The notes: generated by a model not told the origin, from the letters alone. A stretch of DNA of 64,000 bases from Candidatus Dojkabacteria bacterium HGW-Dojkabacteria-1 (GCA_002840365.1 PHAO01000001.1:85101-149100), one strand, 5' to 3'. Shown: positions 1 to 64,000, counted from the stretch's first letter. A program made the numbers and translations.

Positions 1-504
1 GAAGGGGAGATTGCTAGACTGGAAAATGATATTAAAGAATTAGCGCTAACAATAGACAAGGTGGAAGATGAAAAATTGGAAGTTCTTAACCAATTAAAAA
101 GAGCTTTAGCTGATTATCAAAATTTAGAAACTAATACTCAAAAGCGCCTTAACTTACTTTACCTTCAATCTAGAAAATCACTTGCTGAAAAACTAATACC
201 AATCGTTGATGATATGAGTATGGCAATAAAGGCAAAAGAAGAAGTAGAATTTAACCAACAATCGATATCTTGGGCAGATGGAGTTGTAGAACTTCTTAAC
301 AAACTAGAAAGAAGTTTAGAGGAAATAGGGTTGAAAAAATTTGTACCAGAAAAGGGAACAAATTTTGATCCTTCTGTACACGAAGCATTAACAGTAGTTG
401 AAAGTGATAAGGGGGGATTAATCTATGACGTAATCCAACCTGGATATATTTTAGACGATATCGTTATTCGGCCATCAAGAGTGGTCGTAACAAAGATTAA
501 ATAA
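1..504 (+). CDS. grpE: GrpE nucleotide exchange factor, 5' end truncated by the window edge
   Basis: Open frame runs from position 1 with no stop. It lies directly upstream of dnaK. GrpE-like C-terminus (…DVIQPGYILDDIVIRPSRVVV) preceded by a coiled-coil region. Confidence 0.75.
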   Translation, partial: EGEIARLENDIKELALTIDKVEDEKLEVLNQLKRALADYQNLETNTQKRLNLLYLQSRKSLAEKLIPIVDDMSMAIKAKEEVEFNQQSISWADGVVELLNKLERSLEEIGLKKFVPEKGTNFDPSVHEALTVVESDKGGLIYDVIQPGYILDDIVIRPSRVVVTKIK

Positions 505-523
505 ATTTTAATAAATAATTAAT

Positions 524-2416
524 ATGGGAAAAATAATAGGTATAGACTTGGGTACAACCAACAGTGCAATGGCGTATATGTCTGGTGGTAAACCTAATAT
601 AATTGCAAATTCACAAGGGGGAAGATTAACTCCATCCGTAGTTGCTGTTGATGATAAAGGGGAAACATTAGTAGGTTCTCCTGCAAAGAATCAGGCAGTA
701 ACAAATCCAGAGGGAACTGTTTACTCTGTAAAGAGATTAATAGGTAGATCTTGGAGTGACCCTGAAGTAAAAAAAGACAAAGAACTTTTACCATTTGAAA
801 TGAGAAAATCTAGTTCTGATGGTATCGAAGTGAAGATGGGAGATAAATGGTATACACCTCAGGAGATATCTGCAAAGATATTGGCCAAAATGAAAAAAGA
901 TGCGGAAGAATTCTTGGGTGAGAAAGTAACCGAAGCAGTTATTACAGTGCCGGCATACTTTGATGATTCTCAAAGACAAGCAACAAAAGATGCAGGAAAA
1001 ATTGCTGGTCTTGAAGTAAAGAGAATTGTAAACGAACCAACTGCTGCAGCTTTAGCATATGGATTAGATAGTAAAAAGGATGAAAAAATTGCAATCTTTG
1101 ACTTAGGTGGTGGAACATTTGATATCTCAATTTTAGAAATTGGAGATGGGGTATTTGAAGTACTCTCTACAAATGGAGATACACACTTGGGAGGAGATGA
1201 TTTTGATCAAAAGATAATTGATAAGCTTGCAAAAGATTTTGAAGATAAGGAGGGAGTTGATTTGAAAGAGGATAGAACTGCACTCCAAAGACTTAAGGAA
1301 GCAGCTGAAAAAGCAAAGATTGAACTCTCTACTTCCGAAGAGACAGAAATAAATATTCCATATATAACAGCTACATCAAGTGGACCAAAGCATCTTAAAG
1401 TATCAATGACTAGAGCAGATTTGGAGAAGTTAACAGTGGATTTAATAGAAAAGACTGTACAACCATGTAAAAAAGCTCTAAAGGATGCAAATTTAGAAAT
1501 AGGAGATATAGATGAGGTTTTACTAGTTGGAGGAATGACAAGAATGCCTGCTGTAGTTAAGAAAGTAAAAGAAATCTTTGGAAAAGAACCAAACAAGAGC
1601 GTTAACCCAGATGAAGTTGTCGCAATTGGAGCTGCAGTTCAAGGTGGTGTTCTTGGAGGAGATGTAAAAGATATTACGCTTTTAGATGTAACACCTCTTT
1701 CACTTGGATTGGAAACTTTAGGTGGTGTAATGACAAAATTGATAGAAAGAAACACTACAATCCCTGTTGAAAAGAAACAAATATTTAGTACCGCTGTAGA
1801 TAATCAACCAGGTGTTGAGATTCATGTTCTACAAGGAGAAAGAGAAATGGCATCAGACAACAAAACCTTGGGTAGATTTATACTAGATGGGATTCCACCT
1901 GCACCAAGAGGAGTTCCTCAAATTGAAGTAATCTTTGCAATTGATGCTAATGGTATCTTGAATGTAAATGCAAAAGATCTCGCAACAAACAAAGAGCAAA
2001 AGATAACGATTACTGCATCTACAGGACTTAAAGATGATGAAATAGAGAAGATGGTTGAAGAAGCAGCAAAACACGCTGAAGAAGATAAAAAGAAAAGACA
2101 AAGAGCTGAAAAGAGAAACAATGCAGACTCACTATGCTTCAATATAGAAAAACTTCTTGAAGAAAATGGAGATAAAATAGAAGAAGAGGAGAAGAAAGAG
2201 CTAAAGGAGGGAGTAGAAAGTGTAAAGAAGATTATTGAGAAAGATGACTTCGACGAAGAGAAGCTAGAAGAGGAAGTAGAAAAACTTACTAAGAAGATGC
2301 AAGAAGTAAGTAAAAAGATGTATGAGAAAGCAGCTTCTGAAAATAAACAGGAACCTGAAAAAGAAGAGGAAAAGAAGAAAGATGAAGAAGTAAAGGAGGG
2401 AGAAGTTGTAGAGTAA
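524..2416 (+). CDS. dnaK: Hsp70 chaperone DnaK
   Basis: [18 protein letters not shown] and [11 protein letters not shown] motifs; 630 aa; acidic C-terminal tail. Confidence 0.97.
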
Positions 2417-2423
2417 TACTAGT

Positions 2424-2452
2424 GGGGGGCTTTGCCCCCCTCTTTTATTTTT
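2424..2452 (+). terminator. Rho-independent terminator after dnaK
   Basis: Stem GGGGGGC / GCCCCCC with a short loop, followed by a TCTTTTATTTTT run. Confidence 0.8.
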
Positions 2453-2496
2453 GCTAAGATTGTTACAAGTAAATAATTATTTATCTGCCCTAAAAT

Positions 2497-4791
2497 ATGT
2501 TGACTAATAATTCTAAGACTAATGTTACTTCCAGTGGCATGGACCTTTCTTTTTTTCAAAGACAGTTCTTTTACATTTTACTATTCTTTCTTCCTTGGTT
2601 TGTTCTACCTTTGCCTTGGGATCCTACTGAAAGTATTCGAGTAACATTCTTTCTTATAATTTCAGCAATTGTAATTCTTCTTGAGGTTGTTAAATGGATT
2701 TGGGATGGCAAGATTGCTATTTATAAATCCGTATTAGATAAAGCTTTTCTCCTTTTATTCCTATCTTTTATAATTTCTACAATATTTGCCATTGATAGAT
2801 GGGGTGCTGTATGGGGTTTTGATGGAAGACTTGGTATGGGTATTATTTCAATGTCAGTATTCCTAACCTTTATTTTCCTCTCAAGGAGTTTTTTAAATGG
2901 TAAGAAATATATTGTTAAATCCGTTGAGATACTGATGTTTGGTCTTTCAATCCTTATTATTCTCAGCCTAATATCTTTCTTTAAAGTAAATATCTTTGGT
3001 TGGATTCCAATATTTAAAAACTTTTTTGTAGTAGGTTTACCATTAACCTTCTATTCTAAAGAATTAGTCCTTATTGCCTCTGGGTTAATACTGTTATCTG
3101 TATATTTAGTAATAAACTATCTTAGAGAAAAGAAATACCAAAAAGTTCTTTTACCTTTTCTTGCTATGGTAGGTGGTTTCTTAACAATACCGATGTTCTC
3201 AATTAATCAGGGAATTGCACTTCCAATTTTAATCTTTGTAGCTCTTGCATTTACTGCACTGCTTCTCTTTATGAAATTAGAAAAGAGCTTAAGATTCTTA
3301 CCTGCATTGATAGGAATTCTAGCGATTCTTTCTACAGTCTTTGCAATAGGGTTGCAGTATGATTCCTTTAAAGACTCTTTGTTAGGAAAATCTTTTGAGG
3401 CTGTAACTCCAATACAATTAGCTTCTGATATCTCATGGTCAGTATCTAGTAGAGTAATTGTTGAAGATTTTTTTAGAGGATTAGTTGGTTTTGGAAATGA
3501 ATCTTTCCCAATTGCATATAGCTTGTTTAAACCTGCAGCACAATCAACACTCTCTCTCTCAAATGTCAGCTTTATTACTTCTTCAAGTGAAATATTTACA
3601 ACACTTGCAACAAGAGGAATCATAGGTGTTGCAATATGGATTCTATTAGGTGTTGTATTGATAAAGACATTAATAAGTGATTTAACTACCCAAAATAGTG
3701 AAGACTCGTTAGTACTATCTATTTTGCAAATCTCTACATTAGTTCTGTATCTCGGTTCCTTCTTCGTATCATACTCATTCCTTTTGTATTTTGTCTTTGG
3801 AATCTTTGCACTTCTCTCTTTGATGAATAGGAACATCCAAAGTAAAAATGAGGAACAGTTTTTACTAAAATTCTGGGCTGTTAATGTAGGTGGAGTATCA
3901 CAAAATATCGCAAAAACAATAAATAGTGTTAATTGGTTCTTAACTTCATTGATAATAGTATTGGTATTTGCTGGATTACTCGGACTCGGTTCAAAATTTG
4001 TATCTTTGATGTATGTTGCAAGAGCAGAAGCATTTGCAGCTGAAGAAACAAAGAAGTACACAAGTGAAGAGGAAATCACACTTGAAGTAAGAGAAGAATT
4101 TTTTAACAACCTAATATCTTACTACTTTAGAGCTCTTAAATATGATAATTCAAATCCTGTCGCAAACAGAAAAGCAAGTACAACAGCCATAGAAATTATG
4201 AATGTATTAAGTGAAATCTATCAGAAATCATCTGAAGAAGAAAAGAGTTCAATTCTTTCAGAGATTTCAAGTTGGAAAAATACAGCAATTGATTTATCTA
4301 GAGAGGCGATTACAACTTCTCCTTACAACTATTCAAACTGGTATGTTAGATCAAGTGTATATATAGGTTTCCTTTCGATAGGGCTTTCTGATTATAGCGA
4401 AGATGCACTCTTTGCTCTTCAAAGATGTGTAAATCTTAATCCTTTAGATTTTGAATCGTACTATCGTGCTGGGCAGATTTACATGATTAAAGAAGACTAT
4501 GAGAAAGCACTTGCAGCATTTGATGGTGGTCTTAGAATAAATGGCCAGCATGTACCATCTCTCGTTCTCTCTGCAAGAATACTAAGCGAGAATGGTGATG
4601 TAAAAACAGCAGTCGGTTATCTTGAAGCCGCGAAGAGAATAATGGAAGTAAACAAGCTTCAAACTGATCCTATGTATGAAAGTATAGTAGAAGCCTTAAA
4701 AGAATTTAATGCAAATTCTAATCAAGGTAGCGAAACTTTGAAAGAAATAGGGGAGGATGATTTAACCGAGGATCTCACACCAAGAGATTAA
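2497..4791 (+). CDS. Polytopic membrane protein (Wzy/O-antigen-ligase-like N-terminal part) with C-terminal TPR repeats
   Basis: More than 10 predicted TM helices in the first ~480 aa. The C-terminal ~250 aa have TPR-like periodicity (…YYRAGQIYMIKEDYEKALAAFDGGL…). No enzymatic motif was identified with certainty. Confidence 0.35.
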   Translation: MLTNNSKTNVTSSGMDLSFFQRQFFYILLFFLPWFVLPLPWDPTESIRVTFFLIISAIVILLEVVKWIWDGKIAIYKSVLDKAFLLLFLSFIISTIFAIDRWGAVWGFDGRLGMGIISMSVFLTFIFLSRSFLNGKKYIVKSVEILMFGLSILIILSLISFFKVNIFGWIPIFKNFFVVGLPLTFYSKELVLIASGLILLSVYLVINYLREKKYQKVLLPFLAMVGGFLTIPMFSINQGIALPILIFVALAFTALLLFMKLEKSLRFLPALIGILAILSTVFAIGLQYDSFKDSLLGKSFEAVTPIQLASDISWSVSSRVIVEDFFRGLVGFGNESFPIAYSLFKPAAQSTLSLSNVSFITSSSEIFTTLATRGIIGVAIWILLGVVLIKTLISDLTTQNSEDSLVLSILQISTLVLYLGSFFVSYSFLLYFVFGIFALLSLMNRNIQSKNEEQFLLKFWAVNVGGVSQNIAKTINSVNWFLTSLIIVLVFAGLLGLGSKFVSLMYVARAEAFAAEETKKYTSEEEITLEVREEFFNNLISYYFRALKYDNSNPVANRKASTTAIEIMNVLSEIYQKSSEEEKSSILSEISSWKNTAIDLSREAITTSPYNYSNWYVRSSVYIGFLSIGLSDYSEDALFALQRCVNLNPLDFESYYRAGQIYMIKEDYEKALAAFDGGLRINGQHVPSLVLSARILSENGDVKTAVGYLEAAKRIMEVNKLQTDPMYESIVEALKEFNANSNQGSETLKEIGEDDLTEDLTPRD

Positions 4792-5282
4792 AAGATTGTT
4801 ATCAAGAAAATCTTCTTAAAAGAGGCTCTATTTATTCTAGTAATTAACTCTTCTTTATCTTGAATCCTTTCTCCTACAAAGGATAGCGTTTCAGAATGGT
4901 TATCATTTAATAGCATACTAGATAAATATCTATCCAAGGAACAATTAGAAATTGGTTCTATTCGAAACTTTGTATCTAATTTTGAGAACCTACTAAACAA
5001 TTCCTCCAATAATAATATGTAAATTGAAAAAAGATTACTCTTCTTTTTTGAGTCGAAGATGCTCTTATATTTTTTTGAAAGATTCCATCCATGAATCCAA
5101 TAAATATCTTTATTAATATCTAAGCAATTCTTATGAATATATCCATTATTACTCAACTTGTTGCAGAGAAGACAAGTAGGTAAAGCTTTGGGAATTTTAG
5201 TTAGGCATTGATTACAAATATCAAACCCAACTCGAGAACATATAATGCATTGTTTAGGAAAAAACAGATCAATCAAATTCAT
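4788..5282 (-). CDS. ComFC-like double zinc-ribbon protein lacking the phosphoribosyltransferase domain
   Basis: N-terminus LFFPKQCIICS…CNQCL…CLLCNK…HKNCL matches the ComFC LLFPPRCxxCG double-CxxC zinc ribbon. The protein ends at 164 aa, without a PRTase fold. Confidence 0.45.
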   Translation of the reverse strand: MNLIDLFFPKQCIICSRVGFDICNQCLTKIPKALPTCLLCNKLSNNGYIHKNCLDINKDIYWIHGWNLSKKYKSIFDSKKKSNLFSIYILLLEELFSRFSKLDTKFRIEPISNCSLDRYLSSMLLNDNHSETLSFVGERIQDKEELITRINRASFKKIFLITIF

Positions 5283-5316
5283 ACTAAAATGTTACCCTAT
5301 CTTTATTAAAAAGATT

Positions 5317-5345
5317 TGATAATTATTCTCTTTTACATTATGATA
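5317..5345 (+). promoter_or_regulatory. Sigma70-like promoter upstream of murJ
   Basis: TTGATA, 17-nt spacer, TATGAT, about 35 nt upstream of the murJ start. Confidence 0.5.
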
Positions 5346-5380
5346 TTATTCGCTAATTAGATATAGTTTGTTATTTTATA

Positions 5381-7153
5381 GTGATAAAGAAAAACAGTGT
5401 CTTTACAGTAATGTTCATCCTCCTTTTGACCAAGATTTTAGGATTTTGGAAATTAAGAATCTTTGCACAATTGTTCGGTGCATCGCATGAGCTCGATATA
5501 TTTTGGGCCGCATTTACAATCCCCGACATTATCTTCATGGTACTTGTTGCTGGATCAATTAATGCTGCAATAATTCCAATACTTTCAGATGTTCTCTATG
5601 ACAAAGGGAAGGAAAGCTTTAATAAGCTCTTTCAACAGTTAACAGTCATATTCTTTGGTCTGTCATTCTTTGTACTGTTAACAGTACTACTTTTTGCACC
5701 ACAGATTACTACTTGGATAGTATCAAATGAGTATGCACAAAGTCTCTTTAATATGTCTTACAGAATATCGACAGATGATTATGACCTCTTTATCAAACTC
5801 TTCAGAATTGGCTTACTCTCTCCTCTCTTTCTTAGTGTTAGTGGATTTGTCACAGCATATTTACAGGTAAGAAAGCAGTTCTTTGTAACTTCTCTAGCAC
5901 CTCTTTTCTACAATGTATCAATGGTTATTGGTACATATTTATTAGTAAATTACACATCATGGGGAGTAGAGGGTATTGCTATCTCTGCAGTTATTGGTTC
6001 AGTTATTCACTTAATAGTTCAATTACCATTACTTCTTAAATACTACAAAGAAGATAATTCTAAAGTTATCGATCTCAAGGGTATATTCAAAGAACCAAAT
6101 GTCCTTAGAGCATTTAAACTTGCATTACCAAGAATGTTAGGAGTCTTAGGGGAGCAATTCAATACTATTGTAAACACCTTTATCAGTTTTACTCTTGCTG
6201 CGGGTACACTTAGTGCATATAGATTTGCATACAGTCTTCATCTCTTTCCAATCAACATTATCGGTAGTGCTGTTGCCCAAGTTGCATTACCAGACTTAGC
6301 CAAATACTGCTGTAAAAACGAAGATGACAATTTTAAAAAGGTATTTAACGATTCAATACAGCTTTCGCTGTATTTAGTTTTTCCAATAGTGGCAATCATG
6401 TTCGTACTTAGACTCCCCATCGTTCGTTTGATTTACGGTACAGGTGCTTTTGACTGGAATGATACCATCATTACGGCATGGACATTAGCATTACTTTCAA
6501 TATCAGTAATAGGGCAAACGGTAGTACAAATTATCCTTAGAGCCTTCTATGCTCTTAAAGATACATGGATGCCTTTAATTGCAATTACAGTAGGAATTGT
6601 AATAAATCTTTTTGGAGCATATCTTTTTACCAACTTCTTTAGTCATTACTACGACTGGAGACCAATATTAGAACAAGTTTGGATTCAGGTAGCCCAAGCA
6701 AATGGTGATGGGGTTGTATCTGTACTTAAATCATTCTTAGGGGACCTTCTTAAATGGATGACAACAAGAGGAGACTCTAGACTCGCAGTAGGTGGTCTAG
6801 CATTAAGTCTAAGTCTCTCTTACCTGGTACAGATGGTTTTAGCATCTCTTCTACTTAATAGAAAGAAAAAAGTAATATCATGGAATGAAACTTTGTATCC
6901 TACTCTTCTTAAAATTCTTAATACCCTAGTTATGATGCTTGGAATGTATTTTGTGTTTAGACTGTTTGATTTCCAACTTGATACTAGTAGAACTGTATAT
7001 GTAATTGTATTGACTGTCCTAACTGCCGCATATGGAGGTATTTCATACCTAGTAGGATCAAAAATCTTTTCTCCAGAAGAATTTGTAAAGGTCGAGAATA
7101 TGCTTAGAAATTTTACGAAAAGATTTACCAATGGTAATAACTTAAATCCATAA
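5381..7153 (+). CDS. murJ: Lipid II flippase MurJ/MviN
   Basis: N-terminal LTKILGFWKLRIFAQLFGAS…DIFWAAFTIPD motif region characteristic of MurJ; about 14 TM helices; 590 aa. Confidence 0.8.
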   Translation: MIKKNSVFTVMFILLLTKILGFWKLRIFAQLFGASHELDIFWAAFTIPDIIFMVLVAGSINAAIIPILSDVLYDKGKESFNKLFQQLTVIFFGLSFFVLLTVLLFAPQITTWIVSNEYAQSLFNMSYRISTDDYDLFIKLFRIGLLSPLFLSVSGFVTAYLQVRKQFFVTSLAPLFYNVSMVIGTYLLVNYTSWGVEGIAISAVIGSVIHLIVQLPLLLKYYKEDNSKVIDLKGIFKEPNVLRAFKLALPRMLGVLGEQFNTIVNTFISFTLAAGTLSAYRFAYSLHLFPINIIGSAVAQVALPDLAKYCCKNEDDNFKKVFNDSIQLSLYLVFPIVAIMFVLRLPIVRLIYGTGAFDWNDTIITAWTLALLSISVIGQTVVQIILRAFYALKDTWMPLIAITVGIVINLFGAYLFTNFFSHYYDWRPILEQVWIQVAQANGDGVVSVLKSFLGDLLKWMTTRGDSRLAVGGLALSLSLSYLVQMVLASLLLNRKKKVISWNETLYPTLLKILNTLVMMLGMYFVFRLFDFQLDTSRTVYVIVLTVLTAAYGGISYLVGSKIFSPEEFVKVENMLRNFTKRFTNGNNLNP

Positions 7154-7156
7154 AAG

Positions 7157-7759
7157 GTGAAAAAATTTCTTAAAATATCAATTTCAATACTCCTCTTTTT
7201 TGTACTTTTAACAGGGCTTGTATCCTTTCTTTTAATTCATAATTACAATACTTGGGAAAAAAGATTTGAGAGAAATATCTATGAAAACAATCTTGCCATC
7301 CTCCCATATGAATCTGATGGTTCTGTTGAAATGAAAATTGCGAAGTTCACCCTATCTAATGAAAATACTGAAAGTTTAATACTTTCTCCATATGAACTCT
7401 CAAATCTAATACTCCTTACTTCAAAAGGATATTTAGACAAAGAGATTACTGTAAGAAGGGTATATATTGAACCTGGGAATTTTAGATGGAATATATATAT
7501 GGAATTTGTTTACAAGAGATACTCTGTATGGTTTTCGGTGGATATAAACAAGGATGATATGCAAACAGTACAGCTTTACATTACCGATATTAAATTAGGA
7601 AATTACTCACTAGGAAGATATTTTGATTTGGTGTATCAAATTAATACAGGTATAGCTAACTCAATACTAACAGTAAATGAAAATGGATTCTCAGGAAGAT
7701 ATCTTGAAAATATTGAATTAATGGAAGACAAGATTGTTGTAAAAGGTTCTAGATATTGA
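7157..7759 (+). CDS. Hypothetical membrane-anchored protein
   Basis: Single N-terminal TM; no recognisable domain; 4 nt downstream of murJ. Confidence 0.4.
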   Translation: MKKFLKISISILLFFVLLTGLVSFLLIHNYNTWEKRFERNIYENNLAILPYESDGSVEMKIAKFTLSNENTESLILSPYELSNLILLTSKGYLDKEITVRRVYIEPGNFRWNIYMEFVYKRYSVWFSVDINKDDMQTVQLYITDIKLGNYSLGRYFDLVYQINTGIANSILTVNENGFSGRYLENIELMEDKIVVKGSRY

Positions 7760-7784
7760 CAATCTTTTACTCTATCTTTAAAAT
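7756..7784 (+). promoter_or_regulatory. Sigma70-like promoter of groES-groEL
   Basis: TTGACA, 17-nt spacer, TAAAAT, placed immediately upstream of the CIRCE element. Confidence 0.55.
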
Positions 7785-7786
7785 CA

Positions 7787-7813
7787 TTAGCAGTCGCTTT
7801 TAATATTTGCTAA
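7787..7813 (+). promoter_or_regulatory. CIRCE (HrcA operator) inverted repeat
   Basis: TTAGCAGTC-N9-ATTTGCTAA compared with consensus TTAGCACTC-N9-GAGTGCTAA. It sits between the promoter and groES. Confidence 0.75.
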
Positions 7814-7835
7814 ATAATTTGTTAGATATATTAAT

Positions 7836-8138
7836 ATGTCTAGTGAGATAAAAATTGTTCCATTAGGTAATAGAGTTGTTGTAAAGCCTCAGGATGTACA
7901 AGAAAAAACTCCTGGAGGTCTTGTAATTCCACCAAGTGCTAATGATGAAAAAAGACCTGCATTTGGTAAGGTTGTTAAGTTAGGAACTGGTAAAGATAAA
8001 GAAGGAAAAGCATTGAAATTTGACGTCAAAGTTGGTGATTTAGTGTATTTTAAAAAATATTCTCCAGAAGAAATAGAAGTTGAGAATCAAGAATATTACA
8101 TTCTTGATGCAGAGGATATTCTCGCTATCGTTAAATAG
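7836..8138 (+). CDS. groES: Co-chaperonin GroES
   Basis: 100 aa; IVPLGNRVVVKP…KTPGGLVIP mobile-loop pattern; directly upstream of groEL. Confidence 0.95.
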   Translation: MSSEIKIVPLGNRVVVKPQDVQEKTPGGLVIPPSANDEKRPAFGKVVKLGTGKDKEGKALKFDVKVGDLVYFKKYSPEEIEVENQEYYILDAEDILAIVK

Positions 8139-8148
8139 ACTAGTTTAA

Positions 8149-9786
<1,638 letters not shown>

Positions 9787-9804
9787 TCATTCAGTTAGTA
9801 AATG

Positions 9805-9833
9805 AACCCCGGTTTAGTCCGGGGTTTTTCTTT
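9805..9833 (+). terminator. Rho-independent terminator after groEL
   Basis: AACCCCGG-tttagt-CCGGGGTT hairpin followed by TTTTTCTTT. Confidence 0.8.
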
Positions 9834-10467
9834 ATAATTTGATTACATCTACGACTTTTCCTGCAGCAAAGAAATTATCTTCTTCGTGCAAAATAATTGG
9901 TAAATATTCATCCGTAGATTCTGAGATTAAAGCCGCCTGAGAGGAGTCTTCTAATAAAGTGAATTTTTTGATGTTGGCAAAATCTTCTATTACTGAAAGA
10001 ACATAATCGCCATTCTGTACATCTTTATCTCTTGGGTCGATGACGACTAGGTCGCCGTCTTCAATGTTTCTATTGTTTGCTCCAACTTTCGCCATATTCA
10101 TAGAATTTCCAGTTGCTTTTACAAGATACAATCCTTCAATATTCATCTTAGGTAAGAAGTTTCTAGAAATTTTTATATACCCTTGAATCTTATCTTCTGC
10201 GAAGATGGATGCAGGTCCACAGGTAGCTAATCCATAGTAGGGAAGTGTTGCAAAGTGAATGTTTTCTGTGCTTTTTTTGTTAAGAATAAGATTGTCATTT
10301 TGTATTATCACAAGGTTGTTATCAAGAAGCTTATTTATGTGGTGTTTTACTGTCTGTGGGTACCTTTCTCCTATGCGTCTTCCAATCTCCCTGTAGCGAA
10401 GGGGTACTGATCCCTGATCCTTAAGGAGGTTTATTATTTTCTTTTGAATTGGATGGAATTGGGTCAT
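9832..10467 (-). CDS. lexA: LexA-type repressor (HTH plus S24 peptidase)
   Basis: N-terminal winged-helix region. C-terminal S24 segment …VKATGNSMNMAKV…IEDGDLVVIDP… carries the Ser of the Ser/Lys dyad in GNSM. 211 aa. Confidence 0.85.
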   Translation of the reverse strand: MTQFHPIQKKIINLLKDQGSVPLRYREIGRRIGERYPQTVKHHINKLLDNNLVIIQNDNLILNKKSTENIHFATLPYYGLATCGPASIFAEDKIQGYIKISRNFLPKMNIEGLYLVKATGNSMNMAKVGANNRNIEDGDLVVIDPRDKDVQNGDYVLSVIEDFANIKKFTLLEDSSQAALISESTDEYLPIILHEEDNFFAAGKVVDVIKL

Positions 10468-10541
10468 TTTTATTTAAAGGTATTATACCAGCCACTTACT
10501 AAGCGTGCAAGTAGTAGCAGGTGTTGAAGTTGTATAAATCG

Positions 10542-10570
10542 TTGACAACCGTCTTTAAATCAATTAGAAT
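10542..10570 (+). promoter_or_regulatory. Near-consensus sigma70 promoter in the lexA divergent intergenic region
   Basis: TTGACA, 17-nt spacer, TAGAAT, located 35 nt upstream of a small unannotated ORF. Confidence 0.6.
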
Positions 10571-10605
10571 GTATTTATCAATATTTAATTTGAGTTTTTA
10601 GTTAG

Positions 10606-10749
10606 ATGGCAAAAAAAGTAACGAGTAAAAGAGTTGCAAAGATATCATCAAAAATACTTAGAGATGGTAGAACTTCTAAAAAAAGTAAAGCCGCAGCCGG
10701 TTCAGCTCTTAGTCAAAGAGAAAAAACTAGATCAAGAAAAAGGAAATAA
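10606..10749 (+). CDS. Unannotated small (47 aa) highly basic protein
   Basis: ATG…TAA frame read by hand: MAKKVTSKRVAKISSKILRDGRTSKKSKAAAGSALSQREKTRSRKRK. About 40% Lys/Arg. Preceded by a consensus promoter. Below the 60-aa cutoff of the supplied ORF track. Confidence 0.45.
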   Translation: MAKKVTSKRVAKISSKILRDGRTSKKSKAAAGSALSQREKTRSRKRK

Positions 10750-10773
10750 CTTAATTTAAAAGCTTTTAATATT

Positions 10774-11082
10774 ATGAGTATCCAGATAGGAAATTATAGG
10801 TTCGAAGGACCATATTTACAAATCAGTAATTTAGAAGGTAAATCAGGTGTTTATGTTATATTGACAGGAATTGCAGACAAGAGATATCGAGTCATAGATA
10901 TTGGAGAATCTGCAGATATTTGGACCAGGATTACATGCCATGACAGAAAAAGCTGCTGGGAAAGGAATGTTTTTCCAGGTAGTTTTATTACATTTGCTGT
11001 TTTATATTGCAATGAAAATGATAGGGTTCAAATTGAAAAAGCGCTCAGAAATGCATATGAACCTACTTGTGGAGAAATTTAG
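10774..11082 (+). CDS. Small protein with a degenerate GIY-YIG-like fold
   Basis: KSGVYVILTG…KRYRVIDIGES…WTRITCH… resembles the GIY…YIG…R…H spacing of GIY-YIG nucleases. The second motif is degenerate (IDIG instead of YIG). Confidence 0.3.
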   Translation: MSIQIGNYRFEGPYLQISNLEGKSGVYVILTGIADKRYRVIDIGESADIWTRITCHDRKSCWERNVFPGSFITFAVLYCNENDRVQIEKALRNAYEPTCGEI

Positions 11083-11092
11083 GAATTTGTAT

Positions 11093-11554
11093 TTAGATTG
11101 TTGAAACAATTTTAACCCAATTCTCCTTTAGCCATTTCTTAGAATCTTTGTATACGGGTAGTAGTTCTCTTTTCTCAAACTCTTTCTTTATGACATTACC
11201 TCTATGAGGATGTTTGTATATTTTATCAAGTGGAGAGTTAAAACCATGTGTATAGTGGCAGAGCTCATGAACAATTGTAGATTTTATAACATATTCGGGA
11301 ATAAAATCCTGTGAGAAATACTTTGTTAAAGTTATCAATGAAACAGTGTAATCTTCTAATTCCTGTTTCTGTATCTCCAACCTCTTTAGGTATCTGTTAA
11401 ATGTTCTTTCATCCTTTATCATCTTTATACTCCCTAACTGTCTCTTAGAGTATTTACCGTATTTAATAGCTACTATGTTAAGTCTAGGTACATCGCAAAA
11501 GTAATTTTCCCAAATGTCGTATAGTAAATTTTCTAAATATTTGTTGTCTCTCAT
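11093..11554 (-). CDS. SprT-like / DUF45 zinc metalloprotease
   Basis: …STIVHELCHYTHGFNS…HPHRGNVIKKEF matches the SprT signature HELxH…HG..(W/F)K. Confidence 0.55.
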   Translation of the reverse strand: MRDNKYLENLLYDIWENYFCDVPRLNIVAIKYGKYSKRQLGSIKMIKDERTFNRYLKRLEIQKQELEDYTVSLITLTKYFSQDFIPEYVIKSTIVHELCHYTHGFNSPLDKIYKHPHRGNVIKKEFEKRELLPVYKDSKKWLKENWVKIVSTI

Positions 11555-11570
11555 GTTATTATATTCCTAG

Positions 11571-13379
11571 ATGAAATCCATTATACAAGAAAAGATAAAA
11601 ACACTCTGGCATGTTGTAATATTTTTCTATGGAAGATACACAAAAGAGGTAGTATTAAGAGATTTGATTTTTGTTGGTGTAATTGTTGCAGAAATGATAG
11701 GAATTACAATCGCTGGTAAATTCTTAGATGCAACACTAGAAGTAATAAGGGCTTCTACAGGAGAATTTGATATTCAAGAGTATCTAGCAACAGACTCTTT
11801 CTACTTCCTTGCTATATCACTTTTACTTCTAATTGTTGTCATAGTAGGGAGAAATATTAGAGCTAATATTGCAGCCAATGTTGCTGACAAGGTTTGGAAA
11901 GATACGAGTCTTGAGGTTATGGGTAAGATTTCAAATACGAACTTACAAGATGTAGAGAAACCTAAGTTACAAAATCTAATAGACTTTATTCCTAACTACT
12001 CAATTACCAATATGCTTCTTTCATATGAGGCATTTTCTGCAATTGTATATCAAGTAGCAAGAGGAACTACCGCCTTTATTATCCTTTCTTCCCACTTAGG
12101 TTGGACCTCATTAATATTAATTCTCTTTGTTCTACCAGAGGTATTAATGTCTCATTTTAATAGGAAGAGAATACAGCTTTACGATGATAATCAAATGAGT
12201 AGATTGAAATTAACAAGCTATATCTATTTCACATTAGGAATGGATATTAGAAACTTCATGGAACTTAGAGTTGATAACACATATGATTTCCTTAAGAAAA
12301 GGTATCAAAAGGAAAGAGAGGAATATCTTGGAGGTCTTTTTGAAAGAAGAAAACACTTCACTATCGATAATACTTTCGGTTCTGTTTCAGGCCAGCTTTT
12401 TAAATATGTCTATGTAATATATTTAGTTGCTCATGTAATAATAAACAAGATAACCATTGGTACATTTAGTGCTCTTTTTAACTATGTTGAAGTAGTATAT
12501 TCAAGTGCACTTACAGCGCTTAACACATTTTCACTGCTTGATACTCATTTAGCATATGCATCTAAGTATTTTGAGTTTGTACATTACCAAGGTTTTGGAG
12601 ATGAAAAACAGGGTTTCGCAAAGTTAGGCAAAAAGGTACCTTCTTTAGCATTTAATAATTTAGATTTTGCATATCCTGATCAACCAGAAAGAAAAGTATT
12701 GGAGAATATTAATTTAGTTATTAAACCAGGTGAAAAGGTAGCATTCTTTGGAGGAGATGGTTCAGGAAAAAGTAGTTTGATAAAGATATTAACAGGGTTG
12801 TATGAAGTAACATCAGGAGACTATCAAATAGGAGAGTATTCAATTAGGGAATTAGCAAGAGGAGAGTTAAAGAGAAAAATGTCTGTTACTTTCCAAAACT
12901 ATGTTAACTACAACTTCAGTATTAGGGAAAATATAACTCTAACAAGTGAGAAGAAAAATATTGATATGGACCTATACAAGAAAGTAATCAAAATATGTGA
13001 GATTGATAGATTCATGAAGAAAGAGAATATTACAGACAAGCTAATACTTGGAAAATATCTAGACGGCAAAGAACTCTCTCCTGGATATTGGCAAAGATTA
13101 GCAATTGCAAGAATGCTTTACAGAAATAGGGACATATTTATAATGGATGAACCTTTCGCTTTTATAGATGCACCTTCTAGAGACTTTATCTTAAGAAATA
13201 TAATTGATTTTGTTGGGCCAAAAAGAACTTTAATACTCATAACAAGGGATACTGATATGCTAGATGAATTTGACAGAATATACATGTTTGATGATGGACA
13301 TATTGTAGAAGCAGGTAATTGGAGAGAGTTGATAAAGAGGAAGGGTAAGTTTTACAAAGAGGTAAAATTTAATCAGTAG
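11571..13379 (+). CDS. Fused ABC exporter (TM domain plus ATPase) with divergent signature and H-loop
   Basis: Six-TM N-terminal half. Walker A GGDGSGKSS and Walker B IFIMDEP are present. The ABC signature is LSPGYWQ instead of LSGGQ. An H-loop-like segment reads ILITRDT, with no histidine. Confidence 0.75.
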   Translation: MKSIIQEKIKTLWHVVIFFYGRYTKEVVLRDLIFVGVIVAEMIGITIAGKFLDATLEVIRASTGEFDIQEYLATDSFYFLAISLLLLIVVIVGRNIRANIAANVADKVWKDTSLEVMGKISNTNLQDVEKPKLQNLIDFIPNYSITNMLLSYEAFSAIVYQVARGTTAFIILSSHLGWTSLILILFVLPEVLMSHFNRKRIQLYDDNQMSRLKLTSYIYFTLGMDIRNFMELRVDNTYDFLKKRYQKEREEYLGGLFERRKHFTIDNTFGSVSGQLFKYVYVIYLVAHVIINKITIGTFSALFNYVEVVYSSALTALNTFSLLDTHLAYASKYFEFVHYQGFGDEKQGFAKLGKKVPSLAFNNLDFAYPDQPERKVLENINLVIKPGEKVAFFGGDGSGKSSLIKILTGLYEVTSGDYQIGEYSIRELARGELKRKMSVTFQNYVNYNFSIRENITLTSEKKNIDMDLYKKVIKICEIDRFMKKENITDKLILGKYLDGKELSPGYWQRLAIARMLYRNRDIFIMDEPFAFIDAPSRDFILRNIIDFVGPKRTLILITRDTDMLDEFDRIYMFDDGHIVEAGNWRELIKRKGKFYKEVKFNQ

Positions 13380-13445
13380 TATTTAGCAAATATCTATAAT
13401 ATCCTGTAAAATATCCATCAAGAAATAATTGTTAATGTAAAGAGC

Positions 13446-14303
13446 ATGATTCTACTCGATGGTAAAGCTGTATCCCAAAAGATATTAAAAAGTCTTAAGT
13501 CCCAAATAGATGGATATATAGATATTGGCTCTAGGGTTCCTAGGTTGGATATAATAATCGTAGGAGATGACTATGCTAGTAAGAAATATGTAAGTATGAA
13601 AGAGAAGAGAGCTTTAGAGTTAGGAATTAAAGCAGTAATACATGAGTTTGATTCTAAGGTTGATGAAGAAGAGATTGTTGAATTAATAGAGAAATTAAAT
13701 AGTGATAGTAGGGTTGATGGTTTAATGGTTCAATTACCACTTCCAAAAGGTTTCAATACTCAAAGGATATTAGAAAAAATATCTCCTCAAAAAGATGTAG
13801 ATGGTCTTACTTCTTCTAACTTGGGTAAACTTTTTAAAAATGAAGAAGGTGCAATTGCTCCTGCAACTGCTAAGGGAGTATTAAAACTTTTAGAAGAATA
13901 TGAGATAGAAATTGATGGTGTAAATGCTGTTGTTGTTGGTAGGAGTGAAATCGTAGGACTACCTACTGCCGCAATGCTACAAAACAGTAATGCTACAGTA
14001 ACAATATGTCACTCACACACTAAGAATCTAAAAGATATTACTAAAAATGCAGATATACTTGTTGTAGGAATAGGCAGGGCTGAATATATAGATAAATCAT
14101 ATATAAAAGAAGATGCAGTAGTAGTTGATATTGGTACAAATCTCAATCAAGAGGGGAAATTAGTAGGTGATGTGAAGTTTGGTAGTGTAAAGAAAGTCGC
14201 TGGATATATTACTCCAGTACCTGGTGGTATTGGCCCTATGACAATTGCATCCCTTCTTCTTAATTTGTTTGAGATATATGAAAAGAATGTCAAAAAATAC
14301 TAA
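13446..14303 (+). CDS. folD: Methylene-THF dehydrogenase/cyclohydrolase FolD
   Basis: …VVVGRSEIVGLPTAAML…PVPGGIGPMT… motifs; 285 aa. Confidence 0.9.
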   Translation: MILLDGKAVSQKILKSLKSQIDGYIDIGSRVPRLDIIIVGDDYASKKYVSMKEKRALELGIKAVIHEFDSKVDEEEIVELIEKLNSDSRVDGLMVQLPLPKGFNTQRILEKISPQKDVDGLTSSNLGKLFKNEEGAIAPATAKGVLKLLEEYEIEIDGVNAVVVGRSEIVGLPTAAMLQNSNATVTICHSHTKNLKDITKNADILVVGIGRAEYIDKSYIKEDAVVVDIGTNLNQEGKLVGDVKFGSVKKVAGYITPVPGGIGPMTIASLLLNLFEIYEKNVKKY

Positions 14304-15516
14304 GGACAAAATATTCGAATATATTAATGAAGAATCGAAAAGGCAGATTGAGGGGATAGAATTAATAGCTTCTGAAAACTATGTTAGTGAAGATGTCCTT
14401 AAAGCAATGGGAAGCATTCTTACCAACAAGTATTCTGAAGGATACCCTGATAAAAGATATTACGGTGGTAATGAATACATTGATATGGTTGAAAAGGAGT
14501 GTATTAAAAGGGCAAAAGATCTCTTTAAAGCAGAGCATGTAAATGTTCAACCATATTCTGGTTCTCCTGCGAATCTTGCTGTTCACTTAGCTTTTCTACA
14601 ACCAGGAGATAGGACAATGGGAATGGATTTAGCTGCTGGTGGCCATCTAACACATGGGTTTAAGGTCTCTATCAGTGGAAAGTATTACAACTCAGTAAGC
14701 TATGGAGTAAATGATCAAGGATATATTGATTATGATGAAGTAAGAAAGTTGGCTAATGAACATAAGCCAAAATTAATTTGGAGTGGTTTCTCTGCATATT
14801 CTAGAATAGTTGACTGGAATGAGTTTAGAAAGATATCTGATGAAGTAGGAGCCATATTTGTTGCAGACATTGCACATGTTGCAGGTTTAATAGCTGCTAA
14901 TGAATACCCGTCTCCTATTGGTATTGCAGATGTAGTTACAACTACAACGCACAAAACGCTAAGAGGGCCTCGAGGAGCTATGATTCTTTGCAAAGAAGAA
15001 TATGGTGAGGTAATAGACAAAGCAGTATTCCCTGGCCTTCAGGGAGGTCCACATAACCACACTACAGCTGGTATTGCTATTGCACTCAAAGAGGCAATGA
15101 GCCCAAAGTTTAAAGAATATTCTAAGCAAGTAATACTGAACTCTCAAACCTTGGCTAATGAACTTATGAAGAAAGGTTTTAAGATAGTATCTGGTGGTAC
15201 AGACAATCATCTTTTCCTTATGGACACAGTCAGTAGTGTTAATCTCAGTGGTAAAGAGGCATCAGATATCTTAGAAGATGTGAATATTACTGTAAACAAA
15301 AACGCTATACCAAATGATCCTCGAAAACCATGGGATCCTTCAGGTATTAGAATTGGTACTCCTGCAATAACAACAAGAGGATTTAAAGAAAAAGACATGT
15401 TGTTTGTCGCAGAGATAATATCTATGGCACTTAAGAAAGAGAGTGATTTAAAAACTTTAAAATCTAAGGTAAAAGATTACACGAAAGATTTCCCTATCCC
15501 AGGGATAACAACATAA
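14278..15516 (+). CDS. glyA: Serine hydroxymethyltransferase GlyA
   Basis: ELIASENYVS and SEGYPDKRYYGG motifs; PLP-lysine context TTTTHKTLRGPRG. The ORF-track start at 14245 overlaps folD. An ATG at 14278 or 14287 (MKRMSKN / MSKN) is the more plausible start. Confidence 0.9.
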   Translation: MKRMSKNTKDKIFEYINEESKRQIEGIELIASENYVSEDVLKAMGSILTNKYSEGYPDKRYYGGNEYIDMVEKECIKRAKDLFKAEHVNVQPYSGSPANLAVHLAFLQPGDRTMGMDLAAGGHLTHGFKVSISGKYYNSVSYGVNDQGYIDYDEVRKLANEHKPKLIWSGFSAYSRIVDWNEFRKISDEVGAIFVADIAHVAGLIAANEYPSPIGIADVVTTTTHKTLRGPRGAMILCKEEYGEVIDKAVFPGLQGGPHNHTTAGIAIALKEAMSPKFKEYSKQVILNSQTLANELMKKGFKIVSGGTDNHLFLMDTVSSVNLSGKEASDILEDVNITVNKNAIPNDPRKPWDPSGIRIGTPAITTRGFKEKDMLFVAEIISMALKKESDLKTLKSKVKDYTKDFPIPGITT

Positions 15517-15533
15517 ATTAATGTCTTAACTAC

Positions 15534-17129
15534 ATGAAGGGAACCTTTAGAAAAGATTTACAGATAGCATCTGTAAGATCAGAATCAGTATGGAACAAAT
15601 TCAAAGTTCATACACTTTTACAAAACCCCTCACAAAAACAACCCTCTATTAATGCATACTTAGGAGCTAGGTATAGTAGATCTTCAGACTCAATTGTAGA
15701 CATTGCAAAAGAAATTATTGAAAACAACACAGATGCAGCGGATAGATTAGAAAAAATATTTCATGGATATGGTCATAAGTCTGTAGGGGATATGGCAGAT
15801 CTTTTTGTCTGTATTGAGAATATCCCTATGTTTACTGCAATGAAAATCTTCTATCTCAACTCTGTAATCTCTGGTCAAGAGAGATCTACAAGGTATCAGA
15901 ATTTCGAAAGTCCAGAGTTTGTAAAAATTCCTAAAGACCTATGTAAAGACACTGAGATAAGAAAGGAATATGACAGGATAATGCTTAAACAGATGGCAGA
16001 TTATAGAAATCTTTTAAAAAAGACGAAATTAGTTTTAAAAGAAAATTTTAAAATAAATGAAGAGAATCAATCAGAAGTATCTGCATGGAAATCAAGAAGC
16101 TTTGATGTAGCAAGGTACTTACTACCGTATGGATTACAAACTAGTCTTGCAGCTGTAATGTCTGCAAGAAATTGGTCAGAATTAATAGCCTACTTTAATG
16201 CAAATGATAGTGTTGTAGATAATGAAGTTGCTAATCTCCTTATGAATCTTCTGGGAGAATCTAATGTAGAGATTAGAGGATATGTAAGAGAAGCAGATGG
16301 GTTGATAAGGCACACAGATGCAAATTGTTGTAGAAGAAATTCAACTAAATCAATATTACAATATCTTGAAAGTAAAATTTCACAACAGAAAAGATACGAA
16401 AGTAATGGGTGTGAGATTGATTCATGTAAGATTACTTACAATACGAACCCCATAGAAGCAATGGTAACTCACTACGAGCTTTTACTTAATCCTTTGGGCA
16501 GTAAGGATGAATTAGAGTTTGATGAACAGGATGAGATAGCATTAGGAGAAAAGATATTTGAAAATCATGACCATCATAACTTACTAGGTAATATTGGTCA
16601 AAGCGGAGCTATAAAGATAGAGGGTATGGCTACTTTGGGAACATTAAAAGATTTAAACAGGCACAGAAGTTTAGAAAGATACATGCCAATATTTCATGAT
16701 AATATGAATATTGACAATGAGCTAGAAAGAGACGATAAAGAGTGTTTCTTCCTTTGTAACTATTTAGAACTAAAAGGTTTTGAGAAACTTAGAAAAGAAT
16801 ATGAAGAAGCCTTAAGTGAAACATACAAGATGATAAAGAACTGGAGAAGAGTCTCTAAGCAATTTATGTCCGAAGAAGTATCCTCTGAATACACAAAATA
16901 TCTACTACCACATGCTCATAGTACAAAATACTGTTTCTATGGCTCCTTCGATGATTTACAATATACAATCAATTTAAGAGTAAGAAGAGGTGGGCATATT
17001 GCATATAGAGTTTTAGTCTATAAATGGTTAGAATTACTTAGAGAGCTAGATCCAATCTGGAAACCATTACTAAATAATTCTGAGAAACCAGATGCTAAAT
17101 CAAAATCACAGTTTGTTGATAGAAGTTAA
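15534..17129 (+). CDS. thyX: Long (tandem-type) ThyX-like flavin-dependent thymidylate synthase
   Basis: Second half carries RHRSLERY (ThyX RHR motif). First half carries SGQERSTRY, which resembles S-QxSQRY. At 531 aa it is about twice a canonical ThyX. It lies between glyA and dcd. Confidence 0.45.
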   Translation: MKGTFRKDLQIASVRSESVWNKFKVHTLLQNPSQKQPSINAYLGARYSRSSDSIVDIAKEIIENNTDAADRLEKIFHGYGHKSVGDMADLFVCIENIPMFTAMKIFYLNSVISGQERSTRYQNFESPEFVKIPKDLCKDTEIRKEYDRIMLKQMADYRNLLKKTKLVLKENFKINEENQSEVSAWKSRSFDVARYLLPYGLQTSLAAVMSARNWSELIAYFNANDSVVDNEVANLLMNLLGESNVEIRGYVREADGLIRHTDANCCRRNSTKSILQYLESKISQQKRYESNGCEIDSCKITYNTNPIEAMVTHYELLLNPLGSKDELEFDEQDEIALGEKIFENHDHHNLLGNIGQSGAIKIEGMATLGTLKDLNRHRSLERYMPIFHDNMNIDNELERDDKECFFLCNYLELKGFEKLRKEYEEALSETYKMIKNWRRVSKQFMSEEVSSEYTKYLLPHAHSTKYCFYGSFDDLQYTINLRVRRGGHIAYRVLVYKWLELLRELDPIWKPLLNNSEKPDAKSKSQFVDRS

Positions 17130-17146
17130 TATATAAGAATAAAGAA

Positions 17147-17707
17147 ATGATACTCTCAGATAGAACTTTAAAAGCAAAAATACAAAGTGGGGAGATTAGT
17201 ATAGAACCCTTCTCTGACGAATTTGTACAACCAGCATCATATGATCTGCACTTGGATAAAAACATACTGGTGTTTGATACCGAAAAACATAAATTAATTG
17301 ATGTTAAGAAACCAGTAGAAGACCTTATGAAAAAAATAGAGATAAATGATATATCTGGATATACACTTGAACCAGGGGAATTTGTATTAGCAAATGTCAA
17401 AGAAGTTACAGGAGTTGATAACAAGCATGTAGGTAGATTAGAGGGAAAGAGTTCTTTAGCTAGAATGGGATTAATAATACATGCTACTGCAGGATTTCTT
17501 GACCCAGGTAATAAATTAAGATTAACATTAGAAATAGCGAATCTCTCTCCACTGCCTATCCGTATATATGAAAATATGAAGATAGCACAAATAGCATTTG
17601 AACAATTGGATAGAGATTGTGAAAGACCATATGGTAGTTCGGGCTTAAATAGTAAGTACAAGGGTGACATGACTGTTCAAGCAAGTAAGATGTGGAAGAA
17701 TTTCTAA
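17147..17707 (+). CDS. dcd: dCTP deaminase (dUTPase-fold)
   Basis: MILSDRTLK… start; …GFLDPGNKLRLTLEIANLSP…; 186 aa. Confidence 0.85.
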   Translation: MILSDRTLKAKIQSGEISIEPFSDEFVQPASYDLHLDKNILVFDTEKHKLIDVKKPVEDLMKKIEINDISGYTLEPGEFVLANVKEVTGVDNKHVGRLEGKSSLARMGLIIHATAGFLDPGNKLRLTLEIANLSPLPIRIYENMKIAQIAFEQLDRDCERPYGSSGLNSKYKGDMTVQASKMWKNF

Positions 17708-17718
17708 ATTAAGTATAT

Positions 17719-19014
17719 TTGAAGATGTTTGAAGAAATAAGGAAAGAGTTTCCAATAATTAGAGGTTCAAGATTTGGTAAAAAACTTGTATATCTTGATA
17801 GTGCTGCTACTACGCAAAAACCTGAGTTTGTAATAGATAGATTGAAGAAATATTACGAAACAGAGAATGCCAATATTCATAGAGGCCCATATGACCTTTC
17901 TTTGGAGGGTACAAAGCTTTGGGAATGGGCTCATGAAAAAGTAGCATCCTTTATCAATGCAGACTCATACAAAGAGATAATCTTTGTAAGAAATACCACA
18001 GAAGGTCTTAATCTTTTAGTAAATACAGTAGGAAGAAAGCTTCTTACAAAGGATGATATTGTAGTGGTTAGTGAAATGGAACATCACAGTAATATTGTTT
18101 CTTGGATGATATTACAGAAGGAAATACCATTTAAAATTGAATATATACCTATAAAAGAAGAGTATTCTTTGGATATAGATTGGTTCAAGAAATTAATAGA
18201 GAAAGAGGGAGAAAATATTAAGATTGTATCTTTGGTACATATATCAAATGTATTAGGGGTTAAAAATGATGTAGAGGAGATATTTAAAATAGCAAAGAAG
18301 AATAACTCCTTTACTATGCTTGATGCAGCTCAAAGTATTGTTCATTGTAAAGTAGATGTAAAAGAGATTGGGTGTGATGCACTTACATTCTCTGGTCATA
18401 AAGCATATGCACCTACAGGTACTGGAGCGGTATATTGTAAACAAAAATATTTAGAAGAACTAACTCCTTGGATGGGTGGAGGTGAGATGATTTCTTCTGT
18501 GTCTTTCAAAGATTTCGAATACAATGAACTACCTTGGAAATTCGAAGCAGGTACTCCTGATATTGGTGGTGGTATTGTTTTGGGATACGCGATAGAGTGG
18601 TTTGAAAAAGCATTGGAAAGTGTTGGAGGATGGGAGAGTTTAATAAAGCATGAGCAAGATTTAACGGAATTTTTCTTCAAACAGTTTGATGGAATAGGGT
18701 GGTTTAAACCTTTTGGTCCAAGAGATTCCTCTAGAAAATATGGTGCTATAGCTTTCCACATAGAAGGTTTTACATTTAGAGGATGTAAGAATATCTTCAA
18801 TATAGAAACCAATAGAGATGGATCAGGTATTAGTAATTTCCTAAATGAAAAGGGTATTGCCTTTAGAGAGGGCTATCACTGTGCAGAGCCTTTACATGAC
18901 AAATTGTGTGTAGGACCAAGTTTAAGATTTAGTCTTGCAATATATACCAACGAAGAGGATTTGAAGTATGCTGCTAATATGCTAAAGCAAGCAGTATTAC
19001 AAGGATTAAACTAG
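17719..19014 (+). CDS. Class V aminotransferase / cysteine desulfurase (SufS/CsdA-like)
   Basis: VYLDSAATTQKP…NIHRGPY…; PLP-lysine context FSGHKAY; C-terminal active-site HCAEP. Confidence 0.75.
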   Translation: MKMFEEIRKEFPIIRGSRFGKKLVYLDSAATTQKPEFVIDRLKKYYETENANIHRGPYDLSLEGTKLWEWAHEKVASFINADSYKEIIFVRNTTEGLNLLVNTVGRKLLTKDDIVVVSEMEHHSNIVSWMILQKEIPFKIEYIPIKEEYSLDIDWFKKLIEKEGENIKIVSLVHISNVLGVKNDVEEIFKIAKKNNSFTMLDAAQSIVHCKVDVKEIGCDALTFSGHKAYAPTGTGAVYCKQKYLEELTPWMGGGEMISSVSFKDFEYNELPWKFEAGTPDIGGGIVLGYAIEWFEKALESVGGWESLIKHEQDLTEFFFKQFDGIGWFKPFGPRDSSRKYGAIAFHIEGFTFRGCKNIFNIETNRDGSGISNFLNEKGIAFREGYHCAEPLHDKLCVGPSLRFSLAIYTNEEDLKYAANMLKQAVLQGLN

Positions 19015-19039
19015 CTTCTTTTATGTGATATATTGAGAT

Positions 19040-20194
19040 ATGGATTTAACAAATGCCCCAAAAAATATTCCTTCTGATGATGTTGCTCAAAAAAGTATTC
19101 TAGCTGAAGTAGTAGAACTTCAAAACAAGCTAAGCAATTCAAATGCTCCTATTGAGTTAAAGGAAGATGCAATGAGAACTATAGAGAGGTTGGAAAGGAT
19201 GGCTAAGTGGGGTAACTACAGTTCTGAGTTTGAAAGTGTAGATAAGTATGTAGATTGGATTACAAGAATTCCTTGGGGTGCTCTCTCTGAGGACAATTTG
19301 GATATTAACAATGCAAAACAGTTAATGGATTCTACCCACTATGGTATGGATACCATTAAGAACCTTATCCTAGACTACCTTGCTGTAATGCAGTTGCAGA
19401 AAATGACAGGAAGAAACTCTTCAAATATAGAAAGTAACATGGCTAATCTTAGAGGTTCTTCTGCTAATGCTCCTGTGCTTCTTTTTCTTGGATTACAAGG
19501 TGTAGGTAAAACCTCTATTGCAAAATCCATTGCACAATCAATGGGTAGAAAGTTTGCAAGAGTATCTTTAGGTGCGATAGGGGATGTAAGAACCTTAAGA
19601 GGCACTCCGAGACATGAGATAGATGCAGAGCCAGGGCAAATAGTTAAGGCATTAATTAGGACTCAAAGTATGAATCCTGTTATCCTTATCGATGAAATCG
19701 AAAAAGCTAGTGGTAATGCAGGTTTACTTAATGACGTTATGGCAGCACTACTTGAAATTTTGGATCCAGAACAGAATGCTACTTTTGTTGATCACTATGT
19801 TGATCATCCTGTAGATCTTTCTCAGGTATTCTTCATTTGTACAGCTAATAATCTGGGAGGGTTATCTGCTGCTTTACTCGATAGGGTTGAGATAATTAGG
19901 TTTACAAGCTATTCAGATGAAGAAAAAGAGGTAATAGCTAAGCAGTATATTCTTCCGAAGGTGTTAAAGAATATGGGTTTAACTCAAGAGCATATACAGA
20001 TACAAGATAGTGTATGGCCATTACTTATTCGTCCAGTAGGTTTTGATGCCGGTATTAGGCAGCTAGAGAGAAATATTGCAACTTTAACTAGGAGCGCAGC
20101 AAGGCAAATAGTTGGAGGTCACCCTACACCAATATCGATTACACCCGAGAATGTAAAAGAATATGTACTTCCTGACCAAGGACCATTGAGTTAA
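19040..20194 (+). CDS. Lon-like AAA+ ATPase module without the S16 protease domain
   Basis: YVDWITRIPWG, GLQGVGKTSIAKSIA, NPVILIDEIEK, LLEILDPEQNATFVDHY and CTANN…LLDRVEIIRF align to the Lon ATPase core. The protein is 384 aa and ends about 50 residues after sensor 2. No protease frame follows. Confidence 0.7.
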   Translation: MDLTNAPKNIPSDDVAQKSILAEVVELQNKLSNSNAPIELKEDAMRTIERLERMAKWGNYSSEFESVDKYVDWITRIPWGALSEDNLDINNAKQLMDSTHYGMDTIKNLILDYLAVMQLQKMTGRNSSNIESNMANLRGSSANAPVLLFLGLQGVGKTSIAKSIAQSMGRKFARVSLGAIGDVRTLRGTPRHEIDAEPGQIVKALIRTQSMNPVILIDEIEKASGNAGLLNDVMAALLEILDPEQNATFVDHYVDHPVDLSQVFFICTANNLGGLSAALLDRVEIIRFTSYSDEEKEVIAKQYILPKVLKNMGLTQEHIQIQDSVWPLLIRPVGFDAGIRQLERNIATLTRSAARQIVGGHPTPISITPENVKEYVLPDQGPLS

Positions 20195-20415
20195 TATCCC
20201 TTAAATGGGTTTGTTAATTGAAGAGCTTTCATTACTCTTGAGAGATTAGGATTTCGTACTCCTCTAGATAGGTCTGTTCTAAGCTTGGTCTTGGTTTCTT
20301 GTTTTTCAAGAAGTTTCAAATCATTACCAAGCTTCTCTTGAGGAATCTGTTTAATATCAACAGCCTCAGTTACAAGATATTTTCTTATTTCATTGTTGTT
20401 ATTGGTTGTCGTCAT
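20191..20415 (-). CDS. Small hypothetical protein translationally coupled to the virB4-like gene
   Basis: 74-aa ORF whose ATG overlaps the virB4-like stop (20399..20415). No recognised domain. Confidence 0.3.
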   Translation of the reverse strand: MTTTNNNNEIRKYLVTEAVDIKQIPQEKLGNDLKLLEKQETKTKLRTDLSRGVRNPNLSRVMKALQLTNPFKGY

Positions 20416-22777
20416 TGTCTATGATTCCTTGTGGAGTTATATGACTCCTCCCTTTATTTAATTCTTCCCTTTGTTTTCTCACCTGTCCTGGGACAGTATT
20501 CTCTTCTATCATTTCTACGAAAGATTTTTGACTTTCATATTTCTTCGGATTCAACATCTCTTCCTGTTCCTTTAACCTTTTTTCTAACTCTTCCTGATAT
20601 TTTTCTCTTTCTGTCTTTATCTTTTCTATGTCTCCCTGTCTTCTTTCTACTGCTCTCTCAATCAATTCATTCTGTTTGTTAACATCTCCCGAGCTAGTCT
20701 TCATTGGCTGTTGTACTGTAGGAGGGTCATATATTTGTGCGAGCTCTGATATAGATCTTGTATCTGTCATTCCTTGTTGATTCTTCCTTGCTTCTAGTTC
20801 TCTTGGATCGGAAGTAATTAATTCATGTTCAGCTTGGCTTGAGAGTATTTGTATTCCTACATGGTTTGCACCTGCAAAGAATAGGCCTTGTCCTCTATCA
20901 CAGTTAAGGAGATAGTTTCTTTCTCCATCTGAGAGATTAAATACTTGTTGTAATTTCTCTACAGCTGAAGGACTCTGTTTCATAAGGACTTGAATTGAAG
21001 AGTTCGAGATTATTGCTCTACCCATATCATTGTTCATAAAGTCGGCAACATCCTGTGTAATTGTAGAAAGCCCAAGATAGTATTTCCTTGCTCTTTTTGC
21101 AAGAGAGTACATAAATTTAGCGGAATCTTCTCTCTGCATCATATACCAAGCTTCATCAACGATTAACAATCTTCTTCTTTGGTCTTTTCGTATCTTAGTC
21201 CATATGAAATCTAACATAAGGTACATTGCTAAAGGTTTGAGTTCTTCTTGTAAATCTCTAACACTGAATACAGTAAATGGATTATTTATTTCAAAGTTAC
21301 TTGCTTCATTGAATACTCCAGCACCACTTCCCATTATGTATTTTTCCATTCTTCTAGCTAAATCATGTGCTTCTGTTTCAGCCATACCTTTTAATACCTT
21401 ATACAAATCTTCAAGCAATGGAGCTTGTCTTTTTTGAGTTGCTGGATCGAATGTAATACCTTTCTCCCTATATGTTAATATTAATGCTCTATCAAGTATT
21501 GAGGTTTCTACATTGGTAAGCCCATCGAACATTACCTTAAAGAAACCTTGTAGTGCTAGAAGTTTCATTCTTAACTCATCATCTCCCTCTTCTGATACAC
21601 CTGAAAGATCAAATGGATTCATCTTGTGCCCTTTATCTTGAGAGAAGGATATGTATGAGCCGTTAACTGCCTTAGAAAGGTCTTCATATTCTCTTTCTGG
21701 ATCTATTATGATGATATGAGTACCAAGCATTAAGCTTCGAACGGCTTCTAATTTTACAAAATAGCTTTTACCAGCACCAGATTTTGCGAATATTACTGCA
21801 TTTGCATTCTCTAATTCAAACCTATCGAATATTACTAAGCTCTTGTTATGCATATTAATCCCGTACATGATTCCATGATCCATTGTTAATTCAGATGTAA
21901 CAAAGGGGAATGTAGTAGCAAGAGATGTTGTATCCATATTTCTAGTTATATACAACTTGTCTAGACCTAATGGTTGTGTACTAATAAAGGCTGGTTCCTG
22001 TTGTAGTGTTGCTGGCTTTGCGGTTACATTCATTGCTGCAAGAGTAGAGGTAACATTTCTAGAGTATTTTTCTAACAGCTCTTTGTTTGGTGCATATATT
22101 GTTACATACATTGCAAAGTGGAAGAATTTTTCTGTACCTTCTGCAATTGAGTCTTGAAGCTGTTGTGCATCTGAGAGTGCTACCTTTAATGAAGGGTCTA
22201 CGACTTTTCTGTCCTCCATTTGTGAATACAATGTAGCTTCCATTTCTCCGATTTTTTTCTTAAGTTTCTCTAATATAATCTTAGAATCTACAGGATAGTA
22301 GAAAGTACTAATTCTTAAAGAATGTTCGAAGTTGATAATGGGGGATAGCCAGTTTGGTCCTACGAATCTAGGATATCCACTGATAAAGAAAGTTCTTGAG
22401 TAGTAATTTCCCATTTGTAGAGTATTAAAATCAACCTCTACATCTATTGGTGCAATAATATCCTGTGTTGTTAAACCTGAGAATTTTCCAACCTGTGGTT
22501 CAAGGTTAACAGCTGCTGTTTGTGTACTTTTTCCTCCAACAGTAGATTTAAAATTGTCTAGCAGTTTAAAAAATGGATTCTTTTTGTTCTCTTTCTGTGT
22601 ATCATTGAACCTATCCTTTTGATCTATTTGTGTTTTCTGTTCTTTAACAGTATTTAGCTCCTTTCTTAAATCATTCTGGAAGGTAGCATATTTGTTCTGG
22701 TTAAATTGCTCCTGACGCTCGTTGAGCATCTTCATAGTCTTTGATTCTATATTGTTGTTTTGGCTATTGTTGTACAT
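20399..22777 (-). CDS. VirB4/TraC/CagE-family T4SS ATPase
   Basis: Walker A AKSGAGKSYFVK; Walker B LLIVDEAWYMM; VirB4-type N-terminal domain (…YYSRTFFISGYPRFV…). About 130-aa charged coiled-coil C-terminal extension. 792 aa. Confidence 0.85.
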   Translation of the reverse strand: MYNNSQNNNIESKTMKMLNERQEQFNQNKYATFQNDLRKELNTVKEQKTQIDQKDRFNDTQKENKKNPFFKLLDNFKSTVGGKSTQTAAVNLEPQVGKFSGLTTQDIIAPIDVEVDFNTLQMGNYYSRTFFISGYPRFVGPNWLSPIINFEHSLRISTFYYPVDSKIILEKLKKKIGEMEATLYSQMEDRKVVDPSLKVALSDAQQLQDSIAEGTEKFFHFAMYVTIYAPNKELLEKYSRNVTSTLAAMNVTAKPATLQQEPAFISTQPLGLDKLYITRNMDTTSLATTFPFVTSELTMDHGIMYGINMHNKSLVIFDRFELENANAVIFAKSGAGKSYFVKLEAVRSLMLGTHIIIIDPEREYEDLSKAVNGSYISFSQDKGHKMNPFDLSGVSEEGDDELRMKLLALQGFFKVMFDGLTNVETSILDRALILTYREKGITFDPATQKRQAPLLEDLYKVLKGMAETEAHDLARRMEKYIMGSGAGVFNEASNFEINNPFTVFSVRDLQEELKPLAMYLMLDFIWTKIRKDQRRRLLIVDEAWYMMQREDSAKFMYSLAKRARKYYLGLSTITQDVADFMNNDMGRAIISNSSIQVLMKQSPSAVEKLQQVFNLSDGERNYLLNCDRGQGLFFAGANHVGIQILSSQAEHELITSDPRELEARKNQQGMTDTRSISELAQIYDPPTVQQPMKTSSGDVNKQNELIERAVERRQGDIEKIKTEREKYQEELEKRLKEQEEMLNPKKYESQKSFVEMIEENTVPGQVRKQREELNKGRSHITPQGIIDNDDNQ

Positions 22778-23426
22778 TGTCTTCTCCTACTAATTCTTCA
22801 TCAGGGTTATATATTGTGTAGAATTCGGTAATTAACTCTTTGTTTGTCAGTTGATGTCCGAAGAGTCCCATTCGTCCTAACTGTTTTAAGATATGGTCTC
22901 TTTTTGGATACAAAAATATCTTTGCTTTCTCTAGTAATTGTTCCTGTCTCATTTGTAAAGCTTTCTCTATCTCTTCTCTTGTTTGTTTTGATTTAAATAT
23001 TCCCGAACCAGGTATATCTCCTGCAGGGTTAAAAGGTATTACTATTAAGAAAGTTTTGTCTAATACATCATTTTGTACAATTAAATTCTGTATGAATTCC
23101 GTATATATATTAAGCTGTCTTCTTAGTCCTTCTGACATACTTTCATTCTCTTGGTTTTTAAGGTAATCAACATAGTTTGATATATCAATTCTTTTTGTTC
23201 TGATTAATATCTGTATATGGAAATTCAAAGAATTAAGTAGACCTGCAAATGCATATATCTTACTATCCTGCTCATACTCTGCTAAGAGGTCAAAGTTAAT
23301 AGCAGATGTCTGAACTACCATTGCTACACTTCCACTTTTTGTTATTACCAAATCATCGACTATTTCCCTCACTTCGAGATGATCCTGTGTAGATGCTATT
23401 GTTCTTGCTCTTGCATTTGCTTCCAT
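22764..23426 (-). CDS. Soluble protein of the virB4 operon, function unknown
   Basis: 220 aa. Stop overlaps the virB4-like start by 14 nt. …DHLEVREIVDDLVITKSGSVAMVVQTSAINFDLLAEYEQ… loosely recalls the N-terminal segments of Gram-positive VirB4-like (TcpF/ConE) proteins. Confidence 0.4.
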   Translation of the reverse strand: MEANARARTIASTQDHLEVREIVDDLVITKSGSVAMVVQTSAINFDLLAEYEQDSKIYAFAGLLNSLNFHIQILIRTKRIDISNYVDYLKNQENESMSEGLRRQLNIYTEFIQNLIVQNDVLDKTFLIVIPFNPAGDIPGSGIFKSKQTREEIEKALQMRQEQLLEKAKIFLYPKRDHILKQLGRMGLFGHQLTNKELITEFYTIYNPDEELVGEDNVQQ

Positions 23427-24262
23427 TATTTCAATGCTATTTTCAAAGGTAATTTATTTTGATTTTTTGTAACTAATATTCGTAATTTTGGGGCACTAGA
23501 TGCTAGACCTTCAAACTCAATGATATATATCCCTTCAGGATATATCCTATTACTTAAGAAGTAACCATTTGGACCTGTCTTGTTAGCATAGAGGATTTTA
23601 CCATTAGAGTCCTTTAAGTAGGTATTAACATTTGAAAGAGGTTGATTATCTTTTGTACATAACCATATATTTATATTCCCAGGTAATTTATCAATACTTT
23701 TTATAGGGAATTGATATTTAGAAATATTCTCCTCGGAAATGGTTATATATTCATCATCTGGAAGAAGAATTTTCTCTTCTTGTTGAACAACATCTTTGGT
23801 TACTTCTTTTGTTTCTTCTCCCTCTATGGCTAATATGTCATCTCCAGGGTTTTCTTCGAATATTTGAGACTTCTGTTCCTCTCTTAGCTCTGTAGTACCA
23901 ATTACCTTCCTTTTTGTATCATCAATAGCTGTAACAGTAGGCTTTATTCTCTGTTCTTTGAGCGTTTGGTTAAGCCATACTCTTTGAGTAGGCCTATTAA
24001 TTGCTGTAAAGTAATTAATTATCGCCTTGTCTGCAGGTTGATCATTTATTGGAACGAGAGCTAGAAAAGCTCCTATTCCAGAAAGTATTGCAAAAAGAGG
24101 TATCCCAATTATTCCTGGTATGTCTCCTCCAATTGAGAGGTAAAGGAAAATACCTCCTGTACCTACACCTAGTGCAAGGTATGCAAACTCCTTTAGAGTA
24201 AATCTTGTAAAGAGTTTAAACTCAACATCTAATACATTTTGTGGAATAGGGTGTTGTCTCAT
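23426..24262 (-). CDS. Bitopic/di-topic membrane protein, possible VirB3-like component fused to an extracytoplasmic beta-rich domain
   Basis: Two adjacent N-terminal TM helices (…LALGVGTGGIFLYLSIGGDIPGIIGIPLFAILSGIGAFLALVP…) followed by about 200 aa of hydrophilic sequence. First gene of the virB4-containing operon. Confidence 0.35.
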   Translation of the reverse strand: MRQHPIPQNVLDVEFKLFTRFTLKEFAYLALGVGTGGIFLYLSIGGDIPGIIGIPLFAILSGIGAFLALVPINDQPADKAIINYFTAINRPTQRVWLNQTLKEQRIKPTVTAIDDTKRKVIGTTELREEQKSQIFEENPGDDILAIEGEETKEVTKDVVQQEEKILLPDDEYITISEENISKYQFPIKSIDKLPGNINIWLCTKDNQPLSNVNTYLKDSNGKILYANKTGPNGYFLSNRIYPEGIYIIEFEGLASSAPKLRILVTKNQNKLPLKIALK

Positions 24263-24329
24263 TATTCACAAATAGTTTACCAGAATTATTTATAATAGTG
24301 GAGAGAATATTTCTTAAAAAATGTTGTAA

Positions 24330-25148
24330 ATGCTATCATATCCTGTAATGTACAAAAAAGAGATAGAGGAAATTGTCAATGAGTTTGTGTCTTTTAAATC
24401 CAATATGGGATTGAAACTTTCTATTAAAAAAGCTCAGTATATATGGGGAAAAAGTATTACAAAGAGGATATCAGATACTACATTAATGGAATTAGAAAAG
24501 GGTACAAAGGTAGGGAACTCAAAAATTATTAAAGAAAAGATAGATATTGTAAAAAAGAATTTAAATATCCTACTTGTATTTAATTGGGTTCGCTTTGTTG
24601 GTATTTCAGGATCTGTGGCTGCGGGATTTGCTAAAGAAGACGATGATATTGATATCTTTATTGTTGTTAAAGATGGATGTGCATGGATATACAGGGGCAT
24701 ATTAACTATACGGAATATTTTTAATCATGTAATTAGAACTAAAAGGGACAAAGAGGATGTAAGGGATTTGTTATGTATAAATTTTATTATTGAAGAGAGT
24801 GGTTTGGAGCTTGAAAGTGACATTTTCAACTTTCATGAATTAATGTATTTAATTCCTATCTACAATGAGAGGTATATAAATCATATATATGAAAAAAATC
24901 TTTGGTTGTTAACAAAATATCAAATAAACAAAGAATTGCTTCAAAGTAGAGAGAGGAAGAAGGAGGGTGTTAATTTTGTAATAAAGGTTATTAATTTTCT
25001 TGCATATATATCTCAAATTGCCTTCATGTTAATTTCAGGTCACACACCAGAGATAAAGAGGCTATTTAGGAATTACAAAAGAGGAAGAATAGAGTTTTTC
25101 CCAAGCGATTATAAAGAGAAAGTATTAAGGAAATTAATCTCCGTTTAA
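24330..25148 (+). CDS. Pol-beta-superfamily nucleotidyltransferase (KNTase/ANT-like)
   Basis: GISGSVAAGFAKEDDDIDIFIVV matches the GS-x9-13-DxD minimal nucleotidyltransferase motif. Helical C-terminal half. 272 aa. Confidence 0.5.
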   Translation: MLSYPVMYKKEIEEIVNEFVSFKSNMGLKLSIKKAQYIWGKSITKRISDTTLMELEKGTKVGNSKIIKEKIDIVKKNLNILLVFNWVRFVGISGSVAAGFAKEDDDIDIFIVVKDGCAWIYRGILTIRNIFNHVIRTKRDKEDVRDLLCINFIIEESGLELESDIFNFHELMYLIPIYNERYINHIYEKNLWLLTKYQINKELLQSRERKKEGVNFVIKVINFLAYISQIAFMLISGHTPEIKRLFRNYKRGRIEFFPSDYKEKVLRKLISV

Positions 25149-26207
25149 ATGTACTAGCATTGAGTTTGTAAGTATTTCTTTTGGTAATGTTTTATAGTCT
25201 ATTACAGTAATAAAGGTTTGTTGTTTATCTAGTAATCTCTTTTCAAATATTTTCTTTGTATTTGAGATATCTAATTCGGAAGCGATATCGTCTAAAAGAA
25301 GTATTGGATAGAAACCATTTTTACTATTTACAATATCTTGTGTCTGAAATATTAATTTCCCTATTGCTAATCTTTTTTCTCCTCTAGAACCAAACTTTCT
25401 AATATCCCTTCCTAATGATATTTCCCAATCATCTCTGTGTGGTCCAATATTTGTGTATCCTGTTGCAATATCCCTTCTTTTGCTATTTTCTAAATCTTCA
25501 TTAATCTTTTCTTCTAAATACTTTGTATTATTAATCTTTCTTCTATCTATACTAAAATCAGTTTTGTATTTAATCTCATACCCATCTTTTGAGAGTTCTT
25601 TTGTTAATAGTATTCGCTCTTGTAGTATTGGAATAGAGTAGATTGCTAATTTGTTAGTCCAGAAGTTTAATTGTGGATCATTTATGGCAATTACACCTTT
25701 TTCATAGAAGAGTTTTGCTAATCTCTTCAGATATGCATTTCTTTGTCTAAGGATCTTTTTAAATTCTTTAAGATAGGTTTCATATTCATAGTTGTATTTA
25801 ACAATCGTCTCATCAAGAAAGTTTCTTCTTTGGGAGGAAGAAATCATTAATAATTCTATTTTTTCTGGATTAAATATTGTTGCAGAGGTATTTTCAAAAA
25901 ATGTTTTACTACGGACATTCTTACCCTCTACTTTAAATATTCTTTTATCCTTATCTTTGAAATATACATAGCTTTTGGAATCTTTCTCTATTTCTATTCT
26001 GGTATGTATCTGCTTTTCTTGGTCAGTGTTGATAAATTCATCAGTAGAAGCCCATGGGGATTTACCATTACTTATTAAAAAGAGTGCTTCTAGTACAGAG
26101 CTTTTACCTTGAGCATTGCTTCCGTAGAAGATAGTGATATTTTTATCAAATTCAAAAGTTTTGTCTTTGAATTTCCTAAAGTTTTTTAATACCAATCTAT
26201 TTATCAT
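25134..26207 (-). CDS. recF: DNA replication/repair protein RecF
   Basis: N-terminal INRLVLKNFRKF…IFYGSNAQGKSSVLEAL (Walker A); C-terminal LLLDDIASELD; 357 aa. Confidence 0.8.
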   Translation of the reverse strand: MINRLVLKNFRKFKDKTFEFDKNITIFYGSNAQGKSSVLEALFLISNGKSPWASTDEFINTDQEKQIHTRIEIEKDSKSYVYFKDKDKRIFKVEGKNVRSKTFFENTSATIFNPEKIELLMISSSQRRNFLDETIVKYNYEYETYLKEFKKILRQRNAYLKRLAKLFYEKGVIAINDPQLNFWTNKLAIYSIPILQERILLTKELSKDGYEIKYKTDFSIDRRKINNTKYLEEKINEDLENSKRRDIATGYTNIGPHRDDWEISLGRDIRKFGSRGEKRLAIGKLIFQTQDIVNSKNGFYPILLLDDIASELDISNTKKIFEKRLLDKQQTFITVIDYKTLPKEILTNSMLVHLNGD

Positions 26208-28030
26208 TATGTCTTTAGTATACTTAGAAATGCTTCTTGTGGGATATTTACTTGCCCTATCATTTTTAATCTCTTCTTTCCTTTCTTTTGTTTTTCTAGT
26301 AGTTTTAATCTTCTTGTATAGTCTCCACCATACAGTTTAGCAGTAACATCTTTTCTAAATGCTTTTACATCTTCTCTTGCTATTATCTTTGCTCCGATGG
26401 ATGCCTGAAGTGGAATAGGGAATTGCTGTCTAGGTATTTCATCTTTCATTACCTCAAGTAGTTTTGCAGCTTTTGCTCTTGCATGTTCTCTTGTTTCGAG
26501 AAAACTTAATGCAGGGATTTCTTCATGATTAACAAGTATTGCTACCTTAACTAAGTCTACAGGAAAGAAATCTATTAATTCATACTCCATTGAGGCATAA
26601 CCACTAGATTTATTCTTGAGTTGATCGAAAAAGTTAGAAACTAATGATGCGAGTGGCATATCATATTCTAATTCAATATATTGATCCTTAAGCTGTATTT
26701 CTCCACTATGTGTACTTAGGTAGTGTGTATTAACATACTGTCCTCTTTTATATTGGCATAGCTCCATTAGAGGACCTATGTATCTATCAGGAGTCATTAT
26801 CTTAAGTCTTACCCATGGTTCTAAGATCTCTTTTATTTCCGATGGGTCTGGTAATTCTTGTGGAGTTTGTATCTTTATTTGCTCACCTGTTATTTTTGTA
26901 ATCTCATACTCAACTGTTGGTGCAGTTATTATTAAATCTACGTCATATTCTCTTTCCAATCTTTCTTGAATTATTTCCATATGAAGTAAACCAAGAAAAC
27001 CGCATCTAAAACCGGAACCTAACATATTAGATCTTTGATCTGTGAATGTTAGTGCGGCATCATTCATGCTTAATTTGTTTAAACCAATTTTTAAAGGTTC
27101 GTAATCATCTGGTGTTACAGGAAAAAATGTTGCAAATACATTAGGTTTTGGTGTTCTATATCCCTCAAGAGGGGAAGTATTCTTACTATCAGAAATAGTG
27201 TCTCCTACAGTGAAGAAACTAATATCCTTAAATCCTGTAGCTATATATCCCACCTCTCCTGTTCCAAGATATTCTGTTTCTTGTAAGTCGGGAGTAAATA
27301 TCCCTACCTCTGTTGGTTTGAAAGTTTCCTCTTTTCTTAGGATATACAAATCAGACGCCTTTCCTGGAATATACTTTATTTTCCCATCAAAAACTCTCAC
27401 CGCTACAACGACTCCTCTGTGTTCATCGTAAAAGGAATCGAAGATTAGACTCTTAAGAGAATCATTTGTGTTTCCCTGTGGAGGTGGACATATTTCAACA
27501 ATTTTGTCCAAAAGTTCACTTACTCCTTCTCCAGTCTTTCCAGAAACTTTCACAATATCTTCTTTTCTGAATCCAAGAAGTTGTTCTAATTCTTGTTCTC
27601 TGGCTTTTACATCAATATTAGGTAAATCTATTTTGTTTATTACAGGTATTAGCTTTAACCCAAGATCAAGAGCTTTTTGGGTATTTGAAATGGTTTGGGC
27701 TTGCACCCCCTGAGATGCATCAACAAGTAGTATTGCTGCTTCGCATGCTGCAAGAGATCTGGATACTTCATATGAGAAATCAACATGTCCTGGTGTATCA
27801 ATTAGATTCAATTGGTATTCTTTCCATATCATTCTACACGCTTGTAATTTTATAGTAATACCTTTCTCTTGTTCTAAATCTAACCTGTCTAATACTCTTG
27901 ATTCTCTTTTATCTCTTGATATATCTATATGTGCTGCTTCAAGCATTCTATCTGCTAATGTAGATTTTCCATGGTCAATATGGGCAATTATTGAAAAATT
28001 TCTTATTTTTGTTAAGTCAGTAGTAGTCAT
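26207..28030 (-). CDS. lepA: Elongation factor 4 (LepA)
   Basis: IRNFSIIAHIDHGKSTLADR G-domain; LepA-specific C-terminal domain; 607 aa. Confidence 0.95.
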   Translation of the reverse strand: MTTTDLTKIRNFSIIAHIDHGKSTLADRMLEAAHIDISRDKRESRVLDRLDLEQEKGITIKLQACRMIWKEYQLNLIDTPGHVDFSYEVSRSLAACEAAILLVDASQGVQAQTISNTQKALDLGLKLIPVINKIDLPNIDVKAREQELEQLLGFRKEDIVKVSGKTGEGVSELLDKIVEICPPPQGNTNDSLKSLIFDSFYDEHRGVVVAVRVFDGKIKYIPGKASDLYILRKEETFKPTEVGIFTPDLQETEYLGTGEVGYIATGFKDISFFTVGDTISDSKNTSPLEGYRTPKPNVFATFFPVTPDDYEPLKIGLNKLSMNDAALTFTDQRSNMLGSGFRCGFLGLLHMEIIQERLEREYDVDLIITAPTVEYEITKITGEQIKIQTPQELPDPSEIKEILEPWVRLKIMTPDRYIGPLMELCQYKRGQYVNTHYLSTHSGEIQLKDQYIELEYDMPLASLVSNFFDQLKNKSSGYASMEYELIDFFPVDLVKVAILVNHEEIPALSFLETREHARAKAAKLLEVMKDEIPRQQFPIPLQASIGAKIIAREDVKAFRKDVTAKLYGGDYTRRLKLLEKQKKGKKRLKMIGQVNIPQEAFLSILKT

Positions 28031-28093
28031 ATAACGGGATTATTATAGTATATTTTTACAAAGAAAGGGGAAAAATCTTTAATATACAACGCT

Positions 28094-28645
28094 TTATTGT
28101 ATTTCCTTTATTGTAAGTTCGAAATCTTCTTCAAACATTACATCAGAGAAGCTCTCTACATAGAGATACACAACATATCTTTCCTTTGCAGGAACGATTA
28201 TCTTTTGAACAGAATTGTCACCATTTGGTTCTTGTAATCTATATCTTTGATCTCTAATGATTAACCCTATATCAGACTTCGTTGGTAGTGTTGTGCCTCC
28301 ATATATATCTAGATTAACACTCTCTTCCTTGTTATTTATTATCTCAATTATTGGTTTAGAGTAGCTGTCAGCGTCTCTTTTAGTGAGTTTTGTTCTATAC
28401 ACATATTTACCTTCCGCTAAATCTATTTTTTCATTTAGAAAGATTTGATGAGAACCACCTACGATATTTATCTGTAATTCTGATCTATTTGTTACTCCTA
28501 AGACATTGATATCTTTTAATTTCTTTGTAATTGGTTGTAGGTTTATTACTGTGATGGCAGGTATTATGAAAAGTAATGCTACCAATCCTAAAGCTATTGG
28601 TTCTACTACTAGAGCTAATGTTTTCTTTATCTTGTTTTCTTTCAT
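28094..28645 (-). CDS. Hypothetical secreted/membrane-anchored protein
   Basis: Single N-terminal TM. The likely start is the internal Met (MKENKIKK…) at 28645, which avoids overlap with the upstream gene. Confidence 0.4.
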   Translation of the reverse strand: MKENKIKKTLALVVEPIALGLVALLFIIPAITVINLQPITKKLKDINVLGVTNRSELQINIVGGSHQIFLNEKIDLAEGKYVYRTKLTKRDADSYSKPIIEIINNKEESVNLDIYGGTTLPTKSDIGLIIRDQRYRLQEPNGDNSVQKIIVPAKERYVVYLYVESFSDVMFEEDFELTIKEIQ

Positions 28646-28646
28646 A

Positions 28647-29195
28647 TTAGTAATATTTCTTGTTATCAGGATATACTTTATTTGATTCAACTTCAAATGT
28701 TTTTACTGCTCCAAATCCACAAAGGAATGCAAATGATCCTGCGAATATCCCAACCCATGTATATGTATTATCCTGTATTGTATTTGCAACTATTATGGCA
28801 GATGCTATCCAAAGAAAAGCTGTCCAGATGAATATTTTAAGAAATGTTGTATCATCCTTTGTAATCCATTGAAGGATATTAAATCTTGTGACCTTAACTA
28901 TTGTTTTAGGGTCATCTGTAGCTGATTGGAAGATTGCAGTTTTAGCTATGAAGTAAGCAGTAGGTATTGCTAAAAATGCAAACATGAAAAGATCGGAATA
29001 TGAATTAACAAAGAGTGTAGTAGAGGAATCATTAAAGTATATCTGTGTAGAAAATATACCATTTAAATCATTCCCTATCTCAAATGTAAGGCCGTAAACA
29101 GCACTAGTAAAAAATATCCCAAAAACTTTTCCAGCAATCATTAATATTGCAGGAAAGATTGAGTTTTTAAGCGCTCTTTTGATTAGTTTTGACAT
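28647..29195 (-). CDS. Hypothetical four-TM membrane protein
   Basis: Four hydrophobic helices; no motif. Confidence 0.4.
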   Translation of the reverse strand: MSKLIKRALKNSIFPAILMIAGKVFGIFFTSAVYGLTFEIGNDLNGIFSTQIYFNDSSTTLFVNSYSDLFMFAFLAIPTAYFIAKTAIFQSATDDPKTIVKVTRFNILQWITKDDTTFLKIFIWTAFLWIASAIIVANTIQDNTYTWVGIFAGSFAFLCGFGAVKTFEVESNKVYPDNKKYY

Positions 29196-29463
29196 TATCT
29201 ATGGACAGTTTGTTAAGTTGAATTGCAAGTCTAGATTTTTTACGACTTGCTGTACCCTTCTTTATAACATTTTTTTTGGCAGCCTTGTCAAGAACTTTGT
29301 ATGTTTGTTTTAAAGATTTCTCTGCAGCTTCCTTTTCATCTTTCTTTACAAGATCTTGGAACCTTTTTACAGATTTCTTAACTCTCTTTCTTAACCTGTC
29401 GTTATGAACTGTTCTTCTCTTTGTTTGTCTTAAATCTTTTATAGATGTCTTTAAGTTTGGCAT
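29167..29463 (-). CDS. rpsT: 30S ribosomal protein S20
   Basis: MPNLKTSIKDLRQTKRR…RKRVKK…; basic helical 98-aa protein. Confidence 0.85.
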   Translation of the reverse strand: MPNLKTSIKDLRQTKRRTVHNDRLRKRVKKSVKRFQDLVKKDEKEAAEKSLKQTYKVLDKAAKKNVIKKGTASRKKSRLAIQLNKLSIDNVKTNQKSA

Positions 29464-29560
29464 TCTTCAAAAGTATATTTAAAATGAATCAATATTGCGT
29501 TGTATTATATCGGTTAAGAGTTTGTTTGTAAACAGAAATGTAAATTGATACACTATTTTT

Positions 29561-29974
29561 ATGGATGTCATGGGGGAAAGAAAGATAATTGGATATGTTG
29601 TGTTTTTTGTTATTGCCCTTGTAACAGTTATTTCTCCAATTTATATACTTTTAAACAGGGAAGATGTAAAAGGTGTTGATATACAAAGAGATATTACTAC
29701 TCCACATCCATATATTACGAACCTTATGCCAAAGAGTGCCTATGTGGGAGAAGAGTATATTTTTGTTCCTAGAGTAGTGGCAAATGATTTCGGAAATGTA
29801 GTATTAACTATAGAGGAGGGACCAAGTTGGTTGTATATTGATGAGGGATATATAATTAGGGGCTACCCTTCATCGAGTGATATTGGTACTGTAAAGGTCA
29901 CACTTAAGGTTGATGATGGAATGGGTAGTTCTACAATATCTGAATATATTATAGTTACAGAAGATGAAGAATAG
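29561..29974 (+). CDS. Small membrane-anchored protein with a He_PIG (putative Ig) domain
   Basis: N-terminal TM. …YVGEEYIFVPRVVANDFGNVVLTIEEGPSWLYIDEGYIIRGYPSSSDIGTVKVTLKVDDGMG fits the He_PIG pattern. Confidence 0.45.
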   Translation: MDVMGERKIIGYVVFFVIALVTVISPIYILLNREDVKGVDIQRDITTPHPYITNLMPKSAYVGEEYIFVPRVVANDFGNVVLTIEEGPSWLYIDEGYIIRGYPSSSDIGTVKVTLKVDDGMGSSTISEYIIVTEDEE

Positions 29975-30362
29975 GGGGATTTTCACAATTGGGGTTGTAC
30001 TTACTGTCCTTATGATTTTTGTAGGAGTTTTTGTATTTAAGGCATCAGGATCTAATGATTCTGTTTCCGTGGAGGGATGTAATCCTTACAATGTAGAGAT
30101 TAAGAAAGGAGAGAAAGAAAATTCTGTAGAGATAACATGGAAGAGTAAGACAAGATGTTCTGCATATATTCTTTATGGTACAGAAATGAAGAATTTAAAT
30201 CTTGTTGCAATAGATTTGGAGGGGGATTTTAGAGGAAAGAATCACAAGGTTGTTATTAACTCCTTATTGTCTTCTAAAACATATTTCTTCTCTATTGTTT
30301 CTGGTGGTACTACGTATGGTAAGGATGGTTTACCAATATCATTCTCTATTTCTTCCCTCTGA
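29964..30362 (+). CDS. Small exported protein with an FN3 / purple-acid-phosphatase-N-like module
   Basis: VEITWKSKTRCSAYILYGTE…KTYFFSIVSGGTTYG. This module is paralogous to two modules in the 50608..52224 protein. Confidence 0.45.
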   Translation: MKNRGIFTIGVVLTVLMIFVGVFVFKASGSNDSVSVEGCNPYNVEIKKGEKENSVEITWKSKTRCSAYILYGTEMKNLNLVAIDLEGDFRGKNHKVVINSLLSSKTYFFSIVSGGTTYGKDGLPISFSISSL

Positions 30363-32079
30363 TAACTTTTTGTTCGAAATATTTCTTTGGATTTGTTATC
30401 TTGTATTTTGTTAATTCTGCATCTTTGTATACATCGGAATCTAGAATCATTTTTGAAAGTTTTGTTCCTTCTGGTCTTGTATATACCGCCCATGCTGTTG
30501 CGAAGAGCAGTATTCCTATTGCTATCCTTACGAAGACATTATCCAAAATACCTGTACTTGGAGTAGTTGTTGGAGTTGTAGGAATATTGTTACAGTCCTG
30601 TGCAACGATGATTGTTGTTTCTGCTCTTAGACTTGCAGGATCTTCAGGTATTTGGACAGGGTTAACTATTACTTCGTTAAGATTTTCTCCAGTTAGAGCT
30701 GTACTATTTGCTTTAGCTTTGAATACTACAACTAATTGTCCACCTGTTGGAACATTCCATGGATTATTCGATTGTTGCCATACGATTTCTTGGGTAGACC
30801 CTACGGTAGTAACTGTAACAACAGAGCTGTCATTTACAGCAGAACCATTTATTGTAGAACTACCAGCGATATATTCAAATCCTAATGGCAATTTATCTTT
30901 AATAGAGGTAATACCTTCTTCTTGTTGAGCATTGTTTCTTACTGATATGGTAAAGGTAGCTTCATTCTTGCTATCAACTCTTTCAACACATGATGGAGCT
31001 CCAGTCTTGGAAGCGGAGAAATTAGATTTTTCCTCTTGCTGTGCAGGAGGTTGTTCAACTATTGGTGCTTGTATTTCAGGGAAGTTTACTTCTGTTTTTA
31101 CGACTCCAATACTTACATCATCAACAAATACTTCTGCAGTAATTTCCAAATCACCTGTATGATTATCAAGTATGCTAAATGATTGACCACCAGCAAAGTT
31201 ACTATTGTCATACAAATTAGCTTTTGTTAAAGTAATCGTTCCTTTTGCAGATTCAACATTAAAACCATCTTGTGCAATTATTGTTGCAAACCTTGTACCG
31301 AAAGAGAAACTTACCTTAACATTCTCACTAGCTATTTGTCCTACTGTGATAATGACTTGAGATATTTTTGTTCTTCCATCGCTTTGTCTTTCAGTGGAGG
31401 CTACCAAAGAGTTGGCACCAACTCCTCCCTCTCTTTCTATTTCAACGACTCTTCTACAGATAATGGAGTTTATAGAGTCTCCTCTACTGTCTGTTGCGGT
31501 AGCAAGTATTTCTAATGAGTCACCACTGCCAAAGTCTGTTATCTTTTTAAATATCTTTGTTCCCTCTGTTCTATCTGGTTGTTCTGATTGGGTATTTACT
31601 CTAAATGTATAGTCTTTGTAACTGTCTCTATCAAATTCTGCTTCAACATTTACTTCGTCATCAGGATTAATTTTCCCGGTTATTAACTTTCCATCTTGGT
31701 CAGTAAGAATCATACTTTGGCATCTTGCATCAGAGATACTTCTTACATTACAGCTCTTGTATCTTTCAACTGCTGTAGAGCTTTTTAATACATATTCAGA
31801 AAGTAAATCAGTATTACATGTAACATTACATGCTTGATCGGAAGAAACAGTTTTCGTATCGAAAAGGATAGCTTTTTTCGGATCTCCACAATCATTAACA
31901 ACAGCAGGGTCGATTATATAGCATCCACAGGTAATTTGATCACTTCTTTCATCTTGGCGAATTGTATCCCCGAGCATATAAAAATATATGACTGCCCCTA
32001 TTAAAGCTACTATTAATATTGCACCAACGAAAACTAAGGCTTTAAGGGCTCTTTTTGTATTTCTCCTTTGTGTGCTCAT
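30346..32079 (-). CDS. Large cell-surface protein with N- and C-terminal hydrophobic anchors
   Basis: N-terminal TM, about 480 aa of beta-rich/Cys-containing ectodomain, Thr/Pro-rich stalk (TTPTTTPSTG), then a C-terminal hydrophobic segment. Confidence 0.45.
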   Translation of the reverse strand: MSTQRRNTKRALKALVFVGAILIVALIGAVIYFYMLGDTIRQDERSDQITCGCYIIDPAVVNDCGDPKKAILFDTKTVSSDQACNVTCNTDLLSEYVLKSSTAVERYKSCNVRSISDARCQSMILTDQDGKLITGKINPDDEVNVEAEFDRDSYKDYTFRVNTQSEQPDRTEGTKIFKKITDFGSGDSLEILATATDSRGDSINSIICRRVVEIEREGGVGANSLVASTERQSDGRTKISQVIITVGQIASENVKVSFSFGTRFATIIAQDGFNVESAKGTITLTKANLYDNSNFAGGQSFSILDNHTGDLEITAEVFVDDVSIGVVKTEVNFPEIQAPIVEQPPAQQEEKSNFSASKTGAPSCVERVDSKNEATFTISVRNNAQQEEGITSIKDKLPLGFEYIAGSSTINGSAVNDSSVVTVTTVGSTQEIVWQQSNNPWNVPTGGQLVVVFKAKANSTALTGENLNEVIVNPVQIPEDPASLRAETTIIVAQDCNNIPTTPTTTPSTGILDNVFVRIAIGILLFATAWAVYTRPEGTKLSKMILDSDVYKDAELTKYKITNPKKYFEQKVIRGKK

Positions 32080-32161
32080 GTAAAGGCAGTCTTAGGTATA
32101 TTAATAGGTATCCTTACAATAGAGTTTATGAGAATAGGGATATAGATGTCAATTAATATAT

Positions 32162-33088
32162 CTATAATATAGTACAAAGTAGTGTAAGTCCTAATTTGGG
32201 TTCTATTCTTCCAACCTTTATTTCATAATCAAGACTTGATAATTTCTCATATACTGTCTTAATTTTCTCACTAGTATATCTATTTGCAGAGCTTACTATT
32301 GGTCCTACTGTAAAGGGAGGAATTTTAAGTACTGAAGCAATCTCAGAATATGAGGAGCCTTTTTCAATCATATATTTTGCCATAGTTCTCAACCTAATAT
32401 TCCTTACAATCATTGAAATGATGTAATTTGGATCAACTTCTTGTTTAAAAAGATTTTCTAGTATTAAGAGAGGTTGTCCATTTTCTGAATTTATTTCATC
32501 TAACAATTTCCATATATCTTCTTCAAGGGTATTAGGGTAGAGCTCTCGTATATCTTCTTCAGAGATAGAGTCGTTGTCTAGAAGTTTAAGTTTCTTAATA
32601 CTGTTCTCAAATCTTTCTGTGTCGTAATTTGAGTACTGTATTAGTAAATCAAGTGCATTATTATTTATATTAATATTTTCACTATTTAGAATACCTTTTG
32701 CCCATGATGCAAAGGTTCTTTTGTTTAATTTTGTGTACTCCTCCAGTAGGTTCTTCTGTTTAAAGAATTTAACATATTTTGTTACAGAGCTTACTTTCTG
32801 ATCTTCCCAAAGTACAATGTAATCAGTTGAGTTAGAATCTAAATATTCTAGAAGAAAAGTAATTATTGATTCACGTTCCTTGTTCCTATACACCCTCTTA
32901 AGAAATATTACTCTTTGGGTATTAAAAAGAGAGTTTGAAGAGAGTATGTCTATTAAATCTCCCGCTTTGATTTTTTCAGCATCCATGGAGATGTATTCAA
33001 ACTGACTTTCATCACGAAGAGTTTTTACGAATTTTTTAGCTTCGGTGAAAGAGAGATATGTTTCGTTGCCTATGTATAGTTTGTACAT
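32162..33088 (-). CDS. holA: DNA polymerase III delta subunit-like (HolA)
   Basis: N-terminal YIGNETYL…LFNTQRVIFLKRV pattern typical of delta subunits; 308 aa. Weak call. Confidence 0.5.
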   Translation of the reverse strand: MYKLYIGNETYLSFTEAKKFVKTLRDESQFEYISMDAEKIKAGDLIDILSSNSLFNTQRVIFLKRVYRNKERESIITFLLEYLDSNSTDYIVLWEDQKVSSVTKYVKFFKQKNLLEEYTKLNKRTFASWAKGILNSENININNNALDLLIQYSNYDTERFENSIKKLKLLDNDSISEEDIRELYPNTLEEDIWKLLDEINSENGQPLLILENLFKQEVDPNYIISMIVRNIRLRTMAKYMIEKGSSYSEIASVLKIPPFTVGPIVSSANRYTSEKIKTVYEKLSSLDYEIKVGRIEPKLGLTLLCTIL

Positions 33089-34500
33089 TACTGTTGAGAT
33101 ATTTGTATTTCTTTACCAAAGAGTATAGATATATTTTCCCCTCTTAGATTTGTTGTTACAAATTCTGGTTTTGTAGTAGATGCAGTCTTAAGGTATTTTG
33201 AAAGTGCATCTACAGAGTATCCATACTCTTCTTCCTTATTTGAAAATACATACACACCTTCCTTATCATTATACAGATTCCCAATGAATCTAATATTCAT
33301 ATATTTAAACTCTTCTCTTAATTCCTGTGCTATTTTATATGTTTCCTGGTATCCTAACCCTGCATTGTAAATGTATATGGAAGGATTTTCAGAATACAGT
33401 TGTGGATTTTTAAGGAGTAATTTTACATATTCATTTATCTTTGTGTATTTACCTAATCCTTCTATTGGTCCTATTGCATAGGCACCTGTATTTACTACAT
33501 TCTGGCTGGTAATTAATGAAGAATTACCAGAGGAAGGGTCAAGTACGAAAGAGTAGGTATTCCCATTCTCTTCTTTGAAGGTCTTGAGTATATTTATACC
33601 TGCTTGTATATCATCTATGGTGAATTCAGATATCTTAATATTGTTCTGTATTGCACTCATTAAATCCATTACCTTCTTTGGATTGAGTAGAGTCTCTGAG
33701 CTTAAAACTGTATCTCTAAATGATGCTATTACGTTTTGTTGTCTTCTTGCTCTTGCGAAATCAGAACCCTCATTGTTATGCATAGAGTGTCTTGATCTTG
33801 AGTATTTCAATGCGGTATCACCGTCCATTAATTGGGGACCTGCTTTAAATGTTACTGTTTGATATCCTACACCTTTTGGATACATATAGTCTGTAAAGCT
33901 ATTTTCTACATTTACATATACACCCCCTACAGCATCGATAAGTTCTGTAAAGCCCTTGTAATCAATCATTGCATGGTATTGTATCTCCAAAGTTGTTATT
34001 TCCTCTGCAACATCTTTTAGTGCTTCAAGACCTGATCCTTTGCTTCTTTGTTCATTTACTGCATATACAGAATTTATTCTATTAAACCAATATTTCTTTG
34101 GATCGGTTTGTACATGGAAATCTCTTGGTATGGAAATCATTATTACATCCCTAGTCTCATAGTTATATGAGGCAACGATAATTGTATCAGTGTTCATTAG
34201 GTTCCCTGCTTCTCTTGTATCTATTCCTACAAGTAATACATTGGTGTATTTTCCTGTACTATCTCTTTTTAGCTCAGGTTCTTTTTTAGGTTGTAAAATA
34301 TTTCCTGGAGAGAATTGAAAACCAATATCGCTTGATACTTTGTATCCTTTGTAAAGTAAGTATCCACCTGTTGTTACTACTGCTACTAGTACTATAGCTA
34401 GTAAAAGACTTAGAAGTGAGGGCTTCTTTTTCTTCCCCATGGTAGTTGGAATCCTTCTTCTGTTTAATTCTTTGTCACTCATGTTTATAGATACTTCCAT
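33088..34500 (-). CDS. LytR-CpsA-Psr (LCP) family protein
   Basis: N-terminal TM; NVLLVGIDTRE…NTDTIIVASYN…VIMISIPRD core LCP motifs. Confidence 0.8.
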   Translation of the reverse strand: MEVSINMSDKELNRRRIPTTMGKKKKPSLLSLLLAIVLVAVVTTGGYLLYKGYKVSSDIGFQFSPGNILQPKKEPELKRDSTGKYTNVLLVGIDTREAGNLMNTDTIIVASYNYETRDVIMISIPRDFHVQTDPKKYWFNRINSVYAVNEQRSKGSGLEALKDVAEEITTLEIQYHAMIDYKGFTELIDAVGGVYVNVENSFTDYMYPKGVGYQTVTFKAGPQLMDGDTALKYSRSRHSMHNNEGSDFARARRQQNVIASFRDTVLSSETLLNPKKVMDLMSAIQNNIKISEFTIDDIQAGINILKTFKEENGNTYSFVLDPSSGNSSLITSQNVVNTGAYAIGPIEGLGKYTKINEYVKLLLKNPQLYSENPSIYIYNAGLGYQETYKIAQELREEFKYMNIRFIGNLYNDKEGVYVFSNKEEEYGYSVDALSKYLKTASTTKPEFVTTNLRGENISILFGKEIQISQQ

Positions 34501-34517
34501 GGGCAGAGTTATGTAAA

Positions 34518-35516
34518 TTATCTAAGATATTTTTGAATGTTTTGGTTATGTTCTGCGAGTGTTCGGGCAAAATGTACTTGTCCAGTATTGTCATGTATAT
34601 AGAAGTAGTAATTATTCGCTTTTGGATTTCTTACTGCTCTAATTGCTGCTAAACCAGGATTGCATATTGGTGTAGGAGGATAACCTTGTCTCTTATATGT
34701 ATTATATGGATTATCATCCTGTTTGTCTCTTTCTGTTATTGGTGCTTTCCAATCTTTCTTTGGATACAGTAATGTTGCATCTATTTGTAAAAGCCATCCC
34801 TCTGCATATCTTCTCTTTATCAAGTCAGCAATCATAGGTCTATCTTCTGATGTGTATCCTTCTCTTTCAACCATGCTTGCAATTATGATATCTTCGTAAG
34901 TGTCTGTTAAGCCAACCTTGTTTTTAAAGTTTGTAAGCATTATTCCAATTACACTCTCTGTATCTGCTGTAACAGTAAAGGAATATTTGTCTGGAAAAAG
35001 ATAACCCTCTAAATCAGTTAATTGATATGGGAATCCCAGTCCACCAATGAAGGTTGTGTCTGTTGTTAATCTCAAGAATTCGGTGGAGGAGAAATTCGGG
35101 TTATTAACTTTCTCAAACTCGTTAGCTAAGATATTTGCAATTTCATCCTTTCTTAATCCCTCGGGTATTGTAACCCATACGGCTTGCTCTTTTGATGATT
35201 GAATCATTGAAACTAATTCCTTTATATTCAAATTTTTAGGGATATCATATACACCTGCTTGTATTTTAGGTGCTAATTCATTAATTCTAATATATACCTT
35301 GAAGTATGTAGTCCAATTCTCTTTAAGTACTCCTGCTTCTACAAGTTTTTTAATTATTGTCTCTACTGATGCTCCCTGCTCAATCTCTACGGTTATCTTT
35401 TCTGAGCTATCACTATTTGGTCTTTCTATTGCAGAGTCATAGTTAAGTTTTATAACTACTGTTGCTATCAACACCGTTATTAATGCAAGAAAGAATATTT
35501 TAACTATGGACTTCAT
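34518..35516 (-). CDS. mltG: Endolytic murein transglycosylase MltG (YceG-like)
   Basis: N-terminal TM; YceG-like domain with C-terminal …GYPPTPICNPGL…YYFY…HFARTLAEH. Confidence 0.8.
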   Translation of the reverse strand: MKSIVKIFFLALITVLIATVVIKLNYDSAIERPNSDSSEKITVEIEQGASVETIIKKLVEAGVLKENWTTYFKVYIRINELAPKIQAGVYDIPKNLNIKELVSMIQSSKEQAVWVTIPEGLRKDEIANILANEFEKVNNPNFSSTEFLRLTTDTTFIGGLGFPYQLTDLEGYLFPDKYSFTVTADTESVIGIMLTNFKNKVGLTDTYEDIIIASMVEREGYTSEDRPMIADLIKRRYAEGWLLQIDATLLYPKKDWKAPITERDKQDDNPYNTYKRQGYPPTPICNPGLAAIRAVRNPKANNYYFYIHDNTGQVHFARTLAEHNQNIQKYLR

Positions 35517-35952
35517 TCTTTTGAGAATCTGAATTTAAAAATTCTTGTAAGAATACTGTTGCAGCAATTTTATCTATTTTCCCTTTTGAAGATTTAGTAT
35601 TCTGTCCTAGGGATAGTAACATATTTTGAGCTTGAGTTGTAGAATAGCTTTCATCGTAAGTAATGATAGGTAAATCTGTAAGTAGAGAAATTTTTTCAAC
35701 AAATTTTTGTATATTCTTAGTTGTTTTTGAATATTCAGATTCAAAGATTTGTGGAGAGCCTACAAGTAGGGTCTTTACTTTGTACTCTGTTGCTATATTT
35801 AGTATTTCATTGAGAAGTGAATCAATATTTCTGTTTTGTGTTATATGTAATACCTCAAGAGGGGACGCTATTATTCCTTTTGAATCTGATATTGCTAAGC
35901 CTATTCTCTTTTTACCATAGTCTATGGCAAGGATTGGTTTTTCTGTTTGCAT
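35500..35952 (-). CDS. ruvX: Holliday-junction resolvase-like RuvX/YqgF
   Basis: ILAIDYGKKRIGLAISD start; 150 aa. Confidence 0.85.
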   Translation of the reverse strand: MQTEKPILAIDYGKKRIGLAISDSKGIIASPLEVLHITQNRNIDSLLNEILNIATEYKVKTLLVGSPQIFESEYSKTTKNIQKFVEKISLLTDLPIITYDESYSTTQAQNMLLSLGQNTKSSKGKIDKIAATVFLQEFLNSDSQKNEVHS

Positions 35953-35954
35953 AT

Positions 35955-37703
35955 TTATTCTAATATTGCTTTTATTCTTTTTACACCAGCACCGACATTT
36001 TCCTGTTTAGTTATCCTAAATCTTCCAAGCTCTTTAGTATTTTTTACATGTGGACCATTACATATTTCCATAGAGTAGGGAGTTTCTTTGTTTCCTACGA
36101 AATATATCTTAACAGTTTCTCCATACTTCTCTTCAAAGGCTGCAAAAGGAACCATCTCTAGTGCTTTTTCTCTAGGATACTCCTCAAAAGTAATATCTAG
36201 AGAATCCTGAATTGCATTGTTAACAATATTTTCAACCTCTGAAATTTGTTCTTCTGTAAGTTTTTCGTTATTAGGAAAATCCAACCTTAATCTTTCAGAT
36301 GTAATATTACTACCTTTTTGGTAAACATGTTCACCTAATACTTTTCTTAAGGCAGCCAAGAGTAGATGCGTAGCAGTATGATACTTAGTAGTCATCTCAG
36401 AGGTGTCTGCAAGGCCTCCTTTAAACATTCCTGCAGATGCAGTTCTAGATTTTTCTTGATGTTCTTTCTGTGCATTTGTAAAATCCTCTTTTCCTGATAT
36501 TTCCTTTCCTTGTTCTTGAAGGATTTCTTCTGTTACCTCTAATGGTAAGCCATATGTTTCATAGAGTTGAAAAGCCTTCTTTCCATCAATCTTTCCTTCT
36601 TTTGTTAATGTTTTTTCTAATTCTTTGAGCCCATTCTCAACTGTTTTGTTAAATTTTTTTTCTTCGTCTTCAATTGTCTGAAGAATATATTCTCTTTTTT
36701 CCTCTAATTTTGGCCAAATATCTGCGAATTGTGTTATTGATATCTCTGCTATTTCTCTTGTGAAGTTTCTTCCTATTTCAAGCTTTCTTCCATGTCTTAC
36801 AGATCTTCTAATTAATCTTCTTAAAATATATCCCTGTTGAGTGTTAGATGGTACAACTCCATCCATCACAATCCACGTAGCTGCTTTTATATGATCAGTA
36901 ATTATTCTTTGTGATTTAATATCTTCTTTTTGAGAAAGTTCTCTTACTTTTGCAAATATTGGTTTGTAAATATCTATTTCATATACAGAGTTTACCCCTT
37001 GGCAAATGGATGTAATTCTTTCTAATCCCCCCCCAAAATCTACATTGTTTCTTCCTAGTGGTTTGTATTCTCCATTTTCTAAGAGGTATTCCATGAATAC
37101 ATTGTTTCCAATCTCTACAAGTTCACCATTGTCTGTTTTGTAGAATATTTCACTATCTGGCCCGCATGGTCCTCCAGATGGTAATCCCCACCAGTTGTCT
37201 TCTCTTCCTAGTGGCATGATTCTCTCTTTTTCTCCAACCTTTGCTTCGATATTGTATTTAGAAAAGATTTCTTTCCATACCTCTATTGAGGTTGTATCCA
37301 TTGGAATATTTTCTTCTCCTTTGAATACAGACCCATATATTCTGTTTATATCAAACCCTAAATCTTCAACAAAAAAATCAATTGTCATCTCAATAGCTTC
37401 TTTTTTGAAGTAATCATTTAAAGACCAGTTTCCTAACATCTCAAAAGCAGTACAGTGGAATTCATCTCCAACTTCATCAATATCTCCTGTCCTAATACAT
37501 CTTTGTGAATTTACTAATCTTTTACCTTGTGGGTGAGTTTCTCCTTTTAGAAAAGGTACAAGTGGAAACATTCCTGCATTAACAAAAAGTACAGAGGGAT
37601 CATCCTCTGGAATTAATGGTGCACTAGGTATTTCTGCATGTCCCCTATCTTTGAAAAATTGTAAATATTTTTCTCTAATTTCTTTATATGTGAAATTTTT
37701 CAT
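35955..37703 (-). CDS. alaS: Alanyl-tRNA synthetase, short form lacking the C-Ala domain
   Basis: N-terminal …FFKDRGHAEIPSAPL…FVNAGM; editing-domain HTATHLL and CNGPHV motifs; only 582 aa. Confidence 0.9.
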   Translation of the reverse strand: MKNFTYKEIREKYLQFFKDRGHAEIPSAPLIPEDDPSVLFVNAGMFPLVPFLKGETHPQGKRLVNSQRCIRTGDIDEVGDEFHCTAFEMLGNWSLNDYFKKEAIEMTIDFFVEDLGFDINRIYGSVFKGEENIPMDTTSIEVWKEIFSKYNIEAKVGEKERIMPLGREDNWWGLPSGGPCGPDSEIFYKTDNGELVEIGNNVFMEYLLENGEYKPLGRNNVDFGGGLERITSICQGVNSVYEIDIYKPIFAKVRELSQKEDIKSQRIITDHIKAATWIVMDGVVPSNTQQGYILRRLIRRSVRHGRKLEIGRNFTREIAEISITQFADIWPKLEEKREYILQTIEDEEKKFNKTVENGLKELEKTLTKEGKIDGKKAFQLYETYGLPLEVTEEILQEQGKEISGKEDFTNAQKEHQEKSRTASAGMFKGGLADTSEMTTKYHTATHLLLAALRKVLGEHVYQKGSNITSERLRLDFPNNEKLTEEQISEVENIVNNAIQDSLDITFEEYPREKALEMVPFAAFEEKYGETVKIYFVGNKETPYSMEICNGPHVKNTKELGRFRITKQENVGAGVKRIKAILE

Positions 37704-37742
37704 AGGTGATTATACCAGAAGAGATATATCTATTCGAGGTTT

Positions 37743-39599
37743 TTACAATATTGGCTCAGGAGGGGTATTGTTCTTCTCGGGTTCGTTCTGAGCATCATCT
37801 ATTTGCTCTAAAACCATTGAGAGATCACTCTCTGGTTCTGGAATAGGGGGAGTATCTAAAATCGGTTCTGGGGCAACAAAATTTTCTGTTACTAATTCTT
37901 CTACTTGCTTTTGCTGAGTATATATTGGAGCTTCTACCTTATTATCATCTCTTGGTATTGTTGGTGGGAGTGTAGGATTAATATCTTTTTTATCTTCTGA
38001 ATCATCCTTCCATACCGCAAAGATTATCATCGGGGTAAATATTGCAAGTATTATCAATGCAATTCCACCACCTATTATCATTGCAACTCTTTTGTTTATG
38101 TAATATCCAAAGATATTAAAACTATCAGGATCTCCATCTTCACCAGAAATGGTAAATGTCCAATCTTTTAATACTTCTTTTTCGGAGCTATCTTTAAAGG
38201 TTATTTCTACCTTGTGTACACCCTTACTTAAACCTTCTTCTGGAAGGAAAAGTACAGTATATTCCGAATCAGAAATCTTGTTTATTTTTATATCCTTTGT
38301 AATATCTTTGTTATCAAGTTTTACTAAAATGCTCTCTTGGATTATGGTTTCACCTATTGATGCTATGAGTGATGCTTTGATTGTAGGTCTATTATTAGAT
38401 ACATTATCTGTACTTGTAGGTGAGAAGTTTATTACCTGTGGGTCTTCCAATGCTACTAAGTCATCTGGTTCTTTACCTTCTGTTTGTCCTTTGGAAATTA
38501 CAATCTCTTCCGAGACATCCATACCTATTGCTGGAGGATTCTGATTGTCTATTGCCCTAAGTATTATTCTGTATGTTCCATCTTTGAGTTCTGTTGTATT
38601 AATATCTTGGGTTGTTGCATTGTATGGAATATTTCTGTTTATTGTTATCCAACTCTTTTCATTTGTTGGATTAGAAGAAACATACATTTCATATCTAGTG
38701 ATATGGTTTAAATCTTTAGAATCCCATGTTACTTTAAGGCTGTCTTGTTCTTTAATTACAATTGGTTCTGATGGATCTATGATTTTAATATTTGGAATAT
38801 CATTTTCTTTAGGGCTTACACTAATGACCCATGATTGTGATGCAAGGTGTCTACTATATCCATCATGAATGAAGATATTTGCTAAGTAGCTTGCTGGTTG
38901 GTCAGTGCTTCCTCTAAACTTTATTGTTAATCTTCCATTACCACCATCTTCAATTATCGTAGGTTTTAACCAAAGATTGCCAGGAGTAAACGAAAAGGAG
39001 TAGTTGATTGTATCTTTATCAATATCTTCTGCTGTCAATGTATATTCATATACATCACCCGTCTTTATACTTTGAGATGGTTTTGAGTTTTTTGGAGTTG
39101 AGAGAAATACAGGTTTTGAGTTGTTAGTTACTGCTCTTACTCCTTCAACATCAAATGTACTACTAATTACACATTCGTATGATTTTTGGTTTAAGTCCAA
39201 CATTATCCCCTTTATCTCGTAAGCTTTTGCTACAGTTGGGGTAAAAGAGAAAGATTCTGATATTCTTTGAGGGTTTCCTTCGTATGTTTTTGAAAAGAGG
39301 TCGTTGTTATTTTCATCCTTTATTGAAACTGCCTTTACTCCAAGTGAGGTTGTCATAGCATCTACTTGTACTCTGAATGTACTATTTATTTCCAAAGAAT
39401 ATGGATTAACATTAGGGAATGTAATTACACATGGGTTCTTTTCGCTTACCTCGATATCATCAAATGCTCTATTTCTGATATCAAAGCTTTCATCTTGCAA
39501 AAGCCCTATTACAAAGACAGGGATGGAGAGAAGAAGAAGAAAGGTGAGGAACAGACTCCTTCCTTTTCTACTTTTTCTTGGGGCAATTCTACTTCTCAT
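37743..39599 (-). CDS. Large cell-surface protein with He_PIG/Ig-like and FN3-like repeats
   Basis: N-terminal signal/TM. …VYEYTLTAEDIDKDTINYSFSFTPGNLWLKP… fits He_PIG. C-terminal TM followed by a Pro-rich cytoplasmic tail. Confidence 0.5.
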   Translation of the reverse strand: MRSRIAPRKSRKGRSLFLTFLLLLSIPVFVIGLLQDESFDIRNRAFDDIEVSEKNPCVITFPNVNPYSLEINSTFRVQVDAMTTSLGVKAVSIKDENNNDLFSKTYEGNPQRISESFSFTPTVAKAYEIKGIMLDLNQKSYECVISSTFDVEGVRAVTNNSKPVFLSTPKNSKPSQSIKTGDVYEYTLTAEDIDKDTINYSFSFTPGNLWLKPTIIEDGGNGRLTIKFRGSTDQPASYLANIFIHDGYSRHLASQSWVISVSPKENDIPNIKIIDPSEPIVIKEQDSLKVTWDSKDLNHITRYEMYVSSNPTNEKSWITINRNIPYNATTQDINTTELKDGTYRIILRAIDNQNPPAIGMDVSEEIVISKGQTEGKEPDDLVALEDPQVINFSPTSTDNVSNNRPTIKASLIASIGETIIQESILVKLDNKDITKDIKINKISDSEYTVLFLPEEGLSKGVHKVEITFKDSSEKEVLKDWTFTISGEDGDPDSFNIFGYYINKRVAMIIGGGIALIILAIFTPMIIFAVWKDDSEDKKDINPTLPPTIPRDDNKVEAPIYTQQKQVEELVTENFVAPEPILDTPPIPEPESDLSMVLEQIDDAQNEPEKNNTPPEPIL

Positions 39600-39616
39600 T
39601 AGATATATAATAAGGG

Positions 39617-40960
39617 TTATCTATTAGTAACTGCAAGTTGATTGTTAATATCTTTTTCAATATCTGAAAGTATTCCACTTGGTTCTTTACTGTTTTCAAC
39701 AACTTCCGTAATTGCAGTCCTCATTTTTTCTTCTACAAAGCCTTGATCACCCATCTGCCATGATTTCATGAATGGAGCCATAACCCCAATGGCTCTTGTA
39801 TATGGATTCGATAGTAAGGTTGAATTTAGGCTTACAAGAGAATATGGTTCTCCAAATGCTCTAACTTTTGATGCATTAGAAAAAAGTTCTTTCTGTTGTT
39901 GCTCCTCACTAAGGTATTTAACAAATTTCCAAGCTTCAATTGCATTCGTGGAAGTCTTACTTACTGTATCTCCCCAATACATAGAGTAGTAGACTGGTTC
40001 GTTGTTTGGTAATTGTGGTAGTGGTGCAAGGCCAAATTCAATTTGTGGTGCTGCTTCTAATATATCAAAAGCTCTCCAGCTAGGTGCAAACATCATTGCT
40101 AATTCACCTTTAAAAAAGGTTGTTAAATCATTAGCAAGGTATGATGCCCATGTTGGATTTGTTCCTGTTGCAAAACTTGTATATGTTCTTAGTGCAGAGA
40201 TTGCTCTTTCCGATGTAAGGTTAACCTCTGTTTTACTGCTGTTTATCAATGCAGCATTGTTCTGAAGCATCATGAAGGAAAGAATATCTGCTGAGTGTGT
40301 GATATTTCTTGATGTACCAATTGCCAAACCCGATATTGTAATTCTTCCAGAGCTATCCTTTTTAGTCATCTTTGCAGCTGCCTCCATAAAGGAATCCCAG
40401 TCCACAGGTGGTTCATTGTATCCGGCCTGAGAAAGTAATTGTTTGTTGTAAATAACTAGGAGACCATCTATCTCCCATGGAATTGCATATATTCTACCAT
40501 CTGTTCCAGTGAAATCCTCTGTTGCAGTGGGATAGAAGGAGTCAGAATAGTCTTGGGAGGTCATAACGCTTTGGGGTAGAGGTTCAAGATATTTTTGGAA
40601 CTTTGGTAGCCATGTATTGTTTATCCTTAAAATATCTGGTGCTGGTTCAGTAGAACTTGTAGATTGTTGTAATCTTGTATATAAGCGGCTTTCATAGTTT
40701 CGAAATGTTTGCTGAGAGTAAAGTATCTTTACACCTGGATTCTCTGATTCATATCTATCAATTATTGGTTGCATAACCTCTTCTGGTTCCCAAAGACCCC
40801 AGTATACTAGTTCTACATTTCCCCTGTTATTGTTCGGATCATCTGTGTTGTTACCGGATCTTTTGTTTCTTAGTACAATAGCTGCAATTATAGTTAAGAC
40901 TAAGAGTACAACAACAATAGTTGTTAGTAGTATTACTAATTTTTTTTGATCGTTTTGCAT
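39617..40960 (-). CDS. Orphan ABC-transporter solute-binding protein (family 1-like)
   Basis: N-terminal TM/lipid anchor; …VELVYWGLWEPEEV…IIDRYESENPGVKI… pattern; no permease or ATPase genes adjacent. Confidence 0.6.
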   Translation of the reverse strand: MQNDQKKLVILLTTIVVVLLVLTIIAAIVLRNKRSGNNTDDPNNNRGNVELVYWGLWEPEEVMQPIIDRYESENPGVKILYSQQTFRNYESRLYTRLQQSTSSTEPAPDILRINNTWLPKFQKYLEPLPQSVMTSQDYSDSFYPTATEDFTGTDGRIYAIPWEIDGLLVIYNKQLLSQAGYNEPPVDWDSFMEAAAKMTKKDSSGRITISGLAIGTSRNITHSADILSFMMLQNNAALINSSKTEVNLTSERAISALRTYTSFATGTNPTWASYLANDLTTFFKGELAMMFAPSWRAFDILEAAPQIEFGLAPLPQLPNNEPVYYSMYWGDTVSKTSTNAIEAWKFVKYLSEEQQQKELFSNASKVRAFGEPYSLVSLNSTLLSNPYTRAIGVMAPFMKSWQMGDQGFVEEKMRTAITEVVENSKEPSGILSDIEKDINNQLAVTNR

Positions 40961-40979
40961 CTAGAACATTGTACAAAAA

Positions 40980-41774
40980 TTAATACCTTTCTGCTACTAC
41001 AACTAATCTTTTTGTTCCTACTCCCAGTGGCCAGCAGGTCATCATTGTTAAGGTTTCTTTGTCCCCTTGGGTTTTTAAGATAGAGAAATCATCAGCAGAG
41101 ACTATTTTTTTGTTTCTAACAACATACTGAATTTCCTCTGTACCTTTCTTTACTCTTACGTTGTCTCCAATATCAACACTTTCTAATCTTGTGAAGATAG
41201 TTTCTGGAAGGTTTGAATGCCTATTAAAGAAACTCAAAACTGCACTATGTCCATATACAAAGGAATTTCCGCCATCTCCAGGAAGAGGGGTTCCTTTGAA
41301 ATGTGCTAAGCCATATTTCAGATATTGGTTATATATCTTCTCATCAGAGCTTTCTACATTAGGAGTTATCCTTATCCCTTGTATATCTACAGAATCAATA
41401 TCCATGTACATATTCTCACGATATTCTTTGTTGACAATAATGGGTTTGTTAGATTTGGTTCTAGGATCATATGTAAATACTCCTTGATATTGTAAATTTT
41501 CTGCAGAACTAAACAGATTCTCAAAATAGCTTTTACCTGGATCATAGTATGCAAATTCATCTGCAATATACTGCTTGTACGATTCGGGAAAGGGATCTTT
41601 CATAAGTCTTTGTTTTAATTCTTCAAATTCACCTTGGATATATGATTTACTAAGAGGGAAGACTTGGCTAGTAATTACAATGATTCCAAAAATTGCTAAT
41701 ACCCATGCTAATGTTTGTTTTATTCTCTTTATCTTTCTCTCATCTTGAACGGAGATTTTCATATTGTTATCCAT
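40980..41774 (-). CDS. Sortase-family transpeptidase
   Basis: N-terminal TM; FVYGHSA (His); LTMMTCWP (TLxTC Cys motif); KRLVVV (Arg). Confidence 0.65.
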
Positions 41775-41812
41775 ATCAATATACTATCAATTAAATATTT
41801 TCATGTCATTTC

Positions 41813-41839
41813 TTGGCACTCCGGCGGAATGTTTGCTAG
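41813..41839 (+). promoter_or_regulatory. Degenerate CIRCE-like inverted repeat upstream of dnaJ
   Basis: TTGGCACTC-N9-GTTTGCTAG ends 10 nt before the dnaJ ATG. It shares the TTTGCTA right half with the groES CIRCE. Confidence 0.5.
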
Positions 41840-41849
41840 AATTGTACCT

Positions 41850-42938
41850 ATGAGTAAAAGAGATTACTATGAAATTCTTGGAATTTCAAAAGATGCAAAA
41901 AAGGAAGAGATAAAGAAGGCATATCGTAAGCTTGTTAAAAAACATCACCCTGATGTAAACAAAGAACAAGGAGCTGATGAAAAATTTAAAGAAATACAAG
42001 AAGCATACGAAGTTCTTTCTGATGAATCAAAAAGAAAGGCATATGACCAGTATGGACATGCTGGTACTGAAGGATTTAATCCTGGAAGTGGTTTTAATGG
42101 ATACAGTACATATGGTGGTGCTCCATTTGATATGGGAGATATTTTTAACTCTTTCTTCGGTGGAGACATGGGTGGATTTGGATTTGATTTTGGACAGAGG
42201 CAATCTTCAAGAGCTAACTTAGGGGAGGATTTAAGATATAGGATAAAGATGTCTTTCATGGAAGCTATGAAGGGTGGAGAATATGAGGTAAAGATTAAGA
42301 GAAATGTTAGATGTGAGAAGTGTAAGGGCTCGGGGAGTGAAACAGGTGAGAGGAAGACATGCTCTGTATGTAATGGTTCTGGTAGAGAAAGAAGGGTACA
42401 AAACAGTTTCCTAGGTCAAATTGCAGTTATGACGAACTGTTCTAAATGTGGTGGTAGTGGAACAATCCCAGAAAAATTATGTTCAAAATGTGATGGTATT
42501 GGAGTAGAATCTTCTACAGAGAATGTAAAGATCAGGGTTCCTAAAGGGGCATATGATGGAATGATATTAAGGTTTAGAGAGGGAGGTAATGCTGGTGTAA
42601 GTGGTGGAACCTTTGGAGATTTGTATATTGAAATAGAGGTAGAACCATCTAATAGGTTTGATAGGAGAGGAAATGATTTGTATTCAATTGAGAGTATCCC
42701 AGTGCATACAGCAGTTTTAGGTGGTAATATTCAAGTTCAAACAATTGAGGGAGATGTTAAATTAAAGATTCCAAAAGGAACTCAGTCGGGTACGGTGTTT
42801 AGAATAAAGGGAGAGGGTGCTCCTGTACTTGGAAAGGAGAATTCTAAGGGTGATTTATACATTCGTATAGATGTTAAGATACCAGATAAGCTGAGTAGGA
42901 AAGAAAAGGAGCTTTGGGAGGAATTAAGTAATATGTAA
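41850..42938 (+). CDS. dnaJ: Chaperone DnaJ
   Basis: J-domain [16 protein letters not shown]…HPD; Gly/Phe-rich region; four CxxCxGxG zinc-finger repeats. The ORF-track start at 41715 lies upstream of the CIRCE-like site and is unlikely. Confidence 0.92.
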
Positions 42939-42992
42939 GGTTTACAAACTTCAATTATTCTGATATTATCAACATAGAAGTTATACAGAGAG

Positions 42993-43022
42993 GGTGGGGC
43001 GAAGGTCTCACCTTTTTTTTAG
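42993..43022 (+). terminator. Rho-independent terminator after dnaJ
   Basis: GGTGGGG-cgaagg-TCTCACC hairpin (with G·U pairs) followed by a T8 run. Confidence 0.65.
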
Positions 43023-43034
43023 TAAATATTTTAT

Positions 43035-44198
43035 TTGTTTTTCATTTTTAAAATGGCAATGACTTCAGAATTAGTAGCAGCTATTAATCAAATTGCTGCA
43101 GAAAGAGGAATAGATAAAGAAGAGGTTTTTAAGGCCTTGGAATCTGCAATTTTAAGTGCAGTAAAGAAAGAAAAATATGGAAGGATAGATAAGGAGTATG
43201 TAGAAGAAGAAATAGATGAGAAATTAGGTGCAAACCTTTTCGCAGAAGTAGACAGGGAAACAGGAGAGTTTAAACTCTTTGCTTCAAAGACTGTTGTAAA
43301 GAAAGTAAAAGACGTTGAAACTGAAATTGCTTTAAGTGAAGCAGAATTAATTTCTCCAAATGTTGAGATTGGAGACTCTGTACAAATAGAGATGCCTTCT
43401 GATGATTTAGGTAGAATTGCAACTCAAACTGCAAAACAAGTATTACTACAAAAGATTAGAGAATCCGAAAAAGATGCTGTGATAAGTGAATTCAGTGATA
43501 AGGTTGGTGAGGTATATACTGCATTAATGCAGAGAATGCAAAAGGGTGTTGCTGTTATGGAAATAGGTAAAGCAACAGCATTTATGCCACAAGAGGAGCA
43601 AATATCAAATGAGTTTTACAGAGTAGGAGAAAGATACAAAGTTTTACTTAAAAGTATAGAAGATTCTCAAATTCTTGTATCCAGAGCTGATCCTAAATTT
43701 TTGATAGAACTTTTTAAATTAGAAGTACCAGAGATAGAATCTGGGGTTGTTGAAATAAAGGCAGTAGCAAGAGAAGCAGGCTCAAGAAGTAAGATAGCAG
43801 TTGTATCTCATCAAGAGGGAATAGACCCTATTGGTTCATGTGTTGGACAAAGAGGTATCCGTATTGCTAATGTTATGAATGAGTTAGGTGAGGAAAAGAT
43901 TGACATTATAGAATGGGATGAGGATTTAGAAAGATTTGTAGCAAATGCACTCAGTCCTGCAAAAGTAGATTCAGTAAAAATTTCCGGGGATACTGCAACT
44001 GTAGAATGTCCTTCCGACCAGCTCTCATTAGCTATTGGTAGAGATGGACAAAATGTAAGATTAGCTTGGAAATTAACAGAGATAAAGATTGATATTGTAG
44101 GTGTTGGAGGTGAAGAGGTTGAAAAAAAAGAGGATGCAGTAGAAGAATATGCAGAAAAAACAGAGGAAGAAGTTATTGAGCAAACTTCTAAAGAGTAA
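43035..44198 (+). CDS. nusA: Transcription termination/antitermination factor NusA
   Basis: N-terminal domain, S1 and two KH regions (…IDPIGSCVGQRGIRI…); acidic tail. Confidence 0.9.
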   Translation: MFFIFKMAMTSELVAAINQIAAERGIDKEEVFKALESAILSAVKKEKYGRIDKEYVEEEIDEKLGANLFAEVDRETGEFKLFASKTVVKKVKDVETEIALSEAELISPNVEIGDSVQIEMPSDDLGRIATQTAKQVLLQKIRESEKDAVISEFSDKVGEVYTALMQRMQKGVAVMEIGKATAFMPQEEQISNEFYRVGERYKVLLKSIEDSQILVSRADPKFLIELFKLEVPEIESGVVEIKAVAREAGSRSKIAVVSHQEGIDPIGSCVGQRGIRIANVMNELGEEKIDIIEWDEDLERFVANALSPAKVDSVKISGDTATVECPSDQLSLAIGRDGQNVRLAWKLTEIKIDIVGVGGEEVEKKEDAVEEYAEKTEEEVIEQTSKE

Positions 44199-44218
44199 TT
44201 AAATATTTATAAAAAAGC

Positions 44219-45775
44219 ATGACAAAAAAGATTGTAAACCAAAATACAAATGTAGGTAGAGTTCCAATTGTTACAATATTGGGTCATGTTGATCATGGAA
44301 AAACAACAATATTAGACTTTATTCGAAAGAGTAATGTACAAAGCTGTGAGGCAGGTGGTATCACTCAAAAAATTTCTGTTTTTACAATATCTTTAAGTAG
44401 TGATGAAACAAAGAAACTTACCTTTATTGATACTCCTGGTCATGAAGCTTTTGATTTAATGAGACTTCGAGGGGGAAGTATTGCTGATATAGTTATCTTA
44501 GTTGTTGCAGGAAATGATGGAGTAAAGCCACAAACTATTGAATCTATAGAGATAATTAAGAACTCAACTGCTAAACCTATTGTTGCTATCAACAAAACAG
44601 ATTTACCTGATGTAGATCTTGCAAAGATAAAAAGAGATTTAGTTAACAATGGTCTTCTTATTGAAGGTATGGGTGGAAATATTCCCGTAATCGAAGTCTC
44701 AGGTAAAACAGGAAAAGGTATACCTGAGCTTTTAGATATGATTTCTTTGGTTGTAGATGTAGAAGGGCTACAAGATAGAGGAGATTTACCAAAAGGAATT
44801 GCTGCTAAAGCCTTCGTTTTGGAATCAATAAAGGATAAATCAAGGGGAAATGTCTCTACATTAGTACTTACCTCTGGTGATTTATGTAAAGGTTCATGGC
44901 TTGGGTTTAAAACAGATGGAAAAGTAAGAATAGAAAAGGTTAAGGGAATAATCTCAGAAGAAGGAGAGAATGTATGTGACCTTTTCTGTGGTTGTGGTGG
45001 AAGGGTTATTGGTGTTTCTGAATTAATTCCAATAGGTAGTGAAGTATATATTTTAGAGAAGAGTGATGAAAAATTACTTTCTTCAATGTTTAAAGAAGAA
45101 ATTTCTGAGCAAGATACATCTCTTGCCGAGGATGACTTCTTTAGTGATCTATTTACTGAAGAGAAGAAAGATGGTGGAAAACATCTTAATGTAATACTTA
45201 AGAGTTCATCTAAGGGATCCTTAGAAGCTATAGAGAAATCACTCTCCAAATTAGTAAGAGAAGAGTATACTGTGAAGATAATTTCTTCGGGTGTAGGTGA
45301 TATCTCTTTGCAAGATGTGGAGATGGCTAAACTCTCTAAAGCTATACTTTTAGGTTTCGAGGTAGGTGTAGAGAGAGGAGTTGATGATATTGCAAGAAAG
45401 AATGGAGTATTAGTACGTAATTATTCAATTATTTACAAACTAATTGAAGAGGTAGATGAAGCATTGGATATGATTTCATCTCCTGATCAAGCTGAAGAAG
45501 AGATAGGGAATGCTTCGGTAAGAATGATAATTACACTAACAGATGGTTCTAAAGTATTAGGTTCTAGAGTAAAGGATGGAATTTTAAAGAGAGATTGTAA
45601 GTGTTACATTGTTAGAAATGATGAAATACTTGGTGAAAGTAGGATAAAATCCCTTAGAAAGAACAAAAACATTGTGTCCGAGGTAAAGCAGGGAGAAGAG
45701 TGTGGAGTGATGCTCAGTTCAGAAGTAGAAGTCACAGAAGGGGATGAATTGTATTGTTACAAGATTATTCGATAG
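44219..45775 (+). CDS. infB: Translation initiation factor IF-2, short form
   Basis: G-domain VTILGHVDHGKTTILD…DTPGHEAF… begins near the N-terminus; 518 aa. Confidence 0.92.
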   Translation: MTKKIVNQNTNVGRVPIVTILGHVDHGKTTILDFIRKSNVQSCEAGGITQKISVFTISLSSDETKKLTFIDTPGHEAFDLMRLRGGSIADIVILVVAGNDGVKPQTIESIEIIKNSTAKPIVAINKTDLPDVDLAKIKRDLVNNGLLIEGMGGNIPVIEVSGKTGKGIPELLDMISLVVDVEGLQDRGDLPKGIAAKAFVLESIKDKSRGNVSTLVLTSGDLCKGSWLGFKTDGKVRIEKVKGIISEEGENVCDLFCGCGGRVIGVSELIPIGSEVYILEKSDEKLLSSMFKEEISEQDTSLAEDDFFSDLFTEEKKDGGKHLNVILKSSSKGSLEAIEKSLSKLVREEYTVKIISSGVGDISLQDVEMAKLSKAILLGFEVGVERGVDDIARKNGVLVRNYSIIYKLIEEVDEALDMISSPDQAEEEIGNASVRMIITLTDGSKVLGSRVKDGILKRDCKCYIVRNDEILGESRIKSLRKNKNIVSEVKQGEECGVMLSSEVEVTEGDELYCYKIIR

Positions 45776-45783
45776 TCAAAAGT

Positions 45784-45812
45784 TTGACAATTAGCCTATA
45801 AGGATATAGAAT
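45784..45812 (+). promoter_or_regulatory. Consensus sigma70 promoter of rpsO
   Basis: TTGACA, 17-nt spacer, TAGAAT. Confidence 0.6.
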
Positions 45813-45874
45813 AGGCTTTGTATTGTCTCTTTTTAGTATTGTAAAAATATTTATATGGTGTTAATCTAAAATAT

Positions 45875-46138
45875 ATGTCACTAAATAAAGAAGAAAAACA
45901 GAATATAATGAAGGAATTTGCCCTCCACGAGGGTGACACAGGTTCTCCTGAAGTTCAGGTTGCAATACTAACAGAAGAAATTTCTAGATTAAGTGAACAC
46001 TTAAAGGATCATAGAAAAGATAATCACTCCAGAAGAGGATTGCTTCAAAAGGTTGGTAAGCGTAGAAGATTAATTCAATATCTTCAAACTAACGAACCAG
46101 AAAGGTACGAGATATTTTCAAAGAAAATAAAGATTTAA
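45875..46138 (+). CDS. rpsO: 30S ribosomal protein S15
   Basis: …[17 protein letters not shown]…[16 protein letters not shown]…; 87 aa. Confidence 0.95.
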
Positions 46139-46143
46139 TTGAT

Positions 46144-46170
46144 AGGCTTTTGTATAGAGCCTTTCTTTTT
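46144..46170 (+). terminator. rpsO–pnp intergenic hairpin (attenuator/terminator)
   Basis: AGGCT-N9-AGCCT stem followed by TTCTTTTT. Confidence 0.45.
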
Positions 46171-46247
46171 CCTCTCTCTCTTGATATAACTTCTAAGAAT
46201 TAAAAGGTGAAAAACCTTGTATTTTGATAATTTTAAAATTTTTATTT

Positions 46248-48371
46248 ATGCTTTTTAATCATAAAAAACACGAGTTTGAGATAGGAGGAAGAAAGTGTTC
46301 CTTTGAAACAGGAAAATTAGCACTTAGATCCGAATCTGCAATATTAGCAAGAATGGGTGATACTGTTGTAGAAGTTAATGTTAACACAGCACCCGCGAAG
46401 GGAGAATTAGATTACTTTCCTCTTTCAGTTGAATATATTGAGAGATTCTATGCATCAGGAAAGATTAGTGGTTCAAGATTTGTAAAAATAGAAAGATTTC
46501 CAAGTGATGATGCTGTTCTTAAGGCAAGGATGATAGATAGGGCTATACGTTCTAGATTTCCTGAAGATTACAGAAATGAAGTAAGTCTTGTTGTAACAGT
46601 AATGTCATACGATGAAGAAAACGATCCTGTACTTTTAGCGATAAATGCTGCTTCTGTAGCATTACTTAACTCAAGTGCACCATTTGATGGACCTGTTGCT
46701 GGAGTAAGGATGGGAATAGTTGATGGGAAAATACAACCTCTTTACAAGAGTTTAGAAGATGTAGATGAAGAGAATCAAATGAACTATGTATTAGGTGGGG
46801 ATGGAAAGGTATTTACCATGATTGATGCAGGCTGTTATGAAATCCCTGAAGAAAAGGTTTTAGAAGCTATGGAATCAAGTCTTTCTGAAATGAAAGTATG
46901 GGTGGAGAATCAAAGTAAGTTTGTAGATATGCTTGAGAAGAAAGAGAAAGAGTATACTCCTTTTGTAATAGATGAGACTCTCTTAAATGATCTTTCGGAT
47001 TTTCTTGGTGAGAAGGTATTAGAAAATCTCTTAGCAGCAGATAAAGCAAAGCATGAAAGCACAAAAGAAGAGGCTAACAAACACTTTGAAGGAAAACACT
47101 CAAAGGCGAACATAGCAGAAGCATATGACAAACTACAAAAGAAAGCTTTGAGAAAATATGTAAAAGAAAACAAAAAGAGAGTAGATGGAAGAGATTTGGA
47201 TGAAATAAGGGAGATGGCAGCAGAAGTAGATTTACTTCCTAGGGTACATGGATCTGGACTTTTCACAAGAGGAGTAACACAGGTTCTTTCAATTGCAACA
47301 CTGGGTAGTCTTAAGGATGCAAAGTTGGTAGATGATATGCTTGGAGAGAAAGAAAAGAGATATATGCACTACTACAATGATTTACCATTTGCATACGGTG
47401 AAGCAGAAAGAGTAAGACTTAATCCAAGTAGAAGAGCAGTAGGTCATGGAATGTTAGCAGAAAAAGCGTTGATACCTGTAATTCCTTCTGAATCAGAATT
47501 CCCTTATACAATTTTAGTAATGTCTGAGATTCAAGGAGAAAACGGTTCTAGCTCTATGGCATCGGCATGTGGATCGTCTCTTGCACTAATGGCAGCGGGT
47601 GTTCCAATCAAAAAGATTGTTGGTGGAATAGCATGTGGCTTAGTAACAGATGAAGATGGCTCTTTCCATGTATTAACTGATATGCAAGGAGTAGAAGATT
47701 TCTATGGAGATATGGACTTCAAGGTAACTGGTACAAGAGATGGAATTACTGCAGTACAAATGGATAACAAAATGTCAGGAATAACAATGGAAATTGTTAA
47801 AGAAACATTCGCAAAATCTAAGGTAGCAAGAGAGAAAGTTATCTCTGTAATAGAGGAAGCTATACCATCAGCAAGAGGTGAAATCTCTGAATATGCTCCT
47901 AAGGTTGCAGTGGAAAAGATTCCTGTAGACAAAATTGGTGAATTAATAGGACCAGGAGGAAAAAATATTAGAGAACTTACAGAAAGAACTGGAGCAGAGA
48001 TATCCGTAGAAGAGGATGGAACTGTAAATATATATTCTTCAGATAAAGAATCTATTGAGAGTGCAGTTAAATATATTAAGGGATTGAGCTTTGTTCCTGT
48101 TGTAGGTGAATCATATGAAGGTAAAGTAGTATCCATTATGGAATATGGTGCATTCGTAGATATTGCTCCTGGAGTATCTGGATTGGTACATGTATCTGAA
48201 ATAACAGATGAGTTTGTAAAAGATGTAAACCAGTTCCTTAAGGTAGGTGATGTTGTAAAGATAAAGATTTTGGAGAAAGATAAAATGGGGAGATTGAAAT
48301 TCAGTATTAAACAAGCAAAAGGTGATACTGAAGCAATCGCAACTGGACAAAGATTAGTAGATCCTGATTAA
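46248..48371 (+). CDS. pnp: Polynucleotide phosphorylase
   Basis: Two RNase PH domains, KH (…IGELIGPGGKNI…) and S1; likely ATG at 46248 (MLFNHKKHEFEIGGR…). Confidence 0.93.
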   Translation: MLFNHKKHEFEIGGRKCSFETGKLALRSESAILARMGDTVVEVNVNTAPAKGELDYFPLSVEYIERFYASGKISGSRFVKIERFPSDDAVLKARMIDRAIRSRFPEDYRNEVSLVVTVMSYDEENDPVLLAINAASVALLNSSAPFDGPVAGVRMGIVDGKIQPLYKSLEDVDEENQMNYVLGGDGKVFTMIDAGCYEIPEEKVLEAMESSLSEMKVWVENQSKFVDMLEKKEKEYTPFVIDETLLNDLSDFLGEKVLENLLAADKAKHESTKEEANKHFEGKHSKANIAEAYDKLQKKALRKYVKENKKRVDGRDLDEIREMAAEVDLLPRVHGSGLFTRGVTQVLSIATLGSLKDAKLVDDMLGEKEKRYMHYYNDLPFAYGEAERVRLNPSRRAVGHGMLAEKALIPVIPSESEFPYTILVMSEIQGENGSSSMASACGSSLALMAAGVPIKKIVGGIACGLVTDEDGSFHVLTDMQGVEDFYGDMDFKVTGTRDGITAVQMDNKMSGITMEIVKETFAKSKVAREKVISVIEEAIPSARGEISEYAPKVAVEKIPVDKIGELIGPGGKNIRELTERTGAEISVEEDGTVNIYSSDKESIESAVKYIKGLSFVPVVGESYEGKVVSIMEYGAFVDIAPGVSGLVHVSEITDEFVKDVNQFLKVGDVVKIKILEKDKMGRLKFSIKQAKGDTEAIATGQRLVDPD

Positions 48372-48374
48372 GGA

Positions 48375-49403
48375 TTACTCCTTAACAATCTTAGCAATAT
48401 AAAAGCCCATCATCTCTGGAGATGGAAGTATACGTATACTCTTTCTAACTGAAGGGTCATATGTATTTCCACTCCAGTGTGTTATGCCAGGTAATACTAG
48501 ATGTTTAAACTTTTTGAATCCTTCACTATTTACTAATTCGATATCAGCAACTCTTGCATTCTTGTGTTTATCAAGTAGATGAGTAACAACTCCCTCATTC
48601 TCTTCTGGTTCTAATGTACAAGTTGAGTAAACTAGAGTACCTCCAGTTTTCAATGTTTTAAATGCTGAATCGATTAATTCTTTCTGCAAAGTACTTGAAC
48701 CTTTTACCTTCTTTATACTCCAGAATCTCAAGGGTTTCATTCCTCTCATGTAAATCATCCCTTCACCACTACATGGAGCATCCAATAGCACCCTATCAAA
48801 GTAATCTGGATATTTCTTACCAAATTCTCTGCCATCACTAAGGGTTACTTTTACACTACTTGCACCGAATTGCTCTATTACATTTCTTAAAGAATTTGTT
48901 CTATTAATCTCTAATTCATTTGCAAGAATGTTGCCTCTATTCTTTACAATGTCTGCAATATGAGTAGTCTTACTACCAGGGGCAGCACACATATCCAATA
49001 TACTTTCATTAGGTTTTGGGTCTAAGACCAGAGTATCCAAAATACTAGAGAGGTTTTGGATATAAAAGAAACCCTCCCTATATTCATCTGTTTGAGAAAC
49101 TTCTGCCTTATCTTTATTGTTTACAAAATATGTATTAGGAGCCCAAGCTATTTCTTCTAATTCATAACCTTTTTTCTTAAGACTTTGATATGTCTTATCT
49201 ACACTTCCCTTTAAAGAATTCAATCTTATTGTAGTCCTTGTTCTTTGGCTGAATAGTGGTGTAACCTCTTTTTTAGGAATTCGCAAAATACTTGCAATCC
49301 TAGAAATAAAAATATCATCTTTAGTATAGAACTTTTCGGCATTATTCTCCTTAAAAGGAGCTCTCTTTCTCTTAAAGTTACTTCTTAATTTCTTACCTCT
49401 CAT
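48375..49403 (-). CDS. NOL1/NOP2/Sun-family rRNA m5C methyltransferase (RsmB/RsmF-like)
   Basis: ILDMCAAPGSKTTHIA SAM motif; DAPCSGEG; catalytic TCT…EENE region. Confidence 0.8.
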   Translation of the reverse strand: MRGKKLRSNFKRKRAPFKENNAEKFYTKDDIFISRIASILRIPKKEVTPLFSQRTRTTIRLNSLKGSVDKTYQSLKKKGYELEEIAWAPNTYFVNNKDKAEVSQTDEYREGFFYIQNLSSILDTLVLDPKPNESILDMCAAPGSKTTHIADIVKNRGNILANELEINRTNSLRNVIEQFGASSVKVTLSDGREFGKKYPDYFDRVLLDAPCSGEGMIYMRGMKPLRFWSIKKVKGSSTLQKELIDSAFKTLKTGGTLVYSTCTLEPEENEGVVTHLLDKHKNARVADIELVNSEGFKKFKHLVLPGITHWSGNTYDPSVRKSIRILPSPEMMGFYIAKIVKE

Positions 49404-50140
49404 TATATTTCTCCCCTTAAATATTTAAGTATAGTTCCAATAACTAAACCAGAAGTTTCTGTCCTTAATATATTCCCTTCTAGCTTAACAAATCTAAATC
49501 CTAAATTCTTTAAAATTTGAATATCTTTTTCTCCCCAACCTTTCTCTGGACCAATTGCAATTACAAAGGGCTTTTTAATATCTATATTCCCTAGATATTC
49601 CTTAAGATTGATTGTATCTACATTTTCCGTAGCTAAACATACCTTGTTTGTGTTCTTCTCTAATTGAAGATCTAATAACCTGATTGGTTTTTCAATAATG
49701 GTTTCTCTTTGTGTTCTAGATTGTTCCTTCGCATCCTTTACTATCTTCCTCCAAAGTCCATAATCTTTAAGAGCCTTATTCTTTGTTCTTAAAGAGTATT
49801 TACTCTCAACAGGTATTATCCTATCTATCCCTATCTCAACACTTTTTTCTACAAAGTAGTTAAATTTTGATTCGTTACTTAAAGATTGAACAATCGTTAT
49901 ACCAATATTCTCTATCCTCTCCTTTTCTCTTACTTTTTCCTTAATTTCAATCTCTACAGAGTTTTTCTGTATGTCTGTAACAATAGCATGGAAAATAGAT
50001 TCATAGTTTTCAATCTCCAATATATCTTCAATTTTAATCTTTAGGGAATTTATTGCAAAAACACTATCTTTATCTGATAGGTGAGTGATGTCTCCCTCTG
50101 TTAATTTGTGACTTACGAAAAATTTGTACATAATTCGCAA
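49403..50140 (-). CDS. rsmE: 16S rRNA m3U1498 methyltransferase RsmE
   Basis: …IAIGPEKGWGEKDIQ…LEGNILRTETSGLV… C-terminal SPOUT motifs. Confidence 0.8.
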   Translation of the reverse strand: MRIMYKFFVSHKLTEGDITHLSDKDSVFAINSLKIKIEDILEIENYESIFHAIVTDIQKNSVEIEIKEKVREKERIENIGITIVQSLSNESKFNYFVEKSVEIGIDRIIPVESKYSLRTKNKALKDYGLWRKIVKDAKEQSRTQRETIIEKPIRLLDLQLEKNTNKVCLATENVDTINLKEYLGNIDIKKPFVIAIGPEKGWGEKDIQILKNLGFRFVKLEGNILRTETSGLVIGTILKYLRGEI

Positions 50141-50245
50141 TTATACCACTTAAAATATTAAAAAGTTCCCTTTTACTATATAAACTTGACATATTATCTA
50201 AAAAATAATTAGATGTAAGTATATAAAGTTTGAAGATATGTATAT

Positions 50246-50566
50246 ATGGAAACGATTCCACCAATATATTGGATGGTGATAATAGGGGTATTAGTTGGAT
50301 TCATATGTTTTGTTTTGTACCAAGTAGCAATGCTTCTTAAAGAATCTAAGCATGCGGTTACAGATTCAAGAAAAATACTTCAAGAAGCTGTTAAGACTGT
50401 TGATATGGCAAATGCCCTATTAGCTGATGCAACAGAGATTGTAAGTACAGCCAAAAGTACTGTGAATGAAGTAAATAACGCGATAATAGGCCCTATTAGA
50501 AGAATATCTTCTCTTCTTTCTGTAGTATCTGGTTTTGCTGAGGGGTTAACCTCTAAAAGAAAGTAA
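50246..50566 (+). CDS. DUF948-like small membrane protein
   Basis: N-terminal TM plus a coiled-coil with alanine/threonine periodicity; 106 aa. Confidence 0.45.
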   Translation: METIPPIYWMVIIGVLVGFICFVLYQVAMLLKESKHAVTDSRKILQEAVKTVDMANALLADATEIVSTAKSTVNEVNNAIIGPIRRISSLLSVVSGFAEGLTSKRK

Positions 50567-50607
50567 AAATCGTTGCCATGGAGTCTTTCTCTTTGTATTA
50601 TGAATAG

Positions 50608-52224
50608 ATGTATTTAACCCCGTATCAAAAAAGACAAATAAAAATTGTAGCTGCTTTAGTAATTGGTATTCCATTAACGATTTTTGCTGTGTACCAAGGG
50701 GTTCGATACCTTTCACGTGCTGGTGCAGAGGCAGTACCTAAAGATGTTGTAGTTACAAATCTAACAACAAATTCTCTAACAGTAACATGGTTTACAGATA
50801 CACCTGCTGATGGATATGTTGTACCTGTATTAAATGGAGTAGAACAAAGTCCTGTTAGAGATAAAAGGGGAGGGGGTAACAGAACATCTCACTATGTTGA
50901 ACTGCGTAGTTTAGAACCTAATACAAAATATTCCTTTGTAATTGTTTCTGGAGGTACAAAGTATACAAACAGTGGTGGTAATAACTATGAATTTACAACG
51001 GCTCCAGTTGGGGCAGATACCCCTATTCCCAATCCAATTCATGGCTCTGTAACAGGAATATCTAATGATGATGTGATAATATATGTTTTCCCTAAAAACA
51101 ATAGTGCATATCCAGTATCAACCACTATTCCAAGTGGTGGAAACTGGATCGTAGATCTTTCTTCCTTTAGAAAAATAAGTGACAAGAGTATGTTAAGAAT
51201 TACTGATGATACAGAACTTGTTCTTCTTGCAAAAAATACCACTGGTAAAGGAGCGCTTTTAGAAGGGGCATATTCATCACTTTTTGATAGTAATGGGAAA
51301 TTAAATCAAACACTATCCTTAAGAATAGAGGATATTTCTGATTTAATATCTTTCTTTCCAAATGAATCTAAAATGGGAGCAACGCAAGCAAGTACTCCTA
51401 CGCCTTCTCCTTCTCCAACGCCTACACCCACTCCTACTCCAACACCTGAACCAGATGATGAGGATATAGATATTGATACCAATTATCAAATTGTGCATGA
51501 TTTGAGATGGATAGATATGGTTACTGGTGATGCACAAGCTTCTTTAGATTCAGGAGAGTCTACTATCTTGATTACAAATCTTACAGATGTAGGTTTTACA
51601 GTAATTTGGAGATCTCCACAAAAAGTAGAGGGATATATTAAATATGGTACTAGTAAAACTGCTCTTACAGAGGAATCATGGGATGTAAGAGATGGTCTCT
51701 CATCTAGAAACACTTACTATGCTCATGCGGTTGATACAGCAAGACTAGATCCAAATACAACATACTACTTTGAAGTCTATTCAGGAGAAACTAAATACAA
51801 CAATTCAGGAAATATGTACTCTGTTACAACATTCTCTACCCTTGGTTCTCCACCACCATTTGAAACTAAATCTGGATCTATATCTAATGCAACGAATCCA
51901 GGAGATTGGATATTGGTAGGTAAGATTGTTGATGACGATGATGCAGGAACATCTGGTTCATCAAGATATCTTTCAACAGTTCCTGATGACAATGGGAATT
52001 GGATATTAACTTTGGGAGACGCAAGAAGTGAAGATGGTTCTTCATATTTCTCCTTCTCTAACTCAGATATTTTAAGCATATATTTGCTTGGAGATAGTAA
52101 GAAACTTTTTGACAACAAAATTTCTCTTTCAGAGATACCAATAGACGCATCTTTGGTTGGAGGTGGGGTCTCTGTAAGTAAGGTTAAATTGCTTTCTGAC
52201 TATGGAATCGTTAATATAAAGTAG
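50608..52224 (+). CDS. Secreted protein with two FN3/PAP-N-like modules and a (TP)n linker
   Basis: N-terminal TM. Modules …LTVTWFTDT…TKYSFVIVSGGTKY… and …FTVIWRSPQ…TTYYFEVYSGETKY… TPTPSPSPTPTPTPTPTPEP linker. Confidence 0.5.
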   Translation: MYLTPYQKRQIKIVAALVIGIPLTIFAVYQGVRYLSRAGAEAVPKDVVVTNLTTNSLTVTWFTDTPADGYVVPVLNGVEQSPVRDKRGGGNRTSHYVELRSLEPNTKYSFVIVSGGTKYTNSGGNNYEFTTAPVGADTPIPNPIHGSVTGISNDDVIIYVFPKNNSAYPVSTTIPSGGNWIVDLSSFRKISDKSMLRITDDTELVLLAKNTTGKGALLEGAYSSLFDSNGKLNQTLSLRIEDISDLISFFPNESKMGATQASTPTPSPSPTPTPTPTPTPEPDDEDIDIDTNYQIVHDLRWIDMVTGDAQASLDSGESTILITNLTDVGFTVIWRSPQKVEGYIKYGTSKTALTEESWDVRDGLSSRNTYYAHAVDTARLDPNTTYYFEVYSGETKYNNSGNMYSVTTFSTLGSPPPFETKSGSISNATNPGDWILVGKIVDDDDAGTSGSSRYLSTVPDDNGNWILTLGDARSEDGSSYFSFSNSDILSIYLLGDSKKLFDNKISLSEIPIDASLVGGGVSVSKVKLLSDYGIVNIK

Positions 52225-52273
52225 GGTTTGTGTATTGTATTAAAATGCATTAGAATCAGGTGCTTAATCAAGA

Positions 52274-53605
52274 ATGAGAATGTATCTAGACAAATTAAAA
52301 CCAATATTTTTACTCTTTGTAATGACAGTTTCGTCATTAGGTATAGTTTTTGTCGTAAATCAATTTAAGGATACTTCTAAGTATGTAAAACCTGTTGAGG
52401 GGGCTTTGGAAGTTAAGATTGTCGAGAACAGTACAGCATTAGTAAATAACAGTGATACCACTATTCCACAGAAAGTATCAGAGGATAATCAGGGAATAGT
52501 TTTGAGTACAGAGGCAACAAATTCATGTGCACAAGCGATTATTAAAATACAGTCATATTCTGTATGTTCTAGATCTGGTACAGCAGAAGAGGATTACAAA
52601 ACAGGAAATAGGTCGGGTAATACTGTGAGTAAAAATTCCACAGTAAAGCTTATTGAAGTTACTATACCTTTAGAACTTTTTGCAGGTTCTGATGTAAAAG
52701 ATTCTAATCGTAAACTAACTGATACTACGCCTATTAATCTCTCTGCAGGTAATATGTTTGATGATAAAATTGCAAACGGTCAATTACCTCCTGGGGTTCA
52801 AATCTCTGAATATAAGCCTTCTGTAAAAAATAGGCCTTTTTCTATGCCATATTCTACTGCTTTTGAACAAAAAGCAAACATTAATAGTGAAGAGGGAGAG
52901 GTTGTTCAGGATAAAAAATTGGGAGGATATAAATGTGAACATTGTAAAAATGAATCAAATGTTACTCCTCATAGAACGAATCAGTTGAGTACTTTCATGG
53001 TAGATATCTTGTATAGGACGCCTGGTGAAAAGAATCAGGTAAAAGCTGAAGATGCAATTGAATCATGTTCTGATAAAGATGATTTTATTGAATGGAATAA
53101 CAATAATAGGAAATCATGTGCATTAAGCACAGTTACTGTAGCAGTAGAATTAATAAAATCCATACCAGAATCTATTTGGAGTGAATGTAAAGGAGGGGTT
53201 AAATATGATCAAAATGGAAACCCTATCCCTCCTAGTGAAGATTGTATTTTTCCTGAAGACATAATAATAAAAATGACCTCTGGGTTTGGTTCTGATAGGG
53301 AGTGTCCTGATGGAGTTTGTACTAATAAGTATATGAATACAAGAAATAATGTTGCACTAGCTCCTATAGATGCTAATAAGACAAATAAGCAATATTTTAC
53401 GACTGCATGTAAGGTAATCATTGAAGGTAAGGTATATACTGTAAAGTGTGCTTGGGATATGTCTCATCTTTATAAAGAAAGGAAATTTTCTGAGTACGAT
53501 GATTTGCCAGGTGTAGAGAGTACACCTACAAAAGACCAATATACTAGATATCTGTTAGAAGAAGGAGATCGTAGAAAAGATGCTCCTGAGATAAAAATCT
53601 TTTAG
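52274..53605 (+). CDS. Cys-rich secreted hypothetical protein
   Basis: N-terminal TM/signal; at least 14 Cys in the ectodomain; no known domain. Confidence 0.45.
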   Translation: MRMYLDKLKPIFLLFVMTVSSLGIVFVVNQFKDTSKYVKPVEGALEVKIVENSTALVNNSDTTIPQKVSEDNQGIVLSTEATNSCAQAIIKIQSYSVCSRSGTAEEDYKTGNRSGNTVSKNSTVKLIEVTIPLELFAGSDVKDSNRKLTDTTPINLSAGNMFDDKIANGQLPPGVQISEYKPSVKNRPFSMPYSTAFEQKANINSEEGEVVQDKKLGGYKCEHCKNESNVTPHRTNQLSTFMVDILYRTPGEKNQVKAEDAIESCSDKDDFIEWNNNNRKSCALSTVTVAVELIKSIPESIWSECKGGVKYDQNGNPIPPSEDCIFPEDIIIKMTSGFGSDRECPDGVCTNKYMNTRNNVALAPIDANKTNKQYFTTACKVIIEGKVYTVKCAWDMSHLYKERKFSEYDDLPGVESTPTKDQYTRYLLEEGDRRKDAPEIKIF

Positions 53606-53627
53606 ATTAATTTTTTAATAAACAAAA

Positions 53628-55109
53628 ATGAGTATTACGCTCCAAGTATATGAAAAGATTTTGATATTGAAGGAATTTGTTACTAGAAAAACATTCCAAA
53701 ATGCATTTCTAGGATTTCTTTCTTTGCTTCTTTTCTTCGGTGTAATGAATGTATATGCACAAGAAGATGCAAAAATATCTCCCGATTGGGGTGGTACAAA
53801 AGAGTTTCATAATGAGATAAGTGGAACGAATAGAGACGAGGATAATATGAATAGTAGGCAAGGTTTAGAAGTACTCAATACGAGCTGGACAGTATTATCC
53901 TTAATGGCTCCAGAGGTAACTGAAAATGGTGAACAAGCTATGAGTAATCCTAATGTTCCATATGATTTAAGAAGGGGAGCTTTAGGTATGTTAGAAGATG
54001 CAGGGAATCTTGTAGTGGCCTCATATCCCGTTGTAGATATCCCACAACATTTAGCACAAGAATGGGTTCCTGGATACAGAGAGAATGTTACAGGTTTGTA
54101 TGCCCAGAACTCTTCTGCAGGACATAATTCTGGATATCAAGAATTAATGAGTAGTGGAATAGTTAGCCTTTGGAATAGAACTCTAAATCTTTCATATGTA
54201 GCTTTTGTTTTAATAATGATTGTTGCAGGATTTATGATTATGTTCAGACATAAGCTAGGAGGTCAAACTATGGTTACCATAGGTAATGTTCTTCCTGGTG
54301 TAATTACGGCATTAATATTAGCAACCTTTAGTTTTGCAATTGCAGGTTTAATCATTGATTTAGGTGGAGTTGCTACAGGTCTTGTAGCCTTCATTCTAGG
54401 AGATGGAGCTGAAATAAAATCAATCTCTTCCCTCGGAGGATTAATGGCTACAGTTCTTAGTGGTGGAGTCGGTATGGCAACAGTTATTAGTGCAGTTGGA
54501 GGAGGTTTGTTGCTAGGAGGTGCCGCTATCGGTGCTGGTGGACTTGCTGCTATTGCATCTGGTCCTGTTGGATGGTTGATTCTTGGTGCCGTTGGAGCAA
54601 TTGGAATTATATTTGCAATTATAATCATTGGAATAATCTTTGTAGGAGCTCTTAAAGTCATTATCGCTTTGTACAAAGCATATTTCTCTTTACTTTTAGC
54701 AGTGATACTTGGACCAATACAAATAACCTTGGGTGCAATGCCAGGTAATAGTCATATGATTAATAACTGGTTCTTAACGGTATTAAGGAATGTATTGGTA
54801 TTTCCTGTAGTACTATTCATTGTTAATATCCCAAATGCCCTTATGAACTCTGGAAGTGATGTCTTCCTTAGATTCCCAGGGAAATTAGTTTATGAAGACC
54901 CTGCAACATATGATGCATGGGATTTAAATGCTGCAAGTGGAATTTTCATATTCATCCTTAAAATCTTTGTACTCTACTTCGCAGCTCAAGCACCTAAGTT
55001 CCTTGAATCTTGGTTCCCACCAAATACACCTAAGGCAATAGGAGAGGGTATTGGGGCGGCTCAAGCAAGTCTTTCAAAGATTCCTTTGGTAGGTGGATTC
55101 TTTAAGTAA
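53628..55109 (+). CDS. VirB6/TrbL-like polytopic T4SS membrane protein
   Basis: Signal sequence and an approximately 140-aa exported segment, then a Gly-rich multi-TM core (…VGGGLLLGGAAIGAGGLAAIASGPVGWLILGAVGAIGIIFAIIIIG…) typical of the TrbL/VirB6 family. Confidence 0.5.
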   Translation: MSITLQVYEKILILKEFVTRKTFQNAFLGFLSLLLFFGVMNVYAQEDAKISPDWGGTKEFHNEISGTNRDEDNMNSRQGLEVLNTSWTVLSLMAPEVTENGEQAMSNPNVPYDLRRGALGMLEDAGNLVVASYPVVDIPQHLAQEWVPGYRENVTGLYAQNSSAGHNSGYQELMSSGIVSLWNRTLNLSYVAFVLIMIVAGFMIMFRHKLGGQTMVTIGNVLPGVITALILATFSFAIAGLIIDLGGVATGLVAFILGDGAEIKSISSLGGLMATVLSGGVGMATVISAVGGGLLLGGAAIGAGGLAAIASGPVGWLILGAVGAIGIIFAIIIIGIIFVGALKVIIALYKAYFSLLLAVILGPIQITLGAMPGNSHMINNWFLTVLRNVLVFPVVLFIVNIPNALMNSGSDVFLRFPGKLVYEDPATYDAWDLNAASGIFIFILKIFVLYFAAQAPKFLESWFPPNTPKAIGEGIGAAQASLSKIPLVGGFFK

Positions 55110-55127
55110 TAGTTAAGTACTTGATAT

Positions 55128-57776
55128 ATGGCAAAGAAACCTAAATCAGACAATTTTGATGCTTTAGGTAGTGTCTATGATTTCCTTTTCACTGAAGCAA
55201 AGAAGAAACCAGAGAAAAGAAGACCTATAAAGCCAACTGAGGTTTCAGGTACCAGTATGATGACCGATGCTGTTTTTGCGGCATTGGAAAAACCTGGTGC
55301 CTTTATTTCAAACACCATTGTAGATGAATTTAACGGGGCTCTAGATTTGGAGCTTGGTGTTGTTCAATTTGATACCACTGGAAAGTTTAAAATTACATCG
55401 AATTCTTTAGTAGAAATTTTAAAAGATCCTCAAAAGGCGGTCGAGAAGTCAATTGCAAAAAACCAAGCAATTAGGAAATCCATGCGAGCTACATATCTCC
55501 GAGAATTTATGAAGGACTTTGTTGCCACAGGATGGGCTAGAAAATATGGAGATATTGAAGCACAAAAAGCAGTGTATGGTTCCAGTATTGCATCAAGACA
55601 AAGACTTCTCTCTGAAGAAAGCTATGCAGTCGCAAAGGCAATTGGTCAATACTCAGGAGGTAATATAGACATGGGTTCATATGGGAAGATGAGCTCTGCA
55701 GAAAATGAATTCCTTCACAAAAGATCTCTAGAACTTGTTCGTAGAAAGATGATTCCTCAAGATAAGTGGGATTCTCTCTCTGAGCAAGAAAAAGCATCCT
55801 TTAGAGAAGCATTCCTTAGAGAAAATTCTTGGAAGAAATTTAAGGATACTGATGTTCCAGATACTTCATTACAACAATTTCTAAATGCAAGATTTGGTAC
55901 CGAAGGAGCTGGTATGTACCAGAGATATATAGATACTACAGACAAAGACGTAGCAAAAAGAAACATCGCTGATCCTAAGAAATATCTACAGCTTGAAACC
56001 GCATATCTTGATGAAAATATCAAAAGCTTAGAAAACATTACAAACCGTAATGAACAACAACAAAGAAATTTAGATGTATATAGAAAGACAAAATATCTTT
56101 TAGACAAAGGAAAGGGAGAGGCAAAATTACGTACGGAGTTAGAAAGAATTAGAACTGACCTTCGAAGTGTAACGGATCCTACTCAGAAAAGATTGCTAGA
56201 AAGAGAGTTAAAGGACACGAGAACAGCACTCAGATATATTTCCGGAGATAACTTGATGGGTAGGATAGGCAAATGGGAGGGGTATGTTAATAGCTGGAAT
56301 ATGATTTATGGTCCAAAGGGTTCTCAGCTATTTCAAAGTGTATTAACAGGGGATTTTTTTGATGCAAAGAAAAATACTATATTTTGTCCGACGAAAGTTA
56401 GTGAAATTGATAACAGGGGTGGAAAAATCGAAATAATGGTTGGAGCAACATCTCCTAGGGGTCTTATTAATGCATATAATCAGATGGGAACTCAACTCTA
56501 CTATATGACCCCAAGATCTGTATTCAGAACTCTTTTCTATAATGGTGAGGGTTTTACATACCTACTCTTTAAGAAGTTAGAAAAAGAGCAAGATCTTCTT
56601 AAAACTCTTGCGACAGGCTTAGGAGAGAAAGATTTCAAAACAGAAAACCTACTAGGGTTACTTATTAATAAAGACATGAATACTTTCCTTACAGATAATG
56701 CTTCAAAGTTTAGCCCTGAAGACTTGGAAAAGATAAAGAAATTTTTTGAATCAAACAAAAACTTTTCATCTGTAATAAAAGTATTTAGTACAGGAAGTAG
56801 AATACAGCAAATAATACAATCAAGAGTTAATGCTATTACTGCACCAATAAGAAGAAAGATTGCAGAAAAATTCCTAATGAAATTTGTATCAAAATATGGA
56901 GGAGCTGAGCTATTGAACCAGTGGATTATGAAAGGTGGTATTAATGTAATGGTTAGATCTTTAGCAACAGGAATCGCGGGAGCTCTTGGATTAGTTGCTA
57001 CTCCACTTGGGAGTGCAATAATAACGGCAATCACATGGGTTTTAACAGATTTAGCAATGAAGGCATTTGCTCAAATGCTAATAGTTGGAAAATATATACT
57101 GTTTGGTTTAATTGGAATTGTTTTCCTAGTAATATTCTGGGCAAGTGGTTCAGTAAAAAGTTTCAATAAAAACAATTTCTCCTACTACAATGAAACCCCT
57201 GGCTCAATAATCCAGTGTTCATTGTACGAAGAAAGAGACCTTGGTACAGGTGATGAAGCTCCTTGGGGAGATACAATAATACCTCCTCCATCTGGAGAAA
57301 GCTGTGTATTTGGAGCAGGATCATTCTGGTGTTCACAGGGGTATAAAGATACAAAAGGTTGGAGTCACCAAAATATTAACCATTTAATGCCAGTAGACTT
57401 AACAAGTGTAGGATATATATATGCTCCACAATTTTGTAGTACTGGAAATTGTAGTATAACGAGAATAGCAGTAATTAACTGTAGAGATGGATCTAATGCA
57501 GGAGGAATAGTTGAATTAACTGCAAGTAATGGTTCTACTACATACCTATTCAAACTTCTACATGTCAAACCACTTGCAGGATTAGGAGAGAAACTTAGTG
57601 GTGGTCAACCAGTTGCTGTTGTACAAGATAGGCCAGAGGTCGAAAGAGGATGGTGTTGGACAGGTAAACACTTACACTTAGAGACAAGACAAAATGGTGC
57701 AACTGTAGATCCACTAAAACTCCTTCAAAGTTTTAGCTGTAATGTACCAGATGAGTCTAGCTGTGCAAGACCATAA
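55128..57776 (+). CDS. Large bipartite protein with a cytoplasmic coiled-coil N-terminal region, a TM hairpin, and a C-terminal Cys-rich M23 metallopeptidase domain
   Basis: M23/LytM motifs NHLMPVD…VGYIYAP…LLHVKP…SGGQPVAVV…TGKHLHLET…TVDP. Hydrophobic segment at about aa 600-670. 882 aa. Confidence 0.6.
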   Translation: MAKKPKSDNFDALGSVYDFLFTEAKKKPEKRRPIKPTEVSGTSMMTDAVFAALEKPGAFISNTIVDEFNGALDLELGVVQFDTTGKFKITSNSLVEILKDPQKAVEKSIAKNQAIRKSMRATYLREFMKDFVATGWARKYGDIEAQKAVYGSSIASRQRLLSEESYAVAKAIGQYSGGNIDMGSYGKMSSAENEFLHKRSLELVRRKMIPQDKWDSLSEQEKASFREAFLRENSWKKFKDTDVPDTSLQQFLNARFGTEGAGMYQRYIDTTDKDVAKRNIADPKKYLQLETAYLDENIKSLENITNRNEQQQRNLDVYRKTKYLLDKGKGEAKLRTELERIRTDLRSVTDPTQKRLLERELKDTRTALRYISGDNLMGRIGKWEGYVNSWNMIYGPKGSQLFQSVLTGDFFDAKKNTIFCPTKVSEIDNRGGKIEIMVGATSPRGLINAYNQMGTQLYYMTPRSVFRTLFYNGEGFTYLLFKKLEKEQDLLKTLATGLGEKDFKTENLLGLLINKDMNTFLTDNASKFSPEDLEKIKKFFESNKNFSSVIKVFSTGSRIQQIIQSRVNAITAPIRRKIAEKFLMKFVSKYGGAELLNQWIMKGGINVMVRSLATGIAGALGLVATPLGSAIITAITWVLTDLAMKAFAQMLIVGKYILFGLIGIVFLVIFWASGSVKSFNKNNFSYYNETPGSIIQCSLYEERDLGTGDEAPWGDTIIPPPSGESCVFGAGSFWCSQGYKDTKGWSHQNINHLMPVDLTSVGYIYAPQFCSTGNCSITRIAVINCRDGSNAGGIVELTASNGSTTYLFKLLHVKPLAGLGEKLSGGQPVAVVQDRPEVERGWCWTGKHLHLETRQNGATVDPLKLLQSFSCNVPDESSCARP

Positions 57777-57799
57777 AGATAAGTTATTAAAATGCCCAA

Positions 57800-58771
57800 A
57801 TGAAAATACAAGGAAGTAAAAAAACAGCACTAATAGTATTAGGCATTTTTGTTGCAATACTCGTAGTTGTACTAGCTTTTGTTCTCTTCTCAGGAATGAG
57901 GAAAAAATATCCGGAAGATCCTGTAAAAATGAAAAACCTTGGAAGTAGTAATCAACAGGTTGAAATTACATCGCTTGATTTTCAGATAGAGGAGAAGGAT
58001 TTACCACTTTACTCTGTACAACCCAAAATACACATAAACCAGGTAGAACAGATGATAGATAGGATGGGACTATCTTTGCAAAGGAAGGATATCGTAAAAG
58101 ATAGCTATATTGAATGGAGTGATGGTGAAAATACATTTGTGTATGACTCTGTTCTTGATTCTGTCTCTTTTCAACTAAGTAGAAGAATATCTCTTGAAAG
58201 AGGTGGGTCATCCTTTAGTACTGCTTTCAAAAGATATTTTGATTTAGAATATGAGTTTAAACTTGTAAGAGAAAGAAAGAATCTAGATGGGGGTATTACA
58301 TATTACGGCTCGAGACTGCTTGATAATATGCCTATGCAGTATGGTGCAAACTATGAATACACAGATATTCTTAGTTTTAATACAGAGGGAAATTTAGAAT
58401 CAGGCAAATTACTACTAGCAGAGATAGAAAAACATGACTACTATCTACCACTAATAAACAAGAGAGAATTAAATGAATATATAAATACAAGAGGCTATCC
58501 TAAGGAACACTACATAGATACTTCAGTATTAGCGGATATACTTGAATTAGACTATCTTGATGATGAATGGTCTAAAATAGAAAATACATTGGAAGATTGT
58601 AGAGCAAGAACTCTTGAAACTGTATTTCTTTACAAAACATCTAACCAAGGATACCTTTTACCTGTATTCAAAATACTTTCGAATTGTAAGGTTGTTGCTT
58701 CTGGAAGTGAGTATACAGTACCTACAACATTCTATGTTAATGCTGTAGACCCTAGATATGTCTCATTGTAA
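57800..58771 (+). CDS. Bitopic membrane protein, possible VirB8-like scaffold
   Basis: N-terminal TM followed by about 290 aa of extracytoplasmic sequence. The assignment rests on position and topology only. Confidence 0.3.
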   Translation: MKIQGSKKTALIVLGIFVAILVVVLAFVLFSGMRKKYPEDPVKMKNLGSSNQQVEITSLDFQIEEKDLPLYSVQPKIHINQVEQMIDRMGLSLQRKDIVKDSYIEWSDGENTFVYDSVLDSVSFQLSRRISLERGGSSFSTAFKRYFDLEYEFKLVRERKNLDGGITYYGSRLLDNMPMQYGANYEYTDILSFNTEGNLESGKLLLAEIEKHDYYLPLINKRELNEYINTRGYPKEHYIDTSVLADILELDYLDDEWSKIENTLEDCRARTLETVFLYKTSNQGYLLPVFKILSNCKVVASGSEYTVPTTFYVNAVDPRYVSL

Positions 58772-58795
58772 TAACCATTGTGATACAATATTGAA

Positions 58796-59983
58796 ATGAA
58801 AATTTTAAAACTTCTACAGATTACAATTCTTTCAACAGTTGTTCTTTTCCTTTTTTCTTCAACTTCCTATGCAATGGAAATAGTTGGAAGAGACAGTATT
58901 AAACTTGATGATGCCTTGGCAGAAAAAGAAATACTTTTCTCCCAACCTAGAAAAATTTACATAACTCAGGTTCACAGTAACAATAGAAATATTAAGAATG
59001 ATACAAAGGCATGGATTAGATCTATATACTACTACAGTATAACTAGGCTCAAATTGAATGATATCCCATACAACTATCTAATAGACAAAAGTGGAAATGT
59101 ATATGAAGTATCTAAAGGTGGTGTTGGAGCAAACCCTGGATTAGAAGCAGGAGATAACATTGTATTGATTGGTATTCTTGATAACAATACAGCTCTTACT
59201 CCCAGAACAGAATCCTCATTGGTAGAGCTTGTTGAAACTCTTTCATATAGATATGGAATTAAGCAAGATGGTTGGGATTTTGTTAATCTAAAAATAGTTT
59301 CTAATGAAAATGAGAGATCTTACTTAAGAGCAGAGAGTTCAAAAACTTCTACACTTCAATCTGTATCTCAAGCTCTCGCCAAAGTACGTTGGTCAGATAA
59401 AGAGCATTTAGATTACAAGGCAAGTATAGAGAAAGTAGAATACTCTCAGGAAGTAGAAGTAGGGCAAAAGCTTGAAGTAAAGGTAACAATAAAGAATGAA
59501 AATGATTTCCCATGGTTTGGAGATGTAACATATATATATGTTTCAACAAAAGATGCTAAAGAGAGTGCATATGCAATTAATTCTGTTTGGGAAAGTTTTA
59601 GTAGACCAACATATATCAAAGATAGGGTGGTAAAACCTGGTGATACAACAGAAGTAATATTCTCCCTTATGGGAAAGAGTCGCCCAGGTGAATACAAAGA
59701 GGTATTCGTCTTTACAAAAGATGAAACTGGTGTATTTGAAGGTTCCGAATTTGAAGTGGTATTTAAAATAATTGCAGGAGAAAAGAAGCTCGTAGAGGTA
59801 GTTTCTCCTCAGTATGGATTTGTAAACATTAGAGAGTGTAGATGGTTTAGCTGTAAAAAAGTAGAGGTTGCAAATCATGGAGATGTCTTCATCATGAATA
59901 AAAAAGAGGAAGGATGGTATGAAATCATATTTAATGAGAGTGATTTAGGTTGGGTTACCCAGCAGTATATTAGGGAGCTTTAA
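58796..59983 (+). CDS. Secreted Amidase_2/PGRP-like domain protein with a C-terminal SH3b domain
   Basis: Signal peptide; …IYITQVHS…DIPYNYLIDKSGNVYEV…NIVLIGIL… (amidase_2-like); C-terminal …GFVNIRE…VANHGDVFIMNKKEEGWYEI…GWV (SH3b). Confidence 0.4.
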   Translation: MKILKLLQITILSTVVLFLFSSTSYAMEIVGRDSIKLDDALAEKEILFSQPRKIYITQVHSNNRNIKNDTKAWIRSIYYYSITRLKLNDIPYNYLIDKSGNVYEVSKGGVGANPGLEAGDNIVLIGILDNNTALTPRTESSLVELVETLSYRYGIKQDGWDFVNLKIVSNENERSYLRAESSKTSTLQSVSQALAKVRWSDKEHLDYKASIEKVEYSQEVEVGQKLEVKVTIKNENDFPWFGDVTYIYVSTKDAKESAYAINSVWESFSRPTYIKDRVVKPGDTTEVIFSLMGKSRPGEYKEVFVFTKDETGVFEGSEFEVVFKIIAGEKKLVEVVSPQYGFVNIRECRWFSCKKVEVANHGDVFIMNKKEEGWYEIIFNESDLGWVTQQYIREL

Positions 59984-60043
59984 CCTATAGCTAAATAGTT
60001 CCATATTCTTTGTCTTATAACCCTAAATTTCTGTATATCATAT

Positions 60044-62077
60044 TTGAATTTGAATATAATCAAACACGTGGCACCCCAAGACTTGATTCTCGGAAAACTT
60101 AATCCACAGCAAAGAATTGCAGTGGAAACAACAGAGGGACCTTTGCTAGTATTTGCAGGGGCAGGTTCTGGTAAGACAAGAGTTATAACTAACAGAATTG
60201 CTTACCTGATTACAGAAAAGAAGGTCCCTTCCGAGAATATCTTAGCAGTAACTTTTACTAAGAAAGCTGCTGGTGAGATGCAAGAAAGAATTGTTTCCCT
60301 CCTTAAAGAGTTAGGCGTAGATACTAAGAATATTCCATTAGTTGGAACTTTTCATTCAATAGGGGCTCTCTTCTTAAGACAAAATGCTAAAGAAGTTGGA
60401 TTGATGCCTAATTTCTCTATCTTTGATACTGATGATTCAGAGAATTTAATAAAAGACATTATGATTGAACAGGGTTTGGATATTAAACAGATACGACCAA
60501 AAGCCATATCCTTCTTTATATCCTCTGCAAAAAATGAAATGATATCACCCGAAAAATTCCACAATCACTACGGTGGATTTTTAGAAGATATAACTGCGGA
60601 GATATATCCTGTATACCAGAAGCAATTAATAGCTCAAAATTCAGTAGATTTTGGAGACCTTTTGTATCTATCAGTAAAGATGCTTTCTGAAAACAAAAAA
60701 GTATTAGAAAAATATCAAGATATGTACAAATATATTTTGATAGATGAGTATCAAGATACAAACAATGCCCAGTATCTTTTTGCAAAACTACTCTCTGAAA
60801 AGCACAAAAATCTATGTGTAGTAGGTGATGATGACCAGGGTATATATGCATGGAGAGGTGCTGATATAAAAAATATACAATCATTTGAGAAAGATTTTGA
60901 GAATGTAAAGATAGTTAAATTAGAACAAAACTACCGCTCAACAAAAAATGTTATAACTGCCGCTACTGCAGTTATTAGTCAAAACTATTCAAGAGTTGAA
61001 AAAGCCCTATGGACTGATCAAGAGCAGGGAGAGAATATAACTGTATATCAAGCTATGGATCAAGATGATGAGGCACAATATGTGATGGATCAAATAGAGG
61101 TATTAAAAAGATACAAAGTAAGCCTTACAGATGTTGCTGTTCTGTATCGTACAAATTATCAATCAAGAGCAATAGAGGAGGCTCTCTTGAAAAGAGGTTT
61201 GCCTTACAAGCTGGTTGGAGGTTTCCGATTCTATGAAAGGAAAGAGATAAAGGATATCCTTAGTTACCTTCGATTTATTTACAACCTAAAAGATGAATTA
61301 AGTCTAGGAAGAATACTTAATGTTCCAACTAGAAAAGTAGGTCCCAAATCAGTTGCAACACTACATGAGATAGCAAGAAGTTCAAATTGTACGGTTGGAG
61401 AATTGCTAGTAGCATCGTATGAGATAAGTATGGGATTAAACCATATACTAAATATCTCCCCCAAGGCATATTCCTTCATCGAAACAAATATCTCCCTTAT
61501 GTCGAAATACACGAGTTTAGTAAATATTTTTGGTAGCTTGTATGTGGAATCTCAGGGTTTGGATGTACTAAGTATAATTGATTTAGTATTAAGAAAAATT
61601 CACTACGTAGAATGGATGGATGATGGCTCTGAAGCTGCAGAGTACAAGAAAGAGAATATCGAGGAATTGAAAAGTGTCGCAGGAAGTTATGCAAGACAGC
61701 ATGGTAAGAAATCAATAGATGTTTTTCTACAAGAGATAAATTTAATTGAGCAAGAACAAGACAAAAACCAAGATGGTAGTGGTGATTACGTTAACCTAAT
61801 GACACTTCACTCATCCAAGGGTTTAGAATTTAACAATGTATTCATTGTGGGAATGGAGGAAGGAATATTGCCACACTCAAGGTCTTTTACTGATGAGGAT
61901 GGATTAGAAGAAGAAAGAAGACTTTGTTATGTAGGCATTACTAGAGCTAGGGAAAAATTGTTTTTAACATTTGCTGATAAAAGACAAGGAAGAGAAGGGT
62001 ATAATACGCAAATACCATCTAGATTTCTTGGTGAAATACCTCAAGACATTTGTGAATATTACAGTTGGCAGAATTAG
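60044..62077 (+). CDS. uvrD: UvrD/PcrA-family DNA helicase
   Basis: LNPQQRIAVE…LLVFAGAGSGKTRVIT (motif I), VDEYQDTN, YRS…; 677 aa. Confidence 0.9.
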   Translation: MNLNIIKHVAPQDLILGKLNPQQRIAVETTEGPLLVFAGAGSGKTRVITNRIAYLITEKKVPSENILAVTFTKKAAGEMQERIVSLLKELGVDTKNIPLVGTFHSIGALFLRQNAKEVGLMPNFSIFDTDDSENLIKDIMIEQGLDIKQIRPKAISFFISSAKNEMISPEKFHNHYGGFLEDITAEIYPVYQKQLIAQNSVDFGDLLYLSVKMLSENKKVLEKYQDMYKYILIDEYQDTNNAQYLFAKLLSEKHKNLCVVGDDDQGIYAWRGADIKNIQSFEKDFENVKIVKLEQNYRSTKNVITAATAVISQNYSRVEKALWTDQEQGENITVYQAMDQDDEAQYVMDQIEVLKRYKVSLTDVAVLYRTNYQSRAIEEALLKRGLPYKLVGGFRFYERKEIKDILSYLRFIYNLKDELSLGRILNVPTRKVGPKSVATLHEIARSSNCTVGELLVASYEISMGLNHILNISPKAYSFIETNISLMSKYTSLVNIFGSLYVESQGLDVLSIIDLVLRKIHYVEWMDDGSEAAEYKKENIEELKSVAGSYARQHGKKSIDVFLQEINLIEQEQDKNQDGSGDYVNLMTLHSSKGLEFNNVFIVGMEEGILPHSRSFTDEDGLEEERRLCYVGITRAREKLFLTFADKRQGREGYNTQIPSRFLGEIPQDICEYYSWQN

Positions 62078-62997
62078 TTTACCCCGTAAGTTCTATTATA
62101 TTTAGCATGACATGCAGGCCACTGACTTGATCTTGTTGATTCTCCTGCTCTGTATTTTGTAATTGTGTGCCTTATCTGTGCATGACCATCGAAAATATTC
62201 TCCTTAAATTGTCTACTCCACCAATATGGACTCCATTGGAACAAACCTTTGTATGAGCTCTTGTTTGATTCTGCATTACAACCAGATTCACAGTACATTA
62301 TAAATTTGAGCCACCTTTTCTCCTCCTCTGTATATGGCCCTGTATCAACTACCTGGTACCAGTATTCACAGTTGTATCCTTTTGGATCTATACCAGCAAG
62401 GGAGTACATTGATGTTCCAACTTCTAGAATTTTTACAGATGGCTCTCTTACAACTCTTTCAGAAAGAATTTTACTTTCAATTAATACACCATCTTCGTAA
62501 TAGCTGATTACTTTTTGTTTCTTAATTCCTAATACCCCCTCTTGAGATACATACTCCTCACCCTTAAGATATTTATCTGTCTTTATTACCTTCGTAGTAA
62601 ATGGAATATCCTCGTCTATCTCCTCGATAATAGTCTCAGTCTTGATAACCCTTACTAAGCTACCATTGGTGATATATTGAGTACTAATAATAACTCTCTC
62701 TTGATCAGAAAGATTAATTTGGAATTCGTCTAGAATCTTGTAAATATCTGTCTCTACTGTAAATATACTGTAAACATAGTCACCTTTTTTGATATGTACT
62801 AACTTCGGTCTTCTTGAGCTTCTCTCTAGCTGAGTATCAGTTCTAAAGACCATATCCTTTATATTGTACTGTGTATTTACTTCATTTCCCTCTGCTAAAA
62901 CGATATTGTTAGCAGCAAAGATCAATCCGATTGTAATAAGAAGCACTGTTGTAAACAGGGCAGCAAGGTATTTTCTACCTTTGTTTTCGTGTTCCAT
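62074..62997 (-). CDS. Membrane-anchored Rpf-like (resuscitation-promoting-factor-type) transglycosylase
   Basis: N-terminal TM. C-terminal …FIMYCESGCNAESN…YKGLFQWSPYWW… matches the Rpf CESGGNW…GlfQ…W core. Confidence 0.5.
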   Translation of the reverse strand: MEHENKGRKYLAALFTTVLLITIGLIFAANNIVLAEGNEVNTQYNIKDMVFRTDTQLERSSRRPKLVHIKKGDYVYSIFTVETDIYKILDEFQINLSDQERVIISTQYITNGSLVRVIKTETIIEEIDEDIPFTTKVIKTDKYLKGEEYVSQEGVLGIKKQKVISYYEDGVLIESKILSERVVREPSVKILEVGTSMYSLAGIDPKGYNCEYWYQVVDTGPYTEEEKRWLKFIMYCESGCNAESNKSSYKGLFQWSPYWWSRQFKENIFDGHAQIRHTITKYRAGESTRSSQWPACHAKYNRTYGVN

Positions 62998-63105
62998 ATA
63001 CTTGTTTAAATATATAACCCCATAATCTATAAAAGGTTTCAGGAAAGTATAGCATGATTAATAAAACATGTGTAAAATGGGAATGTATACTTAAATATAA
63101 TATAC

Positions 63106-64000
63106 ATGAAAAACACCTTTAAATACGCTTTTTACGCATTAATCATTATCCTTAGTGGGGTACTACTTTCTGGTTGCACTATTTCTGAAGAGAAAATAGC
63201 TCAATACAATCAATTAGTATCTGATGCAGACCTACTCATAGAAGGAAAGGAGTATTCCTCTGCCATGGAGAAGCTAAGTGATGCAGCAGAATTAATACCT
63301 TCAAAATACGATGCATATGAGAGAATTGTAGAAATACTAATTACTAAAAATAGACTAGGAGATGCAAAAAGATTGATAGATGAATCTGCAAGTAAATTAG
63401 ACGACAGAGATAGAGGTACATTGTATGTAATGCTTGGTAAAAAATATTATCAACAAAGAGATTACAAAAATGCCCTAATTTGCTACGAACTCTCAAAAGG
63501 TATCTCTGATGGAGTAGAGAATGTTGATTTAGAAATGGCAAAGGTATATCTACAGCAGGGAAATATTGAAAAAGCAAAATCACTCCTTAAAGGTAATTAC
63601 GGGGAGGATTTTAGAACCGAAGCCAAATTAATATACTCATATGTACTTTCTACAACAGATAAAGAGAAAGCCTTGAATGAAATTAAAGATATTCAACCAG
63701 AAGATGAGTGGAAAGAAGCATACTCTCAATGGAATGATGTACTCAAAAGTTTGGATAATGATGAATTGTATAACAGCGCGAAATTAGCAAAAGTATACCT
63801 TGATTCAGGCTATCCATCACTTGCAATATATATTCTGGAACCAAAGAAAGCTGATATGGAGGAATATATAGATGGATTATACTTACTTGGGAAAGCATAT
63901 TATGAAAATGGTAAATATCAAGAAAGCTTAGATACTCTCTTGGGGGTTACTACTCTAAGTAAACTTAATCAGTATCTTTATTGGATAGTTGCAAGAAACT
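63106..64000 (+). CDS. TPR-repeat lipoprotein, 3' end truncated by the window edge
   Basis: Hand-translated open frame with no stop to the window end. Lipobox …LLSGC. TPR-like helices follow. Absent from the ORF track because no stop lies within the window. Confidence 0.5.
   Translation, partial: MKNTFKYAFYALIIILSGVLLSGCTISEEKIAQYNQLVSDADLLIEGKEYSSAMEKLSDAAELIPSKYDAYERIVEILITKNRLGDAKRLIDESASKLDDRDRGTLYVMLGKKYYQQRDYKNALICYELSKGISDGVENVDLEMAKVYLQQGNIEKAKSLLKGNYGEDFRTEAKLIYSYVLSTTDKEKALNEIKDIQPEDEWKEAYSQWNDVLKSLDNDELYNSAKLAKVYLDSGYPSLAIYILEPKKADMEEYIDGLYLLGKAYYENGKYQESLDTLLGVTTLSKLNQYLYWIVARN

Follow-up and report, generated by a model that had tools for sequence, protein, structure and literature searches.

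The fifth gene (g5) of a seven-gene operon that is lineage-specific and fixed in the chromosome of Dojkabacteria (seven to eight genes lineage-wide) encodes a protein that comparisons between close relatives show to be a mosaic, with a helical front part and an enzyme tail that are exchanged like cassettes. We tentatively propose, at slightly less than an even chance, that g5 is a membrane-tethered, zinc-dependent peptidoglycan endopeptidase, acting within a lineage-specific envelope complex as the hydrolase that cleaves cross-links of the wall. Within the Candidate Phyla Radiation (CPR), Dojkabacteria (WS6) form a class that is still uncultured and has genomes of about 0.7 Mb, and to our knowledge almost nothing is known of how they build their envelope or interact with other cells. 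An envelope operon of seven to eight genes, found throughout the lineage and carrying no annotated function, is now defined, together with a testable putative activity for g5.

The open reading frame of 882 codons that had been noticed in the window (the whole 64-kb stretch of DNA that was analysed) was confirmed. It starts with ATG on the + strand, 18 nt downstream of the preceding gene, g4, and its product is 100% identical to a database entry, hypothetical protein CVU76_00680 of Candidatus Dojkabacteria bacterium HGW-Dojkabacteria-1. A search over 5.8 billion proteins yielded 38 full-length homologs (the identical entry and 37 others) and an exhaustive search yielded 203 representatives, indicating that g5 is a real gene. 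In each of the approximately 45 Dojkabacteria loci with enough flanking sequence, down to 23-28% identity, rsmE and uvrD flanked the genes g1-g7, which kept a constant order. The intergenic gaps were 18-49 nt, every product had a membrane anchor or a signal sequence, and the operon is chromosomal, with housekeeping genes on its borders. This synteny agrees with the earlier view of g5 as part of a multi-protein envelope gene set. A profile search of PDB sequences with g7 matched PGRPs and SH3b; g7 has no invariant His and therefore probably binds the wall instead of acting as an enzyme. No match was found for g3 or g6 among PDB sequences. A scan for promoters and terminators in the operon was uninformative (promoter-like sites were fewer than in shuffled sequences) and an Rfam scan of the window gave no match. 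The window also encodes MurJ, indicating that the organism makes peptidoglycan. The coordinates of the operon genes and of the parts of g5 are given in Table 1.

Table 1. Genes of the operon and features of g5, with positions in the window
Feature	Position	Strand	Description and basis
g1	50246..50566	+	106 aa, N-terminal TM helix and helical tail; same position in related loci
g2	50608..52224	+	538 aa, N-terminal anchor, two fn3-like/purple-acid-phosphatase-N-like domains, Pro/Thr linker; Pfam, synteny
g3	52274..53605	+	443 aa, N-terminal anchor, ectodomain with 12 Cys, outside known families
g4	53628..55109	+	493 aa, polytopic membrane protein, 140-aa ectodomain, Gly-rich TM segments; hydropathy
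g5, whole gene	55128..57776	+	882 aa and stop; ORF list, 100% identical database entry
g5, residues 1-40	55128..55247	+	conserved basic and amphipathic N-terminal motif, MAKKPKSxNxDALGSIFDFLFxEAKKPPDKRKPIKPTG
g5, residues ~120-600	55485..56927	+	helical, Cys-free, hypervariable, exchangeable middle module; AF2 secondary structure, comparison with L011
g5, residues 451-476	56478..56555	+	island with the highest conservation in the N-terminal region, N..G...YYxTPRSxFRTxFYNGEGF
g5, residues 604-674	56937..57149	+	hydrophobic block; hydropathy, AF2 helices, charge and hydropathy statistics over 38 homologs
g5, residues 675-725	57150..57302	+	conserved juxtamembrane segment (KFNKxxYSYxxxxPGxVxxC..YEE), then Pro-rich linker; alignments
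g5, residues 726-870	57303..57737	+	divergent Cys-rich M23/LytM peptidase domain
g5, H747 to D757	57366..57398	+	putative H(x)nD zinc-ligand motif, n = 9; H747 at 57366-57368, D757 at 57396-57398 (verified codon positions)
g5, H812	57561..57563	+	predicted catalytic His, equivalent to LytM H260; invariant, aligned to His of 8s3m and 9gy1
g5, H848-L-H850-L-E852	57669..57683	+	HxH motif; invariant, aligned to HLHxE of solved M23 enzymes
g6	57800..58771	+	323 aa, N-terminal anchor, poorly conserved ectodomain outside known families
g7	58796..59983	+	395 aa, signal peptide, PGRP/Amidase_2-like domain, middle domain, bacterial SH3 domain; Pfam

The proposed activity of g5 follows from its tail. In M23 peptidases, an H(x)nD motif (Hx3D in most M23B members) provides two zinc ligands, and an HxH motif has a first His that acts in catalysis and a second that binds zinc. 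These two motifs and a His about 30 residues upstream define the family, n being allowed to vary, and a role is also described for the equivalent of H812 (PMC9662197). The C-terminal domain of g5 was found to have the beta-sheet core of the M23/LytM fold. In profile alignments, H848-L-H850 matched the HLHxE of 8s3m, 9gy1 and 3tuf, while H812, which lies 36 residues upstream of H848, matched the equivalent His of solved structures. H747, D757, H812, H848, H850 and E852 were invariant in 19 aligned M23-type tails, H747 and D757 were kept by inspection in all 30 M23-type tails, and HxH was present within the last 90 residues of 93 of the 95 wider-family tails having H(x)nD. The alignments thus designate H747, D757 and H850 as the putative zinc ligands and H812 and H848 as the putative catalytic residues, which is in keeping with the complete catalytic set claimed in the earlier note. 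The HLHLE and VDP motifs cited there are indeed present, while the His of NHLMPVD (H752, 57381-57383), which had been read as part of the catalytic motif, is not conserved; the invariant His, H747, is found five residues upstream.

The H(x)nD spacing was n = 9 in g5, H-x6-D in P0029 and P0033, and n = 4-12 in the wider family. With hhalign, the WSH...VD of g5 aligned to the fSH...aiD of P0159, the aiD of which coincides with the beginning of the Pfam M23 profile; this chain is the only tie between D757 and the Asp of the profile, the Pfam alignment of g5 stopping short of the motif. The match of g5 to Pfam M23 (PF01551) was indeed below threshold (21.3 bits for a gathering score of 28.7) and covered profile positions 24-96 only, and 5 of the 38 homologs had a precomputed PF01551 assignment. 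The low score and the odd spacing of the first zinc-ligand motif count against our proposal and would fit a non-catalytic adaptor of the LytM type, like EnvC, NlpD and SpoIIQ, with a role in binding or activating a different hydrolase or in forming the ring of a channel. We consider this very improbable, because the five zinc and catalytic residues, which degenerate LytM domains lack (PMC9662197 and general knowledge), do not vary among the M23-type tails and persist in 93 of 95 wider-family tails, and because the alternative tails found in relatives (CHAP, C39-like and VanY) are enzyme domains.

The tail of g5 is also rich in Cys. We did not find a separate domain of about 100 aa with at least 10 Cys, as had been described, but 9 Cys across the whole ectodomain (residues 697-879), of which 8 are invariant and spread through and around the M23 fold. 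The eight invariant residues may form four disulfides. The g5 family brings to light an M23 variant that is presumably rich in disulfides and has a long spacer in its H(x)nD motif and, in another type of tail, an uncharacterised wall-associated HExxH domain. Among 149 family members, the tails contained a median of 4.33 Cys per 100 aa, compared with a mean of 0.04% and a median of 0.00 per 100 aa in the N-terminal regions. Because of this contrast (4.3 vs 0.04 per 100 aa), and because all identified alternative tails are peptidoglycan peptidase domains, the C-terminal domain of g5 is very probably on the extracellular side of the membrane, as the earlier note had it.

The same note had also proposed that g5 lacks an N-terminal signal peptide and contains a TM hairpin. 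The first point was confirmed by hydropathy analysis, the sole hydrophobic block being at residues ~604-674. This block is not a simple hairpin, since it comprises three hydrophobic stretches (611-620, 628-640 and 656-674), covered in the AlphaFold2 (AF2) model by two helices (605-619 and 626-673). The first two stretches are short hydrophobic helices that flank a conserved G/P turn, residues 641-655 form an amphipathic linker, and the helix that probably spans the membrane is 656-674, the most hydrophobic segment. With a plain two-helix hairpin, moreover, the N-terminal region would end up on the side of the membrane where the M23 domain lies, contradicting the topology that was proposed along with it. 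We infer an N-in/C-out orientation; a two-span reading would place the enzyme in the cytoplasm. The net charge, averaged over the 38 homologs, was +3.1 ahead of the block, +1.05 within the linker and +1.3 behind the block, values that did not separate the models. The juxtamembrane segment that follows was common to family members with differing catalytic tails, and the pLDDT of the model was low there.

The N-terminal region (residues 1-600) starts with a motif in which G14, D18, F19, F21 and K26 are invariant. This motif, which was used as a search pattern and retrieved 48 genome loci, is 98% identical in a close relative (locus L011) in spite of the divergence of the middle of the protein, and may be a partner-binding or membrane-binding peptide. 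A second conserved element is the island at residues 451-476, where Y459, T461, P462, N472, G473, E474 and F476 were invariant across the 38 homologs. AF2 modelling of residues 1-690, which gave a moderately reliable model only (pLDDT 66.6, pTM 0.36), indicated 73% helix for residues 1-600, with longest helices of 40, 36 and 34 residues and no uninterrupted long helix. This region had been described as rich in coiled coil, but a heptad scan (a crude, home-made one, unvalidated as a predictor) gave no signal above shuffled controls. The N-terminal region had no match in Pfam, NCBIfam or PHROGs, among PDB sequences (profile search) or in plasmids (tblastn), and its model had no fold match with Foldseek (best E = 0.19). 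It contained no nucleotide-binding motif, belonged to no family and showed no link to a known regulator, which weighs against our proposal. Cytoplasmic proteins encoded in the window contain 0.73% Cys, as compared to 0.04% in the N-terminal regions of the g5 family. A nearly Cys-free stretch of 600 supposedly cytoplasmic residues is unusual and counts against a role of g5 on the cell's own wall.

The comparison of close relatives revealed the exchange of parts. Between g5 and its counterpart in L011, identity was 18-45% in most 40-residue blocks of residues ~121-600 (65% in the island, 441-480), although the flanking genes were 83-95% identical; tails of close relatives were 90-100% identical, their residues 121-600 only 18-45%. 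Similarly, 13 pairs in alignment A1 had near-identical tails and yet 55% identity or less in the middle region. The tail itself was also replaced in relatives, by CHAP, Peptidase_C39_2 (C39-like), VanY(M15)+M23 or an HExxH domain, the last of which had no match in Pfam, PDB sequences or phage. The type of tail differed, for instance, between the close relatives L038 and L045, the g4 and g7 proteins of which are 86-87% identical. In E. coli, the M23, NlpC/P60-like and M15 classes are redundant cross-link-cleaving 'space makers' (MepM, MepS/MepH and MepK, respectively). The N-terminal region turned out to be the fastest-evolving part of the operon, which does not fit with its description as a large scaffold. 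Proteins that are hotspots of modular exchange, like g5, are usually under selection for conflict or specificity.

This mosaic structure is not expected for a housekeeping autolysin and counts against the own-wall model, which leaves the cassette behaviour of the middle and tail unaccounted for; a hypervariable, swapped pattern is more typical of proteins that face an outside partner or enemy. One reading, which we consider unlikely, is that g5 is a weapon or feeding tool directed against another cell, the operon being the contact apparatus of an epibiotic Dojkabacterium, with a swappable tail matched to the host wall and a middle region engaged in an arms race. In its extreme form, the whole of g5 would be exported and its hydrophobic hairpin would insert into the host membrane, like phage ejection or tape-measure proteins. 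Besides the cassette-like swapping of the tail between close relatives and the hypervariable middle, this would account for a long helical region that is nearly devoid of Cys, like many proteins that are exported unfolded (a comparison from general knowledge), and for the presence of fn3-rich surface proteins in the operon. The layout, from helical region to hydrophobic segments to M23 domain, also resembles that of phage T5 pb2 (general knowledge), and the M23 tail gave one weak tblastn match (E = 3e-3) to SPbeta YomI, a tape-measure-associated hydrolase. T5 pb2 and SPbeta YomI/CwlP indeed share with g5 the order of their parts (long helical region, hydrophobic segments, zinc peptidase), but g5 differs from them by the absence of a PHROG match, of a long-helix or heptad signal and of phage genes nearby. 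No operon protein matched PHROGs above noise, including the whole of g5, and the search for tape-measure relatives of the N-terminal region, which the earlier note had suggested, retrieved none from PHROGs or, by tblastn, from plasmids. A tape-measure or prophage identity was rejected on account of this absence of phage signal and of the fixed housekeeping context. An attack on another cell is further disfavoured by the lack of a recognisable secretion signal or processing site in g5, by the tethering of the enzyme about 50 residues from its membrane anchor, by the fixed housekeeping position of the operon and by the fact that no hosts are known for Dojkabacteria.

In a related scheme, to which we give a similarly low probability, the operon would be an undescribed, Dojkabacteria-specific surface apparatus, of which g5 would be the polymorphic hydrolase subunit, with two independently exchanged modules, a helical one (hypervariable, Cys-free, and exposed or exported) and a swappable wall-cutting tail (M23, CHAP, C39-like, VanY or a novel HExxH domain), and acting at the host-cell interface. 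If this is true, g5 would help to determine, at the molecular level, which hosts this uncultured lineage of episymbionts can use. More generally, if g5 acts on a partner cell, it could serve as a host-range marker.

The earlier note had linked g5 to type IV secretion (T4SS) on account of a 'VirB6-like' neighbour, g4. This was not supported by our searches. The g4 protein of the window had no match to TrbL/VirB6 in Pfam. Among its orthologs, TrbL was the sole recurrent Pfam family, but its matches were below threshold and found in 1 of 8 and 5 of 98 sequences (best E = 6e-5), leaving 93 of the 98 without any; 326 g4 orthologs had no Pfam domain at all. By hhalign, the probabilities were 0.3 for g4 with the VirB6-like PrgH of pCF10, 0.1 for g4 with VirB6 of A. 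tumefaciens and 0.3 for g5 with PrgK of pCF10, which resembles g5 in its fold only; no direct homology to these proteins was found. The other five operon proteins matched no T4SS family, and SLT and CHAP Pfam domains were not detected in g5. The window does contain, 31 kb from the operon, a pair of adjacent genes (20399..24262, - strand) for a VirB4-like ATPase (TraG P-loop, 4.5e-29) and a PrgI-like protein, but no VirB4 or PrgI gene was found within 10 kb of the operon in the approximately 45 loci, and the idea of a mobile T4SS island was rejected in view of the strict synteny of these loci.

The T4SS could in principle be split, with g5 as its VirB1-like wall-opening hydrolase, g4 as a VirB6-type channel and the cytoplasmic region of g5 docking on the distant VirB4. 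The VirB4/PrgI pair of the window is indeed devoid of an adjoining polytopic or hydrolase gene, and a preprint describes T4SS genes as widespread among the Patescibacteria, including Dojkabacteria, and VirB1-like hydrolases as usually encoded away from virB4 (10.1101/2025.01.22.634366). In view of the weakness of the TrbL matches, the hhalign values, the lack of T4SS families in the rest of the operon and the absence of VirB4 and PrgI from the 10 kb around the operon in the approximately 45 loci, we regard this arrangement as quite unlikely. PrgK, the LytM-SLT-CHAP wall hydrolase of the T4SS on the Enterococcus plasmid pCF10, has about the length of g5 (871 vs 882 aa), and both genes lie downstream of one for a polytopic membrane protein, though in pCF10 prgI and prgJ are interposed between prgH and prgK. 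Unlike g5, PrgK is anchored at its N-terminus, with all its domains outside the membrane, and its gene adjoins a VirB4 gene (prgJ) on a plasmid, whereas the g5 operon lies in the chromosome and lacks an ATPase gene.

If g5 is a wall hydrolase of the producing cell, as we propose, it would be inserted N-in/C-out, with its Cys-free helical region of 600 residues presumably in the cytoplasm, its short hydrophobic hairpin at or in the inner leaflet and a single helix, 656-674, spanning the membrane. At the outer face, where a linker of about 50 residues would hold it, the enzyme would cleave peptide cross-links of the cell's own wall near the membrane, and this would make room for wall growth, or a passage for building the envelope complex of the operon through the wall. 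The polytopic partner g4 and the cytoplasmic region would set the position and the activity of the enzyme. If it is the producer's own wall that g5 remodels, growth probably depends on this enzyme, which would offer a handle on CPR cell biology.

The closest enzymes of known structure or function are M23B peptidases, i.e. LytM and lysostaphin of Staphylococcus and the phage enzyme LysTt72 (PDB 8s3m), which share the HxH motif and the upstream catalytic His with g5. LysTt72 was the best sequence-profile match to the g5 tail, and also has Cys near its core strands. The identity with these proteins is only 19-22%, and g5 differs from them by having H-x9-D instead of HxxxD, by its eight invariant Cys, by a Cys loop inserted at 767-785, and by the fusion of its M23 domain behind a membrane anchor and an N-terminal region of 600 residues.

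As to the way in which such an enzyme could be controlled, wall hydrolases are coupled to membrane proteins in FtsEX-PcsB/CwlO/EnvC, ActH-LytH and SpdC-SagB. The g5 operon has no homology with these systems that we could find and no ATPase gene, and, unlike in them, the large, presumably cytoplasmic region belongs to the hydrolase itself, the pairing with g4 being deduced from gene order only. As proposed for g4 and g5, FtsEX (with PcsB, CwlO, RipC or EnvC), ActH-LytH and SpdC-SagB nevertheless combine a polytopic protein with a hydrolase at the outer face, and a comparison between these systems (general knowledge) indicates that, as in the comparison of g5 proteins, the type of catalytic domain varies while the control module is constant.

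In the ORF list g5 is a reading frame of 882 codons whose ATG lies 18 nt past the stop of the preceding gene, and its product has the same sequence as the hypothetical protein CVU76_00680 of Candidatus Dojkabacteria bacterium HGW-Dojkabacteria-1. The gene is real and conserved: there are 37 further full-length homologs (868-934 aa), and residues 1-690, used as the query of an exhaustive profile search, gave 203 cluster representatives that all share its layout.

An earlier note had placed an M23 peptidase at the C-terminus and proposed to model it. The Pfam profile PF01551 scored 21.3 bits (threshold 28.7) and aligned over its second half only. We modelled residues 676-882 with AlphaFold2, using 19 homologs as input (mean pLDDT 83, core >90), and obtained an M23 fold: the top 14 Foldseek matches in the PDB were M23 enzymes, among them LysTt72 (10.5), LytM (9.7), lysostaphin (9.5), EnvC (9.5), the LytM domain of PrgK (9.2) and SpoIIQ (9.1). 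A profile of the homologous tails, compared with all PDB sequences, found M23 proteins only, and the alignment equated HLHLE with the HxH motif and H812 with the upstream catalytic His. A review of family M23 gives as its defining features the motifs H(x)nD and HxH, together with a His some 30 residues before the latter (PMC9662197). All three elements were found in g5, with n = 9 (4-12 across the wider family); judged from the alignments, the first is probably a true H(x)nD motif, D757 being linked to the profile Asp only indirectly, via the relative P0159. The proposed fold was borne out, and with it probably the catalytic set, but the first His had been misassigned: H752, in NHLMPVD, is not conserved, and the invariant residue is H747. 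H747, D757, H812, H848, H850 and E852 were invariant in 19/19 aligned M23-type tails, as were eight Cys, and inspection of the full alignment found the same residues kept in 30/30 M23-type homologs. Instead of a separate 100-residue domain with at least 10 Cys, there are nine Cys over the 186-residue ectodomain. The tail thus folds as an M23 domain, its catalytic set is most probably intact, and it adds a presumably disulfide-rich member to a well-known family. With all these residues kept, g5 is very improbable as an inactive adaptor like EnvC or SpoIIQ.

The N-terminal 600 residues, which the note had suggested searching for phage or T4SS relatives, matched no Pfam, NCBIfam or PHROG family, no PDB sequence in a profile search and no plasmid by tblastn. 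An AlphaFold2 model of residues 1-690 was of moderate quality (pLDDT 66.6, pTM 0.36) and had no significant structural neighbour in the PDB (Foldseek). Residues 1-600 were 73% helical in it, the longest helices having 40, 36 and 34 residues, and also formed two small beta-hairpins. For the claimed richness in coiled coil, a crude heptad scan found no signal above shuffled controls. Among the conserved islands are residues 1-40, which are basic and amphipathic, and the motif YYxTPRSxFRTxFYNGEGF (residues 458-476). Among 149 family members the N-terminal region is nearly devoid of Cys (median 0.00, mean 0.04 per 100 residues), as against 4.33 per 100 residues in the tails and 0.73% in the cytoplasmic proteins of the window.

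The absence of a signal peptide was confirmed, the sole hydrophobic block being residues about 604-674. It holds three hydrophobic stretches rather than a plain TM hairpin, and in the model a conserved Gly/Pro turn separates a helix at 605-619 from a long one at 626-673. Were the block strictly a hairpin of two spans, both ends would be left on one side of the membrane. We propose one full span at 656-674, preceded by a short hairpin that lies at the inner leaflet or within it (or by two short spans). The positive-inside rule gave no decision because the net charges in 38 homologs were +3.1 before the block, +1.05 in the 641-655 linker and +1.3 after the block. We infer an N-in/C-out orientation from the lack of a signal peptide, the Cys-rich tail and the fact that all identified alternative tails are wall-peptide hydrolases.

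Seven closely packed genes (gaps of 18-49 nt), of which g5 is number five, all encode products with a membrane anchor or signal sequence; none encodes an ATPase. The last product, g7, has no His invariant among 7 orthologs despite its amidase-like domain, and is therefore probably a peptidoglycan-binding protein and not an amidase; two Cys are invariant in the bacterial SH3 domain at its C-terminal end. Upstream lie the genes for DnaJ, NusA, IF2, S15, PNPase, RsmB and RsmE, and downstream those for UvrD/PcrA and a G5-domain protein. The gene order between rsmE and uvrD was kept in all of the approximately 45 loci with enough flank, down to 23-28% identity, and nearly all of these are Dojkabacteria/WS6 genomes or metagenome bins loosely labelled Saccharibacteria, other labels being limited to a few bins. 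This is therefore a core envelope operon, vertically inherited in one CPR class. A mobile element is ruled out by the fixed position. Most relatives have an extra front gene, for a fn3-like protein of 900-1130 aa, which is absent from the window genome. The G5-domain and sortase genes add to the genes nearby that are related to the cell wall. Across the whole 64 kb (1..64000), no Rfam family reached its gathering score.

Features of the window and of related loci (L-numbers)
Feature	Position	Strand	Size	Remarks
T4SS-like locus	20399..24262	-		minimal; flanked by RecF and AAA+ genes
VirB4-like ATPase	20399..22777	-	792 aa	TraG P-loop 4.5e-29, AAA_10, TraC_F_IV
Unassigned gene	22764..23426	-	220 aa	
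PrgI/VirB3-like gene	23426..24262	-		PF12666, 5.4e-5
Large ORF	30346..32079	-	577 aa	no Pfam match at E <= 1e-5
Large ORF	37743..39599	-	618 aa	no Pfam match at E <= 1e-5
Sortase gene	40980..41774	-		9 kb upstream of operon
rsmE-g1 interval	50141..50245			extra fn3-like gene missing
g1		+	106 aa	N-terminal TM helix
g2		+	538 aa	fn3-like domains
g3	52274..53605	+	443 aa	12 Cys in ectodomain
g4		+	493 aa	polytopic membrane protein
g5	55128..57776	+	882 aa	gene under study
g6		+	323 aa	anchor and poorly conserved ectodomain
g7	58796..59983	+	395 aa	PGRP/Amidase_2-like and SH3b
G5-domain protein gene	62074..62997	-		directly downstream of uvrD; position kept in related loci
Extra first gene (L002, L004, L006, L028, L050)	about 1800-5300			purple-acid-phosphatase-N/fn3-like domains
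HExxH-type tail (L002)	about 12170-12784			C-terminal 200 aa

The note had called the neighbouring gene VirB6-like and g5 an apparatus-anchored enzyme; a place for them in a T4SS found little support. A preprint reports that many Patescibacteria have T4SS genes and that VirB1-like hydrolases often do not adjoin virB4 (10.1101/2025.01.22.634366). The window itself has a VirB4-like ATPase gene adjoining a PrgI/VirB3-like gene, a locus without a polytopic, VirB6-like or hydrolase gene beside it, so a split system with the g5 operon apart from VirB4 is conceivable. Against this, VirB4/PrgI lay within 10 kb of the operon in 0 of about 45 loci, g4 of the window had no Pfam match, and TrbL/VirB6, the sole family recurring among its orthologs, matched only 1/8 and 5/98 of them (best E = 6e-5). 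With hhalign, g4 matched neither the VirB6-like PrgH of pCF10 nor Agrobacterium VirB6, and g5 did not match PrgK, the pCF10 hydrolase. A T4SS hydrolase is thus an unlikely identity for g5.

Comparison with L011, a locus from a close relative whose flanking genes are 83-95% identical at the protein level, showed that g5 is a mosaic: identity was 98% over residues 1-40, 18-45% in most 40-residue blocks of 121-600 (65% in the island 441-480) and 90-100% over 681-882. The second most divergent operon gene among close relatives was g3, 79% identical to L011. In 13 pairs among the 38 homologs the tails were at least 88% identical and the middle regions at most 55%, and the closest relative often differed between the two; P0004, for instance, was 83% identical to P0006 in the middle region, yet 97% to P0014 in the tail, the middle regions of P0004 and P0014 being 35% identical. 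The reverse was seen in L047/L048 (middle regions identical, tails 88%). In L038/L045, g4 and g7 were 86-87% identical and the tail types differed (CHAP-like versus HExxH). The two modules thus have separate histories, and their rate of evolution or recombination is much higher than elsewhere in the operon. Wall-peptidase tails are interchangeable on this scaffold. The tail types in the family are M23-like (about 91), an uncharacterised Cys-rich type with HExxHQxQ...EWGADY (37), CHAP (P0045, P0072), Peptidase_C39_2 (P0145) and M23 plus VanY (P0159). The second type (e.g., P0030-P0032, P0034-P0038) has an invariant HELxHQxQ ... EWGADxxSxNxGxYxF with a zincin-like HExxH signature. It matched nothing in Pfam, among PDB sequences or in phages, and may represent a wall-peptidase domain not described before. 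We found no family model or paper for the fusion, the operon or the cassette behaviour; the joining of M23 to 600 residues of unknown kind, the operon specific to this lineage and the exchange of two modules appear to be undescribed so far.

We tentatively favour a reading in which g5 belongs to a complex encoded by the operon and hydrolyses the cell's own wall. It does not account for the mosaic hypervariability or for the avoidance of Cys in the N-terminal region, features that would also allow g5 to act where the cell meets another one; both speak for a host-directed tool, a reading that we find rather unlikely. Any reading besides these, the T4SS and the inactive adaptor is decidedly unlikely. 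As an own-wall hydrolase, g5 would be coupled to g4 and would be a membrane-tethered "space-making" endopeptidase under the control of membrane partners. In E. coli, M23, NlpC/P60-like CHAP and M15 VanY enzymes redundantly cleave cross-links for wall growth; the interchangeable tails of g5 are of these classes, which fits a space-making role. The proposed control by membrane partners would follow a logic like that of FtsEX-PcsB/CwlO, ActH-LytH and SpdC-SagB.
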